A program made the position numbers and the translations under genes. Positions 1 to 39,492 of a stretch of DNA of 39,492 nucleotides are shown here, piece after piece. The notes under the pieces were generated by a model. That model saw only the letters and a program-made list of their open reading frames with translations, ran no database searches and had not been told where the DNA came from. Position 1 is the first letter of the stretch; each line of letters starts with the position of its first letter. Source of the DNA: an uncultured Desulfovibrionaceae bacterium (GTDB taxonomy: Bacteria; Desulfobacterota; Desulfovibrionia; Desulfovibrionales; Desulfovibrionaceae); NCBI GenBank assembly GCA_964369515.1, contig CAYJHK010000001.1, positions 1-39,492 of the forward strand. Reading direction: 5' to 3'.

Positions 1-24
1 AAGTTTTTGGGGGTGGGGGTTTGG

Positions 25-59
25 GGGAGGAGACCTTTTTCCAAAAAGGTCCCTCTCCC
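25..59 (+). terminator. G/C-clamped hairpin followed by a T-run; probable terminator of the off-window upstream gene
   Basis: GGGAGGAGACCTTTT / AAAAGGTCCCTCTCCC arms around loop TCCA, then AAGATTTTTT. Same hairpin family as at 24403 and 39468. Confidence 0.45.
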
Positions 60-103
60 AAGATTTTTTGAGACAATTTTTACAAAATTGACGAATTTGA
101 ACC

Positions 104-3046
104 ATGAAGCTTGAAGAATATATACAGTCGCTAATGGCCTCACCCTTTGGAGAGCAAGTATGTCATCACCGTGTACTGCCGGCCGGTGAAGCTATATGTG
201 CGCCCTTGCATCGTCCACTGGCACCGGCTGTACAAAAATTACTCATAGAACGGGGCATCCATGAGCTTTTTAGTCATCAAGCACAGGCTGTGGATAGGGT
301 GCGTGCCGGAGAGTCTGTCGTGGTGGCAACGCCCACTGCCAGCGGAAAAAGTCTTATTTACACCCTACCCGTACTGGAAACATACCTACAAGACAAGGAG
401 GCTCGAGCACTCTACCTCTTCCCCTTAAAAGCTCTGTCGCAAGACCAAAAAAATAGCTTCGAAAATTTTGTCTCACCTTGGCCAAAGGATGCTCGTCCGA
501 GTATTGATATTTATGATGGCGATACAAGTGCACATACGCGCCAAAAAATCCGCAAAAATCCTCCGCATGTACTCATCACCACACCGGAAATGTTACATCT
601 TGGCATTGTGGCGCACCATGAAAAATGGTCACTATTTTTTGCCGGCTTAACGCATATAGTTGTAGATGAGGCTCATACCTATCGTGGCGTTTTTGGTGCG
701 CACATGGCACAGCTTTTCCAAAGGGTTCAACGTATTGCCGCTCGCTACGGCGCAAGGCCGCACTTTGTACTGTGCACCGCCACCGTTGGCAATGCAGAGG
801 AATTGGCGCAAAACTTATTGGGTCAAGGACATACACCTAAACTTATAGACAAATCCGGTGCACCTCAGGGCAAGAGGCATTTTGTCTTCCTTGACCCCGA
901 AGGTAGTGCCGCAACAGCCGCCATCGGTCTTTTGAAATCGGCCTTAGTGCGAGGATTGCGCACCATCGTCTATTGTCGTTCACGCCGCATGACAGAATTG
1001 ATTGCCCTTTGGGCCAGTGGCAAAGCCGGACAGTGGAAGAGCAAAATTTCTGCCTATCGTGCGGGATTTTTACCGGAAGAACGTAGAATTATAGAAGATA
1101 AAATGCACAGCGGCGAACTTACAGCCGTTATTTCCACCTCTGCCTTGGAGCTGGGTATTGACATTGGTACGCTCGATTTATGTATCTTGGTGGGCTATCC
1201 CGGGAGCATAATGGCCACATTGCAACGGGGCGGACGAGTTGGACGTGCGCAACAAGATTCAGCCATTTTCTTGGTGGCAGGAGAAGATGCTCTCGATCAA
1301 TACATCATCCGCCACGCCGAAGATTTTTTTTCACGTCCTGCGGAAAAGGCGGTCATTAATATTCATAACGAGGTGATTTTACAAAAGCATTTGTGCTGTG
1401 CGGCGGCAGAAATGCCCTTGCGTCCCGATGATAGAGATTCTTTATGGTTACAAAATGCCTCTGCGCAAAAATCCATTAAATTTCTCTGTAATAATGGACA
1501 GTTATTGCAAACGGAACATGGGCAAGAATATCTTGCGTTGCGTAAAAGGCCGCAGCGGCATGTGGATTTACGGGGACAAGGCGAAAGTTACAGCATTGTC
1601 GATGGGCAAGGGCAAGTCATCGGTACGGTGGATGCCATGCGTGCTTTTAAAGAAACCCATCCAGGAGCTGTCTACCTTCATCGTGGGCAAAGCTATGAAA
1701 TTGCAGAGCTTGATCGTGGGACTCGTACCATTGTGGCTAAGCAATGCAAAAAATCGTGGTTTACCAACGTTCGTTCACAAAAACAGACAGATATACTTGA
1801 AATCATCGAATGCAAACAACTTTATGGGACATATGTTTACAGAGGAAGGCTGCGTATAACCGAGCATATTACCGGTTACGAAAAACGCTCCGTGGCCGGC
1901 AACAGATTGCTTGGCGTTATTGCGCTGAATTTTCCGCCTTTCATCTTTGAAAGTGAGGGTTTATGGGTGGTCATTCCCGATGCCATTCGCCGCAAGCTCG
2001 AAGAAGAATATATCCACTTCATGGGCGCAATCCATGCCCTTGAGCACGCCGCCATTGGACTTTTGCCCTTGCTGGTTATGGCCGACAGAAATGATTTTGG
2101 CGGCATCTCCACGCCCTTGCATCCTGACTTGGCTCTGCCTGCCGTGTTTATATATGATGCCTTGCCGGGCGGAGCTGGGCTTTGCTCTGCGGCCTATACC
2201 GAAGCCCACACGCTTTTTGAGAACACCTTATCAGCCATCAAAGATTGTACGTGCGGCGACGGTTGTCCTTCTTGTGTGCATTCACCAAAATGTGGCTCCG
2301 GTAACAGACCCATTAGCAAGTCTGGTGCGCTACGGCTTTTGGAGTATATTTTTGCTGCTGAAGGAACAGATGCGCCTGTTTCTTTGCCTCTGTCCGCTGT
2401 AAAGACTGTAAAAACTTTAGAAATTAAAGAAGTTGAGAAAATCGAGGAAACCAAAGATGGCGAGGATGCAAAGGTTATCGAAGAGAACAAACAACCTAAA
2501 ATGCCCGAGCGTTACATGGTTTTTGATGTGGAAACACGACGCAGTGCAGCCGAGGTGGGGGGATGGCATCAAGCAAAAAAAATGGGCGTGAGTATTGCTG
2601 TGCTTTATGATAGTAAGGATGATATCTTTCATGCCTTTAGCCAAGATGAACTGCAAGGTTTATTTTTACTTTTACAGCAAGCTGACGTGGTTATTGGCTT
2701 TAATATTATACGTTTTGATTATGCAGTGCTGCAACCATTTGCCACATACACACTTAAAAGCCTGCCTACTCTTGATTTGCTTGACATTATCAAGGAAAAG
2801 TTAAATTATAGAGTGTCACTTGAAAATATTGCGTCAGCCACATTACATAGTCCCAAGAGTGCCGATGGGCTTATGGCTTTACGCTGGTGGAAAGAGGGAA
2901 ATATTCAAGAAATTACTGATTATTGTCGACAAGATGTGGCAATCACCAAGGGAATTTACGAATACGGCCTTAAAAATGGCTATGTACTTTTCACCAATAA
3001 GGCAAAAAAAGTGGTACGATGTCCGGTGAATTTTGAGCTTTTATAG
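104..3046 (+). CDS. SF2 DEAH-box helicase with DUF1998/MrfA-type zinc finger (YprA/MrfA/SftH-like), fused in frame to a C-terminal RNase-H-fold DEDD exonuclease domain (YprB/MrfB-like)
   Basis: 980-aa ORF. Helicase motifs ATPTASGKS (I), VVDEAH (II), TAT (III), QRGGRVGR (VI). Cys4 motif CTCGDGCPSCVHSPKCGSGN. The last ~180 aa carry exonuclease motifs FDVET, GFNIIRFD and DYCRQDV. Confidence 0.9.
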   Translation: MKLEEYIQSLMASPFGEQVCHHRVLPAGEAICAPLHRPLAPAVQKLLIERGIHELFSHQAQAVDRVRAGESVVVATPTASGKSLIYTLPVLETYLQDKEARALYLFPLKALSQDQKNSFENFVSPWPKDARPSIDIYDGDTSAHTRQKIRKNPPHVLITTPEMLHLGIVAHHEKWSLFFAGLTHIVVDEAHTYRGVFGAHMAQLFQRVQRIAARYGARPHFVLCTATVGNAEELAQNLLGQGHTPKLIDKSGAPQGKRHFVFLDPEGSAATAAIGLLKSALVRGLRTIVYCRSRRMTELIALWASGKAGQWKSKISAYRAGFLPEERRIIEDKMHSGELTAVISTSALELGIDIGTLDLCILVGYPGSIMATLQRGGRVGRAQQDSAIFLVAGEDALDQYIIRHAEDFFSRPAEKAVINIHNEVILQKHLCCAAAEMPLRPDDRDSLWLQNASAQKSIKFLCNNGQLLQTEHGQEYLALRKRPQRHVDLRGQGESYSIVDGQGQVIGTVDAMRAFKETHPGAVYLHRGQSYEIAELDRGTRTIVAKQCKKSWFTNVRSQKQTDILEIIECKQLYGTYVYRGRLRITEHITGYEKRSVAGNRLLGVIALNFPPFIFESEGLWVVIPDAIRRKLEEEYIHFMGAIHALEHAAIGLLPLLVMADRNDFGGISTPLHPDLALPAVFIYDALPGGAGLCSAAYTEAHTLFENTLSAIKDCTCGDGCPSCVHSPKCGSGNRPISKSGALRLLEYIFAAEGTDAPVSLPLSAVKTVKTLEIKEVEKIEETKDGEDAKVIEENKQPKMPERYMVFDVETRRSAAEVGGWHQAKKMGVSIAVLYDSKDDIFHAFSQDELQGLFLLLQQADVVIGFNIIRFDYAVLQPFATYTLKSLPTLDLLDIIKEKLNYRVSLENIASATLHSPKSADGLMALRWWKEGNIQEITDYCRQDVAITKGIYEYGLKNGYVLFTNKAKKVVRCPVNFELL

Positions 3047-3111
3047 TATATTATCTTCAAAATGATACGTTAGTAGCAATGTGGGAGATGAAAAATATTA
3101 ACTTACTGCTC

Positions 3112-3138
3112 TTAATAAAATCGACACATAGCCGATAA
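3112..3138 (+). promoter_or_regulatory. putative sigma-28 (FliA)-type promoter for motA-motB-pilZ
   Basis: Perfect -10 element GCCGATAA at 3131-3138. T/A-rich TTAATAAA lies 11-15 nt upstream where the TAAA -35 is expected. About 155 nt upstream of the motA start. Confidence 0.5.
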
Positions 3139-3292
3139 AGAGTTTTATGCATGTTCACCGGAGAATGAATTTTGACATTGCGGTGAAATTATGCCATAAG
3201 ACACTGATTAATGTTTATCTAACTGAAGATGGCGCATGTTTGTTTTTTATTTAACCTACTTACAGTGATTTTTTCCTTAAAAGGGATATGGT

Positions 3293-4060
3293 ATGGATAT
3301 AGCAACATTAGGCGGAATGCTTGGGGGCTTTGGGCTTGTACTTGGTTCTATATTTATTGGACCTCAACCGGGCAACTTTATTGACGTTCCAAGTATAATG
3401 ATTGTTGTTGGAGGAACGCTGTCCTCCATCTTCGTTTGCTTTCCTTTCGGTGAGGTAAAGCAGGCATTTAGTGCCGGTGTTAAAGCGTTTACCGCTAAGG
3501 ATGCGCCGGTGAGTGAAGTGGTTTCTACAATGGTAAAAATCGCCGAGATCAGTCGTCGGCAAGGTATTGTGGCTCTTGAGAAAATTCAAACGACAAATCC
3601 CATTTTGAAAAAAGCCACTCAGCTCATAGCTGACAGTGCCGATCCTTCGCTTATTCACGCCACCGTTTCCATTGAAATTATGTCCATGAAAAAACGGCAT
3701 AATATCGGAATTAACGTATTTACACGCCTTGCATCCTTGGCTCCTGCCATGGGTATGGTGGGTACGCTCATCGGCCTTGTGCAAATGCTTGCCAACCTTT
3801 CGGACCCCGCAGCCATTGGACCTGCTATGGCTGTTGCTATTTTGACAACGTTTTATGGCGCACTTATTGCAAACTTGCTATTTATACCGCTTGCCGGTAA
3901 ATTAAAAGCCAGAAGTATGCAAGAAGAGTTGCTTCTAATGATTATTTTTGAAGGTGCCAAGTCAATTTTAGAAAACAACAACCCTAATCTTGTATACGAA
4001 AAGTTGTCTTCCTTCTTGCCTCCAAAAGAGCGCAAAGGGCCGGATAAGGGTGAAAAATAA
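3293..4060 (+). CDS. motA: flagellar stator protein MotA/PomA (MotA/TolQ/ExbB proton-channel family)
   Basis: 255 aa, the canonical stator size. Hydrophobic N-terminal pair and C-terminal pair of TM segments (LAPAMGMVGTLIGLVQML, ILTTFYGALIANLLFIPL). Immediately followed by motB. Confidence 0.9.
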   Translation: MDIATLGGMLGGFGLVLGSIFIGPQPGNFIDVPSIMIVVGGTLSSIFVCFPFGEVKQAFSAGVKAFTAKDAPVSEVVSTMVKIAEISRRQGIVALEKIQTTNPILKKATQLIADSADPSLIHATVSIEIMSMKKRHNIGINVFTRLASLAPAMGMVGTLIGLVQMLANLSDPAAIGPAMAVAILTTFYGALIANLLFIPLAGKLKARSMQEELLLMIIFEGAKSILENNNPNLVYEKLSSFLPPKERKGPDKGEK

Positions 4061-4074
4061 TAGCGAGAAAAACT

Positions 4075-4812
4075 ATGAGTGACGATCCGATTGCCAGTAG
4101 TGACGATGATGATGATGGCGAAGGGGAAGGCTGGTTAGCGACCTTTGCAGACATTAGTATGCTCTTGCTTGTGTTCTTTATTTTGCTCTTTTCACTTTCA
4201 AGTGTGGAGAAAACAAAGTTTGTCTTGGCAATGGGCTCCATAAAGGGTGCGCTTGGGGGCGATGAAAGCTCCCTTGCAAGTAAGGATCCGACAAATATTA
4301 CCGGGGCTTTACATGAAGAAGTGAAACGGCGTAAAGAACTTATTGAAGCCCAAAAGCAAACTTTTAATGACATTCGATCCTTTTTGGTGCAAAATGGTAT
4401 GGAGGGGCAAGTAGGGGCGGTGCTCGATGAGGGTACTGTAACTTTACGTCTCCCCGGGAAGGTGCTTTTTGCTCCCAATAGTGCCGAAATTTCTGAAGAG
4501 AGCAAAAAAGTATTGGATGTGCTTAAAAATATTTTTGTGCAAAGACGTGAACAACGCATTGATATTCGAGGATATTCTGACGACACCCCCGTACCTGCGG
4601 GGTCGCGCTTCAAGGATAATTGGGAATTATCTTCATTGCGAGCCGTTGCTGTCTTGCGTTATTTGCTCACACAAGGTATTGAACCGGATAGGTTAACGGC
4701 GACGGGGTTTGGGTCTTTGAATCCCATTTTACCCAACACCACCGAAGAAAATAGGGCACGCAATCGACGTGTTGAATTTGTCCTGCAACGAGATGTAACA
4801 AAGAGTCAATGA
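4075..4812 (+). CDS. motB: flagellar stator protein MotB/PomB (OmpA-like peptidoglycan-binding C-terminus)
   Basis: Single N-terminal TM with conserved Asp (WLATFADISMLLLVFFILLF). OmpA-like C-terminus (ELSSLRA...NRRVEFVL). Confidence 0.9.
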   Translation: MSDDPIASSDDDDDGEGEGWLATFADISMLLLVFFILLFSLSSVEKTKFVLAMGSIKGALGGDESSLASKDPTNITGALHEEVKRRKELIEAQKQTFNDIRSFLVQNGMEGQVGAVLDEGTVTLRLPGKVLFAPNSAEISEESKKVLDVLKNIFVQRREQRIDIRGYSDDTPVPAGSRFKDNWELSSLRAVAVLRYLLTQGIEPDRLTATGFGSLNPILPNTTEENRARNRRVEFVLQRDVTKSQ

Positions 4813-5189
4813 TGGCAAGAGAATCACGCTTTTCTTTTACGATGGATGAGGATGGTCAAAGCCAAAGACATGCCTATCGCACCAATGTTCACGGCATTGA
4901 GGTTCGCTTGAATAAAGGAAACAACGTTTATAAGGTTGTGGATTTGAGCGTTACCGGCTGTGCTTTTCAAATGCCCAAAAAGATTTTAGTTGAGGGGCAT
5001 GTTCTGACTTTGCAGATGGAAGTTAGGCAACGTATTATTCTTGCTGATATCCGTGCACGGGTGATACGCAGTACCGCAACCGGCATAGTTGCCTGTAACT
5101 TTGTTGACTTAAGCGAACGCCAAGAATATTCACTTGATAAGCTTGTTTTGGAAATTCAAAAGCGTATCATCGAAGTGAGCAAACTTTAA
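4809..5189 (+). CDS. PilZ-domain protein (putative c-di-GMP receptor)
   Basis: PilZ motifs RHAYR (RxxxR) and DLSVTG (DxSxxG). The start ATG overlaps the motB stop (ATGA), suggesting translational coupling. Confidence 0.8.
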   Translation: MMARESRFSFTMDEDGQSQRHAYRTNVHGIEVRLNKGNNVYKVVDLSVTGCAFQMPKKILVEGHVLTLQMEVRQRIILADIRARVIRSTATGIVACNFVDLSERQEYSLDKLVLEIQKRIIEVSKL

Positions 5190-5195
5190 CACAAT

Positions 5196-5250
5196 AAGAC
5201 ACTTCTGCGCTTTTCATACATTGTTGCGGGCGTGTCTTTTCTTTTGTTTT
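5196..5250 (+). terminator. weak candidate terminator after pilZ
   Basis: AAGACAC ... GTGTCTT arms followed by TTTCTTTTGTTTT. The loop is long (about 29 nt), so the call is weak. Confidence 0.3.
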
Positions 5251-5268
5251 ATATATTAAGGGTTTTTC

Positions 5269-6696
5269 ATGGATTTAACTCAAGAAAAAGTGCTTGTGGC
5301 CAATCGCGGCGAAATCGCCATGCGCATAGCCAGGGCGTGTTATAAGCTGGGAGTGGCTTTTACCTGTATTTACACAGCAGAAGATGCAGCTTCGGGTCAT
5401 GTACAATTGGCACGTAGCATTGGCGGAGAAAAAAATCTCTATAAAGTATCTTCCTATCACGATGCCAATGAGATTGTGGCCGTAGCCGATGATGCAAACT
5501 GCACTGCCATTCATCCGGGTTATGGTTTTTTTGCCGAAGATTTTCGCTTTGCACGGCGTGTTACCAAACGTGACCGCAAGTTAAAATTTATTGGGCCTTC
5601 ATGGAAAATTATCCGTGAACTTGGCGATAAAATCAATACGAAACGCCTTGCTCGCAGCCTTGGGGTTCCTACGGTTCCCGGCTCCGATCGCCCCATTTAC
5701 GATGAACTTGAAGCAGAAAAAATAGCTCGCACAGTTTTTGATTTTCAAATAAAGCGTGGCATCAAGCAGCCCTTGGTGCTTGTGAAAGCTTCTGCCGGCG
5801 GCGGCGGTATGGGCATTGAGGAAGTGTATGATATCGACAATTTCCGCTCAGTCTATCGCCGTATTCGCAATTATGCCTTGCGTCAATTCAAGGATGAGGG
5901 CGTACTCATTGAACAACGTGTTATGGATTTTAACCATCTTGAAGTTCAAATAGTTTCTGACCGCTCTGGAACAAATCCCGTTCATTTCGGAACCCGCAAT
6001 TGCTCTATCCAGTCCACCGGCCTGCAAAAACGCATCGAAATTGCCCCCGGGTTTGACCCGGAAAATATTGAATATACATTTGATGCCGCCAAGGTGCTTG
6101 AAGATATAATTCAATATTCGCTCACCATGGCACGCAAGGTTGGTTATGACAATGTGGGTACTTGGGAGTGGATAGTAACTCGAGACGGTGAACCATTCCT
6201 TATGGAAGTAAACACTCGTATTCAAGTAGAAAACGGCATATCTGCCCGTATTTCCAGCGTGAAAGATAGGCTTGCCCTTGGTGAAGTGGACTTGCTTGCC
6301 GAGCAAATACGCATTGGGCTTGGCGATCCCCTTGGCTATACGCAGGACGATATCTCCTTTGAAGGTGTGAGCATTGAATATCGCCTCATTGCTGAGGACA
6401 CGGAAAATCGCTTTGCGCCTTGGGTTGGAACCATCGACGCCTATAATTGGAAAGAGCAAGAATGGTTGACCATGTTAACCCATGTCCCAACCACAAAGCC
6501 CTATATAATCCCCACCGAATTTGACCCAAACCTTGCCCTTGGTATTGTCCATGGTAAGGATATTCACGAAGCCAAGGCGCGCGGTGTGGAGTTTTTGAAT
6601 TCGCTCACCTTGCAAGGACATAACGCAAGCGGCGAAAAGCTTAAATCAAATATTCATTTCTTGCGTGAAAATACCCAACGCATTTTACGATTTTAA
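5269..6696 (+). CDS. accC: biotin carboxylase (ATP-grasp; acetyl-CoA carboxylase-type BC subunit, no BCCP domain)
   Basis: KVLVANRGEIAMRI N-terminus, glycine loop ASAGGGGMGI, MEVNTRIQVE motif; 475 aa. Confidence 0.9.
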   Translation: MDLTQEKVLVANRGEIAMRIARACYKLGVAFTCIYTAEDAASGHVQLARSIGGEKNLYKVSSYHDANEIVAVADDANCTAIHPGYGFFAEDFRFARRVTKRDRKLKFIGPSWKIIRELGDKINTKRLARSLGVPTVPGSDRPIYDELEAEKIARTVFDFQIKRGIKQPLVLVKASAGGGGMGIEEVYDIDNFRSVYRRIRNYALRQFKDEGVLIEQRVMDFNHLEVQIVSDRSGTNPVHFGTRNCSIQSTGLQKRIEIAPGFDPENIEYTFDAAKVLEDIIQYSLTMARKVGYDNVGTWEWIVTRDGEPFLMEVNTRIQVENGISARISSVKDRLALGEVDLLAEQIRIGLGDPLGYTQDDISFEGVSIEYRLIAEDTENRFAPWVGTIDAYNWKEQEWLTMLTHVPTTKPYIIPTEFDPNLALGIVHGKDIHEAKARGVEFLNSLTLQGHNASGEKLKSNIHFLRENTQRILRF

Positions 6697-6728
6697 GATA
6701 ATATTTTTTATGGACGAAAAGGTCTGAT

Positions 6729-8975
6729 ATGGATAATTCGATCGAAAAACGATTGCAAAGCTTACAAGATAGGCTTGTTTATATACAAGATATATTTATA
6801 GATAAACATCTGGACAAGGTTGAACTTCTCAAGGAAAAGCTGGAGCAGTTAAATACAAGGCTTTCAGAAGGAAAAAGCGATAATCCTCAAACGGAAATAG
6901 TTACCGTTGAGGAACTTTTTTCTTTCGTCGAGCGAAAGCTTGAAAGTGAAATCACCCCCATGGATAAAGTGCGCATAGTTCGCCATCCACAACGCATCTG
7001 CCTGCGTGATATCTTGGATAATGTGTACGATAACTTCACGGAAATCGGTGGACAGGACGAATACAGCATTGACCCAAGTATGCTCATTGCTCGCGCAATC
7101 ATCACCAGACGGCGAGGCAAAAAGACATATAACCAATCGGTAATGGTCATTGGGCAAGAAAAAGGCCATGGTGCCGAATTTCGCAACGGTGGTTCCGTAA
7201 AGCCGTGGGGTAACGCCAAGGCATTGCAATATATGCGTGTTGCCGAGGCTGAAGGTATTCCCATCCATACATTTATTTTCACTCCTGGATCGTATCCTGT
7301 GGAAGATTATCCGGGAGCAGCTCAGCAAATTGCAAGAAATATCTATGGTATGGCAAAATTGCGAGTACCGGTAATAGCTGTTATTTCCGAAGGTGGTTCC
7401 GGCGGTGCTGAAGCCATAGGTCTTGCAGACAGAAGGCTTATGCTTTCGCATGGTTACTACTCTGTTATTTCACCTGAAGGGGCAGCTGCCATTGAGGGAC
7501 GTATCAAAGCAGGGATGCGTGCAAGCTCTGAACTCATAGATTACTGTGCGCAAGCCTTACATATAACAGCCCAAGATAATATGAATTTTGGCTATATCGA
7601 TAAAATAATTCAAGAACCGACCCTAGGCGCAAGGCCGGGGCATTTCGATTTCTTTCGCTCATTGCGTCAGGAAATAATGCGTGCCACGGATGAAGTGGTA
7701 CTGTCCAGTAGAAAAATGCCCATATTGCGTGGTATTGCCATCTCTCGTAGGCGCAACGAAGCCATAAATCTCGAAGAACGTTACATGCGCTGGGGGCTGT
7801 CTGCCGGCAATAGAAATCGCCTTGTAAGATTACGCCAAGAAAAATTTTTGCGCCTTTCCAGTAATGCTTGCCGAGATCACAGACCTTGGTATACAAAGAT
7901 GTGGCGCTCCATCACCGGTGCCATGGTTATGCGCTGGAATAGAATAAAGTATGATCTTTATCGTAATCAACAACGCAAAGTGGGTTTTTTTTGGGAAGAA
8001 GTGCATAGTGAATACCAACTCATGAAGGGACGAATTCTCAGTCCTTTTAAACGTATTGTGGGTAGCACAAAAAGCAAGAGCACAGAAGAGGAAACGCTTA
8101 CAAAACTTTCGACTTGGGTTGACGAAGGAAGAGTAAGTCGCTGGAATTACATATCTCCACGCTTTAAAATTGACCGAACCTTGACGTGCCCAAATGCCGC
8201 AAAGCACGGTTGTCTTGACTTGTGGGGTCCTGACCTTTTTGCTGAATTTGCAGGCGTTTGCAGTTATTGCGGACATCATTTTCCTATGGAGCCCGAGTGG
8301 TATGTGCGCAATGTGTTTGACCAAGGCTCTGTTTTTGAGTTCAACGCCGCCATTGAAGCCGGTAACCCATTGAACTTTAGAGATTTCGATTTGCGCATCC
8401 ATGAAGCACAGAAGAAAACCAACGCCAAAAGTGGATGCATGACTTTCGAGGCAAGCATTGACGGAGTTAAGGTCATCGTAGCCATGCTTATGGGAACTTT
8501 TCGAGGCGGATCCGTTGGGGCTGCCGAAGGGCAAAAATTTGTGGAAGCCTGCGAACTTGCAATGAAAAAACGTTATCCTTTCTTGGCTTATGTGCACGGT
8601 ACTGCCGGCATACGCATTCAAGAAGGCACACACGGCGTCATTCAAATGCCACGATGCACGGTAGCTGTGCGCCGCTATATTGATAATGGCGGACTGTATC
8701 TTGTGCTGTACGATACTAATTCCTTCGCAGGTCCGGTGGCGAGTTTTCTTGGTTGTTCGCCCTATCAATTTGCTGTGCGTTCTTCCAATCTTGGCTTTGC
8801 AGGCCCGGGTGTCATTAAGGAGACCACGGGCATTGATATTCCGCCTGACTATCATCGGTCAAGTAATGCCCTTTCGCGTGGTCATATCCAAGGTATTTGG
8901 GACAGGCGACATATTCGTGCAAACCTTAAGCAAGCCCTACTGACCATAGGCGGGCGTAATGTTTATTATAGGTAA
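6729..8975 (+). CDS. fused carboxyltransferase, AccA-like (N-terminal) plus AccD-like (C-terminal)
   Basis: The N-terminal half has the AccA signature ISEGGSGGAEAIG...YSVISPEGAAAI. The C-terminal half has an AccD-type zinc ribbon CPNAAKHGC...CSYCGHH and a carboxyltransferase core. A basic linker of roughly 130 aa joins them. Confidence 0.85.
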   Translation: MDNSIEKRLQSLQDRLVYIQDIFIDKHLDKVELLKEKLEQLNTRLSEGKSDNPQTEIVTVEELFSFVERKLESEITPMDKVRIVRHPQRICLRDILDNVYDNFTEIGGQDEYSIDPSMLIARAIITRRRGKKTYNQSVMVIGQEKGHGAEFRNGGSVKPWGNAKALQYMRVAEAEGIPIHTFIFTPGSYPVEDYPGAAQQIARNIYGMAKLRVPVIAVISEGGSGGAEAIGLADRRLMLSHGYYSVISPEGAAAIEGRIKAGMRASSELIDYCAQALHITAQDNMNFGYIDKIIQEPTLGARPGHFDFFRSLRQEIMRATDEVVLSSRKMPILRGIAISRRRNEAINLEERYMRWGLSAGNRNRLVRLRQEKFLRLSSNACRDHRPWYTKMWRSITGAMVMRWNRIKYDLYRNQQRKVGFFWEEVHSEYQLMKGRILSPFKRIVGSTKSKSTEEETLTKLSTWVDEGRVSRWNYISPRFKIDRTLTCPNAAKHGCLDLWGPDLFAEFAGVCSYCGHHFPMEPEWYVRNVFDQGSVFEFNAAIEAGNPLNFRDFDLRIHEAQKKTNAKSGCMTFEASIDGVKVIVAMLMGTFRGGSVGAAEGQKFVEACELAMKKRYPFLAYVHGTAGIRIQEGTHGVIQMPRCTVAVRRYIDNGGLYLVLYDTNSFAGPVASFLGCSPYQFAVRSSNLGFAGPGVIKETTGIDIPPDYHRSSNALSRGHIQGIWDRRHIRANLKQALLTIGGRNVYYR

Positions 8976-8989
8976 TATTAGGAAAAGTT

Positions 8990-9637
8990 ATGTTAAATGT
9001 CACAGAACTCCTGGAGAAAATCAAGGCTTCACCCTATGAGGAAGTGTTTATAAATGCGCCGCATACAGGCATTGTTACCTTTGCAAATGTAAGTGAAGGT
9101 AGCAAGGTGTATGGGCCTCAAGGCATGTGGAAAGAAAATCCCGGTTCCAAACTGGTTACTATTGAGCGTGAGCATAATCCAAAACCCATCAATGCGCCTG
9201 AAAAAGGTGAAGTATGTGCTATACATAAAGAACTCGAAGGTAAATTTGTGGAGGCAGGAACGCATCTTTTAACGGTACGACATTTTTTAACCAAGAATGA
9301 AGTAGTGCAAAAAATATTGAAACAAACCTTGCACCTTTTCAAAGCTCCAGAGCGTGCAAAATATTATTTTACGCCGGAAATTGACAAAAAAATACGTGCG
9401 TCCGGTTCGCAAGCAGTGTCCGTTTCCGATGGCATGGAGCTATTCATTATGTCACGCATGAAACGAGAAGCACCATTGCACTATAACGGGCCAAACGGTA
9501 TTATTTATGCCATATACTTCAAACACACGGAAAATGTAGATGCAGAGCAAGCATTGATTGGCGTTTGTCCGCCGGATCAGCTGGCTGCCATTGAAGAAGT
9601 GGTCTTGCGTGTACAGACAGAATGGCGGGAAAATTAA
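8990..9637 (+). CDS. hypothetical protein with two biotinyl/lipoyl-like hybrid-barrel repeats; candidate atypical BCCP
   Basis: The C-terminal repeat VSDGMELFIMSRMKREAPL..GIIYAIYFKHTENVDAEQALIGV has BCCP spacing with a Met-Lys at codon 158. The N-terminal repeat lacks it. The gene sits directly after the BC and CT genes. Confidence 0.5.
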   Translation: MLNVTELLEKIKASPYEEVFINAPHTGIVTFANVSEGSKVYGPQGMWKENPGSKLVTIEREHNPKPINAPEKGEVCAIHKELEGKFVEAGTHLLTVRHFLTKNEVVQKILKQTLHLFKAPERAKYYFTPEIDKKIRASGSQAVSVSDGMELFIMSRMKREAPLHYNGPNGIIYAIYFKHTENVDAEQALIGVCPPDQLAAIEEVVLRVQTEWREN

Positions 9638-9643
9638 GATATT

Positions 9644-9979
9644 ATGGGAAAGGCACTACAAATTAGGGTTTCGGCCGTGACGTGGGATGAAAATTTACCT
9701 ACAAAACTTTGGCCACAACTTATGGAACTGGCAGAAAGTATTCCAAGCTCCGAGTCAAGGCTTGGGGTTGTGGAATTGGTTTATCGTTTGCATGATGGTT
9801 TACAATTTATGAAGTGGAGCGAAAAGCGTGTTGCTGCCCTTGGCGAAAATATTCAAAACGCCATGAAAGTTGTCAAAGACTTGGAGTCGGCGCTTGCTGA
9901 TTGGGATCCACGCAAAGCCAACAGCCTAAGCGATGCCCTCGAAGATATTTTACATACTTTAGAAGACCGTTTTTGTTGA
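9644..9979 (+). CDS. hypothetical protein (111 aa, helical-looking, no recognisable motif)
   Basis: ORF packed 6 nt after the previous gene on the same strand. No family recognised. Confidence 0.55.
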   Translation: MGKALQIRVSAVTWDENLPTKLWPQLMELAESIPSSESRLGVVELVYRLHDGLQFMKWSEKRVAALGENIQNAMKVVKDLESALADWDPRKANSLSDALEDILHTLEDRFC

Positions 9980-10025
9980 TAAAGTCAAACAAATACAGTT
10001 TACCATATAATAAAAGGAGCTATTT

Positions 10026-10628
10026 ATGTTAAATAAAGTGCAACTTATCGGCCGTCTTGGAGCCGATCCCGAATTGAAATATTTGCAAAACGGTACCCCT
10101 ATGTGCAACTTTAGAGTTGCCACCGATGAATATTATAACGACAAGGAAGGAAATAGAGTCCAACAAACTGAATGGCATAGAGTTACTGTATTTCAACGCA
10201 GTGCAGAAAATTGCGGCAGGTACTTGTCTAAAGGTTCGCTTGTATATGTGGAAGGATCTTTGCAAACACGAAAATGGCAAGACCAACAGGGAAATGATCG
10301 TTACTCGACAGATATTAGAGCACAAAAAGTTCAGTTTCTTGATAGAAAAGGCGAAGGCGGCGGACAAGGTGGTCAAAACTGGCAAGGCGGACAGGGCGGA
10401 CAAAACTGGCAGGGCGGTCAAGGCGGACAGAGCGGTCAAGGCGGCGGCTGGCAAGACGGACAAGGCGGTGGCTGGCCGTCTGAAGCTGACAGCTATGGCA
10501 GCGAAAGCTTCCCTCAACAAAATCAAGCCAGACAACAAAGTGGTGGTGGCAGCACAGGCGGCGGTCAAGTACAAGATGGCTCACCATTTCCTTCCGAAGC
10601 CAGCGATATGGACAAATTTCCCTTTTAG
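10026..10628 (+). CDS. ssb: single-stranded DNA-binding protein
   Basis: OB-fold N-terminus MLNKVQLIGRLGADPELKY...TEWHRV. Gly/Gln-rich tail and aromatic-acidic tip DMDKFPF. RBS AAGGAG upstream. Confidence 0.93.
   Translation: MLNKVQLIGRLGADPELKYLQNGTPMCNFRVATDEYYNDKEGNRVQQTEWHRVTVFQRSAENCGRYLSKGSLVYVEGSLQTRKWQDQQGNDRYSTDIRAQKVQFLDRKGEGGGQGGQNWQGGQGGQNWQGGQGGQSGQGGGWQDGQGGGWPSEADSYGSESFPQQNQARQQSGGGSTGGGQVQDGSPFPSEASDMDKFPF
10359..10439 (+). repeat. three tandem 27-nt repeats inside the ssb tail (GGQGGQNWQ x2, GGQGGQSGQ)
   Basis: Read directly from the translation and nucleotides. Further degenerate GGGW units follow. Confidence 0.85.
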
Positions 10629-10681
10629 AGGAAAGGCTTCTTGATATAGAAATTTTAAGCATAAGTAAGGATATTACTACC

Positions 10682-10987
10682 ATGACAGAAAAAACTCCCC
10701 CCTTAAAAGTGATAGCCATAGTTGAAGCTAAGGATGGCGAGCGTGAGCTTGTGCGCTCTTCGTGCATTGATCTTATTGAACCTACCCGTGCAGAAGCTGG
10801 CTGCCAGCAATATGTACTCCATGAAGACAATGAAAATAAAAATATTTTCGCGTTTTATGAAACATGGGATAGTAAAGCTGCGCTTGAAAGCCATTTGCAA
10901 AGTGCACACTTTAAGCGTTTCGGAGAGGTAACAGCCAATAGCGTAGCTAATGTGCAAATACACCAACTAGCCGAATATCCAGCATAA
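10682..10987 (+). CDS. ABM-domain (antibiotic biosynthesis monooxygenase / YgiN-like) protein
   Basis: 101 aa. Ferredoxin-like ABM pattern (IVEAKDG...FYETWDSKAALESHLQSAHFKRF). Confidence 0.75.
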   Translation: MTEKTPPLKVIAIVEAKDGERELVRSSCIDLIEPTRAEAGCQQYVLHEDNENKNIFAFYETWDSKAALESHLQSAHFKRFGEVTANSVANVQIHQLAEYPA

Positions 10988-11040
10988 ATTTTTCTGCGCA
11001 TTAAATTATATAAGAAAATAATTGCGTAGAGTTCTTGCAA

Positions 11041-11070
11041 GGGGAAAAACTTTGTTACAAGTTTTTCCCC
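11041..11070. terminator. perfect 12-bp hairpin between convergent genes (bidirectional terminator candidate)
   Basis: GGGGAAAAACTT-tgttac-AAGTTTTTCCCC. No clean U-tract on either side. Confidence 0.5.
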
Positions 11071-11102
11071 TAAAATATGGAAAAGTGTACTCTGACTTGT
11101 TC

Positions 11103-11870
11103 CTAGCCAAAAACTCGGCCAAAATACTCTTCTATCTCATCTTCTTGTACGGATGCAGGATAGCTTACGGAAGCATATCCATCGCCCGAAAAACTACGAT
11201 CAATTTCCACCAGTAGGTGTACCGTATCTCCTTCAAGGATGAAGCTCAGTTCCACCTCATTGATAGTGCGTGTAGCCCAGCTAAAGATGCCGGCTGAGGC
11301 AGGGCGCAGTTCAATTTCTTGGTAAACCCCCGAAGAACTAGAAAAACTTGGCGTACTTAAATACCCTTTCTCCACGTCAACTTTCTGCACTTGAAAGCCT
11401 TTTTCCAAAAATTTATTGATCATCATTTCCACGGCCGGATGCGGCAAGACCGTAAGGTAGTCACGGTCATCGCTGTCAACTCCCCATTCAATGTCAAGTT
11501 CGGTATGAATCCAAACTTTGGTTTCATTTTTTTTGGTAGTTATGGCAGTTATGGGTGTTTCGGACGGTAGTTGTATACTAAAAGGTATTTCATATTTTTG
11601 CTTTGCTTCAACCTTCATGGGTTGATTGACCTGAATTTTTCCAATATCCATGTTAATATGGTAGGTTTCTTTTTCGCCGTCAGACTCCCTCTCGGCTTTG
11701 GCACGGGTTCTCACAGAAATTGTTATGTTATTAATATCTTGGTCTACTTTTCCGCCTTGAATATGCACAACACCTTCAACAATATCGCCTTGCATTAGGG
11801 TCATATTTTTTAAAACTGTATCAACTTTTGCGCTGCCGATACCAACTTTAGCCAATAATTTATCAAACAT
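11103..11870 (-). CDS. SpoOM-family (Spo0M-like) protein
   Basis: N-terminus MFDKLLAKVGIGSAKVDTVL is the typical SpoOM start. I placed the start at ATG 11870 rather than the upstream TTG at 11930. Confidence 0.75.
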   Translation of the reverse strand: MFDKLLAKVGIGSAKVDTVLKNMTLMQGDIVEGVVHIQGGKVDQDINNITISVRTRAKAERESDGEKETYHINMDIGKIQVNQPMKVEAKQKYEIPFSIQLPSETPITAITTKKNETKVWIHTELDIEWGVDSDDRDYLTVLPHPAVEMMINKFLEKGFQVQKVDVEKGYLSTPSFSSSSGVYQEIELRPASAGIFSWATRTINEVELSFILEGDTVHLLVEIDRSFSGDGYASVSYPASVQEDEIEEYFGRVFG

Positions 11871-12350
11871 AATCTTATCCTCGTGCTTTGTTTTTTGTTC
11901 CAAATAATGCATTTTCCCCAGCCTTTTCAAAAAATAATATATTTTTGTTTAAATGACAACTATTTTCATAGCCGCAGATACAATGCGAACATGACACGAA
12001 TCTCTATTGCCAGATTATAATCCAAATAAATTTGGCGTTAAGCTCCTCAAACAATAACATACACAAATTACATACTTTTCTTTCGCATAATTTTCTTGTT
12101 AAAATTGGAGATTAACGTTAATTAGAAATGGAGGAAAAAGAGTCATACTTTATTGTAAGTATGCCTTCATAACTATTTGATAAATTACTTTCAATCGTCC
12201 GAAACATAAGAACAAGTAATGCTACTTGTTTATGAAGAATACTCCTTCACTTAAGAAAATGTGCGGCGAATAAAAATTTAATTGCATTGTTTTGTAGTGT
12301 ATTTTAAGTCGAGAATACAGTGTTGAGAACAATTTAAGGAAGAAGTACTT

Positions 12351-12908
12351 ATGTCAAAATTTAAAAAAATTTTTATGGTTTTGAGCGTTATAATGGGGCT
12401 ACACATGCTAAGCATTTTTTGCTTTGCCATGGAAACCACGCCAAGTCACAAGCTTATGCCTTTGCGTTTTAATCAAAAAAAAGCAACAATCACTCTTTAT
12501 CCAAGGGATGCAGACTTGCGTTACGCCGACAATGTCATTGTGGAACCAAAATCTGCACCTTATAATCTTGGCGGATGGCGCACCGATAATACGGTTGCTT
12601 TTCCCCTTGAAATTAAAGAATCCGGAGAATATATTGTAAATATTTACTATAGCAAGGATAAGTCGGTCGGCTCAACAGGAGAACTTAGAATAGGCGGCGT
12701 ATCGGATTTAAGTATTAATTTACAAGCATATGACTATATTGATGTCAACGTACCATTTACCGGAAATTCTTGGTCAACATATAAAACAACTGTTCTTGGA
12801 AGTCTAAAATTACCACAAGGAAAAGTATATCTTGTGTTTATGGATCAAAAAAACAACGCCGGTCAATATGTGATGAATTTACGGGAAGTTAGACTGGAAA
12901 AAAAATAA
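12351..12908 (+). CDS. secreted protein, possible carbohydrate-binding-module-like beta-sandwich
   Basis: N-terminal signal-like hydrophobic segment (KKIFMVLSVIMGLHMLSIFCFA). RBS AAGGAAG. The CBM-like call rests only on a loose pattern (YKTTVLGSLKLPQGKVYLVF). Confidence 0.6.
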   Translation: MSKFKKIFMVLSVIMGLHMLSIFCFAMETTPSHKLMPLRFNQKKATITLYPRDADLRYADNVIVEPKSAPYNLGGWRTDNTVAFPLEIKESGEYIVNIYYSKDKSVGSTGELRIGGVSDLSINLQAYDYIDVNVPFTGNSWSTYKTTVLGSLKLPQGKVYLVFMDQKNNAGQYVMNLREVRLEKK

Positions 12909-12944
12909 TAAATTTAAGATGATGATTACTCATTTCCTCTTGAC

Positions 12945-12985
12945 GGGGAAGGGGACTCGCCCGGTTGCGCAAAGTCCTCTTCCCC
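12945..12985. terminator. G/C-clamped hairpin between convergent genes
   Basis: GGGGAAGGGGACT ... AGTCCTCTTCCCC (one mismatch) with a 15-nt loop. Confidence 0.45.
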
Positions 12986-13009
12986 AAAAAGATGATGAAT
13001 AATTGACTG

Positions 13010-15103
13010 TTAACTGTTCTTCAAATTCTCTACCAGAGCAGCAAGTTGCTGTGCCTGTTCAGTCAGGGATGCAACAGCTTGCGTTGCTTCATTCATGGCG
13101 TTAACGGTATTTGTTGCTATATTGGTCACGGTCATGATGGATTGGGCAATTTCATCAGATGTGGCTGATTGTTGTTCACTGGCTGTAGCAATGGCTCGAA
13201 TTTCATCGGCACTGTGTTCTGCCATCTCCAAAATACCCTGCAAAGCATGTCCGCCTTCTATGGCAAGTTCCGTAGCTTCTTCAATGCGTGCCACTGCTGT
13301 ATCCACTTGCTGAACGTTGACTTCAGTGCTTTGCTGAATGGCATTAATGGCATTGGCAACATCGGTGGTGGATGAGATGGTTTTTTCTGCAAGCTTGCGT
13401 ACTTCATCGGCAACAACAGCAAATCCACGTCCGGCTTCACCGGCTCTTGCAGCTTCAATGGCGGCGTTGAGCGCAAGCAAGTTGGTTTGGTCGGCGATAT
13501 CAGAAATAACACTCATAACCGCACTGATTGATTGCGCATGGCTGGCAAGCTCGCTCATATTTTGGCGCAATTTCAACGATTCATCCTTAACATGCGTCAT
13601 GGAGACTTGGCATTTTTGGGTGATGTTTGCACCGTCAATGGCCTTAGCCTTGGTATTGTCGGCAAGTTCGGCACTGGTGCCGGAGTTTCTGGCCACTTCC
13701 AGCACGGTACCATTCATTTCGTCCATAGCTGTGGCTGTTTCTGTCATTCGTGCCGATTGTTCTTCCGCACCTGAGGTGGACATTTCAATCTGTGCTGAAA
13801 GTTGTTCGGAAGCAGATGCAATATTATTGACAATGCCTTCAAGCTTTGTCACTGCAATCAAGATATTTTTTCTGCTTTCTTCAGCTTCTGCCGCCGATTT
13901 CTCAGCTTGTTTTGTAGCTATGGCCGCATTGTCGGCAGCAACTTGTGCTTCCTTGCTCTTTTCTTCGGATTGAACTACCATAGCAGCAAGATTATTGATC
14001 ATCGCTCTAAAAGCAGCACCTAGGTTTGAAAACTCGTCTTCACGCTTTAAGGCAGCATCAATCTGTGCGTCTTGTTCAGCGGTCAACTTTAAGTTGCCTT
14101 CAGCCACATAGGTTGCGATGTTGGCACTTTGCGAAACGACAACCACCACTTTTTTGATAACAAAATAAACAATAAGCGCCACAATAAATACTATACCTAT
14201 GCTGATAAATGCAAGTATCAGAGTGATTCCATTGGATGTCGTATAAAAATCGCTTTCATCGGTTTCTATGCCCACAATCCATTTTGTGGTGGGCAACTCT
14301 GCAAAATGGGTAAGCTTATCCACGCCTTCCCACTCGTAACGGGTAATGCCGTTTTTTTCGGCCAATACCGTACGAATATATTCGTAAATGCTGTTATCTT
14401 TACCGATAAGCTCCGGAAAGCTTTTTTCCATCAACATTATACCATCGGCATCCACCAAGAAAACACTGGAGGAAGGCATAAGCGTAACTGATTTAATGGT
14501 ATCATCGGCAACGGCATTAAGGTCTACCACAAGCAACAATACACCGTCGGCAAGTTCGTTAGACCCATCTACCGTAATGGGTGAAGTAACCATAATACTT
14601 AGCTTATTTGTAGTTTTAGACATGTTGGTCTTGAAATTGGCCTTACCGCTAAAGGCTTCCACAACGCTTGGGTACCTGCTGACGTCCACTCGAGCCGAAC
14701 TGGGACTGGATGCGGCAATTGTTTTACCGTCCTTTGCCACGATAGCGGCAGCCACAACGTCGGGAAAATCTTCGCACAGTTCAGCGAGCGTTTCTTCGGT
14801 TATCTTTTTTCTGGCAGTAAAGTCATAATCAGAGTCTCGTGCTTGTCCCAAGGAATTGGCCCGTGCGGTGAAATCTTCAATGTCTTGATCGCTATCCAAC
14901 ATATCGGCAAGAGCTATGACATTTTTAAAGATATTATCAATTTCAGAAGCTTGCTTTTTGGCAAACTCAAGTAATTGGATATCCGATGTTTTATACAGTC
15001 CGCTTGAAGTAAGTTGCGCTGCCATAAACGTAAGTACGGCAAAGCCCAAAATAATGGGGATTAAGGTAAAAAGTAATACCTTTCCGAGGAGCTTTAGTTT
15101 CAT
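13010..15103 (-). CDS. methyl-accepting chemotaxis protein (TM, Cache-like periplasmic sensor, TM, HAMP, MCP signalling domain)
   Basis: Invariant hairpin [37 protein letters not shown]. Start moved to ATG 15103 because AAGGA lies 8 nt upstream of it. Confidence 0.92.
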
Positions 15104-15201
15104 ATTCACCATCCTTTTTTAGATAAACTGGTAATAAAATAAACAGAAGACGCTTTAAGCTTATTTGCGGCAAGTCTTAAAGCCCTGTTGAACAAAATAT
15201 A

Positions 15202-15228
15202 CAATCGGAATTTTACTCAAAATCTTTA
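15202..15228 (-). promoter_or_regulatory. putative sigma-28-type promoter for the MCP gene
   Basis: The minus strand reads TAAAGATT-N11-TCCGATTG, against consensus TAAAGTTT-N11-GCCGATAA. About 100 nt upstream of the MCP start. Confidence 0.4.
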
Positions 15229-15273
15229 GGCGAACGGAGAGCAATACTAAAAGCTTTGCACAATTCAAAAAGG

Positions 15274-15356
15274 CATGGATTGCATCAAAGCTTCGCTCCT
15301 CGCAATGACTTGATTTTATAACGAAAGCCATTGCAAGCGCAGCGAAGCAATCCATG
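15274..15356. repeat. 83-bp imperfect palindrome (REP-like element)
   Basis: CATGGATTGC...GCTTCGCT..CGCAATGAC / GCCATTGCAAGCGCAGCGAAGCAATCCATG. Shares the CGCAATG/GCAATGGATTGC core with the array at 25698-25837. Confidence 0.7.
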
Positions 15357-15546
15357 TATTTTGTCAATTCCAGAAATTGCGCAGAGGTCTCATATTGTAA
15401 TTTTTATTGCCACTATGCCACAATTTTGATTAGGTTTTACACACTTAAGCAAGTAAAATCCCTTGTAAGCAAAACCTTTACAGTACGCTGTTATTGCTAT
15501 ATAAAAATTGACATAAAACAATTCCATTTCATTTGAGAGGTCTTTT

Positions 15547-16077
15547 ATGCTCAAACATGTATTTGTAGCCATAAGTCTTGACGGATATATTGCCGATGCA
15601 CAAAATGGCGTTGAATGGCTCAATGCCTACCCTCAAGATTTAGGGGAAAATTCTGCCTTCAACGTTTTTATGGGCAGTATGGACGCGCTCATCATGGGTC
15701 GGAACACCTTTGAAGCTGTGCACTCATTCCAACAATGGCCATACACAATACCGGTTTGGGTCATGAGCAAAACGCTTGCATCTTTACCTGAAGGATACAA
15801 TGGAAAAGCTACGCTTTGCTCTGATAACATAGAAGTCACGCTGAAAAAAGCCTCAGAGCAAGGCTTTAAAAATCTTTATATTGATGGCGGTAGGCTTGTC
15901 CAAAGCTTTTTACAAAAAGACCTCATTGATAGCATTACTCTTACACGTATCCCTATAATTCTTGGTGGCGGAGTTCCGCTTTTTGGGGAACTTGCACAAA
16001 CGTCTACCTTTGAGCATATCCACACACAAGTTCTTGAAGGTGGTTTGGTTATGAGCGGTTATGCACGAGTGCGTTGA
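15547..16077 (+). CDS. dihydrofolate-reductase-like / RibD C-terminal domain family reductase
   Basis: FVAISLDGYIA, LIMGRNTFE and YIDGGRLVQSFL motifs; 176 aa. Confidence 0.8.
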   Translation: MLKHVFVAISLDGYIADAQNGVEWLNAYPQDLGENSAFNVFMGSMDALIMGRNTFEAVHSFQQWPYTIPVWVMSKTLASLPEGYNGKATLCSDNIEVTLKKASEQGFKNLYIDGGRLVQSFLQKDLIDSITLTRIPIILGGGVPLFGELAQTSTFEHIHTQVLEGGLVMSGYARVR

Positions 16078-16107
16078 AAAACATCGTTTGCATCATTACC
16101 CGACAAT

Positions 16108-16306
16108 TTATCGGTCCATTGAAAAAATCTGTTCCAAAAAGTTTTTTAATAAAATGTTAACTTTATCGTTTTCCTACAGGTTGTTCAAAAAGTGTAAGAT
16201 ACGAGGAAGACGAAGTTTTTTTGCGTAGGGAGTGTATACAGACATACATGACCGGAGCAAAAAACGAGTCTGACGAAGTAGATTGCACTTTTTCAAAAGC
16301 CTGTTA
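16108..16306 (+). repeat. 199-bp repeat A, copy 1 (copy 2 at 39172-39370)
   Basis: Hand alignment is gapless and nearly identical. It contains an internal imperfect inverted repeat GTTCAAAAAGTGTAAGATAC / GTAGATTGCACTTTTTCAA. Confidence 0.85.
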
Positions 16307-16310
16307 CGAC

Positions 16311-16346
16311 CTCTGCTCAATTCATGGTTATTTGAATTGAGCAGAG
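16311..16346. terminator. perfect 14-bp hairpin, bidirectional terminator candidate
   Basis: CTCTGCTCAATTCA-tggttatt-TGAATTGAGCAGAG, followed by TTTATAATT on the plus strand. Lies 25 nt beyond the stop of the minus-strand PPIase gene. Confidence 0.6.
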
Positions 16347-16370
16347 TTTATAATTCATTATTTTTGAAGA

Positions 16371-16793
16371 CTATTTCACTGCAACAATTTCAATTTCAAA
16401 GGTGAGCGATTGCCCGGCAAGAGGATGATTTGCATTAAGAACGATGCTTTCATCATTAACTTGGAAAATTTCCACATTCATATCGCCTTCTTCGTTGGAA
16501 AGCGAAAGTTGCATCCCAACTTCCGGCTTTATTTCCTCGGGAAGGTCTGCACGGGCTACTTCAAAAAGAAGTCCTTCGTCCATTTCTCCATAAGCTTCTT
16601 CGGGGGGGATAGTAACGGTAACAACATCCCCGGCTTCCTTTCCCATGAGGGCTTTTTCAAAACCTTCGATGAGCATTTTCTTACCCATGGTAAATTCCAA
16701 GGGTTCACGCTCACGGGAAGAATCAAAAACAGTACCGTCGGCTAGGGTTCCTGTATAATGTACCGACAGCTGATCATCATTTTTAATGGGCAT
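16371..16793 (-). CDS. FKBP-type peptidyl-prolyl cis-trans isomerase with insert-in-flap chaperone domain (SlyD/SlpA-like, no His-rich tail)
   Basis: VHYTGTLADGTVFDSS, LIEGFEKALMGK and NHPLAGQSLTFEIEIV motifs. Start placed at ATG 16793 (MPIKNDD). Confidence 0.88.
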   Translation of the reverse strand: MPIKNDDQLSVHYTGTLADGTVFDSSREREPLEFTMGKKMLIEGFEKALMGKEAGDVVTVTIPPEEAYGEMDEGLLFEVARADLPEEIKPEVGMQLSLSNEEGDMNVEIFQVNDESIVLNANHPLAGQSLTFEIEIVAVK

Positions 16794-17213
16794 AGTTTTT
16801 CTCCAATATTTTTGTGTTTGCCTTACGAAAAAGCACACTTCATTAAAAAGTGAATACCATCGTTTTCCTCATATTGCAAATAATAAGAAATAATCTATTT
16901 ATTAAGCTTTTATGAAGATGCGCTAAACAAACTTCCCCACTCTGACTTTTCTTTCAAAAAAATGCAAGCATATTCACTCAACATTATTTTTTATTGATGT
17001 GAAAAAATGGAAGAATGGAGCTTTTCGACACTTGATTTTTATGCTGATAAAGCTTAATGATAGTCTTGATTTTGCTTACTCTATGTAAGATAAATATTAC
17101 AGAGACATACATAATTTGTGGTATCAATTTTAGACCATTGCGGATGCGAGTTTCGAATTAACCTTCGATTTTATGCATGTATTTAATACACAAATCCCAT
17201 GAAATAACAATAA

Positions 17214-20873
<3,660 letters not shown>

Positions 20874-21013
20874 ACAATTATAATATCTAGAGGGGGGTGG
20901 ATTTTCATCCCCTTCTCTATATTGTCCGGAGTCAATGCTCTATAAGCTCCTGTGCAATGAATGGCGCACAGGTTTCCTTTAAGAAATTTTTACCATGGTC
21001 ATCGGAGGCTTTC

Positions 21014-23137
21014 ATGTATAAAAGTCTTTATATTACAGCTACTGAATCTCGTTCCGGTAAGTCCGCTCTTGTGCTTGGAGTCATGCAGCTTTTGACTCGT
21101 AAAATGCGCAAGGTGGCGTTTTTCCGTCCCATCATCAATGAACCTATTTTAGATGACAAAGACAATGATATTAACTTGATGCTTAAGCATTTTAAACTGG
21201 AGCAAAGCTATAGCGATGCTTTTTCCTACACCCTTGAAGAAGCTCGTCACTTAATCAATTATGGTCAGCGCAATCTGCTTATTCAAAATATTTTGGAAAA
21301 ATATCATAGTCTTGTGGAAGAAAATGACTTTGTGCTCTGTGAAGGAACGGACTTTTTGGGGCAAGACGCATCTTTTGAATTTGAACTTAATGCTGACATC
21401 GCCGCCAACCTTGGTTCGGTAATGATGGTTATTACCCTTGGGCACGAAAAATTGCTTGATGAAGTTATTGAGGGTACGAAAACCGTGCTTGACCAGCTTG
21501 AATTAAAGCATGTGGATGTGCTGTCGGTTATTGTCAATAGAGCTGACTATACCGAAACGGAAAAGAGCGATTTACGAGAGGCACTTGGGCACGGCAAAGC
21601 AAAAAATGCATGGCAAGAAGGGCGTGAGCTGCTTATCTATTCAGTGCCCGACGAGCCTGCCCTAGGTAAACCCACCATGAACGATGTGGCACGCTGGCTG
21701 GGGGCGGAAGTGCTTTACGGCGCCAATCGTATGGATAGTCTTGTGGGGCAATATTTGATAGCTGCCATGCAAGTGCATAATTTTTTGGATTATATTTCCG
21801 AAGGCAACCTTATCATAACCCCCGGCGATCGTGTGGATATTGTGCTGGCATCCTTGGCATCACGTGTTTCGTCGGCCTACCACGATATTTCCGGTGTGCT
21901 ACTCACCGGCGGCATTCGCTTGCCCACCAATGTGCAGCAATTACTGGAAGGTTGGACAGGCGTACCCGTTCCCATATTATTGACCACACACCACACATAT
22001 AAAACAGTTCAAATGCTTTCCATGCTTTATGGACGCATTGAGCCGGAAAATGTGCAAAAAGTCAACACCGCTTTGGGGCTGTTTGAACGACATGTCAATT
22101 CCAAGGAAATCGGCAATCGCTTGATAAGTGATAAGCCCACCCGTGTCACCCCCATGATGTTTGAATTTGAACTTATTGAAAAAGCCCGTCAGAAAAAAAT
22201 GCGCATAGTGCTGGCTGAAGGTGCGGAAGAACGCATCTTACGTGCAACGGATATCTTGCTTAAACGAGATGTGGCGGAAGTTATCTTGCTTGGAAATGCC
22301 GAGCGCATTGGCAAACGCATTGGTGATATTGGCCTTGACCTTTCCGGTGCACGCATCATTCAACCGGAGCTTTGGCCGGACTTTGAAGATTATGCGCAAA
22401 CATATTATGAATTGCGCAAACATAAGGGTATGACCATTGAAGCGTCTCGTGAGCGCATGATTGATGCCACCTATTTCGGAACCATGATGGTGCATAAAAA
22501 TCATGCCGACGGTATGGTTTCGGGTGCTGTCAACACCACGGCACACACCATTCGCCCCGCCTTTGAATTTATCAAAACCAAACCCGGTTGCGCCACTGTG
22601 TCTTCGGTATTTTTAATGTGCCTCCAAGATCGGGTGCTGGCCTTTGGCGATTGTGCCGTCATCCCCAACCCAACGGCGCAGGAGCTGGCAGAAATTGCCC
22701 TTGCTTCAGCCCATACAGCAAAGGTTTTTGGCATTGAACCCCGTGTTGCCATGCTCTCATATTCCACAGGAACATCGGGTAAGGGTGCAGATGTGGAAAA
22801 AGTTGTGGAAGCTACGAAAATTGCTCAGGAAAGAAAACCTGAACTTTTATTGGAAGGGCCAATTCAATATGATGCCGCCATAGATCCGGAAGTGGCTCGT
22901 ACTAAGCTGCCTAACAGCAAAGTAGCCGGAAAAGCTACTGTTTTTGTCTTCCCTGACCTCAATACCGGCAACAATACCTATAAGGCCGTGCAAAGAGCCG
23001 CCGGCGCCATTGCCATAGGTCCGGTGTTGCAAGGATTGAATAAACCTGTTAACGACTTATCTCGTGGTTGCACGGTGGCAGATATTGTCAATACCGTTGC
23101 CATTACGGCCATTCAAGCAGCTGCAGAAAAAAATTAA
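21014..23137 (+). CDS. pta: phosphate acetyltransferase, long form (N-terminal P-loop-like/DRTGG region plus PTA_PTB domain)
   Basis: N-terminus MYKSLYITATESRSGKSALVLG resembles long Pta proteins. C-terminal PTA domain (SGAVNTTAHTIRPA...). Start at ATG 21014 preceded by GGAGG. Confidence 0.92.
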   Translation: MYKSLYITATESRSGKSALVLGVMQLLTRKMRKVAFFRPIINEPILDDKDNDINLMLKHFKLEQSYSDAFSYTLEEARHLINYGQRNLLIQNILEKYHSLVEENDFVLCEGTDFLGQDASFEFELNADIAANLGSVMMVITLGHEKLLDEVIEGTKTVLDQLELKHVDVLSVIVNRADYTETEKSDLREALGHGKAKNAWQEGRELLIYSVPDEPALGKPTMNDVARWLGAEVLYGANRMDSLVGQYLIAAMQVHNFLDYISEGNLIITPGDRVDIVLASLASRVSSAYHDISGVLLTGGIRLPTNVQQLLEGWTGVPVPILLTTHHTYKTVQMLSMLYGRIEPENVQKVNTALGLFERHVNSKEIGNRLISDKPTRVTPMMFEFELIEKARQKKMRIVLAEGAEERILRATDILLKRDVAEVILLGNAERIGKRIGDIGLDLSGARIIQPELWPDFEDYAQTYYELRKHKGMTIEASRERMIDATYFGTMMVHKNHADGMVSGAVNTTAHTIRPAFEFIKTKPGCATVSSVFLMCLQDRVLAFGDCAVIPNPTAQELAEIALASAHTAKVFGIEPRVAMLSYSTGTSGKGADVEKVVEATKIAQERKPELLLEGPIQYDAAIDPEVARTKLPNSKVAGKATVFVFPDLNTGNNTYKAVQRAAGAIAIGPVLQGLNKPVNDLSRGCTVADIVNTVAITAIQAAAEKN

Positions 23138-23169
23138 GCATGTAGCTTGTCGCTACCTATAGGAAGTAT

Positions 23170-24378
23170 ATGAAAATATTAGTAATCAACGCAGGTTCAT
23201 CGTCTTGCAAGTATCAACTGTTTGAAATGGCAGACAAATCTGTCCTTTGCTCCGGCATTGTGGAACGCATTGGCGCAAGTCAAGGAAAATTAAGCCATAA
23301 ACTTTTTCCGGACACTGACAAGGAAGAAAAAATTGTTATCGACAAAGCTTTCCCAACGCATGTGGAAGGCATGGACGAAGTCATCAGACTGCTTGTGGAC
23401 AAAGAAAAGGGTGTCATTAAGGACGTTTCCGAAATTCACGCCATTGGTCACCGTGTCTTGCATGGCGGCGAAGACATCAAACAGCCTGTGCGCATTGACG
23501 AAAAAGCCAAGGAAATTATTCGCAAATATATTCCCCTTGGCCCATTGCATAACCCTGCAAATTTAATGGGTATCGAAGTAGCAGAAAAATTACTGCCCGG
23601 CGTACCCAACGTGGGCGTCTTTGATACGGAGTTTGGCGCAAGCATGGAGCCTTCCGCCTTCATCTATCCTCTTCCTTATGAAATTTATGAAGAACATAAT
23701 GTGCGCCGCTATGGTTTTCACGGCACGTCGCACAAATATATTGCCAAAAAAACCGCTGAATTTCTGGGTAAACCACAAGCAGAACTCAATTCCATCACCT
23801 TGCACCTTGGCAACGGTTCCTCCGCCTCTGCCGTGAAAAATGGAATTTGCGCCGATACCTCCATGGGACTTACACCCCTTGAAGGCTTAATGATGGGCAC
23901 TCGTTGCGGCACCATTGACCCGGCTATAGTACCTTTCTTGCAAGACAAAATGAACCTTTCCGCAACTGAAGTCGATACGCTGATGAATAAAAAATCCGGC
24001 TTGCTCGGCATTTGCGGCATGAGTGATATGCGTGATATTCATAGCAAACGTGACGAGGGTGATGAGCGTGCACAGCTGGCCTTTGATATGCTTTGCCGCA
24101 GTATCAAAAAGCAATTGGGCGCATATTTCTTCTTGCTTGGACGGGTGGATGCCATTGTTTTCACCGCCGGCATCGGGGAAAATGACGACTTTGTTCGTGC
24201 CGGAGTCATAAAAGGACTGGAGCCGCTGGGTATCGTCCTTGATGAAAAGGAAAATGCCGTCAGACGTGGTATTGCACGAGTTATCAGCACTGCCGAATCA
24301 AAAATTCCCGTGCTCATTATCCCCACCAATGAAGAATTACAAATTGCTGAAACGACAGTGGAAGTGCTTGGTAAGTAA
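23170..24378 (+). CDS. ackA: acetate kinase
   Basis: MKILVINAGSSSCKYQLF N-terminus, HRVLHGG, GFHGTSH and TAGIGEN motifs; 402 aa. Confidence 0.95.
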   Translation: MKILVINAGSSSCKYQLFEMADKSVLCSGIVERIGASQGKLSHKLFPDTDKEEKIVIDKAFPTHVEGMDEVIRLLVDKEKGVIKDVSEIHAIGHRVLHGGEDIKQPVRIDEKAKEIIRKYIPLGPLHNPANLMGIEVAEKLLPGVPNVGVFDTEFGASMEPSAFIYPLPYEIYEEHNVRRYGFHGTSHKYIAKKTAEFLGKPQAELNSITLHLGNGSSASAVKNGICADTSMGLTPLEGLMMGTRCGTIDPAIVPFLQDKMNLSATEVDTLMNKKSGLLGICGMSDMRDIHSKRDEGDERAQLAFDMLCRSIKKQLGAYFFLLGRVDAIVFTAGIGENDDFVRAGVIKGLEPLGIVLDEKENAVRRGIARVISTAESKIPVLIIPTNEELQIAETTVEVLGK

Positions 24379-24402
24379 TTTTTAGGATACGCTAATTTTT
24401 TT

Positions 24403-24442
24403 CTGGGGGAAAACCTTTTGTGAACAAAAGGTTCTTCCCCCA
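24403..24442. terminator. G/C-clamped hairpin after ackA
   Basis: CTGGGGGAAAACCTTTTG-tgaac-AAAAGGTTCTTCCCCCAG. The T-run precedes rather than follows the stem, so it is not a canonical intrinsic terminator. Confidence 0.45.
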
Positions 24443-24611
24443 GACCCCCTTTCCAAAAAACTTTCACACGAATTTTTCTTACGAAAAATTCTTTCAGGAT
24501 TGTTTTACTAAAAAAGCAGCATATTTTTATTTTTGCTATGTGGATACTGAAATTTCATAAAACAGTATCCATTGTTCGCCCATGGTTGCATAGGATTTTT
24601 GAGGTGTAAAA

Positions 24612-24812
24612 GTGAAAATTATTTTCAATGGAACGTCAATTGACAGCGACAGTGGGAGTACACTGTTGCAATTGTTACATGCGCAAAATTTAGAGCCAGA
24701 TAAGGTAGTCGTTGAGCTGAACGCAAATATCGTGCCCTCGACAGACTTTGCCACAACCCTTTTACGTGAAGACGACCGCTTGGAAGTCTTGCATTTTGTG
24801 GGAGGTGGTTAA
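24612..24812 (+). CDS. thiS: sulfur-carrier protein ThiS
   Basis: 66 aa ending in GG. GTG start with GAGGTG upstream. Stop overlaps the thiG start (TAATG). Confidence 0.85.
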
Positions 24813-25600
24813 TGAGTGTGCACGATTTCATGCTTGGCGGTGAAGTTCTGAGCAGCCGTTTATTTATCGGTACGGGAAAATACGGTGCAGACGCACTCAT
24901 CCCCGAGGTGTGCCAAGCCTCCGATTCCAATGTCATCACAGTTGCTTTGCGCCGTGTGGATATGCAAAGGCAAGGGCATTCCGAACAAACGGGAATAATG
25001 CAGCATATACCCAAAAACATGAAGCTTTTACCCAATACCTCCGGTGCTCGCACCGCTGATGAGGCTGTGCGCCTTGCACGTCTGGCTAAAGCCGCCGGCT
25101 GCGGTAATTGGATTAAAATTGAAGTAATCAGCGATACACGCTACCTTTTACCCGACGGCTACGAAACGGCTAAGGCCACAGAAATCTTGGCAAAAGAAGA
25201 CTTTGTCGTCCTTCCGTACATGAACCCCGATCTCTATGTAGCCCGCTCGCTGGTGGACGCAGGAGCTGCGGCTGTCATGCCCTTGGGTGCTCCCATAGGC
25301 AGTAATCGTGGTCTGCGTACCAAGGAAATGATTGGCATTCTCATTGAGGAAATACCCTTACCCATTATCGTGGACGCCGGCATTGGCAAACCTTCCGAAG
25401 CCTGCGAATGCATGGAAATGGGAGCGGCAGCTTGCCTTGTAAACACAGCCATTGCCTCAGCTGAAGACCCCATTGCCATGGCCACTGCCTTTGCCGCCGC
25501 CGTGCGTGCCGGACGAGAAGCCTATTGCGCCGGGCTTGGTGCAGAAGTTTCGGGACGGGGCGTTGCCTCATCGCCGCTAACGGGATTTTTGGACGAATAA
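24812..25600 (+). CDS. thiG: thiazole synthase ThiG
   Basis: 262 aa. [16 protein letters not shown]...LLPD and [14 protein letters not shown] motifs. Confidence 0.93.
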
Positions 25601-25697
25601 GTATGGCTCATAGAGCTAATTTTCACTGTATTTACTGTGTTGGGTGCGGTGATTTTTGAGGGCTTGACGTTATTGCCTTACGGAATTGCGTATTTAC

Positions 25698-25837
25698 CGC
25701 AAGCGCAAGATAAATTTAAGCTCAACCAAAAACGCAAGCAAGATTATCAATGTAAATAAAATGATAGAATAATCGCAAGCAAAACGCAATGGATTGCGCA
25801 ATGAAACTCGCAAGCCTAAACGCAATGGGAACGCAAT
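25698..25837 (+). repeat. array of nine CGCAA[G/T] motifs in the thiG-thiH spacer
   Basis: Motif starts at 25698, 25704, 25733, 25774, 25785, 25797, 25809, 25821 and 25832. The last six are spaced 11-12 bp apart. Confidence 0.8.
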
Positions 25838-25854
25838 GACAATTGGGATAATAT

Positions 25855-26973
25855 ATGCAAAATTTTTCTGAAACCCTAGCGCAGTGGCCTTTGGAGCGGA
25901 GAGAACGTATTCTCAACGCAGCCACACCGCAAAAAATTATGGCCGCCATCGAACGGGAAAATCTCAGCCTTGAAGATTTCCTGCTCTTGCTCTCTCCTGT
26001 GGCAACGCCCTTCCTTGAACAAATGGCACGACGTGCGCAAAGGGAAAGTCGTAAACATTTTGGACGTGCCGTACAGCTTTTTACGCCTTTATACCTTTCG
26101 GATCATTGTACCAATCAATGCCGATACTGCGGTTTTAATGCAAAAAATACGCAAGTTCGCCGCCATCTTTCCCCTGAAGAAGCAAAGGCAGAAGCTCTCG
26201 CCATAGCTACCGAAGGGCTTGGGCATATCCTCCTGCTCACAGGCGAAGCACGCAAAATCGCTTCGCCGCAGTACATTGCCCACATTGCCAAGACTATAAA
26301 ACCGCACTTTGCTTCCGTAGGCATTGAGGTTTATGCCATGGACGTTGACGAATACGCCATGTTGGTGGAAAACGGCGTGGACAGCATGACCTTATTTCAA
26401 GAAACCTACGATGAAGAACTGTATGCGTGGTTGCATCCGGCAGGCCCCAAGCGTGATTATGCTTATCGTCTTGAGGCTCCCACCAGAGCTGTGCAAGCCG
26501 GCATGTATAGCGTCAATGTGGGGGCTTTGCTTGGCTTAAATGCCTTGGAAAACGATGGATTTTGTACAGGATTACACGCACATTGGCTACAAAAACAGCA
26601 TCAAGGTGTGGAGGTAGGTTTGTCGGTACCACGAATGTGTCCGCACGAAGGCAACTTTGACGTACCGCACGCTGTGGACGATCGATCCTTTGTGCAATAT
26701 ATTACAGCCGTGCGCTGTTTTTTACCACGTGTTGGCATAACCGTGTCCAGCCGTGAAAGCGCACGAATGCGTGATCATGTGGTTCCCCTTGGCGTAACTC
26801 GGGTTTCTGCCGGCGTTTCCACGCTGGTAGGCGGACGTGTGACCGAAGGCGGCGATGCCGGACAATTTGAAATTTCAGACACCCGCTCTGTGGAACAAAT
26901 GGTTCACGCTCTATCAAAAATTGGTTACCAAGCGGTGAAAAAAGATTGGCAAAGTATGCACAATATCCTGTAA
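25855..26973 (+). CDS. thiH: 2-iminoacetate synthase ThiH (radical SAM)
   Basis: Radical SAM cluster motif CTNQCRYCGF. 372 aa. Adjacent to thiS-thiG. Confidence 0.9.
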   Translation: MQNFSETLAQWPLERRERILNAATPQKIMAAIERENLSLEDFLLLLSPVATPFLEQMARRAQRESRKHFGRAVQLFTPLYLSDHCTNQCRYCGFNAKNTQVRRHLSPEEAKAEALAIATEGLGHILLLTGEARKIASPQYIAHIAKTIKPHFASVGIEVYAMDVDEYAMLVENGVDSMTLFQETYDEELYAWLHPAGPKRDYAYRLEAPTRAVQAGMYSVNVGALLGLNALENDGFCTGLHAHWLQKQHQGVEVGLSVPRMCPHEGNFDVPHAVDDRSFVQYITAVRCFLPRVGITVSSRESARMRDHVVPLGVTRVSAGVSTLVGGRVTEGGDAGQFEISDTRSVEQMVHALSKIGYQAVKKDWQSMHNIL

Positions 26974-27055
26974 TAATCTGAACCGTAGCTTTTGGCTTAT
27001 ACAAAGGTCTCACAATGTGATATTTAAGCCTATTCTACAGATAGTCGCCGCTAGC

Positions 27056-30000
27056 TTACCCATTCTTGGCATTAGCCCTGCTCTTGGAAATCCAAAAATG
27101 TAAGGATTTATATAAGACTTCGGGAACAATGGGTTTTGTTATGTGATCGTTCATGCCATAGGAAAGGCTGATTTCCTTATCACCCTTCATGGCATGGGCG
27201 GACATGGCAACAATGGGTACATTGGCATATTCGGCTTGCTCCCGAATTTTCTTTGTGGCGGTGTAGCCATCCATAATGGGCATTTGAATATCCATTAATA
27301 CGAGGTCATAGCTTTTTTCTTTAAGCATTTGAAGTGCCTCTTCACCGTTTTGGGCTATATCTAATGTATAACCCACAGCCTGCAAAATCTCCTGTGCCAC
27401 CAGTTGATTGATTTCATTGTCTTCGGCTAGGAGCAGATGCCCGAGTGCCAAGGTTTCATCTTGTATGTCCATAAGGCATTCTTCATTATTTTTAATCTCT
27501 TCCGCCGCATGGTCAAGTTCAAAAATGGCAGTGCAATAAAAGGTCGAACCCACATGGAGTTCGCTTTCAACCCAAATATTTCCACGCATCATGGTGATAA
27601 TACTGCGAGAAATTACCAAACCAAGCCCCGTGCCGCCAAATTTACGAGTGACGGAATTATCGGCCTGCGAAAAAGCTGAGAAAAGCCGCCCCACTTGGTC
27701 GGGGCTTAAACCAATGCCGGTATCACGCACTGCAAATGTGCAAAATAGTTCATTTCCATTGCGCAACGAGCTTTCCACTTCCAACGATACAGTACCTGAG
27801 CGAGTGAACTTAATGGCATTGCTCACGAGATTGAAAAGTACTTGTTTTAAACGCAGGGCATCCCCAAGAACTCGCACATCAGCTTGATCCCCGGCACTCA
27901 CGTTCAGTTTTAAGCCTTTTTCCGTGCTCACTGAGACATAAAGATCCTGAACTTCTTGACAAATAGCTCCCAAGGTGAAGGGACAGGATTCCATATGCAA
28001 TTTTCCGGCTTCAATTTTGGAGAAATCAAGAATATCGTTGATGATGCGCATGAGATTTTGGGCAGAGAAAACACTTTTTTGTACATAGCTTTTTTGAGTG
28101 TCGTCCATATCAGTTTGTTCTAAAAGGTGCAATAAGCCCAAGATACCATTCATGGGCGTGCGAATTTCATGACTCATATTGGCCAAAAATTCACCCTTAG
28201 CCTTGGTGCTTTGCTCGGCAAGTTCCTTGGCTTCGAGCAACTTTTGTTCATTTTCGGCTATTTCTTGCAGCATGGCCTTCTGTTCTCGTAAGTCCTTAAT
28301 ATAGGCAATAATGCCACGTTTTCCTTGATACGAAGTGCGCATGGTGATGGCATCCACAGGAATAGGTTCAAGTGTGATTGCGTGTTGGCAGATGAGTTCT
28401 GCTCTTGCAACTCCCTTACTATAACCATCATCAAGCATTTGTAACATTATATCCTTGGTTTTCAAGCCATTGGGCTGGAACTCAGGCGCAGTTTTATAAA
28501 AGTTTTTCAAAAAATCTTCTTTATCATTAAAGCCAAAAATATTTACCGCTTCTAAGTTGGTATAAATGAGCTGAAAATTTTCGTCCCAAAAATTGACGCA
28601 CATGGGCAAGGAATCCAGCATAATGGTATTGCGCAATTCTGCTTCTTTGACAAGCTCTTCCGTGGCTTTAAGCTCCCGTAAATCCTTGGCATAAGCAACC
28701 ACTACTGCTTGACCGTTGAGCATTGAGCGCACAAGATAAATTTCCATGGGGACAAGTTCACCGTCAAGGGTGCAATGCAACCACTCAAAGTGCATGGAAC
28801 CTTTTTCTAAGGTTTCCAAGTGGTTTGCCCATACAGTATCCTTGGAAATACGTCCGTCGGGTTGATAGGTAGGTGAAATCTTGTACCAGTTTTTAATACA
28901 CTCTGCCTTGGTTTCAAATTTGAAAATCCGTAAAACCTCTCTATTGCAGTCAATCATTTCACCGGTTTCACTCCAAAACATAATGCAAAGCGGTACATTT
29001 TCCGTTATAATGGCGTTACGCTCTTCCACAAGCGTCGCCTTTTTTTCCATGGCCTTAAATTCCCGCAAATCTCTGGTATAACCCATGACATGATATTCAC
29101 CGCGAAACAAAACCCGTACCAAGGTAATTTCAGCGGGTATAATTTCTTTGTTTAAGTCTTGATGTAGCCATTCAAAACGGCTGTATCCTTGCTCAAGGGT
29201 TGCGGTCATTTTTTCATGTATCCATTGGTGCGTAGTTCTACCGTCAGGTTGGACTTCCGGAGACAGTTCCAAAAATTTTTCCAGATACTCTTCTTTATTT
29301 TCAAAACCAAATAATTTTGCGGCGGCCAAATTACAATCAACATTTTGAAAGTCTTTTGTCCAAAAATTTGCACACAGCGGCATGGAGTCAAACATTATGC
29401 GCATACGCTCTTCGGCTTCTTGCGCCAAAGCTTCAGTCTTGCGTATGCCTCGCAAATCTCGGGTATACTCTATGACCACATCTTCACCGTCAAGTTTCAC
29501 CCTTGTTAATATGACATCAGCCGGAATTTTTTCACCTTGAAGACTTTTAAATTCCCATTCAAAGTGACATTGACCTTCTTTTAGCGTCCTTTCAAGGTAC
29601 TCATGCCCAAATTCAATGGAACATCTGCCATTGGGTTGATAAGTAGGATTAATTCCCCATGGGTCTTTTTTGAAACTTTCTTTATCGGTAAAGCCGTATA
29701 GTTCAAGCGTAGCCAGATTGCAGTCAAGCACCACATTGTCCTTGCTCCAAATATTTACACTCATGGGCGCAGCATCGAGAATGGACTCGAAACGTTCTTG
29801 GGCTTTTACTTTTTCATGTAAATCGTTAAAAGCTTGTTGTAAGTCTGTATAATATGATATCACAATATTTTGGCCGGCATGATTCATGCGCACTAAGTTG
29901 TATTCCACAAGAAATGCATCGCCGAACTTATTGAGATGTGTCCAAATAAAACGACACTCTCCTTCACGAAAAGCTTGCTGCAAATATTGCAAACCAAGTT

Positions 30001-30229
30001 CAACGGAGCTTCTGCCACATGCTTGCAGTACCGGTGAGAATTTGCTGTATGTGGCAACATATTCATCCATATCTTGCACTTCAAAAGATTTCAGAAAAGT
30101 AGTGGTGCAATATACAGGGCGCCCCTCAATTGTCCAACAACTTAAGGCTATTGGTAATGTATTTAAAACATTTTGACAAAAATCTTCAATAGATTCATGG
30201 GGTGAAAGTTTCTTAAGCTGTGCAAACAT
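27056..30229 (-). CDS. cytoplasmic hybrid sensor histidine kinase/response regulator with five tandem PAS-like modules
   Basis: Five ~125-aa repeats share the motif SP-x-x-QP-[DN]-G. H-box [11 protein letters not shown], HATPase GTGLGL, receiver [11 protein letters not shown]...[14 protein letters not shown]. No TM segment seen. Confidence 0.92.
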
Positions 30230-30569
30230 GTAGAGCTCCTAATGATGATAGCCGGTTGAAAAATGGAAGCTTCGCCTGTCTGATAGGAAATTAACCACTG
30301 TGTGTCGTTGTATTTATACGGCAAGCACCTTAAAAAGTTTAGGTGTATAATATGTAAAATGTGTATAAATATTTAAATTTTATCAAATTTATTTAAAAAA
30401 AGATGTGGCTAACGGCGTTTTTTGGCAGACAGATAAAATAATAAAGTCATCCTGTGCAGGCTTCATACATGTATTTTTGTAAAAAAGCAACAATTTATCG
30501 GAAGAATTTTTCGTTGTAAATGGATAAAATTTTTGTTAGCTAGGTAAAGATTTTATTGAGGAGTTAACC

Positions 30570-32432
30570 ATGAAAAAGTTTTACAAAAATTCATCTAAAG
30601 CTACATCATTTTTCCCTTGTTTGTTATTGTTTGTCTTTGTGCAAATGCTTCCGCTTTCCGGTAGTTTTGTGGCGCACGCCAAGAACAGCGATATTGACAG
30701 CATCATCCGTGAAGCAGAAAATCGGCGTATAAAAATAACCAAGACCATGGAAGAAAGTACGGTCTTTATTTTTTATGCTGACAGTGACGGCGATGTCAGC
30801 CTTGGTACGGGCTTCGTAGTGGGCGATGGCTACATTCTCACCAATGGGCATGTGGTTGAAGGCGGCAGCAGTTTTTATGTAACAGGAAAAAGTTTTACAC
30901 CGGTAAAAGCTAAGCTTATCAAAATGATTGATAACAATGTGGATGATTTCGCAGTGTTGCAATTTACGCCTCCCGTCAAATTACCCATCTTGAGTTTTAA
31001 TCTTAATTTGAACCGCTCCGATAGGGTGAATGCGTGGGGCTTTCCCTATGCCTATACGCAATTTGATAAGAATACCGACGCCTTGCTTAGCGGAGACAGC
31101 GACGTTGTGCCGCCGGTCATTACCACAGAAGGTGTTGTCAATGCTTTCATAACGACCGATACAAAAATGAACAGCATTTTGCATTCAGCTAATATTGCCA
31201 AGGGCAACAGCGGTGGACCGCTCGTCAATAGCCGTGGACATGTGGTTGGCGTAAACACTTGGATTTCTGCGGAAGAAGGGGAGGGCTCTCACGTCAACGC
31301 CGCACTTACCGCACGGGCTGCCATTGCTTTTTTGCGCTCTGCCGGTGTGGAGCCACGCATTGAGGGCGGTGAAGATGTACCTTCGCAGCATTCGCAGCAG
31401 TTGGCAGAGAATAAGCGCAAAGGGCCTTACGCAACCAAATCCTTTGATTTAAGTGATGACGACTCCGACAGCGACTCCGGCTCTGCTCCCGGTAGCGACG
31501 GTCTTACGGGCGATGCTAAAGATATCTATCCCATGGCGGTGGAAGGCAATGCCGAAGCACAAGCATATCTTGGCCTTGCTTATTGGGAAGGTGATTCTGC
31601 CCCCAAGGACATGCAAAAATCCCTATATTGGTTTAGAAAAGCAGTTCAAAATGATGATAATAACGCCAAAGCATTGCTGGCCTTTATCTACCTCACTGAA
31701 GTTGATTTCTTAAATGTAGAGGAAGGCATGAAATTGTTAGAGCAAGCGGCTGAAAAAGATGCTGAATATGCATCCGGCTTTGCGCTTTTTTCATTTCGAG
31801 GCGAAATGTTGGGCATAGAACGTAATGTGGAAAAAGCCGTGCGTGCTGCCAAACGTGGCACAGAGGTTGGAGATACCGAAGCCATGGGTTTATTGGCTCT
31901 TCTCTATTGCACAGGCGATGGCGTGGAGGCGGACACAAAATACGCTTTTGAACTTGCGGAAAAAGCCGCCAAAGACGATGTGGGCTTGGCTTATGCTGTG
32001 TTAAGCTGGATTCATCACGATGGAGATGTGGGAGAAGCTGACTACGAAAAGGCCGTAAGTTATGCCAAAAAAGCCATTGAAGAAGATGAATCCCTTGGCA
32101 GTGCCTTGCTTGGCATGTATTATCATGATGGGCATGGTGTGGAACAAGATTATGATAAAGCCTTTAAATACGCCAGTGAGGCAGCGGAGGCTTTTGAGGA
32201 GACAGGGCAATACCTCTTGGGCTTGCTCTATGCCAACGGTGAAGGGGTGAAGAGTAATAATGTTAAGGCTTGGGCGTATTTTGACATGGCAGCTCGCAAA
32301 GACGTGAGTAATGCCGCAGAAAATCGTGACAGCGTAGCTGAGGATATGAGTGAGAAAGAAATTAAGGACGCCAAAGCATTGGTGAAACAATGGCATTCGC
32401 AGTATGGCTTGAAGTATGTGGAAAACTACTAA
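30570..32432 (+). CDS. secreted trypsin-like (chymotrypsin-fold) serine protease fused to Sel1/TPR-like repeats
   Basis: Signal peptide. Triad contexts TNGHVV, DDFAVL and GNSGGPLV. Acidic linker DLSDDDSDSDSGS. At least 6 Sel1-type repeats (AQAYLGLAYWEG..., GLLYANGEGV...). Confidence 0.88.
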   Translation: MKKFYKNSSKATSFFPCLLLFVFVQMLPLSGSFVAHAKNSDIDSIIREAENRRIKITKTMEESTVFIFYADSDGDVSLGTGFVVGDGYILTNGHVVEGGSSFYVTGKSFTPVKAKLIKMIDNNVDDFAVLQFTPPVKLPILSFNLNLNRSDRVNAWGFPYAYTQFDKNTDALLSGDSDVVPPVITTEGVVNAFITTDTKMNSILHSANIAKGNSGGPLVNSRGHVVGVNTWISAEEGEGSHVNAALTARAAIAFLRSAGVEPRIEGGEDVPSQHSQQLAENKRKGPYATKSFDLSDDDSDSDSGSAPGSDGLTGDAKDIYPMAVEGNAEAQAYLGLAYWEGDSAPKDMQKSLYWFRKAVQNDDNNAKALLAFIYLTEVDFLNVEEGMKLLEQAAEKDAEYASGFALFSFRGEMLGIERNVEKAVRAAKRGTEVGDTEAMGLLALLYCTGDGVEADTKYAFELAEKAAKDDVGLAYAVLSWIHHDGDVGEADYEKAVSYAKKAIEEDESLGSALLGMYYHDGHGVEQDYDKAFKYASEAAEAFEETGQYLLGLLYANGEGVKSNNVKAWAYFDMAARKDVSNAAENRDSVAEDMSEKEIKDAKALVKQWHSQYGLKYVENY

Positions 32433-32478
32433 GCAAAAGAGCATACGTTATTGATAAATATCATTGTTTTTCTAATAT

Positions 32479-32760
32479 AGTCGAAGCTGAAAAACATGTT
32501 AACAGTCTAAAATTAAATATTTTTTCAGTTAAAATATGTAAATAAAAATGCCGAAAACAAGGGCATGGAATGCACTTTTCCGGCATTTTTATGACGCTAA
32601 AACATGGTTTTTCTGTGACGGCTAACAAAATTTGAACGATAGTGAAAATTTTGCGCCACGTAAAATGAGCCGGAATTCACTTCCGGCGCCCCCGAAGGGG
32701 CATTTGGAGTGAGCGTGCCTTTCTGAAAAATGCATGAAAATGCGTTTTTCAGCTTCGACT
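32479..32760 (+). repeat. 282-bp structured repeat B, copy 1 (MITE-like; 17-bp terminal inverted repeats)
   Basis: Begins AGTCGAAGCTGAAAAAC and ends GTTTTTCAGCTTCGACT. Several internal hairpins. Gapless alignment to 37259-37540. Confidence 0.85.
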
Positions 32761-32762
32761 AG

Positions 32763-32843
32763 TTAGTAGTGGTTAGTGGTTAGTTGATGAGGTTGCTACG
32801 CTCAACATTTACTGCCCACTAGCCACTAATCACTACCCACTAA
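32763..32843. repeat. inverted arrays of the heptamer TTAGTGG
   Basis: Plus strand has TTAGT-AGTGG-TTAGTGG-TTAGTTG at 32763-32786. Four consecutive complements CCACTAG/CCACTAA/TCACTAC/CCACTAA lie at 32816-32843. Confidence 0.8.
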
Positions 32844-33066
32844 AAAGTTACATTTTAACACAAAATATTATATTTTGTCCGAATTTCAAATTAGAACGCC
32901 GTGTAATTTTTATGTACGAGAACATTTTGCACTTGCTTTTAAATGTACTAGAATATAAACTAAGTCTAGGAAAATGTTTGCGATAGAAAACACCAAGCTA
33001 AGTTACTACTTTTGCCACGGATTGTTAAAGCTAATATCAATTGTCTATATAAACACGGAGTAAAAT

Positions 33067-33657
33067 ATGAGCTGGGACAATTTTACCAAAAGCGTACAAA
33101 CAGGACTTTCAACAATTTCTTTCCAAACTGAAAACAAAGAGCTTATTCCAGAAGACGCATTCTTGTTTTGGCAAAATTTAGGTGAAAACACAAGAAATAA
33201 CGGGAACAATTTATTCCTGATAGGCAATGGAGCCAGTGCTGCAATGGCAAGTCATTATGCAACAGACCTTGGTAAAAATGCACTTTTAAAAACCCTCACT
33301 TTTTCAGATGCTTCTTTATTAACAGCTCTTGGAAATGATATAGATTTTTCGCATATTTTTTCTGAACCAATTTCTCGCTTGGGACATGCCGGGGATATGT
33401 TGATAACAATTTCAAGCTCAGGAAATTCACCCAATATCATTAGGGCAATAAACACCGCTCGCTCTTTGAATATGATTATTATTACACTTTCAGCTATGAA
33501 AAAAGATAATAAAAGCCGGACTCTTGGAGATTTGAACATATATGCTCCGGTACAAACATATGGGCTTGCAGAAACAATACATGCAGCAATTTTACACCAT
33601 TGGACAGACTGCATGGTTTTATCTTGGAAAAATCATTTGAAGGGTAAATCATGCTAG
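33067..33657 (+). CDS. SIS-domain sugar-phosphate isomerase, GmhA (phosphoheptose isomerase)-like
   Basis: LIGNGASAAMASHYATDLG and GNDIDFSHIFSEPISRLGHAGDMLITISSSGNSPNIIRAINTARSLNMIIITLS align well from memory with E. coli GmhA. Confidence 0.85.
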   Translation: MSWDNFTKSVQTGLSTISFQTENKELIPEDAFLFWQNLGENTRNNGNNLFLIGNGASAAMASHYATDLGKNALLKTLTFSDASLLTALGNDIDFSHIFSEPISRLGHAGDMLITISSSGNSPNIIRAINTARSLNMIIITLSAMKKDNKSRTLGDLNIYAPVQTYGLAETIHAAILHHWTDCMVLSWKNHLKGKSC

Positions 33658-35171
33658 AAGCAGATAAGAAGTATAAAAAAGAACTTGAAAAAATAGCTAA
33701 TATTATAAGTAAGCTACGTAAAGAAGGTAAGAAAATTGTTCTATGTCATGGAGTCTTTGACCTTCTGCATATAGGGCATATCCGCTATTTGCGAGCATCT
33801 AAAAAACTCGGAGATGTCCTTGTTGTTACAATGTCACCGGATCATTACGTTGATAAAGGGCCTGGGCGTCCTGCATTTTCTGAGCACTTACGCTTGGAAG
33901 CAATAGCATCTCTTGATTGCGTAGATTATGCCGCCATCAATGCTTGGGCAACAGCCGAAGAAACTTTACGCCTGCTACGCCCTGATATTTATTCAAAAGG
34001 TTCTGAATTTAAAAACTTAGAAGATGCAACAGGCAAGATTGCCCGTGAAAATAGTGTCGTAGAAGAAATAGGTGCTACAATACACTTTGTGGAAGATATT
34101 GTGTTTTCATCATCAAACCTCATCAATCAATATCTGTCACAATCTTCTGATGAATGTCGTGAATATTTACGGCAATTTAAACAACGCTACACTGACAGCC
34201 AAATTTTTCTTGAACTAAATCGCATGAAATCATTAAATGTGTTGGTGCTTGGTGATATGATTTTAGATGAGTATATTTATTGCTCAGCTCTTGGCGCATC
34301 GTCAAAAGACCCTGTTCTTGCAGTTAATTTTCAATCATCAGAAGTGTTTGCCGGTGGTTCCGCAGCAATAGCCAACCATGTAGCCCAACAAGCCGGCAGT
34401 GTTACACTTTGCTCTGTACTCGGTGATGATAATAAAGAAAATTGGATTCGTGAGCATTTAAATGAAAACATCATCTTTAAACCTTTTTTGCGCCCAAATA
34501 GTCCTACAGTCCGTAAACAACGCATTATGGACGGCTATAGCTTTCAAAAGTTGATTGAAGTTTATCATATGGAGGCTTCGCCCCTCCCCGAAGATATTGA
34601 ACAAGCTATGCAAGCTTGGATATTAGAAGACATACAAAAGTATGACCTTGTAATTGCAGCAGACTTTGGACATGGCTGCATAAGTGCAAAATTAGCAAGT
34701 TTAATCTCAGAACATGCTGAATTTTTAGCAGTAAATACACAAGCCAATGCCGGAAATCGTGGTTACCATACTATTAGCCGCTATCCAAGAGCTGACTTTA
34801 TATCTTTAGCCGGACATGAGATTACTTTGGAATATCGCAATCAAAAAATCACTACAAGTGCAATGATGACAGATTTACAACATCGCCTTTCTTGTCCAAC
34901 TGTACTTGTTACCGAAGGCAGAAAGGGTTGTGCTGTTTTGCGTGAAGATTTTACTCGTGCGCCTTCATTTGCATCTAATGTCATAGACCGCGTCGGTGCA
35001 GGCGATGCCCTTTTTTCAATTGCAGCTATGGGAGCAAGACTAGGATTTCCCATAGATTTAATGGGATTTTGCGGTAATATTGCAGGCTCTCTTGCTGTTG
35101 AAACCATTGGCAATGCCAAAGCTGTCAGTAAAAATGCTATGCTTCGCTATATAACAGCCATTTTAAAGTAG
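33651..35171 (+). CDS. bifunctional nucleotidyltransferase (cytidylyltransferase-fold, N-terminal) / PfkB-family sugar kinase (C-terminal); HldE-like with reversed domain order
   Basis: N-terminal CHGVFDLLHIGHIRYL (HxGH motif). C-terminal LVLGDMILDEYIY and DRVGAGDALFS (PfkB GAGD). Overlaps the upstream gene by 7 nt. Confidence 0.85.
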   Translation: MLEADKKYKKELEKIANIISKLRKEGKKIVLCHGVFDLLHIGHIRYLRASKKLGDVLVVTMSPDHYVDKGPGRPAFSEHLRLEAIASLDCVDYAAINAWATAEETLRLLRPDIYSKGSEFKNLEDATGKIARENSVVEEIGATIHFVEDIVFSSSNLINQYLSQSSDECREYLRQFKQRYTDSQIFLELNRMKSLNVLVLGDMILDEYIYCSALGASSKDPVLAVNFQSSEVFAGGSAAIANHVAQQAGSVTLCSVLGDDNKENWIREHLNENIIFKPFLRPNSPTVRKQRIMDGYSFQKLIEVYHMEASPLPEDIEQAMQAWILEDIQKYDLVIAADFGHGCISAKLASLISEHAEFLAVNTQANAGNRGYHTISRYPRADFISLAGHEITLEYRNQKITTSAMMTDLQHRLSCPTVLVTEGRKGCAVLREDFTRAPSFASNVIDRVGAGDALFSIAAMGARLGFPIDLMGFCGNIAGSLAVETIGNAKAVSKNAMLRYITAILK

Positions 35172-35178
35172 TATATAT

Positions 35179-36141
35179 ATGTCAAGCTATACTTTATTTG
35201 ACCGCAAGCGTTTACGTTTACTCCCATTAAAAGAGCGTAAACATGACCTACACGGAGATATTATTTCACCGTTAAATAAATGTAATGAAATAGAACCGGA
35301 ATTGCAAATCGCAGCAAAAAAACTTATTGCCGCAAAAAAAGCAAATAAAGCTCGCATTTTTCAATGCGGTGCGCATGTCATCCGCTCAGGTGTTCAAAAC
35401 TATCTTTTTGAGCTTATGGAGCAAGGTTTTATTTCCTGCCTTGTTTTTAATGGTGCTTGTGCTATTCATGATTTTGAATTTGCTCTAATCGGAGCAACAA
35501 CTGAATCCGTAGCCACATATATTAAGAATGGTCAATTTGGACTATGGAAAGAAACAGGGCGTTTAAATGATATCATAAATAGTGGCTGGAAAAATGGTCT
35601 CGGCATTGGTGAATCTGTAGCACGTGAAATTGCTAACGGAAATTATGCCTATAAACATTACAGTATTTTTGCAAAAGCTTGGGAGTGTCGCATTCCTATA
35701 ACGGTACATATTGGCATTGGACATGATATCATTCATGAACACCCAAATTGCAATGGAGAAGCTTTAGGCGGTGCAAGCTATACGGATTTTCTTATTTTTA
35801 CAAATGAGCTTGAAAAGTTAGAGCATGGTTGTGTATATACATTTGGGAGTGCAATTATGGCACCGGAAGTCTTTTTAAAAGCTTTGGCCATGGTGCGCAA
35901 TGTTGCAGAGCAAGAAGGACGCAGTATAAAGCAATTCACGTCCTTGGTTTGCGATTTGCAGAATTTACCCCAAAATATACATGAGGAAGCGAAAAAAAAT
36001 GACCCTCGTTACTATTTTCGCCCATGGAAAACATTGCTTTCACGCACAGTATCTGATGGTGGTGAAAGTTTATATGTTTGTGGTAGGCATGAACATACTA
36101 TACCGGCACTTTGGAGTGCAATACAAAGAGAATTAAATTAA
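35179..36141 (+). CDS. deoxyhypusine-synthase-like (DHS-fold) protein, function unknown
   Basis: FQCGAHVIRSGVQNYLFELMEQGFISCLVFNGACAIHDFEFALIG parallels the DHS segment L.G....G.R..I..L......D..VT..G....D...AL as I remember it from archaeal and human DHS. Confidence 0.5.
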   Translation: MSSYTLFDRKRLRLLPLKERKHDLHGDIISPLNKCNEIEPELQIAAKKLIAAKKANKARIFQCGAHVIRSGVQNYLFELMEQGFISCLVFNGACAIHDFEFALIGATTESVATYIKNGQFGLWKETGRLNDIINSGWKNGLGIGESVAREIANGNYAYKHYSIFAKAWECRIPITVHIGIGHDIIHEHPNCNGEALGGASYTDFLIFTNELEKLEHGCVYTFGSAIMAPEVFLKALAMVRNVAEQEGRSIKQFTSLVCDLQNLPQNIHEEAKKNDPRYYFRPWKTLLSRTVSDGGESLYVCGRHEHTIPALWSAIQRELN

Positions 36142-36171
36142 TGAATATTCTTATAAATTAGGGAGTTTGCT

Positions 36172-37260
36172 TTGTCCACTGATAAAACTCGTGCTGACAA
36201 GTTTCGTATAGACAGCCACAAACTTAATCTACATCCACAACGTGTAGCCGATTGGCTCAACGGGAAGATAATTGCTCCCATATATATGGAAGTGAGTCCA
36301 TCCGGTGCCTGCAATCATCGCTGTTCATTTTGTGGACTTGATTTCATGGGGTATAAGGCTAATTTTTTACCAACTGAGCTTTTTTCTGAACGCTTAGCAG
36401 AAATGGGTGAATATGGACTTAAGTCTATCATGTTTGCCGGTGAGGGCGAGCCACTTTTACATAAAAACATTATTACCCTTTCTGAAAATGCCAAAAAATC
36501 AGGCATCGATATAGCCTTTACGACCAATGCCGTTTTACTTACGCCTGAAAAATCAGAAGAATTACTGCCCATAACGAGCTGGATAAAGGTTAGCTGCAAT
36601 GCCGGCACAAAAGAAAGTTATGCCAAAATTCATGGAACAAATTCTTCTGATTTTGATAAAGTATTAGCTAATATTGAGCAAGCTGTAATTATTCGCAAAA
36701 AACAAAATAGTTCTTGTACTATTGGTATGCAAATGATTTTACTGCCTGAAAACAGAGATTCAGCATTTCAATTTGCACAAAAAATCCGTGGGCTTGGAGT
36801 TGACTATTTAGTTATTAAACCATATTCGCAACATCCGCAAGGTATTTCAAATAATTATGAAAATGTTTGTTATTCAGATTGCGATATACTAGCGCAACAA
36901 CTTGAATCATTAAATACAAATACTTTTAAATGTATTTTTCGTTATGAAACTATGCACCGTCAAGCTATTGGAAAAAAAGCATATAACCGTTGCCAAGCTT
37001 TACCTTTTTGGAGCTATATTGACGCTAAAGGAAATGTTTGGGGTTGCAGTGTTTTTTTAAGCGATGAGAGATTTATATATGGCAATATAAATCGACAAAA
37101 TTTTAAAGAAATTTGGGAAAGTAATGTGCGCAAAAGACATCTTGAATGGATTGCCAACTCCTTTGACGCTTCAAATTGTCGCATAAATTGTCGCATGGAC
37201 GCCATAAATGCTTATCTTTGGGAATTGACCCACCCTAATGCCCATGTAAATTTTATTTAG
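36172..37260 (+). CDS. radical SAM enzyme with C-terminal SPASM/Twitch-like Cys motif
   Basis: CNHRCSFCG (Cx3Cx2C) at 36310-36333. GEGEPLL. C-terminal RCQ...GNVWGCS...YGNI...FKEIW...NCRINCR. TTG start with GGGAG upstream. Confidence 0.85.
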   Translation: MSTDKTRADKFRIDSHKLNLHPQRVADWLNGKIIAPIYMEVSPSGACNHRCSFCGLDFMGYKANFLPTELFSERLAEMGEYGLKSIMFAGEGEPLLHKNIITLSENAKKSGIDIAFTTNAVLLTPEKSEELLPITSWIKVSCNAGTKESYAKIHGTNSSDFDKVLANIEQAVIIRKKQNSSCTIGMQMILLPENRDSAFQFAQKIRGLGVDYLVIKPYSQHPQGISNNYENVCYSDCDILAQQLESLNTNTFKCIFRYETMHRQAIGKKAYNRCQALPFWSYIDAKGNVWGCSVFLSDERFIYGNINRQNFKEIWESNVRKRHLEWIANSFDASNCRINCRMDAINAYLWELTHPNAHVNFI

Positions 37261-37540
37261 TCGCCACTGAAAAACATGATAACAAACTTAAATTAAACAA
37301 CTTTTTAGTTAAAATGCGCAAATAAAAATGCAGGAAACAAGGGTGCGAAGTGCACTTTTCCGGCATTTTTATGAAGCTTAAACATGATTTTTCAGTGACG
37401 ATTAACAAAATTTGAGCGTAAGCGAAAATTTTGCGCCACGTAAAATGAGCCGCAATTCACTTGCGGCGTCCCCGAAGGGGCATTTGGAGTGAGCGTGCCT
37501 TTCTGAAAAATGCATGAAAATGCGTTTTTCAGCTTCGACT
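37259..37540 (+). repeat. 282-bp structured repeat B, copy 2
   Basis: By my hand count, 34 mismatches and no gaps versus copy 1 (about 88 percent identity). The right-hand ~110 nt are almost identical. Its first bases overlap the stop codon of the radical SAM gene. Confidence 0.85.
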
Positions 37541-37573
37541 ATTTGAGACAATTTTAATTTGTAGCGTGATGTA

Positions 37574-39157
37574 ATGCCAAACTTTATTTTAGGTATAGAT
37601 TTAGATAATACTCTTATTAATTATAATCAACTTTTTTATAACCTTGCAGTAGAAAGTGAACTTATTGATCTTAATACCCCTGCTAATAAAACAGCAGTGA
37701 GGAATAGGGTACGCAAACTCTATACAGATGCTGAATGGCAAAAATTACAGTGGTATGCTTATGGTAGCTATTTGCACAAAGCATCTTTATTTCCATTTGT
37801 CAGAGATGCTCTAAAATGGCTTACTGAAAGTAATATAAAATTATATATCATTAGCCATAAAACTGAATACGCTGATATTGATAAAGAAAAAACTGTCAGT
37901 TTAAGAGAAAGTGCTTTGAACTTTTTAGAAGAACAGGGGATTTTCTCATTTATACCAAGTGAAAATGTTATCTTTTGTAATAGCATGACTGAAAAATGTG
38001 CTGCTATAGCAAGAGTAAATTGCACCGATTTCATAGATGATTTACCAGAATTTTTAGGACATGATGCCTTTCCAAACTCAGTGCATAAAATTATGTTTTG
38101 CCCGCAAGGCATAGAGTTTCCAAACGTTCATAATTGTTCAATATTACGTAGTTTTAATGCTTTATCGCTTTTCTTTACACCACAAAAAGAAAAAACTCGC
38201 ATTCATGGTGGCAGAAATAGCCGAGTATGGCATTGGCAATCACCTATTGGAGCTGTCGCAATAAAAGATATTTGCTGTGTAGCAGATGACCCTAGGCAAC
38301 GTGATGCCGCAGAGTGGCGTGCATGGTGTTTCTTAGAAGAATACGGGCTAAATAAGCAACCTACTGCATTAATGAGAGATGTTCGATATGAACAGATTAT
38401 TTCAACTTGGATAAATGGTGCAGCAATTAAAACAATTGAAAATAATGACATTGAACAATTATCAGATTTTTTCAAAGAACTTTACGAATTAAGAGAATTC
38501 GCACAGGTATTGCCACCCGCCGCTGATGCTTGTTTTAATTTACGAGCACTGGACATACATATTCAAGAACGTATTGACCGCCTGCTAAACGCTAAACGAG
38601 AACAAAGGTTTGAGCTTGAATATAATAAGCTTAGTGCTTTTTTAAAATGGGAACTTATCCCCATTTATGAAGAGAGCATTAAGCTCAGTTATAAGGCTTA
38701 TGCAGAAAATAACATACTTGTGGATATGGCACTGTCTTCTGAATTATGTATGCCAAGCCCTTCTGATTTTGGTTTGCACAATGCTTTAAGAACAAATGCA
38801 GGCTTAAAATTTATTGATTTCGAATACTTTGGAAAAGATGACCCTGTGAAGTTGATTTGTGATACTATATTACACCCGGCACTGCCCATGACTGAAGCAG
38901 AAAGACAAGATTTCTTTAATATGGTTTGTGAAAAATGCCAGTTCATTGAAATAGATAAAAACTTTATGGTACGCTTTAAATCCCACTTTCCTTTATGGAA
39001 AATTAAATGGGCGTGCATAATTTTGAATGAGTTTTTAAAATCAGGCCAAAAAAGAAGAATAATTGCCAATGAAAGTGAAGTAATTTCATCTGAAATTTTG
39101 CAATTACAACTACAAAAAGCTGAGCAAATGTTACAAAAAAATATGCCATGTTTGTAA
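37574..39157 (+). CDS. fusion of a HAD-like phosphatase domain (N-terminal) and an APH/choline-kinase-fold phosphotransferase domain (C-terminal)
   Basis: HAD motif I ILGIDLDNTL, motif II IISHKT, acidic motif FIDDLPE. Kinase-fold motifs GGRNSRVW...AIKD and PSDFGLHNAL...FIDFEYFGKDDP. Confidence 0.75.
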   Translation: MPNFILGIDLDNTLINYNQLFYNLAVESELIDLNTPANKTAVRNRVRKLYTDAEWQKLQWYAYGSYLHKASLFPFVRDALKWLTESNIKLYIISHKTEYADIDKEKTVSLRESALNFLEEQGIFSFIPSENVIFCNSMTEKCAAIARVNCTDFIDDLPEFLGHDAFPNSVHKIMFCPQGIEFPNVHNCSILRSFNALSLFFTPQKEKTRIHGGRNSRVWHWQSPIGAVAIKDICCVADDPRQRDAAEWRAWCFLEEYGLNKQPTALMRDVRYEQIISTWINGAAIKTIENNDIEQLSDFFKELYELREFAQVLPPAADACFNLRALDIHIQERIDRLLNAKREQRFELEYNKLSAFLKWELIPIYEESIKLSYKAYAENNILVDMALSSELCMPSPSDFGLHNALRTNAGLKFIDFEYFGKDDPVKLICDTILHPALPMTEAERQDFFNMVCEKCQFIEIDKNFMVRFKSHFPLWKIKWACIILNEFLKSGQKRRIIANESEVISSEILQLQLQKAEQMLQKNMPCL

Positions 39158-39171
39158 TTTAATCATTGCGC

Positions 39172-39370
39172 TTATCAGTCCGTTGAAAAAATCTGTTCCA
39201 AAAAGTTTTTTAATAAAATGTTAACTTTATCGTTTTCCTACAGGTTGTTCAAAAAGTGTAAGATACGAGGAAGACGAAGTTTTTTTGCGTAGGGAGTGTA
39301 TACAGACATACATGACCGGAGCAAAAAACGAGTCTGACGAAGTAGATTGCACTTTTTCAACAGCCTGCTA
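39172..39370 (+). repeat. 199-bp repeat A, copy 2
   Basis: Near-identical to 16108-16306 in the same orientation. In both places it lies just 3' of a plus-strand gene. Confidence 0.85.
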
Positions 39371-39467
39371 GGTGACAAGTCCTTCCATTCCGCTTCCTTA
39401 ACCCTTTCCTCTTCCTTCTTCACATTAGTCAGAACAAGCACGTGATTCTAATTTTGTAAAAATTTTC

Positions 39468-39492
39468 TTGGGGGAGGGACCTTTTTGGAAAA
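39468..39492. repeat. left arm of a G/C-clamped hairpin, truncated by the window edge
   Basis: CTTGGGGGAGGGACCTTTTTGGAAAA is the reverse complement of the right arm and flank seen at 37-62. Confidence 0.5.

Follow-up and report, generated by a model that had tools for sequence, protein, structure and literature searches.

A horizontally acquired-looking operon with a reversed HldE-like protein, a GSU2086-family protein and a radical SAM enzyme, probably for a modified nucleotide sugar, in a Desulfovibrionaceae bacterium

Introduction

The ADP-heptose pathway consists of the GmhA isomerase, the HldE kinase/transferase, the GmhB phosphatase and the HldD epimerase. The GDP-octose branch of lincomycin biosynthesis (LmbR transaldolase, LmbN isomerase, LmbP kinase, LmbK phosphatase and LmbO nucleotidyltransferase) runs through a similar series, in which extension of a sugar-phosphate chain is followed by a GmhA-like isomerase, a 1-kinase, a terminal phosphatase and a nucleotidyltransferase.

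Two more loci have been described in mutants. In Geobacter sulfurreducens, transposon mutants of GSU2085, GSU2086 and GSU2087 showed a common envelope/LPS-type phenotype, shared with LPS genes; this evidence is genetic only (PMC5585712). The GSU2086 locus is the source of the name of the NCBIfam family NF052581. In the O-antigen region of Coxiella burnetii, CBU0678, an HldE homologue with reversed domain order, is needed for full-length (phase I) LPS, and horizontal transfer brought it in along with its neighbours (PMC5843353, PMC5423948); its product is still undefined (PMC13552124). These neighbours are an NADH-dependent dehydrogenase, a UDP-glucose dehydrogenase, an SDR and a methyltransferase.

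Here we describe a related locus in a 39,492-nt stretch of DNA from an uncultured Desulfovibrionaceae bacterium (the window). Like the ADP-heptose pathway, it includes a predicted SIS isomerase, a HAD phosphatase, one protein that joins a PfkB 1-kinase to a nucleotidyltransferase, and a fifth enzyme predicted to depend on a dinucleotide cofactor. However, the bifunctional protein is reversed in domain order, all the scores are under the equivalog cut-offs, the HAD domain falls outside the GmhB type, and the fifth enzyme is DHS/OCD-like instead of SDR. The set also includes a radical SAM enzyme and an APH kinase, to which relatives add a transketolase, a methyltransferase and another radical SAM enzyme. 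The DHS-like protein and the one encoded between the hldE-like and gmhA-like genes of G. sulfurreducens are members of one family. The reversed domain order is that of CBU0678, although the listed CBU0678 neighbourhood, unlike the window, has no GSU2086-family protein and no radical SAM enzyme. A literature search returned no description of the gene cluster and no biochemically characterised member of either the GSU2086 family or the radical SAM subfamily. The pathway is of interest because no role has been assigned to two of its enzymes.

Results

Layout and base composition of the locus

The layout given in the first-pass annotation, five co-directional ORFs with a 7-nt overlap followed by gaps of 7 and 30 nt, was reproduced exactly (Table 1). 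The AT-richness that it described was also evident from comparisons within the window, as was a codon bias. The GC content was 0.367 over 32479-39370 compared to 0.444 in the remaining window (0.488 in por). The GC3 of the five cluster genes varied from 0.25 to 0.29 (0.27 for the block), while that of the 19 other genes varied from 0.31 to 0.52 (mean 0.42, sd 0.046); each cluster gene was below each of the 19 others (Mann-Whitney p = 4.7e-5), with the reservation that low GC is a common trait of weakly expressed genes too and alone does not prove transfer. The low-GC tract crosses the second MITE-like element and includes the fifth gene.

The top relatives of the cluster proteins were no higher than 61-67% identical, compared to 86-89% for relatives of the host AckA. 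Since the block has a low GC3 and its proteins have more distant relatives than AckA, acquisition of the operon by the Desulfovibrionaceae host through horizontal transfer appears probable; it forms part of the reading proposed below and is covered by the same joint figure.

Table 1. Predicted genes and repeat features of the locus in window coordinates.
Feature	Coordinates	Strand	Description
ORF1	33067-33657	+	predicted SIS isomerase
ORF2	33651-35171	+	predicted nucleotidyltransferase + PfkB kinase
ORF3	35179-36141	+	GSU2086-family protein
ORF4	36172-37260	+	predicted radical SAM enzyme; TTG start
ORF5	37574-39157	+	predicted HAD phosphatase/APH kinase fusion
MITE-like element copy 1	32478-32761	.	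284 bp, perfect 18-bp TIRs, TA flanks
MITE-like element copy 2	37258-37541	.	between radical SAM and HAD-APH genes
Long hairpin	32760-32842	.	GTTAGTG-type heptamers + complement; immediately after MITE-like copy 1
199-bp repeat	39172-39370	.	partner 16108-16306, identity 98%

SIS isomerase and HldE-like protein

ORF1 scored 53.5 bits against Pfam SIS_2 and 79-88 bits against the NCBIfam phosphoheptose isomerase models, for which the equivalog cut-offs are 209-276. With an SSSGNS phosphate-binding motif and an H..D motif in its translation, ORF1 is, judged by its sequence, a SIS-domain sugar-phosphate isomerase, GmhA-like yet divergent.

In ORF2 a nucleotidyltransferase domain (residues ~18-160; Pfam CTP_transf_like, 46 bits) precedes a PfkB sugar kinase domain (residues ~188-498; Pfam PfkB, 51 bits). 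The NCBIfam models rfaE_dom_II and rfaE_dom_I gave 98 and 140 bits, each under its equivalog cut-off, and the HIGH and GAGD motifs are present. We predict that ORF2 is a bifunctional, HldE-like protein with reversed domain order. Because the SIS protein and both HldE-like domains scored far under the equivalog cut-offs, a heptose substrate is not established.

GSU2086-family protein

ORF3 matched the GSU2086 family model with 365 bits (cut-off 250), its closest database relatives being only ~55-65% identical. The DHS-like assignment of the first-pass annotation did not hold at the level of Pfam, where the DHS model gave 17 bits, under the cut-off of 27 (DS and ArgZ were at or below threshold), but it was borne out by the fold. 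A Foldseek search with the AlphaFold model (pLDDT 87.7) matched 3c2q, AgrE/ArgZ and deoxyhypusine synthases, with E down to 1.8e-9 and TM ~0.5. The profile alignment to the AgrE/ArgZ cyclodeaminase domain spans the GxxVIxxG and HD(F/I)E motifs.

We see that a Rossmann-like dinucleotide-binding fold and the GxxVIxxG ... HD(F/I)E region are common to ORF3, DHS and the LOR/SDH domain of AgrE/ArgZ. On the other hand, the TM is only ~0.5, the GSU2086 family has 95 invariant columns of its own (among twenty homologues), and its genomic partners are sugar-nucleotide enzymes rather than polyamine or arginine enzymes. The structure model supports a DHS/ornithine-cyclodeaminase-like dinucleotide-binding fold, and from the fold we infer that the protein may bind a dinucleotide cofactor. 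A related cyclodeaminase employs a nickel-pincer adenine dinucleotide (PMC13524815).

In other organisms GSU2086 domains were fused to SIS, NTase, HAD, PfkB or ARMT1-like phosphatase domains, and also to an ARMT1-phosphatase together with an NTase. These fusions place GSU2086 within a pathway from sugar phosphate to NDP-sugar and argue against its being the phosphatase.

Radical SAM enzyme and HAD-APH fusion

ORF4 scored 68 bits against Pfam Radical_SAM and 30 bits against SPASM and carries the cluster motif C47-x3-C51-x2-C54. Only four cysteines of the C-terminal part are invariant (274, 292, 336 and 340); C182 is invariant as well. We take ORF4 to be a radical SAM enzyme whose C-terminal SPASM domain is shortened (twitch-like); one auxiliary cluster is predicted. 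The top PDB match of its structure model (pLDDT 80) was DesII (E 2.8e-16, TM 0.64), a match that together with the Pfam scores upholds the earlier radical SAM/SPASM-like call; other close matches were SuiB, anSME and BlsE, the last ranking eleventh, below SuiB. The substrates of DesII and BlsE, themselves radical SAM enzymes, are nucleotide-linked sugars. Both enzymes are among the solved structures closest to ORF4, and the genomic context agrees with an NDP-sugar substrate. Still, the sequence identity is only 17-18%, the NCBIfam DesII and BlsE models gave 42 bits (cut-off 450) and 29 bits (cut-off 400), and ORF4 differs from these enzymes in its four conserved C-terminal cysteines for an auxiliary cluster.

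ORF5 combines a HAD phosphatase (residues ~1-200) with an APH/choline-kinase-like kinase (residues ~200-527). The HAD motifs DxDxT, SHKT, K and DD are intact and invariant, motifs I and II are separated by a long insert, and no GmhB-family match was found among the NCBIfam models. The kinase motifs GGRNSRV, K, SDFGFHN and DFEY are invariant too. APH PF01636 gave matches in 10 of 12 orthologues, the best with E 1.7e-11, and the nearest PDB sequence match was corramycin phosphotransferase (E 8.7e-8). The motif set for the HAD half and the orthologue matches for the APH half bear out the fusion named in the first-pass annotation. In most genomes the two halves are separate adjoining genes; they are fused in the window and in loci L018 and L088.

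Recurrence of the gene set

The gene set is not rare. We found relatives of the GSU2086-family protein in at least 536 species genomes, and the set is widespread among anaerobic bacteria (hundreds), so that the copy in the window is not unusual. Among 58 species-level loci, each with 5 kb or more on either side, the reversed HldE adjoins the GSU2086 homologue in 53; a SIS orthologue is present in 40, while 33 have a radical SAM orthologue and 19 have HAD+APH. The full set of four core genes was seen in 27/58 loci and all five in 11/58, the gene order of the window being found in L013 and L068. Several loci have the reversed HldE and GSU2086 alone, with or without SIS.

The five genes do not make up the complete system. 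In the nearest relative (L088), the operon goes on with genes for the N- and C-terminal transketolase halves (TK-N, TK-C), a methyltransferase (MT) and a second radical SAM enzyme, and the same continuation was observed in many other relatives. Since the operon is longer there, the contig probably ends mid-operon, and the five genes are probably the promoter-proximal, visible first half of a larger conserved operon.

Neighbours across 83 loci included the transketolase halves (36 and 31), the methyltransferase (35), the NeuB family (18) and a PseC-type aminotransferase (17), while a GT9 heptosyltransferase was near the block in only 2. GT2 glycosyltransferases, a CMP-sugar cytidylyltransferase and a YerE-like TPP enzyme were also seen elsewhere. 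On plasmid pDCAR1 the block sits among pse genes, and in P. indicus a GT9 heptosyltransferase lies 5 kb from the block. No glycosyltransferase, flippase, polymerase or acceptor gene was found in the visible part in the window.

MITE-like elements

The direct repeat on both sides of the first four genes, given earlier as 282 bp, is present (32475-32764 and 37255-37544, identity 88%), and its true length is 284 bp. The element ends in the 18-bp terminal inverted repeat TAGTCGAAGCTGAAAAAC; the terminal motif had 4 matches, compared to 0.08 expected by chance. The RNA fold of copy 1 had z = -7.2 against shuffles, with no match in Rfam, and a search for the element elsewhere gave no further occurrence. 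The stop codon of the radical SAM gene, TAG, is formed by the first three bases of copy 2. In relatives the radical SAM and HAD-APH genes directly adjoin, with no intervening sequence element. The reading of the region as a repeat-bracketed cassette fails because copy 2 separates genes that adjoin in other genomes; the two repeats are incidental MITE insertions rather than unit boundaries.

Proposed pathway and alternatives

We propose, with a probability of roughly 0.6, that this operon was acquired horizontally and that its product is a modified sugar, heptose-derived and possibly of longer chain, which is nucleotide-activated and goes into a cell-surface glycan. The substrates, the order of the steps, the GSU2086 cofactor and reaction, the radical SAM reaction and the final acceptor are given as we infer them. 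The SIS protein would convert sedoheptulose-7-P, or a closely similar ketose phosphate, to the aldose, the PfkB domain would phosphorylate C1, the HAD domain of ORF5 would remove the terminal phosphate and the nucleotidyltransferase domain would form the NDP-sugar. GSU2086 may provide a fifth activity, in which a tightly bound NAD-type dinucleotide permits transient oxidation and hence epimerisation or a keto intermediate. The DesII-like radical SAM enzyme might then deoxygenate, dehydrogenate or epimerise the NDP-sugar, and the APH-like kinase might add or prime a phosphate. Genes expected past the contig end, for a split transketolase, a methyltransferase and a second radical SAM enzyme, would complete the tailoring.

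The first-pass annotation had seen exactly the four heptose activities here. The SIS, PfkB, HAD and nucleotidyltransferase domains are indeed found, but the HAD domain departs from the GmhB type, which makes the correspondence an analogy, short of a demonstrated identity. By analogy with the lincomycin branch, the split transketolase of the relatives could serve as chain extender. The extender there is a transaldolase (C3) and here a transketolase (C2), the kinase there is GHMP and here PfkB, and an antibiotic cluster there stands against a putative surface-glycan locus of anaerobes here.

The extra enzymes still make a modified nucleotide sugar a better reading than plain LPS heptose. The ordinary inner-core route to standard ADP-glycero-manno-heptose, built from non-orthologous parts with GSU2086 replacing the HldD 6-epimerase, HAD replacing GmhB and the radical SAM enzyme and kinase as accessories, is unlikely in our view. 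It would account for a one-to-one correspondence of five activities to GmhA, HldE kinase, GmhB, HldE transferase and HldD, for the loci with just reversed HldE and GSU2086, for the GT9 gene of P. indicus, and for Geobacter GSU2085-2087, annotated hldE/hypothetical/gmhA with LPS-like mutants (PMC5585712). However, in roughly half of the loci the same operon also encodes two radical SAM enzymes, a split transketolase and methyltransferases, unneeded by the plain pathway; GT9 is scarce near the block, the GmhA and HldE equivalog cut-offs are missed widely, and the low-GC, horizontally acquired look is at odds with a core housekeeping pathway. Coxiella, moreover, has its reversed HldE for O-antigen and a separate classical HldE for the core (PMC5843353). 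A free small phosphorylated metabolite or cofactor-like molecule, the other product considered earlier, is quite improbable. This alternative is weakened because glycosyltransferases and nonulosonic-acid genes, besides aminotransferases and LPS genes, commonly neighbour the block elsewhere; a kinase-nucleotidyltransferase fusion is a hallmark of activating sugars for transfer, and the genetic phenotypes of relatives are LPS-related. In its favour are the visible 7 kb free of transfer and export genes, a metabolite-like tool kit (kinase, phosphatase, two radical SAM enzymes, transketolase) and the small-amine substrates of the GSU2086 relatives DHS and OCD.

It is very improbable that the four genes between the 284-bp copies travel as a unit. 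Each copy is complete in itself, a small element that has inverted ends of its own and TA on its flanks and that was not found elsewhere. No transposase lies within or near the region, copy 2 interrupts an operon whose genes run on unbroken in at least 11 other genomes, and the low-GC tract extends through the fifth gene; all this outweighs the direct orientation and 88% identity of the copies, the anomalous composition of the block and a related block on a plasmid in Solidesulfovibrio. An anti-phage defence island, e.g. a viperin-like radical SAM enzyme with nucleotide-modifying partners, is scarcely credible. Mobile-element debris lies in this AT-rich island, and ORF4 scored 57-61 bits against the PADLOC pVip models and 55 bits against the NCBIfam prokaryotic viperin model, but the latter score is far under the cut-off of 180 and the match is restricted to the generic radical SAM core. 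The top fold match was DesII, not viperin, the other four proteins had no PADLOC match, and the conserved partners across hundreds of genomes are sugar-pathway enzymes.

Other repeats and low-GC patches

The heptamer palindrome described at the left edge corresponds to the long hairpin of Table 1, which, like both repeats, is beyond chance (dG -36.2 kcal/mol, z = -5.4 against shuffles). At the right edge, the 199-bp repeat was confirmed along with its second copy; it ends 122 bp short of the contig end. Smaller low-GC patches were also observed at 11.5-13 kb, 15-17 kb and 29.5-31 kb of the window.

The five-gene region and its composition

The five co-directional genes described by the first-pass annotation (ORF1 to ORF5, positions 33067-39157, here called the cluster) were recovered. 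The first four follow closely on one another, one pair overlapping by 7 nt and the others separated by 7 and 30 nt. The AT-richness claimed for the region held as well, with a GC content of 0.367 for positions 32479-39370 compared to 0.444 for the remaining window. We observed GC3 values from 0.25 to 0.29 in the five cluster genes and from 0.31 to 0.52 (mean 0.42) in 19 other genes of the window; the GC3 of each cluster gene was below that of all 19 others (Mann-Whitney p = 4.7e-5).

Features of the window and their coordinates
Feature	Positions	Strand	Description
Helicase gene	104-3046		980 aa
Carboxylase genes	5269-9637		three genes
Low-GC patch	11100-13000		GC 0.33-0.35
199-bp repeat, first copy	16108-16306		intergenic
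Protease-Sel1 gene	30570-32432		immediately upstream of the cluster
MITE-like copy 1	32478-32761		284 bp, exact limits
Heptamer hairpin	32760-32842		directly after MITE-like copy 1
ORF1	33067-33657	+	SIS domain
ORF2	33651-35171	+	reversed HldE
ORF3	35179-36141	+	GSU2086 family
ORF4	36172-37260	+	radical SAM
MITE-like copy 2	37258-37541		284 bp, exact limits
ORF5	37574-39157	+	HAD-APH fusion
199-bp repeat, second copy	39172-39370		intergenic

The rest of the window carries housekeeping genes (por-pta-ackA, thiG/thiH, acetyl-CoA-carboxylase-like genes, motAB, an MCP and a hybrid histidine kinase). The AckA protein of the window shared 86-89% identity with proteins of NCBI MAGs and 70-77% with Desulfovibrionaceae proteins, while no relative of the cluster proteins exceeded 61-67% identity. 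This difference and the GC3 gap point to a probable horizontal acquisition of the cluster by a Desulfovibrionaceae genome. In close relatives, the contigs that carry an AckA of 86-89% identity stop short of the region or part from the window past ackA, so that no empty site could be shown. Scans of the whole window for Rfam families and tRNAs gave no matches, and promoter and terminator scans performed no better than on shuffles.

Putative sugar-activating enzymes

The earlier reading of the cluster proteins by domain was largely right. ORF1 scored 53.5 bits against the SIS model PF13580 (cut-off 27) and 83-88 bits against the GmhA equivalog models TIGR00441 / NF010546, for which the cut-offs are 209-276 bits. 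Judged by its sequence, ORF1 is a SIS-domain isomerase, GmhA-like and far under the equivalog cut-offs.

ORF2 has a transferase domain at the N-terminus (residues 18-159) and a PfkB kinase domain at the C-terminus (residues 188-498). The order of domains in E. coli HldE, as in the HldE model NF008454, is the opposite, kinase first and transferase last. The protein was HldE-like at the domain level (PF00294, 51 bits; PF01467, 46 bits; GAGD and HxGH motifs in the translation). On the other hand, it scored 167.7 bits against NF008454, compared to the required 521 or more, and each of its halves stayed below the equivalog cut-offs.

The HAD half of ORF5 has all four catalytic motifs of a generic HAD enzyme, with a score of 18.2 bits against HAD_2 (cut-off 23.8) and no GmhB-family model among the NCBIfam matches. 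In the kinase half, the APH/choline-kinase-type catalytic loop and the DFE motif are invariant, the window protein included. PF01636 (APH) matched 10 of 12 orthologues, with the best E-value of 1.7e-11; the window protein itself had no Pfam match. Searches of PDB sequences with the HAD-APH fusion and with a HAD profile gave no matches, and the nearest PDB sequence to the kinase was corramycin phosphotransferase. Most genomes have two separate, neighbouring genes for these halves.

The GSU2086-family protein

ORF3 matched the NCBIfam model NF052581, "GSU2086 family protein", over residues 7-313 of 320 with 364.9 bits (cut-off 250). The first-pass annotation had called it like deoxyhypusine synthase (DHS). 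This call stood at the level of fold (TM 0.46-0.55) and not at that of the Pfam model PF01916, against which ORF3 scored 17 bits, compared to the gathering threshold of 27, over residues 44-105 only. Pfam matches to ArgZ-like_C_2nd and DS were marginal. Among 20 homologues of ORF3 we found 95 invariant positions, many of them His, Asp or Glu.

For an AlphaFold model of ORF3 (pLDDT 87.7), the fold search returned as the closest structures the LOR/SDH protein 3c2q, the AgrE/ArgZ ornithine-cyclodeaminase domain, whose structure was determined with NAD+, and deoxyhypusine synthases (E-values down to 1.8e-9, TM about 0.5). In a profile search, the segment GAHVIRSG ... IHDFE of ORF3 aligned with the matching segment of AgrE/ArgZ. 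It is this region, GxxVIxxG with HD(F/I)E, that supports a putative NAD-type dinucleotide in ORF3.

According to a 2026 paper, an ornithine cyclodeaminase has recently been found to use a nickel-pincer adenine dinucleotide cofactor (PMC13524815), and ORF3 had a weak match to TIGR00300, described in NCBIfam as nickel-pincer nucleotide-dependent ornithine cyclodeaminase. Enzymes of this type can thus accommodate unusual dinucleotides. No LarB/C/E genes for the nickel-pincer cofactor were present among the annotated recurrent neighbour families of GSU2086.

In other genomes, the GSU2086 domain is fused to SIS, to a nucleotidyltransferase, to HAD phosphatases, to PfkB, or to an ARMT1-like phosphatase together with a nucleotidyltransferase. 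Such fusions link GSU2086 to the sequence of isomerase, kinase, phosphatase and transferase. We set aside the idea that GSU2086 is the missing phosphatase, since the domain itself occurs fused to HAD or ARMT1-like phosphatases; with these among its partners, it is probably not one. By elimination, it would be a fifth activity in the place corresponding to that of HldD, the NADP-dependent epimerase of the E. coli heptose pathway. The natural fusion proteins (P0243, P0244, P0246, P0248, P0270, P0286, P0301 and P0368) are handy constructs for determining the order of the steps; a few may have arisen from faulty gene calling in metagenome assemblies.

The radical SAM enzyme

ORF4 is a member of the radical SAM family (PF04055, 68.3 bits, gathering threshold 29.5) with a CX3CX2C motif whose cysteines C47, C51 and C54 were invariant across 31 orthologues. 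The SPASM model PF13186 matched with 30.2 bits (cut-off 21.5), though in place of the seven-cysteine motif we found only four conserved C-terminal cysteines plus C182. This pattern suggests a single, twitch-like auxiliary cluster rather than the full SPASM pair.

The structural model of ORF4 (pLDDT 80) was nearest to DesII (E-value 2.8e-16, TM 0.64), followed by SuiB, BlsE and anSME; DesII and BlsE act on nucleotide-linked sugars. Matches to PDB by sequence were weak (E-value about 1e-4). The prokaryotic viperin model NF038283 gave 54.9 bits, compared to the required 180 or more, and the PADLOC pVip models gave 57-61 bits from the radical SAM core only.

Recurrence of the block in other genomes

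With each GTDB species represented by a single genome, at least 536 stretches were found to encode a relative of GSU2086. Relatives occur in Desulfobacterota, Planctomycetota (including Brocadia and Scalindua), Nitrospirota, Omnitrophota, Verrucomicrobiota and Magnetococcales, and a search of 1.8 billion cluster representatives gave 630 clusters at E <= 1e-30.

Neighbourhoods were counted in the 58 loci whose flanks reached 5 kb or more on each side. A reversed HldE was adjacent in 53 of these loci, SIS was found in 40, an orthologue of the radical SAM gene in 33, and HAD plus APH in 19. All four core genes were together in 27 loci and all five genes in 11. The exact gene order of the window appeared in 2 of the 58 (fetched loci L013 and L068). 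The common order is (NeuB-like) - reversed HldE - GSU2086 - SIS - radical SAM - HAD - APH, continued by transketolase N - transketolase C - methyltransferase - second radical SAM. The nearest relative (L088), with 65-67% identity in reversed HldE and GSU2086, has the same downstream continuation. Since the operon usually continues, yet the window stops 335 bp past ORF5, just after a repeat, the contig is most likely broken mid-operon. The gene set described in the first-pass annotation is neither unique to the window nor complete in it.

Other frequent neighbours were B12-radical SAM enzymes, SDR epimerases, PseC-type aminotransferases, NeuB- and NeuC-like enzymes, CMP-sugar cytidylyltransferase, GT2 glycosyltransferases and a YerE-like TPP enzyme. 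A GT9 heptosyltransferase was nearby in only 2 of 83 loci. A related block lies on a 133-kb plasmid of Solidesulfovibrio carbinolicus (L083; NZ_CP026539.1, 68521-99468). It is surrounded by pseB, pseC, pseF, genes for a NeuB-family synthase and an acylneuraminate cytidylyltransferase, split transketolase genes, ATP-grasp and methyltransferase genes, and four additional radical SAM genes. This gene content suggests a tie to nonulosonic-acid-type glycans.

We also observed a second architecture in Nitrospirota, Omnitrophota and Brocadia, namely GSU2086 - stand-alone nucleotidyltransferase - divergent reversed HldE - SIS - radical SAM (around 10000-14700 of loci L008, L020, L029, L032, L034, L035, L039, L048, L062, L069, L070 and L079). 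The stand-alone nucleotidyltransferase is about 60% identical to the N-terminal domain of ORF2, and the reversed HldE is more divergent, at 34-38% identity; such operons therefore hold two transferase domains.

Transposon insertions in the Geobacter sulfurreducens genes GSU2085 (hldE), GSU2086 and GSU2087 (gmhA) gave similar electrode-growth defects, alongside LPS genes (PMC5585712). In Coxiella burnetii, the HldE homologue CBU0678 has the reversed domain order and is needed for phase I LPS, the classical HldE CBU1655 being the source of core heptose (PMC5843353); the product of CBU0678 was still undefined in a 2026 review (PMC13552124). Although CBU0678 is alike in its reversed HldE, its neighbours include neither GSU2086 nor a radical SAM gene. 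The O-antigen locus of C. burnetii was considered as a carrier of the same block and rejected: CBU_0679-0682 are ordinary dehydrogenases and a methyltransferase (supplementary table of PMC5423948), and only the HldE-like gene is shared. In the searchable literature, we found no description of the cluster (GSU2086, or radical SAM with heptose, GmhA, transketolase or glycosylation).

Repeats around the cluster

The repeat reported earlier as 282 bp long is real, with copies at 32475-32764 and 37255-37544 that are 88% identical; alignment of the two copies set the exact limits in the table. Both copies start and finish with the identical 18-bp inverted repeat TAGTCGAAGCTGAAAAAC, which matched the window 4 times compared to 0.08 expected by chance, and TA stands on either side of both. 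The element lacks any coding capacity, and its fold is that of a long hairpin (z = -7.2). With these properties it looks like a MITE. Small size, 18-bp inverted ends and TA flanks are all as in a MITE; the copies seen are two only, and the parent transposase is not known. No transposase lies near the element, which was absent from the other fetched loci (BLAST) and from JGI metagenome contigs (two scans).

The first three bases of copy 2 (37258-37260) form the TAG stop codon of ORF4. The C-terminal HVNFI of ORF4 is invariant among orthologues; therefore, copy 2 is inserted precisely at the gene end and the protein is intact.

The 199-bp repeat was likewise found as described. Its two copies are 98% identical, lie 23 kb apart and have the short inverted ends TTGAAAAA / TTTTTCAA. 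It had no Rfam match and was present in none of the fetched loci. The contig ends 122 bp past the second copy, so this repeat may underlie the assembly break. The "heptamer palindrome" of the first-pass annotation corresponds to a strong hairpin (dG -36.2 kcal/mol, z = -5.4) consisting of GTTAGTG-type heptamers in tandem and of their complement; no such hairpin follows MITE-like copy 2. The hairpin may serve to terminate the upstream protease gene or to bind a protein, or it may be a further repeat element.

A proposed pathway and its alternatives

The pathway to nucleotide-heptoses, which are building blocks of LPS and agonists of innate immunity, is regarded as solved. A divergent version recurs over several phyla of anaerobes, with the reversed HldE coupled in nearly every case to a DHS/OCD-fold protein, at times by fusion, and often accompanied by radical SAM enzymes and a private transketolase. 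The whole is a variant of nucleotide-heptose biosynthesis with at least two uncharacterised enzyme families.

We infer its substrates, step order and product as follows. The SIS protein would isomerise a ketose phosphate, the PfkB domain would phosphorylate C1, the HAD domain would take off the terminal phosphate, and the sugar would then be nucleotidylated. GSU2086 may next, via a bound dinucleotide, carry out a transient oxidation leading to epimerisation or to a keto intermediate, followed by a radical step of the DesII-like enzyme and by addition of a phosphate by the APH kinase. The transketolase of the relatives could add two carbons to the starting sugar phosphate, by analogy with the lincomycin GDP-octose route, which starts with a transaldolase instead; alternatively, it could add a two-carbon branch to a keto sugar.

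A bolder reading, to which we give a probability of only about 0.3, goes further. Under it, the GSU2086 family would represent a new class of enzymes that modify sugar nucleotides, built on the DHS/OCD fold and working with NAD or even with a dinucleotide of the nickel-pincer type. Together with the DesII-like radical SAM enzyme and the dedicated transketolase, it would make an undescribed modified heptose or C8-C9 sugar, possibly branched and methylated, that decorates the envelopes of many anaerobes. If so, these would be Desulfobacterota, Planctomycetota including anammox bacteria, Nitrospirota and Omnitrophota.

For minimal loci, an ordinary ADP-heptose pathway with replaced parts is a possible account, but it leaves the extra genes unexplained. 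A free metabolite, the "small phosphorylated metabolite" offered earlier, is an unlikely product given the glycan-type neighbourhoods in other genomes. The picture of a mobile cassette bounded by repeats is contradicted by the position of MITE-like copy 2 within the conserved operon, and the first-pass framing of the region as a cassette is wrong. An anti-phage defence island is contradicted too; this reading was rejected on the PADLOC results and the gene context.

The surface sugar made by the pathway may be one not known so far, and the question is directly testable in the tractable carriers Geobacter sulfurreducens and Pseudodesulfovibrio indicus. It attaches to a widespread family already flagged in NCBIfam and not to this locus in particular. 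The window is of modest value, as one more copy of the operon, horizontally acquired and MITE-interrupted, in a gut-type Desulfovibrionaceae genome.

Other features of the window

In the second low-GC patch, at 11100-13000, a Spo0M-like gene (minus strand) occurs together with an ORF of 185 aa (GC3 0.31) that had no Pfam match; the patch may be another acquired segment. The gene upstream of the cluster encodes a secreted-looking protein, a trypsin-like serine protease joined via an Asp/Ser-rich linker to at least four Sel1 repeats. The helicase has DEAD/Helicase_C, winged-helix, MrfA-type Zn-binding and C-terminal RNase H-like domains. The three carboxylase genes encode a biotin carboxylase, a 748-aa carboxyltransferase with ACCA/Carboxyl_trans matches confined to its N-terminal ~330 residues, and a weak biotinyl-carrier-like protein; the set resembles an acyl-CoA carboxylase operon, with an architecture that is unusual.

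Follow-up and report, generated by a model that had tools for sequence, protein, structure and literature searches.

What are the two direct copies of a structured repeat that enclose a block of four genes in the DNA of an uncultured Desulfovibrionaceae bacterium, and do they have anything to do with the movement of that block? The copies lie at positions 32479–32760 and 37259–37540 of the 39,492-bp stretch that was analysed as a whole (henceforth the window), and an initial annotation, made from its letters alone, had drawn attention to their terminal inverted repeats, to a compensatory substitution in one of their stems and to the possibility that they excise or duplicate the genes between them or act as transcribed structures. 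The analyses described below make it very probable that the repeat is a non-coding mobile element of 280 bp (a MITE) whose structure is conserved.

The two copies and their ends

A repeat finder together with a base-by-base comparison aligned the two copies without gaps and with exactly 34 mismatches (88% identity), the number originally counted, and the described concentration of the differences in the left half is indeed pronounced, 31 of the 34 lying left of position 32644 and the last 71 nt being identical. Likewise present are the perfect 17-bp termini of copy 1 (AGTCGAAGCTGAAAAAC and GTTTTTCAGCTTCGACT), the double change in the hairpin at 32669–32687 (GCCGGAA-ttcac-TTCCGGC in copy 1 and GCCGCAA-ttcac-TTGCGGC in copy 2, with the changes at 32673 and 32683), the neighbouring replacement of C32689 by T in copy 2, which gives a T·G pair, and the complementarity of the left end of copy 2, GTCGCCACTGAAAAA, to an internal TTTTTCAGTGACGAT at 37388–37402. 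This last arrangement, with the left end complementing an internal repeat, is the norm in the family to which the two copies belong; it is copy 1, with its perfect termini, that departs from it. The repeat is far beyond chance, because its terminal motif, with up to three mismatches, occurs six times in the window versus 0.09 expected and because both copies fold beyond shuffled sequences on either strand (z = −6.6 to −7.5).

The family comparison also refines the coordinates. The true ends are GTCG...CGAC, and the long form of the element thus occupies, as a 280-bp core on the + strand, positions 32480–32759 (copy 1) and 37260–37539 (copy 2), the outermost A/T of the 282-bp repeat being part of a flanking duplication that begins with TA. 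The left end of copy 2 is near the family consensus. That of copy 1 is atypical: it is an exact reverse complement of the same copy’s right end and bears the right-end variant AAG where TCA is usual, and it may have originated by conversion between the element’s own arms or by recombination with an inverted copy.

A family confined to a narrow clade

We scanned one genome per species (185,579 species, 596 Gb) with an 18-mer from the right end of the element and obtained 31 loci, approximately 18 of which belong to four uncultured Desulfovibrionaceae MAGs of ERP123703. The other 13 or so are chance matches (about 17 are expected for an 18-mer in 596 Gb), with no further element sequence around them. 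Full, partial and short copies were confirmed with nhmmer and a covariance model, and a fifth, more distant MAG (CAYJNA01, locus L070) contributes a full copy that is only about 63–65% identical. The dispersed copies thus occupy at least 20 loci in five MAGs and the window, every one of them between ORFs. Besides full copies, this wider collection, which the initial annotation had recommended, includes shortened, truncated and chimeric ones, and the related uncultured Desulfovibrionaceae MAGs represented in it number at least five. A local segmental duplication as the origin of the two copies in the window was rejected, given the copies in other genomes. Many of the true matches lie within ~50 nt of a contig end, since a multi-copy repeat breaks short-read assembly; in the MAG CAYJJP01 alone, at least 11 contigs end in the element or carry it.

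The 18-mer scan found no family member elsewhere among the 185,579 species genomes. A conserved internal 26-mer had 0 matches in JGI metagenome contigs, where the 33 matches to the 18-mer end were all due to chance and included no family member; a query of the PLSDB plasmids with the element gave no match. Nor did a covariance model of the right-hand part of the element (module B, described below) find extra copies when run against the window and 155 kb of related DNA. Owing to this absence from other genomes, JGI metagenomes and PLSDB, the family seems confined to a narrow clade of uncultured Desulfovibrionaceae.

Within this clade, copy 1 is closer to a copy from a different species, situated at a non-orthologous site (L020, 1612–1891; 95% identity), than to copy 2, its neighbour in the same genome (88%). 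The window, which stems from a related species, is syntenic with CAYJJP01 over the genes for ThiG, ThiH, a PAS histidine kinase and a Sel1/trypsin protease, with a protein identity of 68–92% and a nucleotide identity of 72–79%, and the syntenic coding DNA of the species harbouring L020 is only 72–79% identical to the window, with a nucleotide identity of about 78% for that genome. The 95% identity of the two copies despite this level of divergence between the genomes points to recent movement or exchange of the family. If so, a living transposase should exist in the clade.

Modular anatomy of the element

The usual left end of the family is GTCGTCACTGAAAAA and the usual right end TTTTTCAGCTTCGAC, with an end consensus GTCG(T/A)(C/A)(A/G)CTGAAAAA; matching positions number 12 of 15 in most copies and 17 of 17 in copy 1. 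The left terminal inverted repeat of copy 1, GTCGAAGCTGAAAAA, lies at 32480–32494 on the + strand (37260–37274 in copy 2), and the right one, in − orientation and reading GTTTTTCAGCTTCGAC on the + strand, at 32744–32759 (37524–37539 in copy 2).

Two modules can be distinguished between these ends. Module A, the first 141–147 nt, is closed by an internal inverted repeat exactly complementary to the usual left end (32608–32622, − strand; 37388–37402 in copy 2), and the same sequence forms the right end of a 141-bp short form at locus L026. It has inverted repeats of its own and one long hairpin, AAAAATGCCG...CGGCATTTTT with the inner stem GCAT-gga-ATGC (32542–32592, + strand; 37322–37372 in copy 2), which is terminator-like and, because T-runs follow it on both strands, resembles a bidirectional terminator. 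Module A alone makes up the short form, represented by L026 and by positions 3659–3800 of L002.

Module B is the remaining ~135 nt, including the right end, and its parts are all given here on the + strand. It opens with a hairpin of the form CAAAATTT..AC-GNNA-GT..AAAATTTTG (32626–32653; 37406–37433 in copy 2), which is followed by a three-way junction (32654–32715; 37434–37495) with the closing stems GCGCCAC/GTG.GCGTGC and AAAAUG/CAUUU and two hairpins inside, one at 32669–32687, the site of the compensatory change already mentioned, and one at 32690–32700. The last hairpin, CTGAAAAATGCAT-GAAA-ATGCGTTTTTCAG, has 13 bp and overlaps the right terminal repeat (32723–32752; 37503–37532). The most conserved block of the whole element, the 23-nt ATTTGGAGTGAGCGTGCCTTTCT (32702–32724; 37482–37504), also belongs to this module; it is invariant in all full copies, including the divergent one at L070, and better conserved than the terminal repeats.

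The core sizes of the variants range from 52 to 289 bp. The long hairpin of module A is deleted in L028, and L007 is a mini form whose 52-bp core extends scarcely beyond the two terminal repeats. L004 and L021 are chimeric fragments, the former with a module B that lacks its right terminal repeat. A further variant of ~290 bp (L002, 84–370) combines the terminal repeats of the family with an unrelated cargo that includes GGGGGAG...CTCCCC hairpins, and one transposase apparently services several kinds of cargo. At L026 and at L031, head-to-tail neighbouring copies lie exactly 6 bp apart and share one 6-bp duplication.

The element has no coding capacity: no ORF of more than 55 aa overlaps it, and none is conserved. 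The reading as a gene for a small protein was rejected on these grounds, and the reading as an integron attC site was likewise discarded, the copies being dispersed and not present as one per cassette. Searching the whole window against Rfam 15 at gathering thresholds gave 0 matches. A permissive scan of positions 32300–33100 placed only AaHKsRNA69, PhotoRC-I and rli49 on the element, all far below their gathering scores, and its other matches fell in the flanks and in a neighbouring hairpin.

Flanking duplications and the insertion of copy 2

Once the ends are placed at GTCG...CGAC, exact direct duplications of 6–7 bp, all beginning with TA, become apparent around five copies, namely those at L031 (TAGCTA), L028 (TAAATA), L026 (the short form, TAAATA), L002 (TACAAA) and L070 (TAAGATA). 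The copy at L020 is preceded by TAAATA; on its right side, only TAA remains before the end of the contig. In copy 2 of the window and in one copy with the other cargo the duplication matches at 5 of 6 positions, and copy 1 is without one (AATATA versus TAGTTA). The target-site duplications for which the initial annotation had suggested comparing strains are thus exact in five copies, slightly imperfect in copy 2 and missing from copy 1. As an empty site for copy 1 we considered the orthologous locus of CAYJJP01 (L032), which is too diverged and broken in another repeat.

The footprint of copy 2 is particularly telling. Its left target duplication, TATTTA (37254–37259, + strand), forms together with the element’s first G the TAG stop codon of the upstream radical-SAM gene, whose ORF ends ...AAT TTT ATT TAG; the right duplicate, TATTTG, occupies 37540–37545 on the same strand. 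When the element and one duplicate are removed from the sequence, the reading becomes ...AAT TTT ATT TGA, i.e. NFI followed by a stop. The C-terminus of the radical-SAM homologues is NFI in all ten that were aligned, and the homologous genes end ATT TAA or ATT TGA. Because excision in silico restores the NFI-TGA ending common to the homologues, we infer that copy 2 inserted onto the stop codon of the radical-SAM gene, and the G-to-A difference in its left duplicate recreates a stop (TAG) at the original position.

The genes between the two copies encode a GmhA-like SIS isomerase, an HldE-like kinase/nucleotidyltransferase, a GSU2086-family protein and a radical-SAM/SPASM enzyme. According to the initial annotation, the copies bracket exactly these four genes and might move them. 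Such a composite unit, with the two direct copies as the ends that moved the block or will delete or duplicate it by homologous recombination, could be seen in direct, 88%-identical repeats 4.8 kb apart, in the beginning of a low-GC region near copy 1, and in the lack of a close radical-SAM homologue in the MAGs of the closest relatives (the best matches are 61% identical and come from other taxa). The block, however, does not end where the second copy lies. In Maridesulfovibrio (L034) and in another genome (L035) the equivalent genes are followed by two genes of 208–217 aa and 343–354 aa, and the 527-aa gene beyond copy 2 (37574–39157) is homologous to both of these genes that follow the radical-SAM gene, with the order kept. 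The low-GC stretch (33–39% versus 41–50% upstream) also runs past copy 2, from ~32.5 kb to at least 39.0 kb. From this continuation of the gene cluster and the low-GC island we conclude that the bracketing is coincidental, and the claim concerning the four-gene block is not supported. Further points against a composite unit are the 6-bp duplication that copy 2 has of its own on the stop codon, which makes it a separate insertion, the direct and not inverted orientation of the copies, and their outer flanks, AATATA and TATTTG, which share no duplication. Homologous recombination between the copies is physically possible, but a divergence of 12% with only 71 identical bases makes them a modest substrate, and nothing suggests a unit defined by recombination; we thus consider the composite unit very improbable.

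The cluster itself (33067–39157) consists of the SIS, HldE-like, GSU2086-family and radical-SAM/SPASM genes together with the 527-aa gene, which represents a fusion of a HAD-like and an APH-like kinase part. The gene set is conserved in Maridesulfovibrio and other genomes, where the fused gene is unfused and split transketolase and methyltransferase genes follow. To judge by these annotations, the cluster resembles a pathway to a modified nucleotide sugar of the heptose type.

Conserved pairing and its possible meaning

RNAalifold applied to five full copies predicts ten helices. In one of them the left end pairs with the internal repeat, a second is a weak AT stem, and the others make up module A’s long hairpin and its inner stem, the hairpin with the GNNA loop, the three-way junction with the two hairpins noted in the initial annotation, and the 13-bp hairpin with the GAAA loop. 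We then counted pairs on an alignment of 13 copies made with MAFFT and without regard to the structure. Standard pairs fill 88.7% of the cells, compared with 35–46% when the partner is slid by 1–3 columns and 84.0 ± 0.5% in shuffles, and 22 of the 95 predicted pairs have changed on both sides, compared with 5–9 in the slid versions and 10.9 ± 2.3 in shuffles (0 of 500 shuffles reach 22); with ~13 informative copies, several of them closely related, the covariation counts represent non-independent events. The figures are similar when the divergent L070 copy is left out. The compensatory change first noticed in a single stem thus generalizes to the family, with changes on both sides in every local helix, and the description as a structured repeat with terminal inverted repeats is borne out by hairpins conserved among copies that share the ends GTCG...CGAC.

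Individual stems illustrate this well. In the hairpin at 32669–32687 the fourth and fifth pairs are variable, the fifth being G-C, C-G or U-A and the fourth G-C or A-U among the copies. The pair beside the GNNA loop of the hairpin at 32626–32653 is A-U in three copies and G-C in three. In the last hairpin (32723–32752) both sides of five pairs have changed, L070 on its own accounting for three, and the variants of this hairpin are G·T wobbles on the + strand. Over the whole alignment, G·T cells number 44 versus 22 for A·C, the A·C cells in the local hairpins coming mostly from two degenerate copies; the count is biased, G·U pairs having been permitted when the + strand was folded, and several of the wobbles go back to shared ancestry. 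The excess of G·T moderately supports the + strand as the one that folds, in keeping with the earlier wobble argument for this strand. The orientation of the element to neighbouring genes is mixed (~11 copies co-oriented, 6 opposed) and therefore gives no orientation signal for a role of the RNA.

These observations fit hairpins that are kept by selection, most likely on the + strand in single-stranded form, i.e. as RNA. The RNA of the element would arise by read-through from neighbouring genes, and elements of this sort usually serve as terminators, stabilisers or RNase sites, which may also be the role of the hairpins here.

Conservation at the level of DNA would be a different explanation: the hairpins might matter in single-stranded or cruciform DNA during transposition or replication or as sites for host proteins, or the paired changes might be a mechanical product of templated repair, one arm of a quasi-palindrome being copied from the other, and not of selection on RNA. 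Neither strand folds better than the other (z = −7.5 and −7.3), no mismatch destabilises DNA less than G·T, and the orientation relative to genes is mixed. GNA and GNNA loops closed by C-G are very stable in DNA as well. Elements with terminal repeats and duplications of 6–7 bp nevertheless move as double-stranded DNA, for which internal hairpins are unneeded, and the series of A-T to G-C and of G-C to C-G to U-A across the genomes fit selection as well as they fit templated repair. We hold this explanation to be unlikely.

Alternatively, module B or the entire element might be a structured non-coding RNA with a function and only incidental mobility, such as a regulatory small RNA, a terminator recruited by the host or an RNA partner or cofactor of the transposase. 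The invariant 23-nt block and the three-way junction would then be the functional core, with the terminal repeats serving only as a vehicle, and the conservation would reflect the function of the RNA and not the mere tolerance of a selfish element. The covariation in every local helix, the bias of the wobbles to the + strand, the GNNA type of the loops and the occurrence in L004 of a module B that lacks its right terminal repeat all agree with such an RNA. So does the fact that ATTTGGAGTGAGCGTGCCTTTCT is 100% conserved, above the level of the terminal repeats, in a copy otherwise so divergent; under a pure ‘selfish MITE’ model, the best-conserved block would not be expected outside a terminal repeat. 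Yet the element corresponds to no Rfam family, scans with promoter and terminator consensus sequences, uninformative as these are, detected no conserved promoter, no protein gene is consistently associated with the copies and their orientation to neighbours is mixed. The short form, moreover, has a perfect duplication without module B, and stable hairpins in transcripts are a general property of MITEs (PMC10969869). A mobile functional RNA therefore appears quite unlikely to us, and we retain the reading as a MITE with conserved structure.

Relationship to known MITEs and related repeats

MITEs are defined by a size of ~50–800 bp and the lack of coding capacity (PMC11602168), and their transcripts typically contain stable stem-loops (PMC10969869). 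The element agrees with the published features of prokaryotic MITEs on every structural criterion (PMC10969869, PMC11602168). Besides the 280-bp core with its longest, unconserved ORF of 55 aa, it exhibits terminal inverted repeats of ~15 bp, where at least 10–15 bp are expected, duplications of 6–7 bp, within the 2–10 bp characteristic of MITE target sites, and many dispersed copies at intergenic, AT-rich sites; an insertion event is reconstructed from the sequence by the removal of copy 2, which restores NFI-TGA. The initial annotation had set an ordinary non-autonomous transposon, with many copies, classic target-site duplications and no covariation, against its own interpretation of the repeat. 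The copy number and the duplications are those of such a transposon, but covariation is present too. We are thus dealing with a MITE that is modular and structured; the family is new, its kind ordinary.

Mobilisation would putatively occur in trans, by a cut-and-paste transposase, presumably of the DDE type, that recognises the ~15-bp terminal inverted repeats and makes a staggered cut of 6–7 bp at AT-rich targets beginning with TA. To be set against this, no autonomous insertion sequence with the element’s ends, and no pair of such ends around a transposase gene, was found in 155 kb of related DNA, which derives from fragmented MAGs; the window, too, contains no transposase gene.

In the way it works, the element is most similar to Correia, BOX/SPRITE and ERIC, and it is a member of none of them, since its ends, duplication length and host differ. 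With the Correia elements of Neisseria (CREE/NEMIS) it shares the small, non-coding, intergenic nature, the terminal inverted repeats, the many copies per genome, the coexistence of a long and a short form, distinguished by an internal segment, and the TA at the insertion site (PMC10969869, PMC3184786). Correia transcripts fold into hairpins that affect expression, and the parent transposase of these elements is not known (PMC10969869, PMC3184786). The duplication is TA only in Correia elements and 6–7 bp beginning with TA here, the terminal repeats are unrelated, the hosts are Neisseria and Desulfovibrionaceae, respectively, and the present element is longer (280 bp) and has a multi-hairpin module with a three-way junction. 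The hallmarks of CREE are the 26-bp Correia terminal repeats, the TA duplication and the Neisseria host. Membership in this family was accordingly rejected in view of the ends GTCG...CTGAAAAA, the duplication of 6–7 bp and the Desulfovibrionaceae host.

The pneumococcal BOX, RUP and SPRITE repeats resemble the element in their modular build (boxA-B-C), in the terminator-like hairpins (SPRITE) and in the tendency to cluster and nest beside other repeat families, and they are transcribed within neighbouring mRNAs (PMC3049150, PMC10969869). BOX, however, lacks the classical terminal repeats and duplications, both of which are found here, and there is no sequence similarity. The likeness to ERIC/IRU and YPAL of Enterobacteria consists in imperfect palindromes, a location in intergenic regions that are (here putatively) transcribed and conserved RNA folding, and ERIC can alter mRNA stability via an RNase E site exposed by the fold (PMC10969869). 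ERIC is nevertheless a single long hairpin of ~127 bp, whereas the element comprises several independent hairpins with clear flanking duplications.

Palindromic elements derived from IS200/IS605, including REP/REPIN, were ruled out by the terminal inverted repeats and the duplications of 6–7 bp, and the window contains no Y1 transposase. Those elements have subterminal hairpins in place of terminal inverted repeats, make no duplication, use a fixed tetra- or pentanucleotide target and depend on TnpA(Y1) or RAYT as a partner. Duplications of 6–7 bp are known from few groups of insertion sequences (ISfinder), such as IS481 and ISNCY/ISDol1. The likeness of the element to IS481 and the ISDol1 group as candidate parents consists in the duplication length only; IS481-type ends begin with TGT, which the GTCG of the element does not match. 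A survey of the literature on MITEs of Desulfovibrio and on ISDol1 yielded nothing useful in this respect.

Consequences for the locus and neighbouring repeats

The element accounts for assembly breaks in this clade of uncultured Desulfovibrionaceae, many contigs of which end inside it, and it offers a marker for strain typing and for recent rearrangements. It also calls for caution in gene annotation, as part of the radical-SAM stop codon comes from a mobile element. Since copy 2 lies inside a conserved nucleotide-sugar / radical-SAM cluster and brings a hairpin of terminator type with it, the 527-aa gene downstream may be uncoupled from the four genes upstream.

Several other repeats occur in the vicinity. 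A second, unrelated direct repeat of 199 nt is found at 16108–16306 and 39172–39370, with 98% identity and both copies intergenic; it has TTGAAAAA / TTTTTCAA near its ends and no match in the related loci that were compared, and by its sequence it is probably another small mobile repeat. Directly to the right of copy 1, positions 32762–32845 form a long imperfect hairpin of TAGTGGT-like heptamers against CCACTA-like units (z = −5.0). A relative of this hairpin occurs in L022 (7737–7880), ~30–170 nt past the right end of the element, and it seems to be a third type of repeat, situated beside the MITE. Finally, the window is a whole contig, and it starts (37–89) and ends (39450–39492) in inverted copies of a motif of the type GGGGGAGGG...CTTTTTGG; similar sequences lie at the contig ends of L032 (7490–7544) and L021 (6600–6633), representing another repeat that breaks the assembly.

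What the first reader, a model, noticed from the sequence alone, without database searches (positions are those of the whole stretch)
35179..36141. Deoxyhypusine-synthase-like protein embedded in a sugar-nucleotide operon
The stretch AAKKLIAAKKANKARIFQCGAHVIRSGVQNYLFELMEQGFISCLVFNGACAIHDFEFALIG mirrors the N-terminal Rossmann-like segment of DHS enzymes as I recall it, position by position. DHS and homospermidine synthases are NAD-dependent aminobutyl transferases acting on spermidine. A homologue between a heptose kinase/nucleotidyltransferase gene and a radical SAM gene is not a context I know for this family. The C-terminal half looks diverged, and I could not identify the catalytic Lys.
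Basis: partly seen in the sequence, partly recalled or inferred. Interest (0 to 1): 0.6.

Follow-up and report, generated by a model that had tools for sequence, protein, structure and literature searches.

The report
DHS-fold enzyme of heptose cassettes
This gene encodes a typical member of a very widespread enzyme family of unknown function (GSU2086 family) that has the deoxyhypusine-synthase fold but always travels with heptose-sugar genes. It may do the heptose epimerase step in the many bacteria that lack the textbook enzyme HldD.

Summary
The ORF at 35179-36141 is real and carries the quoted peptide. It matches NCBIfam NF052581 (GSU2086 family) over its full length (365 bits, cut-off 250). 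An AlphaFold model (pLDDT 97.5) matches the AgrE/ArgZ ornithine-cyclodeaminase domain (Z 20) and deoxyhypusine synthase (DHS; Z 18-19) along the whole chain. It still fails the DHS and cyclodeaminase sequence models, so it is DHS-like, not a DHS.

The heptose context is the rule for this family:
- The domain is found fused to SIS isomerase, PfkB kinase, HAD phosphatase and nucleotidyltransferase domains.
- Housekeeping gmhA lies directly upstream in 17 of 18 extended loci.
- A PfkB kinase lies beside 69 of 80 relatives of the window's clade.
- The radical SAM neighbour recurs in only 11 of 80.

In 401 genomes of the phylum, the family (263) and HldD (90) overlap in only 18.

My best reading is a bound-dinucleotide "hidden redox" heptose(-phosphate) epimerase. 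Here it sits in an AT-rich accessory cassette, while a complete housekeeping ADP-heptose gene set lies elsewhere in the genome. A nickel-pincer cofactor was tested and is unlikely to be obligatory.

This scan has met the family before on other DNA and had already proposed the HldD-replacement idea. No biochemical evidence exists.

The parts
35179..36141 (+). GSU2086-family protein (320 aa), DHS-like dinucleotide-binding fold; this is the finding
   Evidence: NF052581 scores 364.9 bits against a cut-off of 250, covering residues 7-313. AF2 model pLDDT 97.5. Z 20.3 to AgrE and Z 18-19 to DHS.
35311..35493 (+). H97-D98-x-E100. This is the part shared with DHS and with the ArgZ/AgrE cyclodeaminase domain.
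   Evidence: Pfam PF21570 scores 27.2 bits and DS 17 bits here. Profile alignments to ArgZ and 3c2q show the HD(I/F)E motif aligned. hhalign to cyclodeaminase-type sequences gives 95.9% over residues 36-178.
35695..35745 (+). Family-specific motif P173-x-T-V-H177-x-x-x-G181-x-D183-x-x-H186-x-H188-P189, after the third strand. It is a candidate catalytic or ligand-binding His/Asp cluster and is not shared with the cyclodeaminase relatives.
   Evidence: These are invariant or nearly invariant columns in alignments A1 and A2. The hhalign match to the cyclodeaminase type ends at residue 178.
36019..36033 (+). Conserved R281-P-W-K284-T motif about 36 residues from the C-terminus. K284 and K234 are the only family-wide conserved lysines. 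Whether either is equivalent to the catalytic Lys of DHS is unresolved.
   Evidence: Alignments A1 and A2. The low-confidence C-terminal part of the hhalign match to DHS.
33067..33657 (+). GmhA-like SIS isomerase, a divergent paralogue
   Evidence: SIS_2 E 3e-14. The gmhA models score 83-88 bits, below their cut-offs of 209-276. A housekeeping gmhA lies elsewhere in the genome on contig C68.
33651..35171 (+). HldE-like bifunctional protein with reversed domain order (nucleotidyltransferase N-terminal, PfkB kinase C-terminal)
   Evidence: CTP_transf_like covers residues 32-140 and PfkB covers 196-490. The rfaE domain I and II models score below their cut-offs. This is the commonest neighbour of the window's clade: a kinase lies within 1.7 kb in 69 of 80 loci.
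36172..37260 (+). Radical SAM/SPASM enzyme, an accessory tailoring gene of the cassette
   Evidence: Radical_SAM E 1e-18 and SPASM E 5e-7. Orthologues at 44-61% identity sit in 11 of 80 related loci and in G037.
37574..39157 (+). HAD-like domain fused to a kinase-like domain. It belongs to the cassette although it is set off by about 310 nt.
   Evidence: Only weak Pfam and NCBIfam hits. Homologues follow the cassette in 6 of 80 loci. L074 has the same five-gene order as the window.

Best explanation
Shown: the gene encodes a full-length member of the uncharacterised GSU2086 family. This is a DHS-like (Rossmann-type, dinucleotide-binding) fold protein that forms a constant extra component of heptose-phosphate and nucleotide-heptose gene sets. 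Here it belongs to clade II of the family. It sits in an AT-rich accessory five-gene cassette: GmhA-like isomerase, nucleotidyltransferase::kinase, this protein, radical SAM/SPASM, HAD::kinase. The genome also carries a separate complete housekeeping ADP-L,D-heptose gene set (gmhA, hldE halves, gmhB, hldD). Inferred mechanism: like its structural relatives DHS and the AgrE-type ornithine cyclodeaminase, it keeps a tightly bound nicotinamide-type dinucleotide. It uses that cofactor for a redox-neutral 'hidden' oxidation and re-reduction, here of a sugar hydroxyl. The conserved His/Asp/Glu residues would act as acid and base. The net reaction I think most likely is an epimerisation of a heptose phosphate, probably at C6 of D-glycero-D-manno-heptose 7-phosphate, directly after GmhA. 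That is the job HldD does at the ADP-sugar level. In this cassette the product would then be activated by the nucleotidyltransferase::kinase and further tailored by the radical SAM enzyme. Rough odds: family membership, fold and heptose-pathway role 0.9; bound-dinucleotide redox chemistry 0.55; epimerase that functionally replaces HldD 0.4.
For: Family and fold. Pathway link by fusion: the domain occurs fused to CTP_transf_like, SIS, HAD hydrolase, PfkB, and ARMT1 plus nucleotidyltransferase domains in different proteins. Pathway link by neighbourhood: a gmhA-like gene lies directly upstream in 25 of 30 short loci, and housekeeping-type gmhA in 17 of 18 extended loci of the phylum. One locus reads gmhA-GSU2086-hldE1-hldE2-gmhB. 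A PfkB kinase lies within 1.7 kb in 69 of 80 loci from about ten phyla. Complementary distribution with HldD in the same 401 genomes: family-positive 263, HldD-positive (over cut-off) 90, both 18, neither 66. By taxonomic family (family hits vs HldD hits): f7 12/12 vs 0/12, f29 13/15 vs 0/15, f28 0/12 vs 12/12, own family 1/13 vs 12/13. In f15 the single genome without the family is the single one with HldD. Outside the phylum, only 5 of 41 carrier genomes have HldD. Tn-seq in G. sulfurreducens gives GSU2085 (hldE), GSU2086 and GSU2087 (gmhA) the same envelope-type fitness defect (PMC5585712). The closest characterised relatives (DHS; AgrE ornithine cyclodeaminase, solved with NAD+) work by transient substrate oxidation on a bound dinucleotide; this is established knowledge (entry titles; PMC13524815).
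Against: No biochemical data exist for any family member, and the cofactor and substrate are not shown. The anti-correlation with HldD is largely between taxonomic families, so the number of independent events is modest. Eighteen genomes have both genes, including this one. Roughly 30 genomes with gmhA have neither. Organisms without HldD could simply use D,D-heptose. In this genome HldD is present, so the window's copy is not needed for LPS heptose. The closest enzymes oxidise C-N bonds, not C-OH bonds. The conserved His cluster (H66, H97, H177, H186, H188) could instead bind a metal. An earlier scan report with the same idea was later rated at 45/100.
Confidence: 0.45

Rival explanations
1. 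It is a bound-NAD(P) oxidoreductase or dehydratase-type tailoring enzyme. It makes a keto or deoxy heptose intermediate for later tailoring steps (radical SAM, ThDP-dependent E1-like enzymes, transferases), not an epimer.
For: The window's clade sits in tailoring cassettes. These carry radical SAM/SPASM genes (11 of 80 loci). In G037 the cassette also has E1 alpha/beta ThDP enzymes, a GT2 and an LPG_synthase_TM protein. The dinucleotide-binding fold fits.
Against: Clade I sits next to plain housekeeping gmhA with no tailoring genes in view. A net oxidation would need cofactor exchange, which DHS-type enzymes with a buried cofactor do not usually do (inference). This reading does not explain the complementarity with HldD.
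Confidence: 0.2
2. [quoted passage not shown] Those enzymes are its closest structural relatives.
For: The best structural and profile matches are to the AgrE/ArgZ/LOR-SDH cyclodeaminase domain, with a shared HD(I/F)E motif. TIGR00300 is named as nickel-pincer-dependent (PMC13524815). In the phylum, 256 of 263 family-positive genomes have LarC, against 104 of 138 family-negative ones. Twenty-nine of the 41 LarC-negative genomes use HldD. The window's own genome has LarB, LarC and LarE.
Against: LarC is in 90% of the phylum anyway. Ten of 41 carrier genomes from other phyla lack LarC. These include all four Phycisphaerae/Sedimentisphaerales genomes (5.5-6.3 Mb), which hold the window's nearest named relatives. 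No larB, larC or larE gene lies in the flanks of 129 family loci, 1.5 Mb in all. The bacterial and archaeal DHS-family sequences fetched here carry an HD pair at the aligned position (after the second strand), so the HD part of the motif is not specific to the cyclodeaminases.
Confidence: 0.1
3. It has no catalytic role. It is a nucleotide-binding (NAD or ADP-heptose) regulatory or scaffolding subunit of the GmhA/HldE enzymes.
For: It is fused or adjacent to every enzyme of the pathway rather than to one step. The dinucleotide pocket of sirtuin and DHS-type folds could hold an ADP-sugar (Z 10-11 to sirtuins).
Against: About 35 invariant or nearly invariant polar and glycine positions persist across relatives of 32-65% identity, including five His and five Asp/Glu at strand ends. 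This pattern is typical of an active site. The Tn-seq defect equals that of gmhA and hldE.
Confidence: 0.1
4. It performs lysine Schiff-base chemistry on a keto-sugar such as sedoheptulose 7-phosphate (aldolase or transaldolase-like), echoing the covalent Lys intermediate of DHS.
For: Conserved K234 and K284 (RPWK motif) lie at about the same distance from the C-terminus as the catalytic Lys of DHS. The pathway starts from a ketose phosphate.
Against: The alignment of the Lys region to DHS is unreliable. No aldolase-type partner or C-C chemistry is implied by the clade I context.
Confidence: 0.07
5. It is a true deoxyhypusine or homospermidine synthase acting on polyamines.
For: The fold and N-terminal segment resemble DHS.
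Against: The Pfam DS model scores below threshold (17 vs 27 bits). Genuine PF01916 proteins exist separately in several carrier genomes. There are no polyamine or eIF5A/EF-P genes in context, and the neighbourhood is invariably heptose genes.
Confidence: 0.02

Closest known systems
NCBIfam NF052581 'GSU2086 family protein' (type member Geobacter sulfurreducens GSU2086, between hldE GSU2085 and gmhA GSU2087)
   Same: It matches over its full length above the curated cut-off. It has the same conserved residues and the same heptose-gene neighbourhood.
   Different: The window's protein belongs to a distinct clade (II). It is only 33-41% identical to the gmhA-adjacent clade I proteins of its own phylum. 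It is 50-65% identical to proteins of Planctomycetota, Acidobacteriota, Nitrospirota and others. The family has a name but no known function.
AgrE/ArgZ C-terminal domain and LOR/SDH-type ornithine cyclodeaminase (TIGR00300; PDB 6lrf, 6lrg, 6juy, 3c2q)
   Same: These are the best structural matches (Z 19-20). Profile E-value is 6e-8. They share the first half of the Rossmann domain and the HD(I/F)E motif. They presumably share the principle of transient oxidation on a bound dinucleotide.
   Different: TIGR00300 scores 19 bits against a cut-off of 411. The N-terminal LOR/SDH domain is missing. Homology is detectable only for residues 36-178, and the His/Asp cluster after the third strand is family-specific. 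The context is sugar, not arginine or ornithine metabolism.
Deoxyhypusine synthase / homospermidine synthase (PF01916)
   Same: The whole chain has the same fold (Z 18-19 with 245-264 aligned residues). hhalign probability is 96%.
   Different: It scores below the Pfam threshold. No recognisable EAxSWGK-type lysine motif is present (motif recalled from memory). It has no polyamine context, and true DHS-family genes coexist in some carrier genomes.
HldD (RfaD/GmhD), ADP-L-glycero-D-manno-heptose 6-epimerase (SDR, TIGR02197)
   Same: This is a proposed functional analogy only. Both are found in heptose pathways, and the two distributions are largely mutually exclusive. HldD also works through a bound NADP and a keto intermediate (established knowledge).
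   Different: The folds are unrelated (SDR versus DHS-like). The window's own genome has a genuine HldD (375 bits). The substrate level (ADP-sugar versus sugar phosphate) may differ.

Membership tests
NCBIfam NF052581 GSU2086 family | Full-length HMM match above the curated cut-off (250 bits) | tested here: met
   364.9 bits, E 3.9e-109, residues 7-313 against profile positions 2-300 of 301
NCBIfam NF052581 GSU2086 family | Family-invariant residues present (G64, H66, H97, D98, E100, T107, E109, G118, H177, G181, D183, D203, G223, E230, K234, D259, R281, R289) | tested here: met
   All are listed as invariant or nearly invariant columns, numbered on P0001 itself
NCBIfam NF052581 GSU2086 family | Neighbourhood of heptose-pathway genes (SIS isomerase, PfkB kinase, nucleotidyltransferase, HAD) | tested here: met
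   Window genes 33067-35171 and 37574-39157. The same is seen in 69 of 80 and 17 of 18 related loci
Deoxyhypusine synthase (PF01916) | Pfam DS model at or above the gathering score | tested here: not met
   17.0 bits against 27, only residues 44-105
Deoxyhypusine synthase (PF01916) | DHS fold over the whole chain | tested here: met
   Z 18.9 (8put, 264 aligned residues, rmsd 3.9) and Z 18.3 (1dhs)
Deoxyhypusine synthase (PF01916) | Catalytic lysine in the C-terminal SWGK-type motif (motif recalled from memory; visible in the DHS alignment) | tested here: inconclusive
   hhalign places the DHS 'sWGK' opposite residues ~268-273 with very low confidence. P0001 has no WGK. The conserved lysines are K234 and K284
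Deoxyhypusine synthase (PF01916) | Polyamine or eIF5A-type functional context | tested here: not met
   The context is heptose genes in all loci examined
Nickel-pincer-dependent ornithine cyclodeaminase (TIGR00300) / ArgZ-AgrE C-terminal part | HMM above cut-off, including the N-terminal LOR/SDH domain | tested here: not met
   19.1 bits against 410.8. Only residues 47-107 match, and hhalign covers positions 179-309 of the 404-residue cyclodeaminase-type template
Nickel-pincer-dependent ornithine cyclodeaminase (TIGR00300) / ArgZ-AgrE C-terminal part | Dependence on LarB/C/E (co-occurrence or adjacency) | tested here: inconclusive
   LarC is present in 256 of 263 carriers in the phylum, but in 90% of all genomes there. 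Ten of 41 carriers elsewhere lack LarC. No lar gene is adjacent in 129 loci
HldD heptose 6-epimerase (TIGR02197, SDR) | SDR fold and HMM match | tested here: not met
   The fold is DHS-like. The genuine HldD of this genome is on contig C74. Only a functional analogy is proposed.
HldD heptose 6-epimerase (TIGR02197, SDR) | Heptose C6 epimerase activity | not testable with these tools
   This needs an enzyme assay. Only the complementary distribution supports it

The most novel reading that the evidence does not exclude
The GSU2086 family is the unrecognised heptose epimerase of most bacteria that lack HldD. It would be the first sugar-acting enzyme of the DHS fold. It would convert D,D- to L,D-heptose at the sugar-phosphate level, right after GmhA, by hidden redox on a buried dinucleotide. 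In lar-positive lineages that cofactor could even be a nickel-pincer dinucleotide. This would give an HldD-independent route to LPS heptose and, run in reverse, a route for heptose catabolism.
Probability: 0.35. Interest if true: 0.8.

Novelty: new variant of a known kind. Interest (0 to 1): 0.6.

Why it matters
Heptose nucleotides build the LPS inner core, capsules and S-layer glycans, and ADP-heptose is an innate-immune signal. The textbook pathway has four or five enzymes. This family is present in about two thirds of sampled Desulfobacterota genomes, and it also occurs in Acidobacteriota, Planctomycetota, Nitrospirota, Chloroflexota and others. It is a constant, strongly conserved extra component with no assigned reaction. 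If it is the HldD substitute, it fills an annotation gap in thousands of genomes. It would also extend the chemistry of the DHS fold from amines to sugars, and it would explain the envelope phenotype of GSU2086 mutants in Geobacter. If it is something else, the heptose pathway has a step nobody has described.

Tried and rejected
- A true DHS or homospermidine synthase is rejected. The Pfam DS model is below threshold, the context is wrong, and real PF01916 genes coexist in carrier genomes.
- A substitute for the GmhB phosphatase is rejected. HAD domains are fused to the family domain, gmhB sits in the same operon in L050, and the window's genome has a GmhB-like gene.
- Obligate nickel-pincer dependence was tested three ways. 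Co-occurrence inside the phylum was suggestive, co-occurrence outside it was contradicted, and adjacency to lar genes was absent. I downgraded this to 0.1.
- A specific partnership with the radical SAM gene holds in only 11 of 80 loci.
- The wide structural search found no match to any sugar-modifying family. The second tier of hits is sirtuins, ThDP-enzyme middle domains and transhydrogenase dIII, that is, the DHS-like NAD/FAD superfamily.
- A single-protein scan of genome contigs found nothing; the alignment-based scan worked.
- The AgrE structure paper and the Desguin 2025 NPAD paper are not held. Cofactor-contact residues therefore could not be transferred.
- Literature searches found no paper on the family's function, and none linking heptose with nickel-pincer enzymes.
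Full report
**1. Observation**

Window 35179-36141 (+) is an intact 320-codon ORF with an ATG start. The ORF starts 7 nt after an HldE-like gene (33651-35171), in which the nucleotidyltransferase domain comes before the PfkB kinase domain. It ends 30 nt before a radical SAM/SPASM gene (36172-37260). A GmhA-like SIS gene (33067-33657) opens the string, and a HAD-like::kinase-like gene (37574-39157) closes it. The cassette has 35-39% G+C, against 41-48% in the rest of the window.

**2. What the protein is**

- Pfam gives only marginal hits on residues 44-108: ArgZ-like_C_2nd at 27.2 bits and DS at 17 bits (threshold 27).
- NCBIfam places the whole protein in NF052581, 'GSU2086 family protein', at 364.9 bits (cut-off 250).
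- The family is very large. More than 7,600 90%-identity clusters match in the word-indexed search. In the 50%-identity library, 1,961 representatives match at E<=1e-3.
- A 57-sequence alignment (A1) has a dense set of invariant or nearly invariant positions. They include H66, H97, D98, E100, T107, E109, H177, D183, D203, E230, K234, D259, R281 and R289, plus many glycines.

**3. Fold**

- AlphaFold2 run on A1 gives pLDDT 97.5 and pTM 0.93.
- Foldseek ranks LOR/SDH 3c2q first, then AgrE/ArgZ, then DHS, with E 3e-10 to 1e-5.
- VIA-align gives Z 20.3 for AgrE 6lrf (220 aligned residues), Z 19.2 for 3c2q, Z 18.9 for DHS 8put (264 aligned residues) and Z 18.3 for 1dhs. These matches span model residues ~35-320.
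- The Foldseek-independent wide search gives the same first tier. Its second tier (Z 9-11) is sirtuins, ThDP-enzyme middle domains and transhydrogenase dIII, which is the classical DHS-like NAD/FAD-binding superfamily. No sugar-modifying family appears.
- Profile comparisons agree. A1 against the PDB hits ArgZ/AgrE at E 6e-8 and 3c2q at 2.5e-4. hhalign against seven TIGR00300-type sequences gives 95.9% over residues 36-178. hhalign against nine PF01916 sequences gives 96.0% over 256 columns.

The DHS-like reading is therefore right, and the C-terminal half keeps the fold. The protein is still not a DHS or a cyclodeaminase by their own models. The DHS lysine motif is not reliably aligned; the family's own conserved lysines are K234 and K284 (RPWK).

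**4. Context is the family's signature**

*(a) Fusions.* Among the 50%-identity representatives, the domain is fused in different proteins to several partners:
- CTP_transf_like nucleotidyltransferase (P0122, P0192, P0244, P0265, P0269)
- SIS (P0125, P0163, P0267)
- HAD hydrolase (P0126, P0128, P0169)
- PfkB kinase (P0153)
- ARMT1 phosphatase plus nucleotidyltransferase (P0175, P0182)

*(b) Within the window's phylum.* The family model is over its cut-off in 257 of 401 sampled genomes, but in only 1 of 13 other genomes of the window's own taxonomic family. In 25 of 30 short loci a gmhA-like gene lies directly upstream, and in 17 of 18 extended loci it is a housekeeping-type gmhA. One locus reads gmhA-GSU2086-hldE1-hldE2-gmhB. 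These proteins are only 33-41% identical to the window's.

*(c) Other phyla.* An alignment of the window's close relatives (A2) retrieved 80 loci at 50-59% identity. They come from Acidobacteriota, Planctomycetota, Nitrospirota, Chloroflexota, Armatimonadota, Thermodesulfobacteriota and Magnetococcales, plus a Parcubacteria MAG and a Methanomicrobia MAG.

| Neighbour of the family gene | Loci (of 80) |
|---|---|
| PfkB kinase within 1.7 kb, same strand | 69 |
| PfkB kinase directly adjacent | 53 |
| Nucleotidyltransferase domain | 29 |
| SIS gene within 4 kb | 38 |
| Orthologue of the window's radical SAM gene (>=40% identity) | 11 |
| HAD::kinase gene | 6 |

L074 repeats the window's five-gene order.

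*(d) Two clades.* A tree splits the family, with support 1.0, into clade I (gmhA-adjacent) and clade II (kinase-adjacent). The window and G037 are in clade II, and the window's nearest named neighbours are Phycisphaerae/Sedimentisphaerales.

*(e) G037.* This is the one relative in the window's own taxonomic family that has the gene. Its cluster reads GSU2086::nucleotidyltransferase fusion, nucleotidyltransferase::PfkB, radical SAM/SPASM, ThDP-dependent E1 alpha and beta, GT2, an LPG_synthase_TM protein and a SIS gene.

**5. This genome does not need the cassette for LPS heptose**

Elsewhere in the 2.37-Mb, ~80%-complete assembly there is a full housekeeping set:

| Gene | Contig | Score |
|---|---|---|
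| gmhA | C68 | 195.7 bits |
| HldE kinase half | C323 | 267.5 bits |
| HldE adenylyltransferase half | C161 | 158.8 bits |
| GmhB-like | C14 | 140.6 bits |
| HldD (genuine) | C74 | 375 bits |

The window cassette is therefore a second, divergent and probably laterally acquired set. It most plausibly makes a modified nucleotide-heptose.

**6. Clue to function: complementarity with HldD**

In the same 401 genomes, 263 have the family (E<=1e-3) and 90 have HldD over its cut-off. Eighteen have both and 66 have neither. I compared the two lists by hand.

| Taxonomic family | Genomes with GSU2086 family | Genomes with HldD |
|---|---|---|
| f7 | 12/12 | 0/12 |
| f29 | 13/15 | 0/15 |
| f9 | 9/12 | 0/12 |
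| f15 | 11/12 | 1/12 |
| f28 | 0/12 | 12/12 |
| f1 (own family) | 1/13 | 12/13 |

In f15, the one genome with HldD is the one genome without the family. gmhA is present in 350 of 401 genomes, and f13 lacks gmhA, HldD and the family alike. Among 41 carrier genomes from other phyla, only 5 have HldD. In G. sulfurreducens, Tn-seq gave GSU2085 (hldE), GSU2086 and GSU2087 (gmhA) similar defects of -3.1 to -3.7 (PMC5585712).

Shared operon membership plus a complementary distribution is the classical pattern of non-orthologous displacement. The closest characterised relatives use a buried dinucleotide for transient oxidation. HldD does exactly this kind of chemistry at C6 of ADP-heptose (established knowledge).

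I therefore propose a hidden-redox epimerase. It probably acts on a heptose phosphate directly after GmhA. Three observations point to the sugar-phosphate level:
- clade I genes directly abut gmhA;
- only 29 of 80 clade II loci have a nucleotidyltransferase nearby;
- earlier scan notes describe nucleotide-free, catabolic-looking modules that contain the family.

Caveats:
- Related genomes are not independent.
- Eighteen genomes have both genes, and about 30 genomes with gmhA have neither.
- Bacteria without HldD may simply use D,D-heptose.
- I recall that G. sulfurreducens LPS contains L,D-heptose, but I could not verify this in the library.

**7. Cofactor test (nickel-pincer)**

TIGR00300 is now named as nickel-pincer dependent (PMC13524815 cites Desguin 2025), so I tested Lar dependence.

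- *For:* LarC is present in 256 of 263 family-positive genomes and 104 of 138 family-negative genomes of the phylum. Of the 41 LarC-negative genomes, 29 have HldD and only 7 have the family, and 6 of those 7 are fragmented MAGs of 91-94% completeness. The window's own genome has LarB, LarC and LarE.
- *Against:* LarC is in 90% of the phylum regardless. Ten of 41 carriers in other phyla lack it, including all four Phycisphaerae/Sedimentisphaerales genomes. No lar gene lies within the flanks of 129 family loci. The bacterial and archaeal DHS-family sequences fetched here also carry an HD pair at the position aligned to the HD(F/I)E motif.

Obligate nickel-pincer dependence is therefore unlikely. 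Facultative use in lar-positive lineages is not excluded.

**8. Comparison with what is known, and novelty**

The protein is a member of a catalogued but uncharacterised family. No paper in the library assigns a function. ESM Atlas neighbours are auto-named 'deoxyhypusine synthase family' or ArgZ-like, mostly from Planctomycetota.

This scan has met the family repeatedly on other DNA. One earlier follow-up proposed the same HldD-replacement idea and was later rated 45/100. I reached the idea from my own counts before reading that note. It is not independent confirmation.

**9. Verdict**

- The gene is an ordinary member of the family, so the open question lies with the family, which is widespread and functionally unknown.
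- The mechanism (bound-dinucleotide epimerase replacing HldD) is an inference at about 0.4.
- What this report adds: the two-clade structure, the fusion catalogue, the quantitative HldD complementarity, the negative Lar tests, and the low frequency (14%) of the radical SAM partnership.

Noticed in passing
L046 (G037:C13:47000-66900), 9459-19364: The only relative in the window's own taxonomic family that has the gene carries a larger cluster. It holds a GSU2086::nucleotidyltransferase fusion, nucleotidyltransferase::PfkB, radical SAM/SPASM and ThDP-dependent E1 alpha and beta subunits. It also holds a GT2, an unassigned 406-aa protein, an LPG_synthase_TM protein and a SIS gene. This suggests a branched or extended heptose delivered to a lipid-linked glycan.
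   Followed up: partly
L072, L076, L079, L083, L091, L093, L098, L104, L108, L139, L144 (downstream of the family gene): Many clade II loci carry two paralogous nucleotidyltransferase domains in tandem. One is free-standing or fused to the GSU2086 domain. The other is fused in front of the PfkB kinase.
   Followed up: no
L122 3065-7945; L140 1554-7945: Two loci (a Syntrophorhabdaceae MAG and Ornatilinea apprima) carry both family clades within a few kb of each other. Each clade is beside its own SIS or kinase partner.
   Followed up: no
phylum sample: LarC (nickel-pincer cofactor synthesis) is found in 360 of 401 sampled genomes of the phylum. It is missing from whole small-genome families (f28 0/12, f4 0/2, f2 0/1), and those families are also the ones that use HldD.
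   Followed up: partly
P0253, P0184 (50%-identity representatives): The family domain also occurs in proteins carrying XylR-like periplasmic-binding plus AraC HTH domains, and in one carrying GH38 mannosidase fragments. This hints at sugar-utilisation contexts, or at gene-call fusions.
   Followed up: no
L091 and L082: Cassette copies at 55-58% identity sit on contigs binned as a Methanomicrobia archaeon and as a Parcubacteria bacterium. This could be lateral transfer or mis-binning.
   Followed up: no
I did not re-examine them.
   Followed up: no
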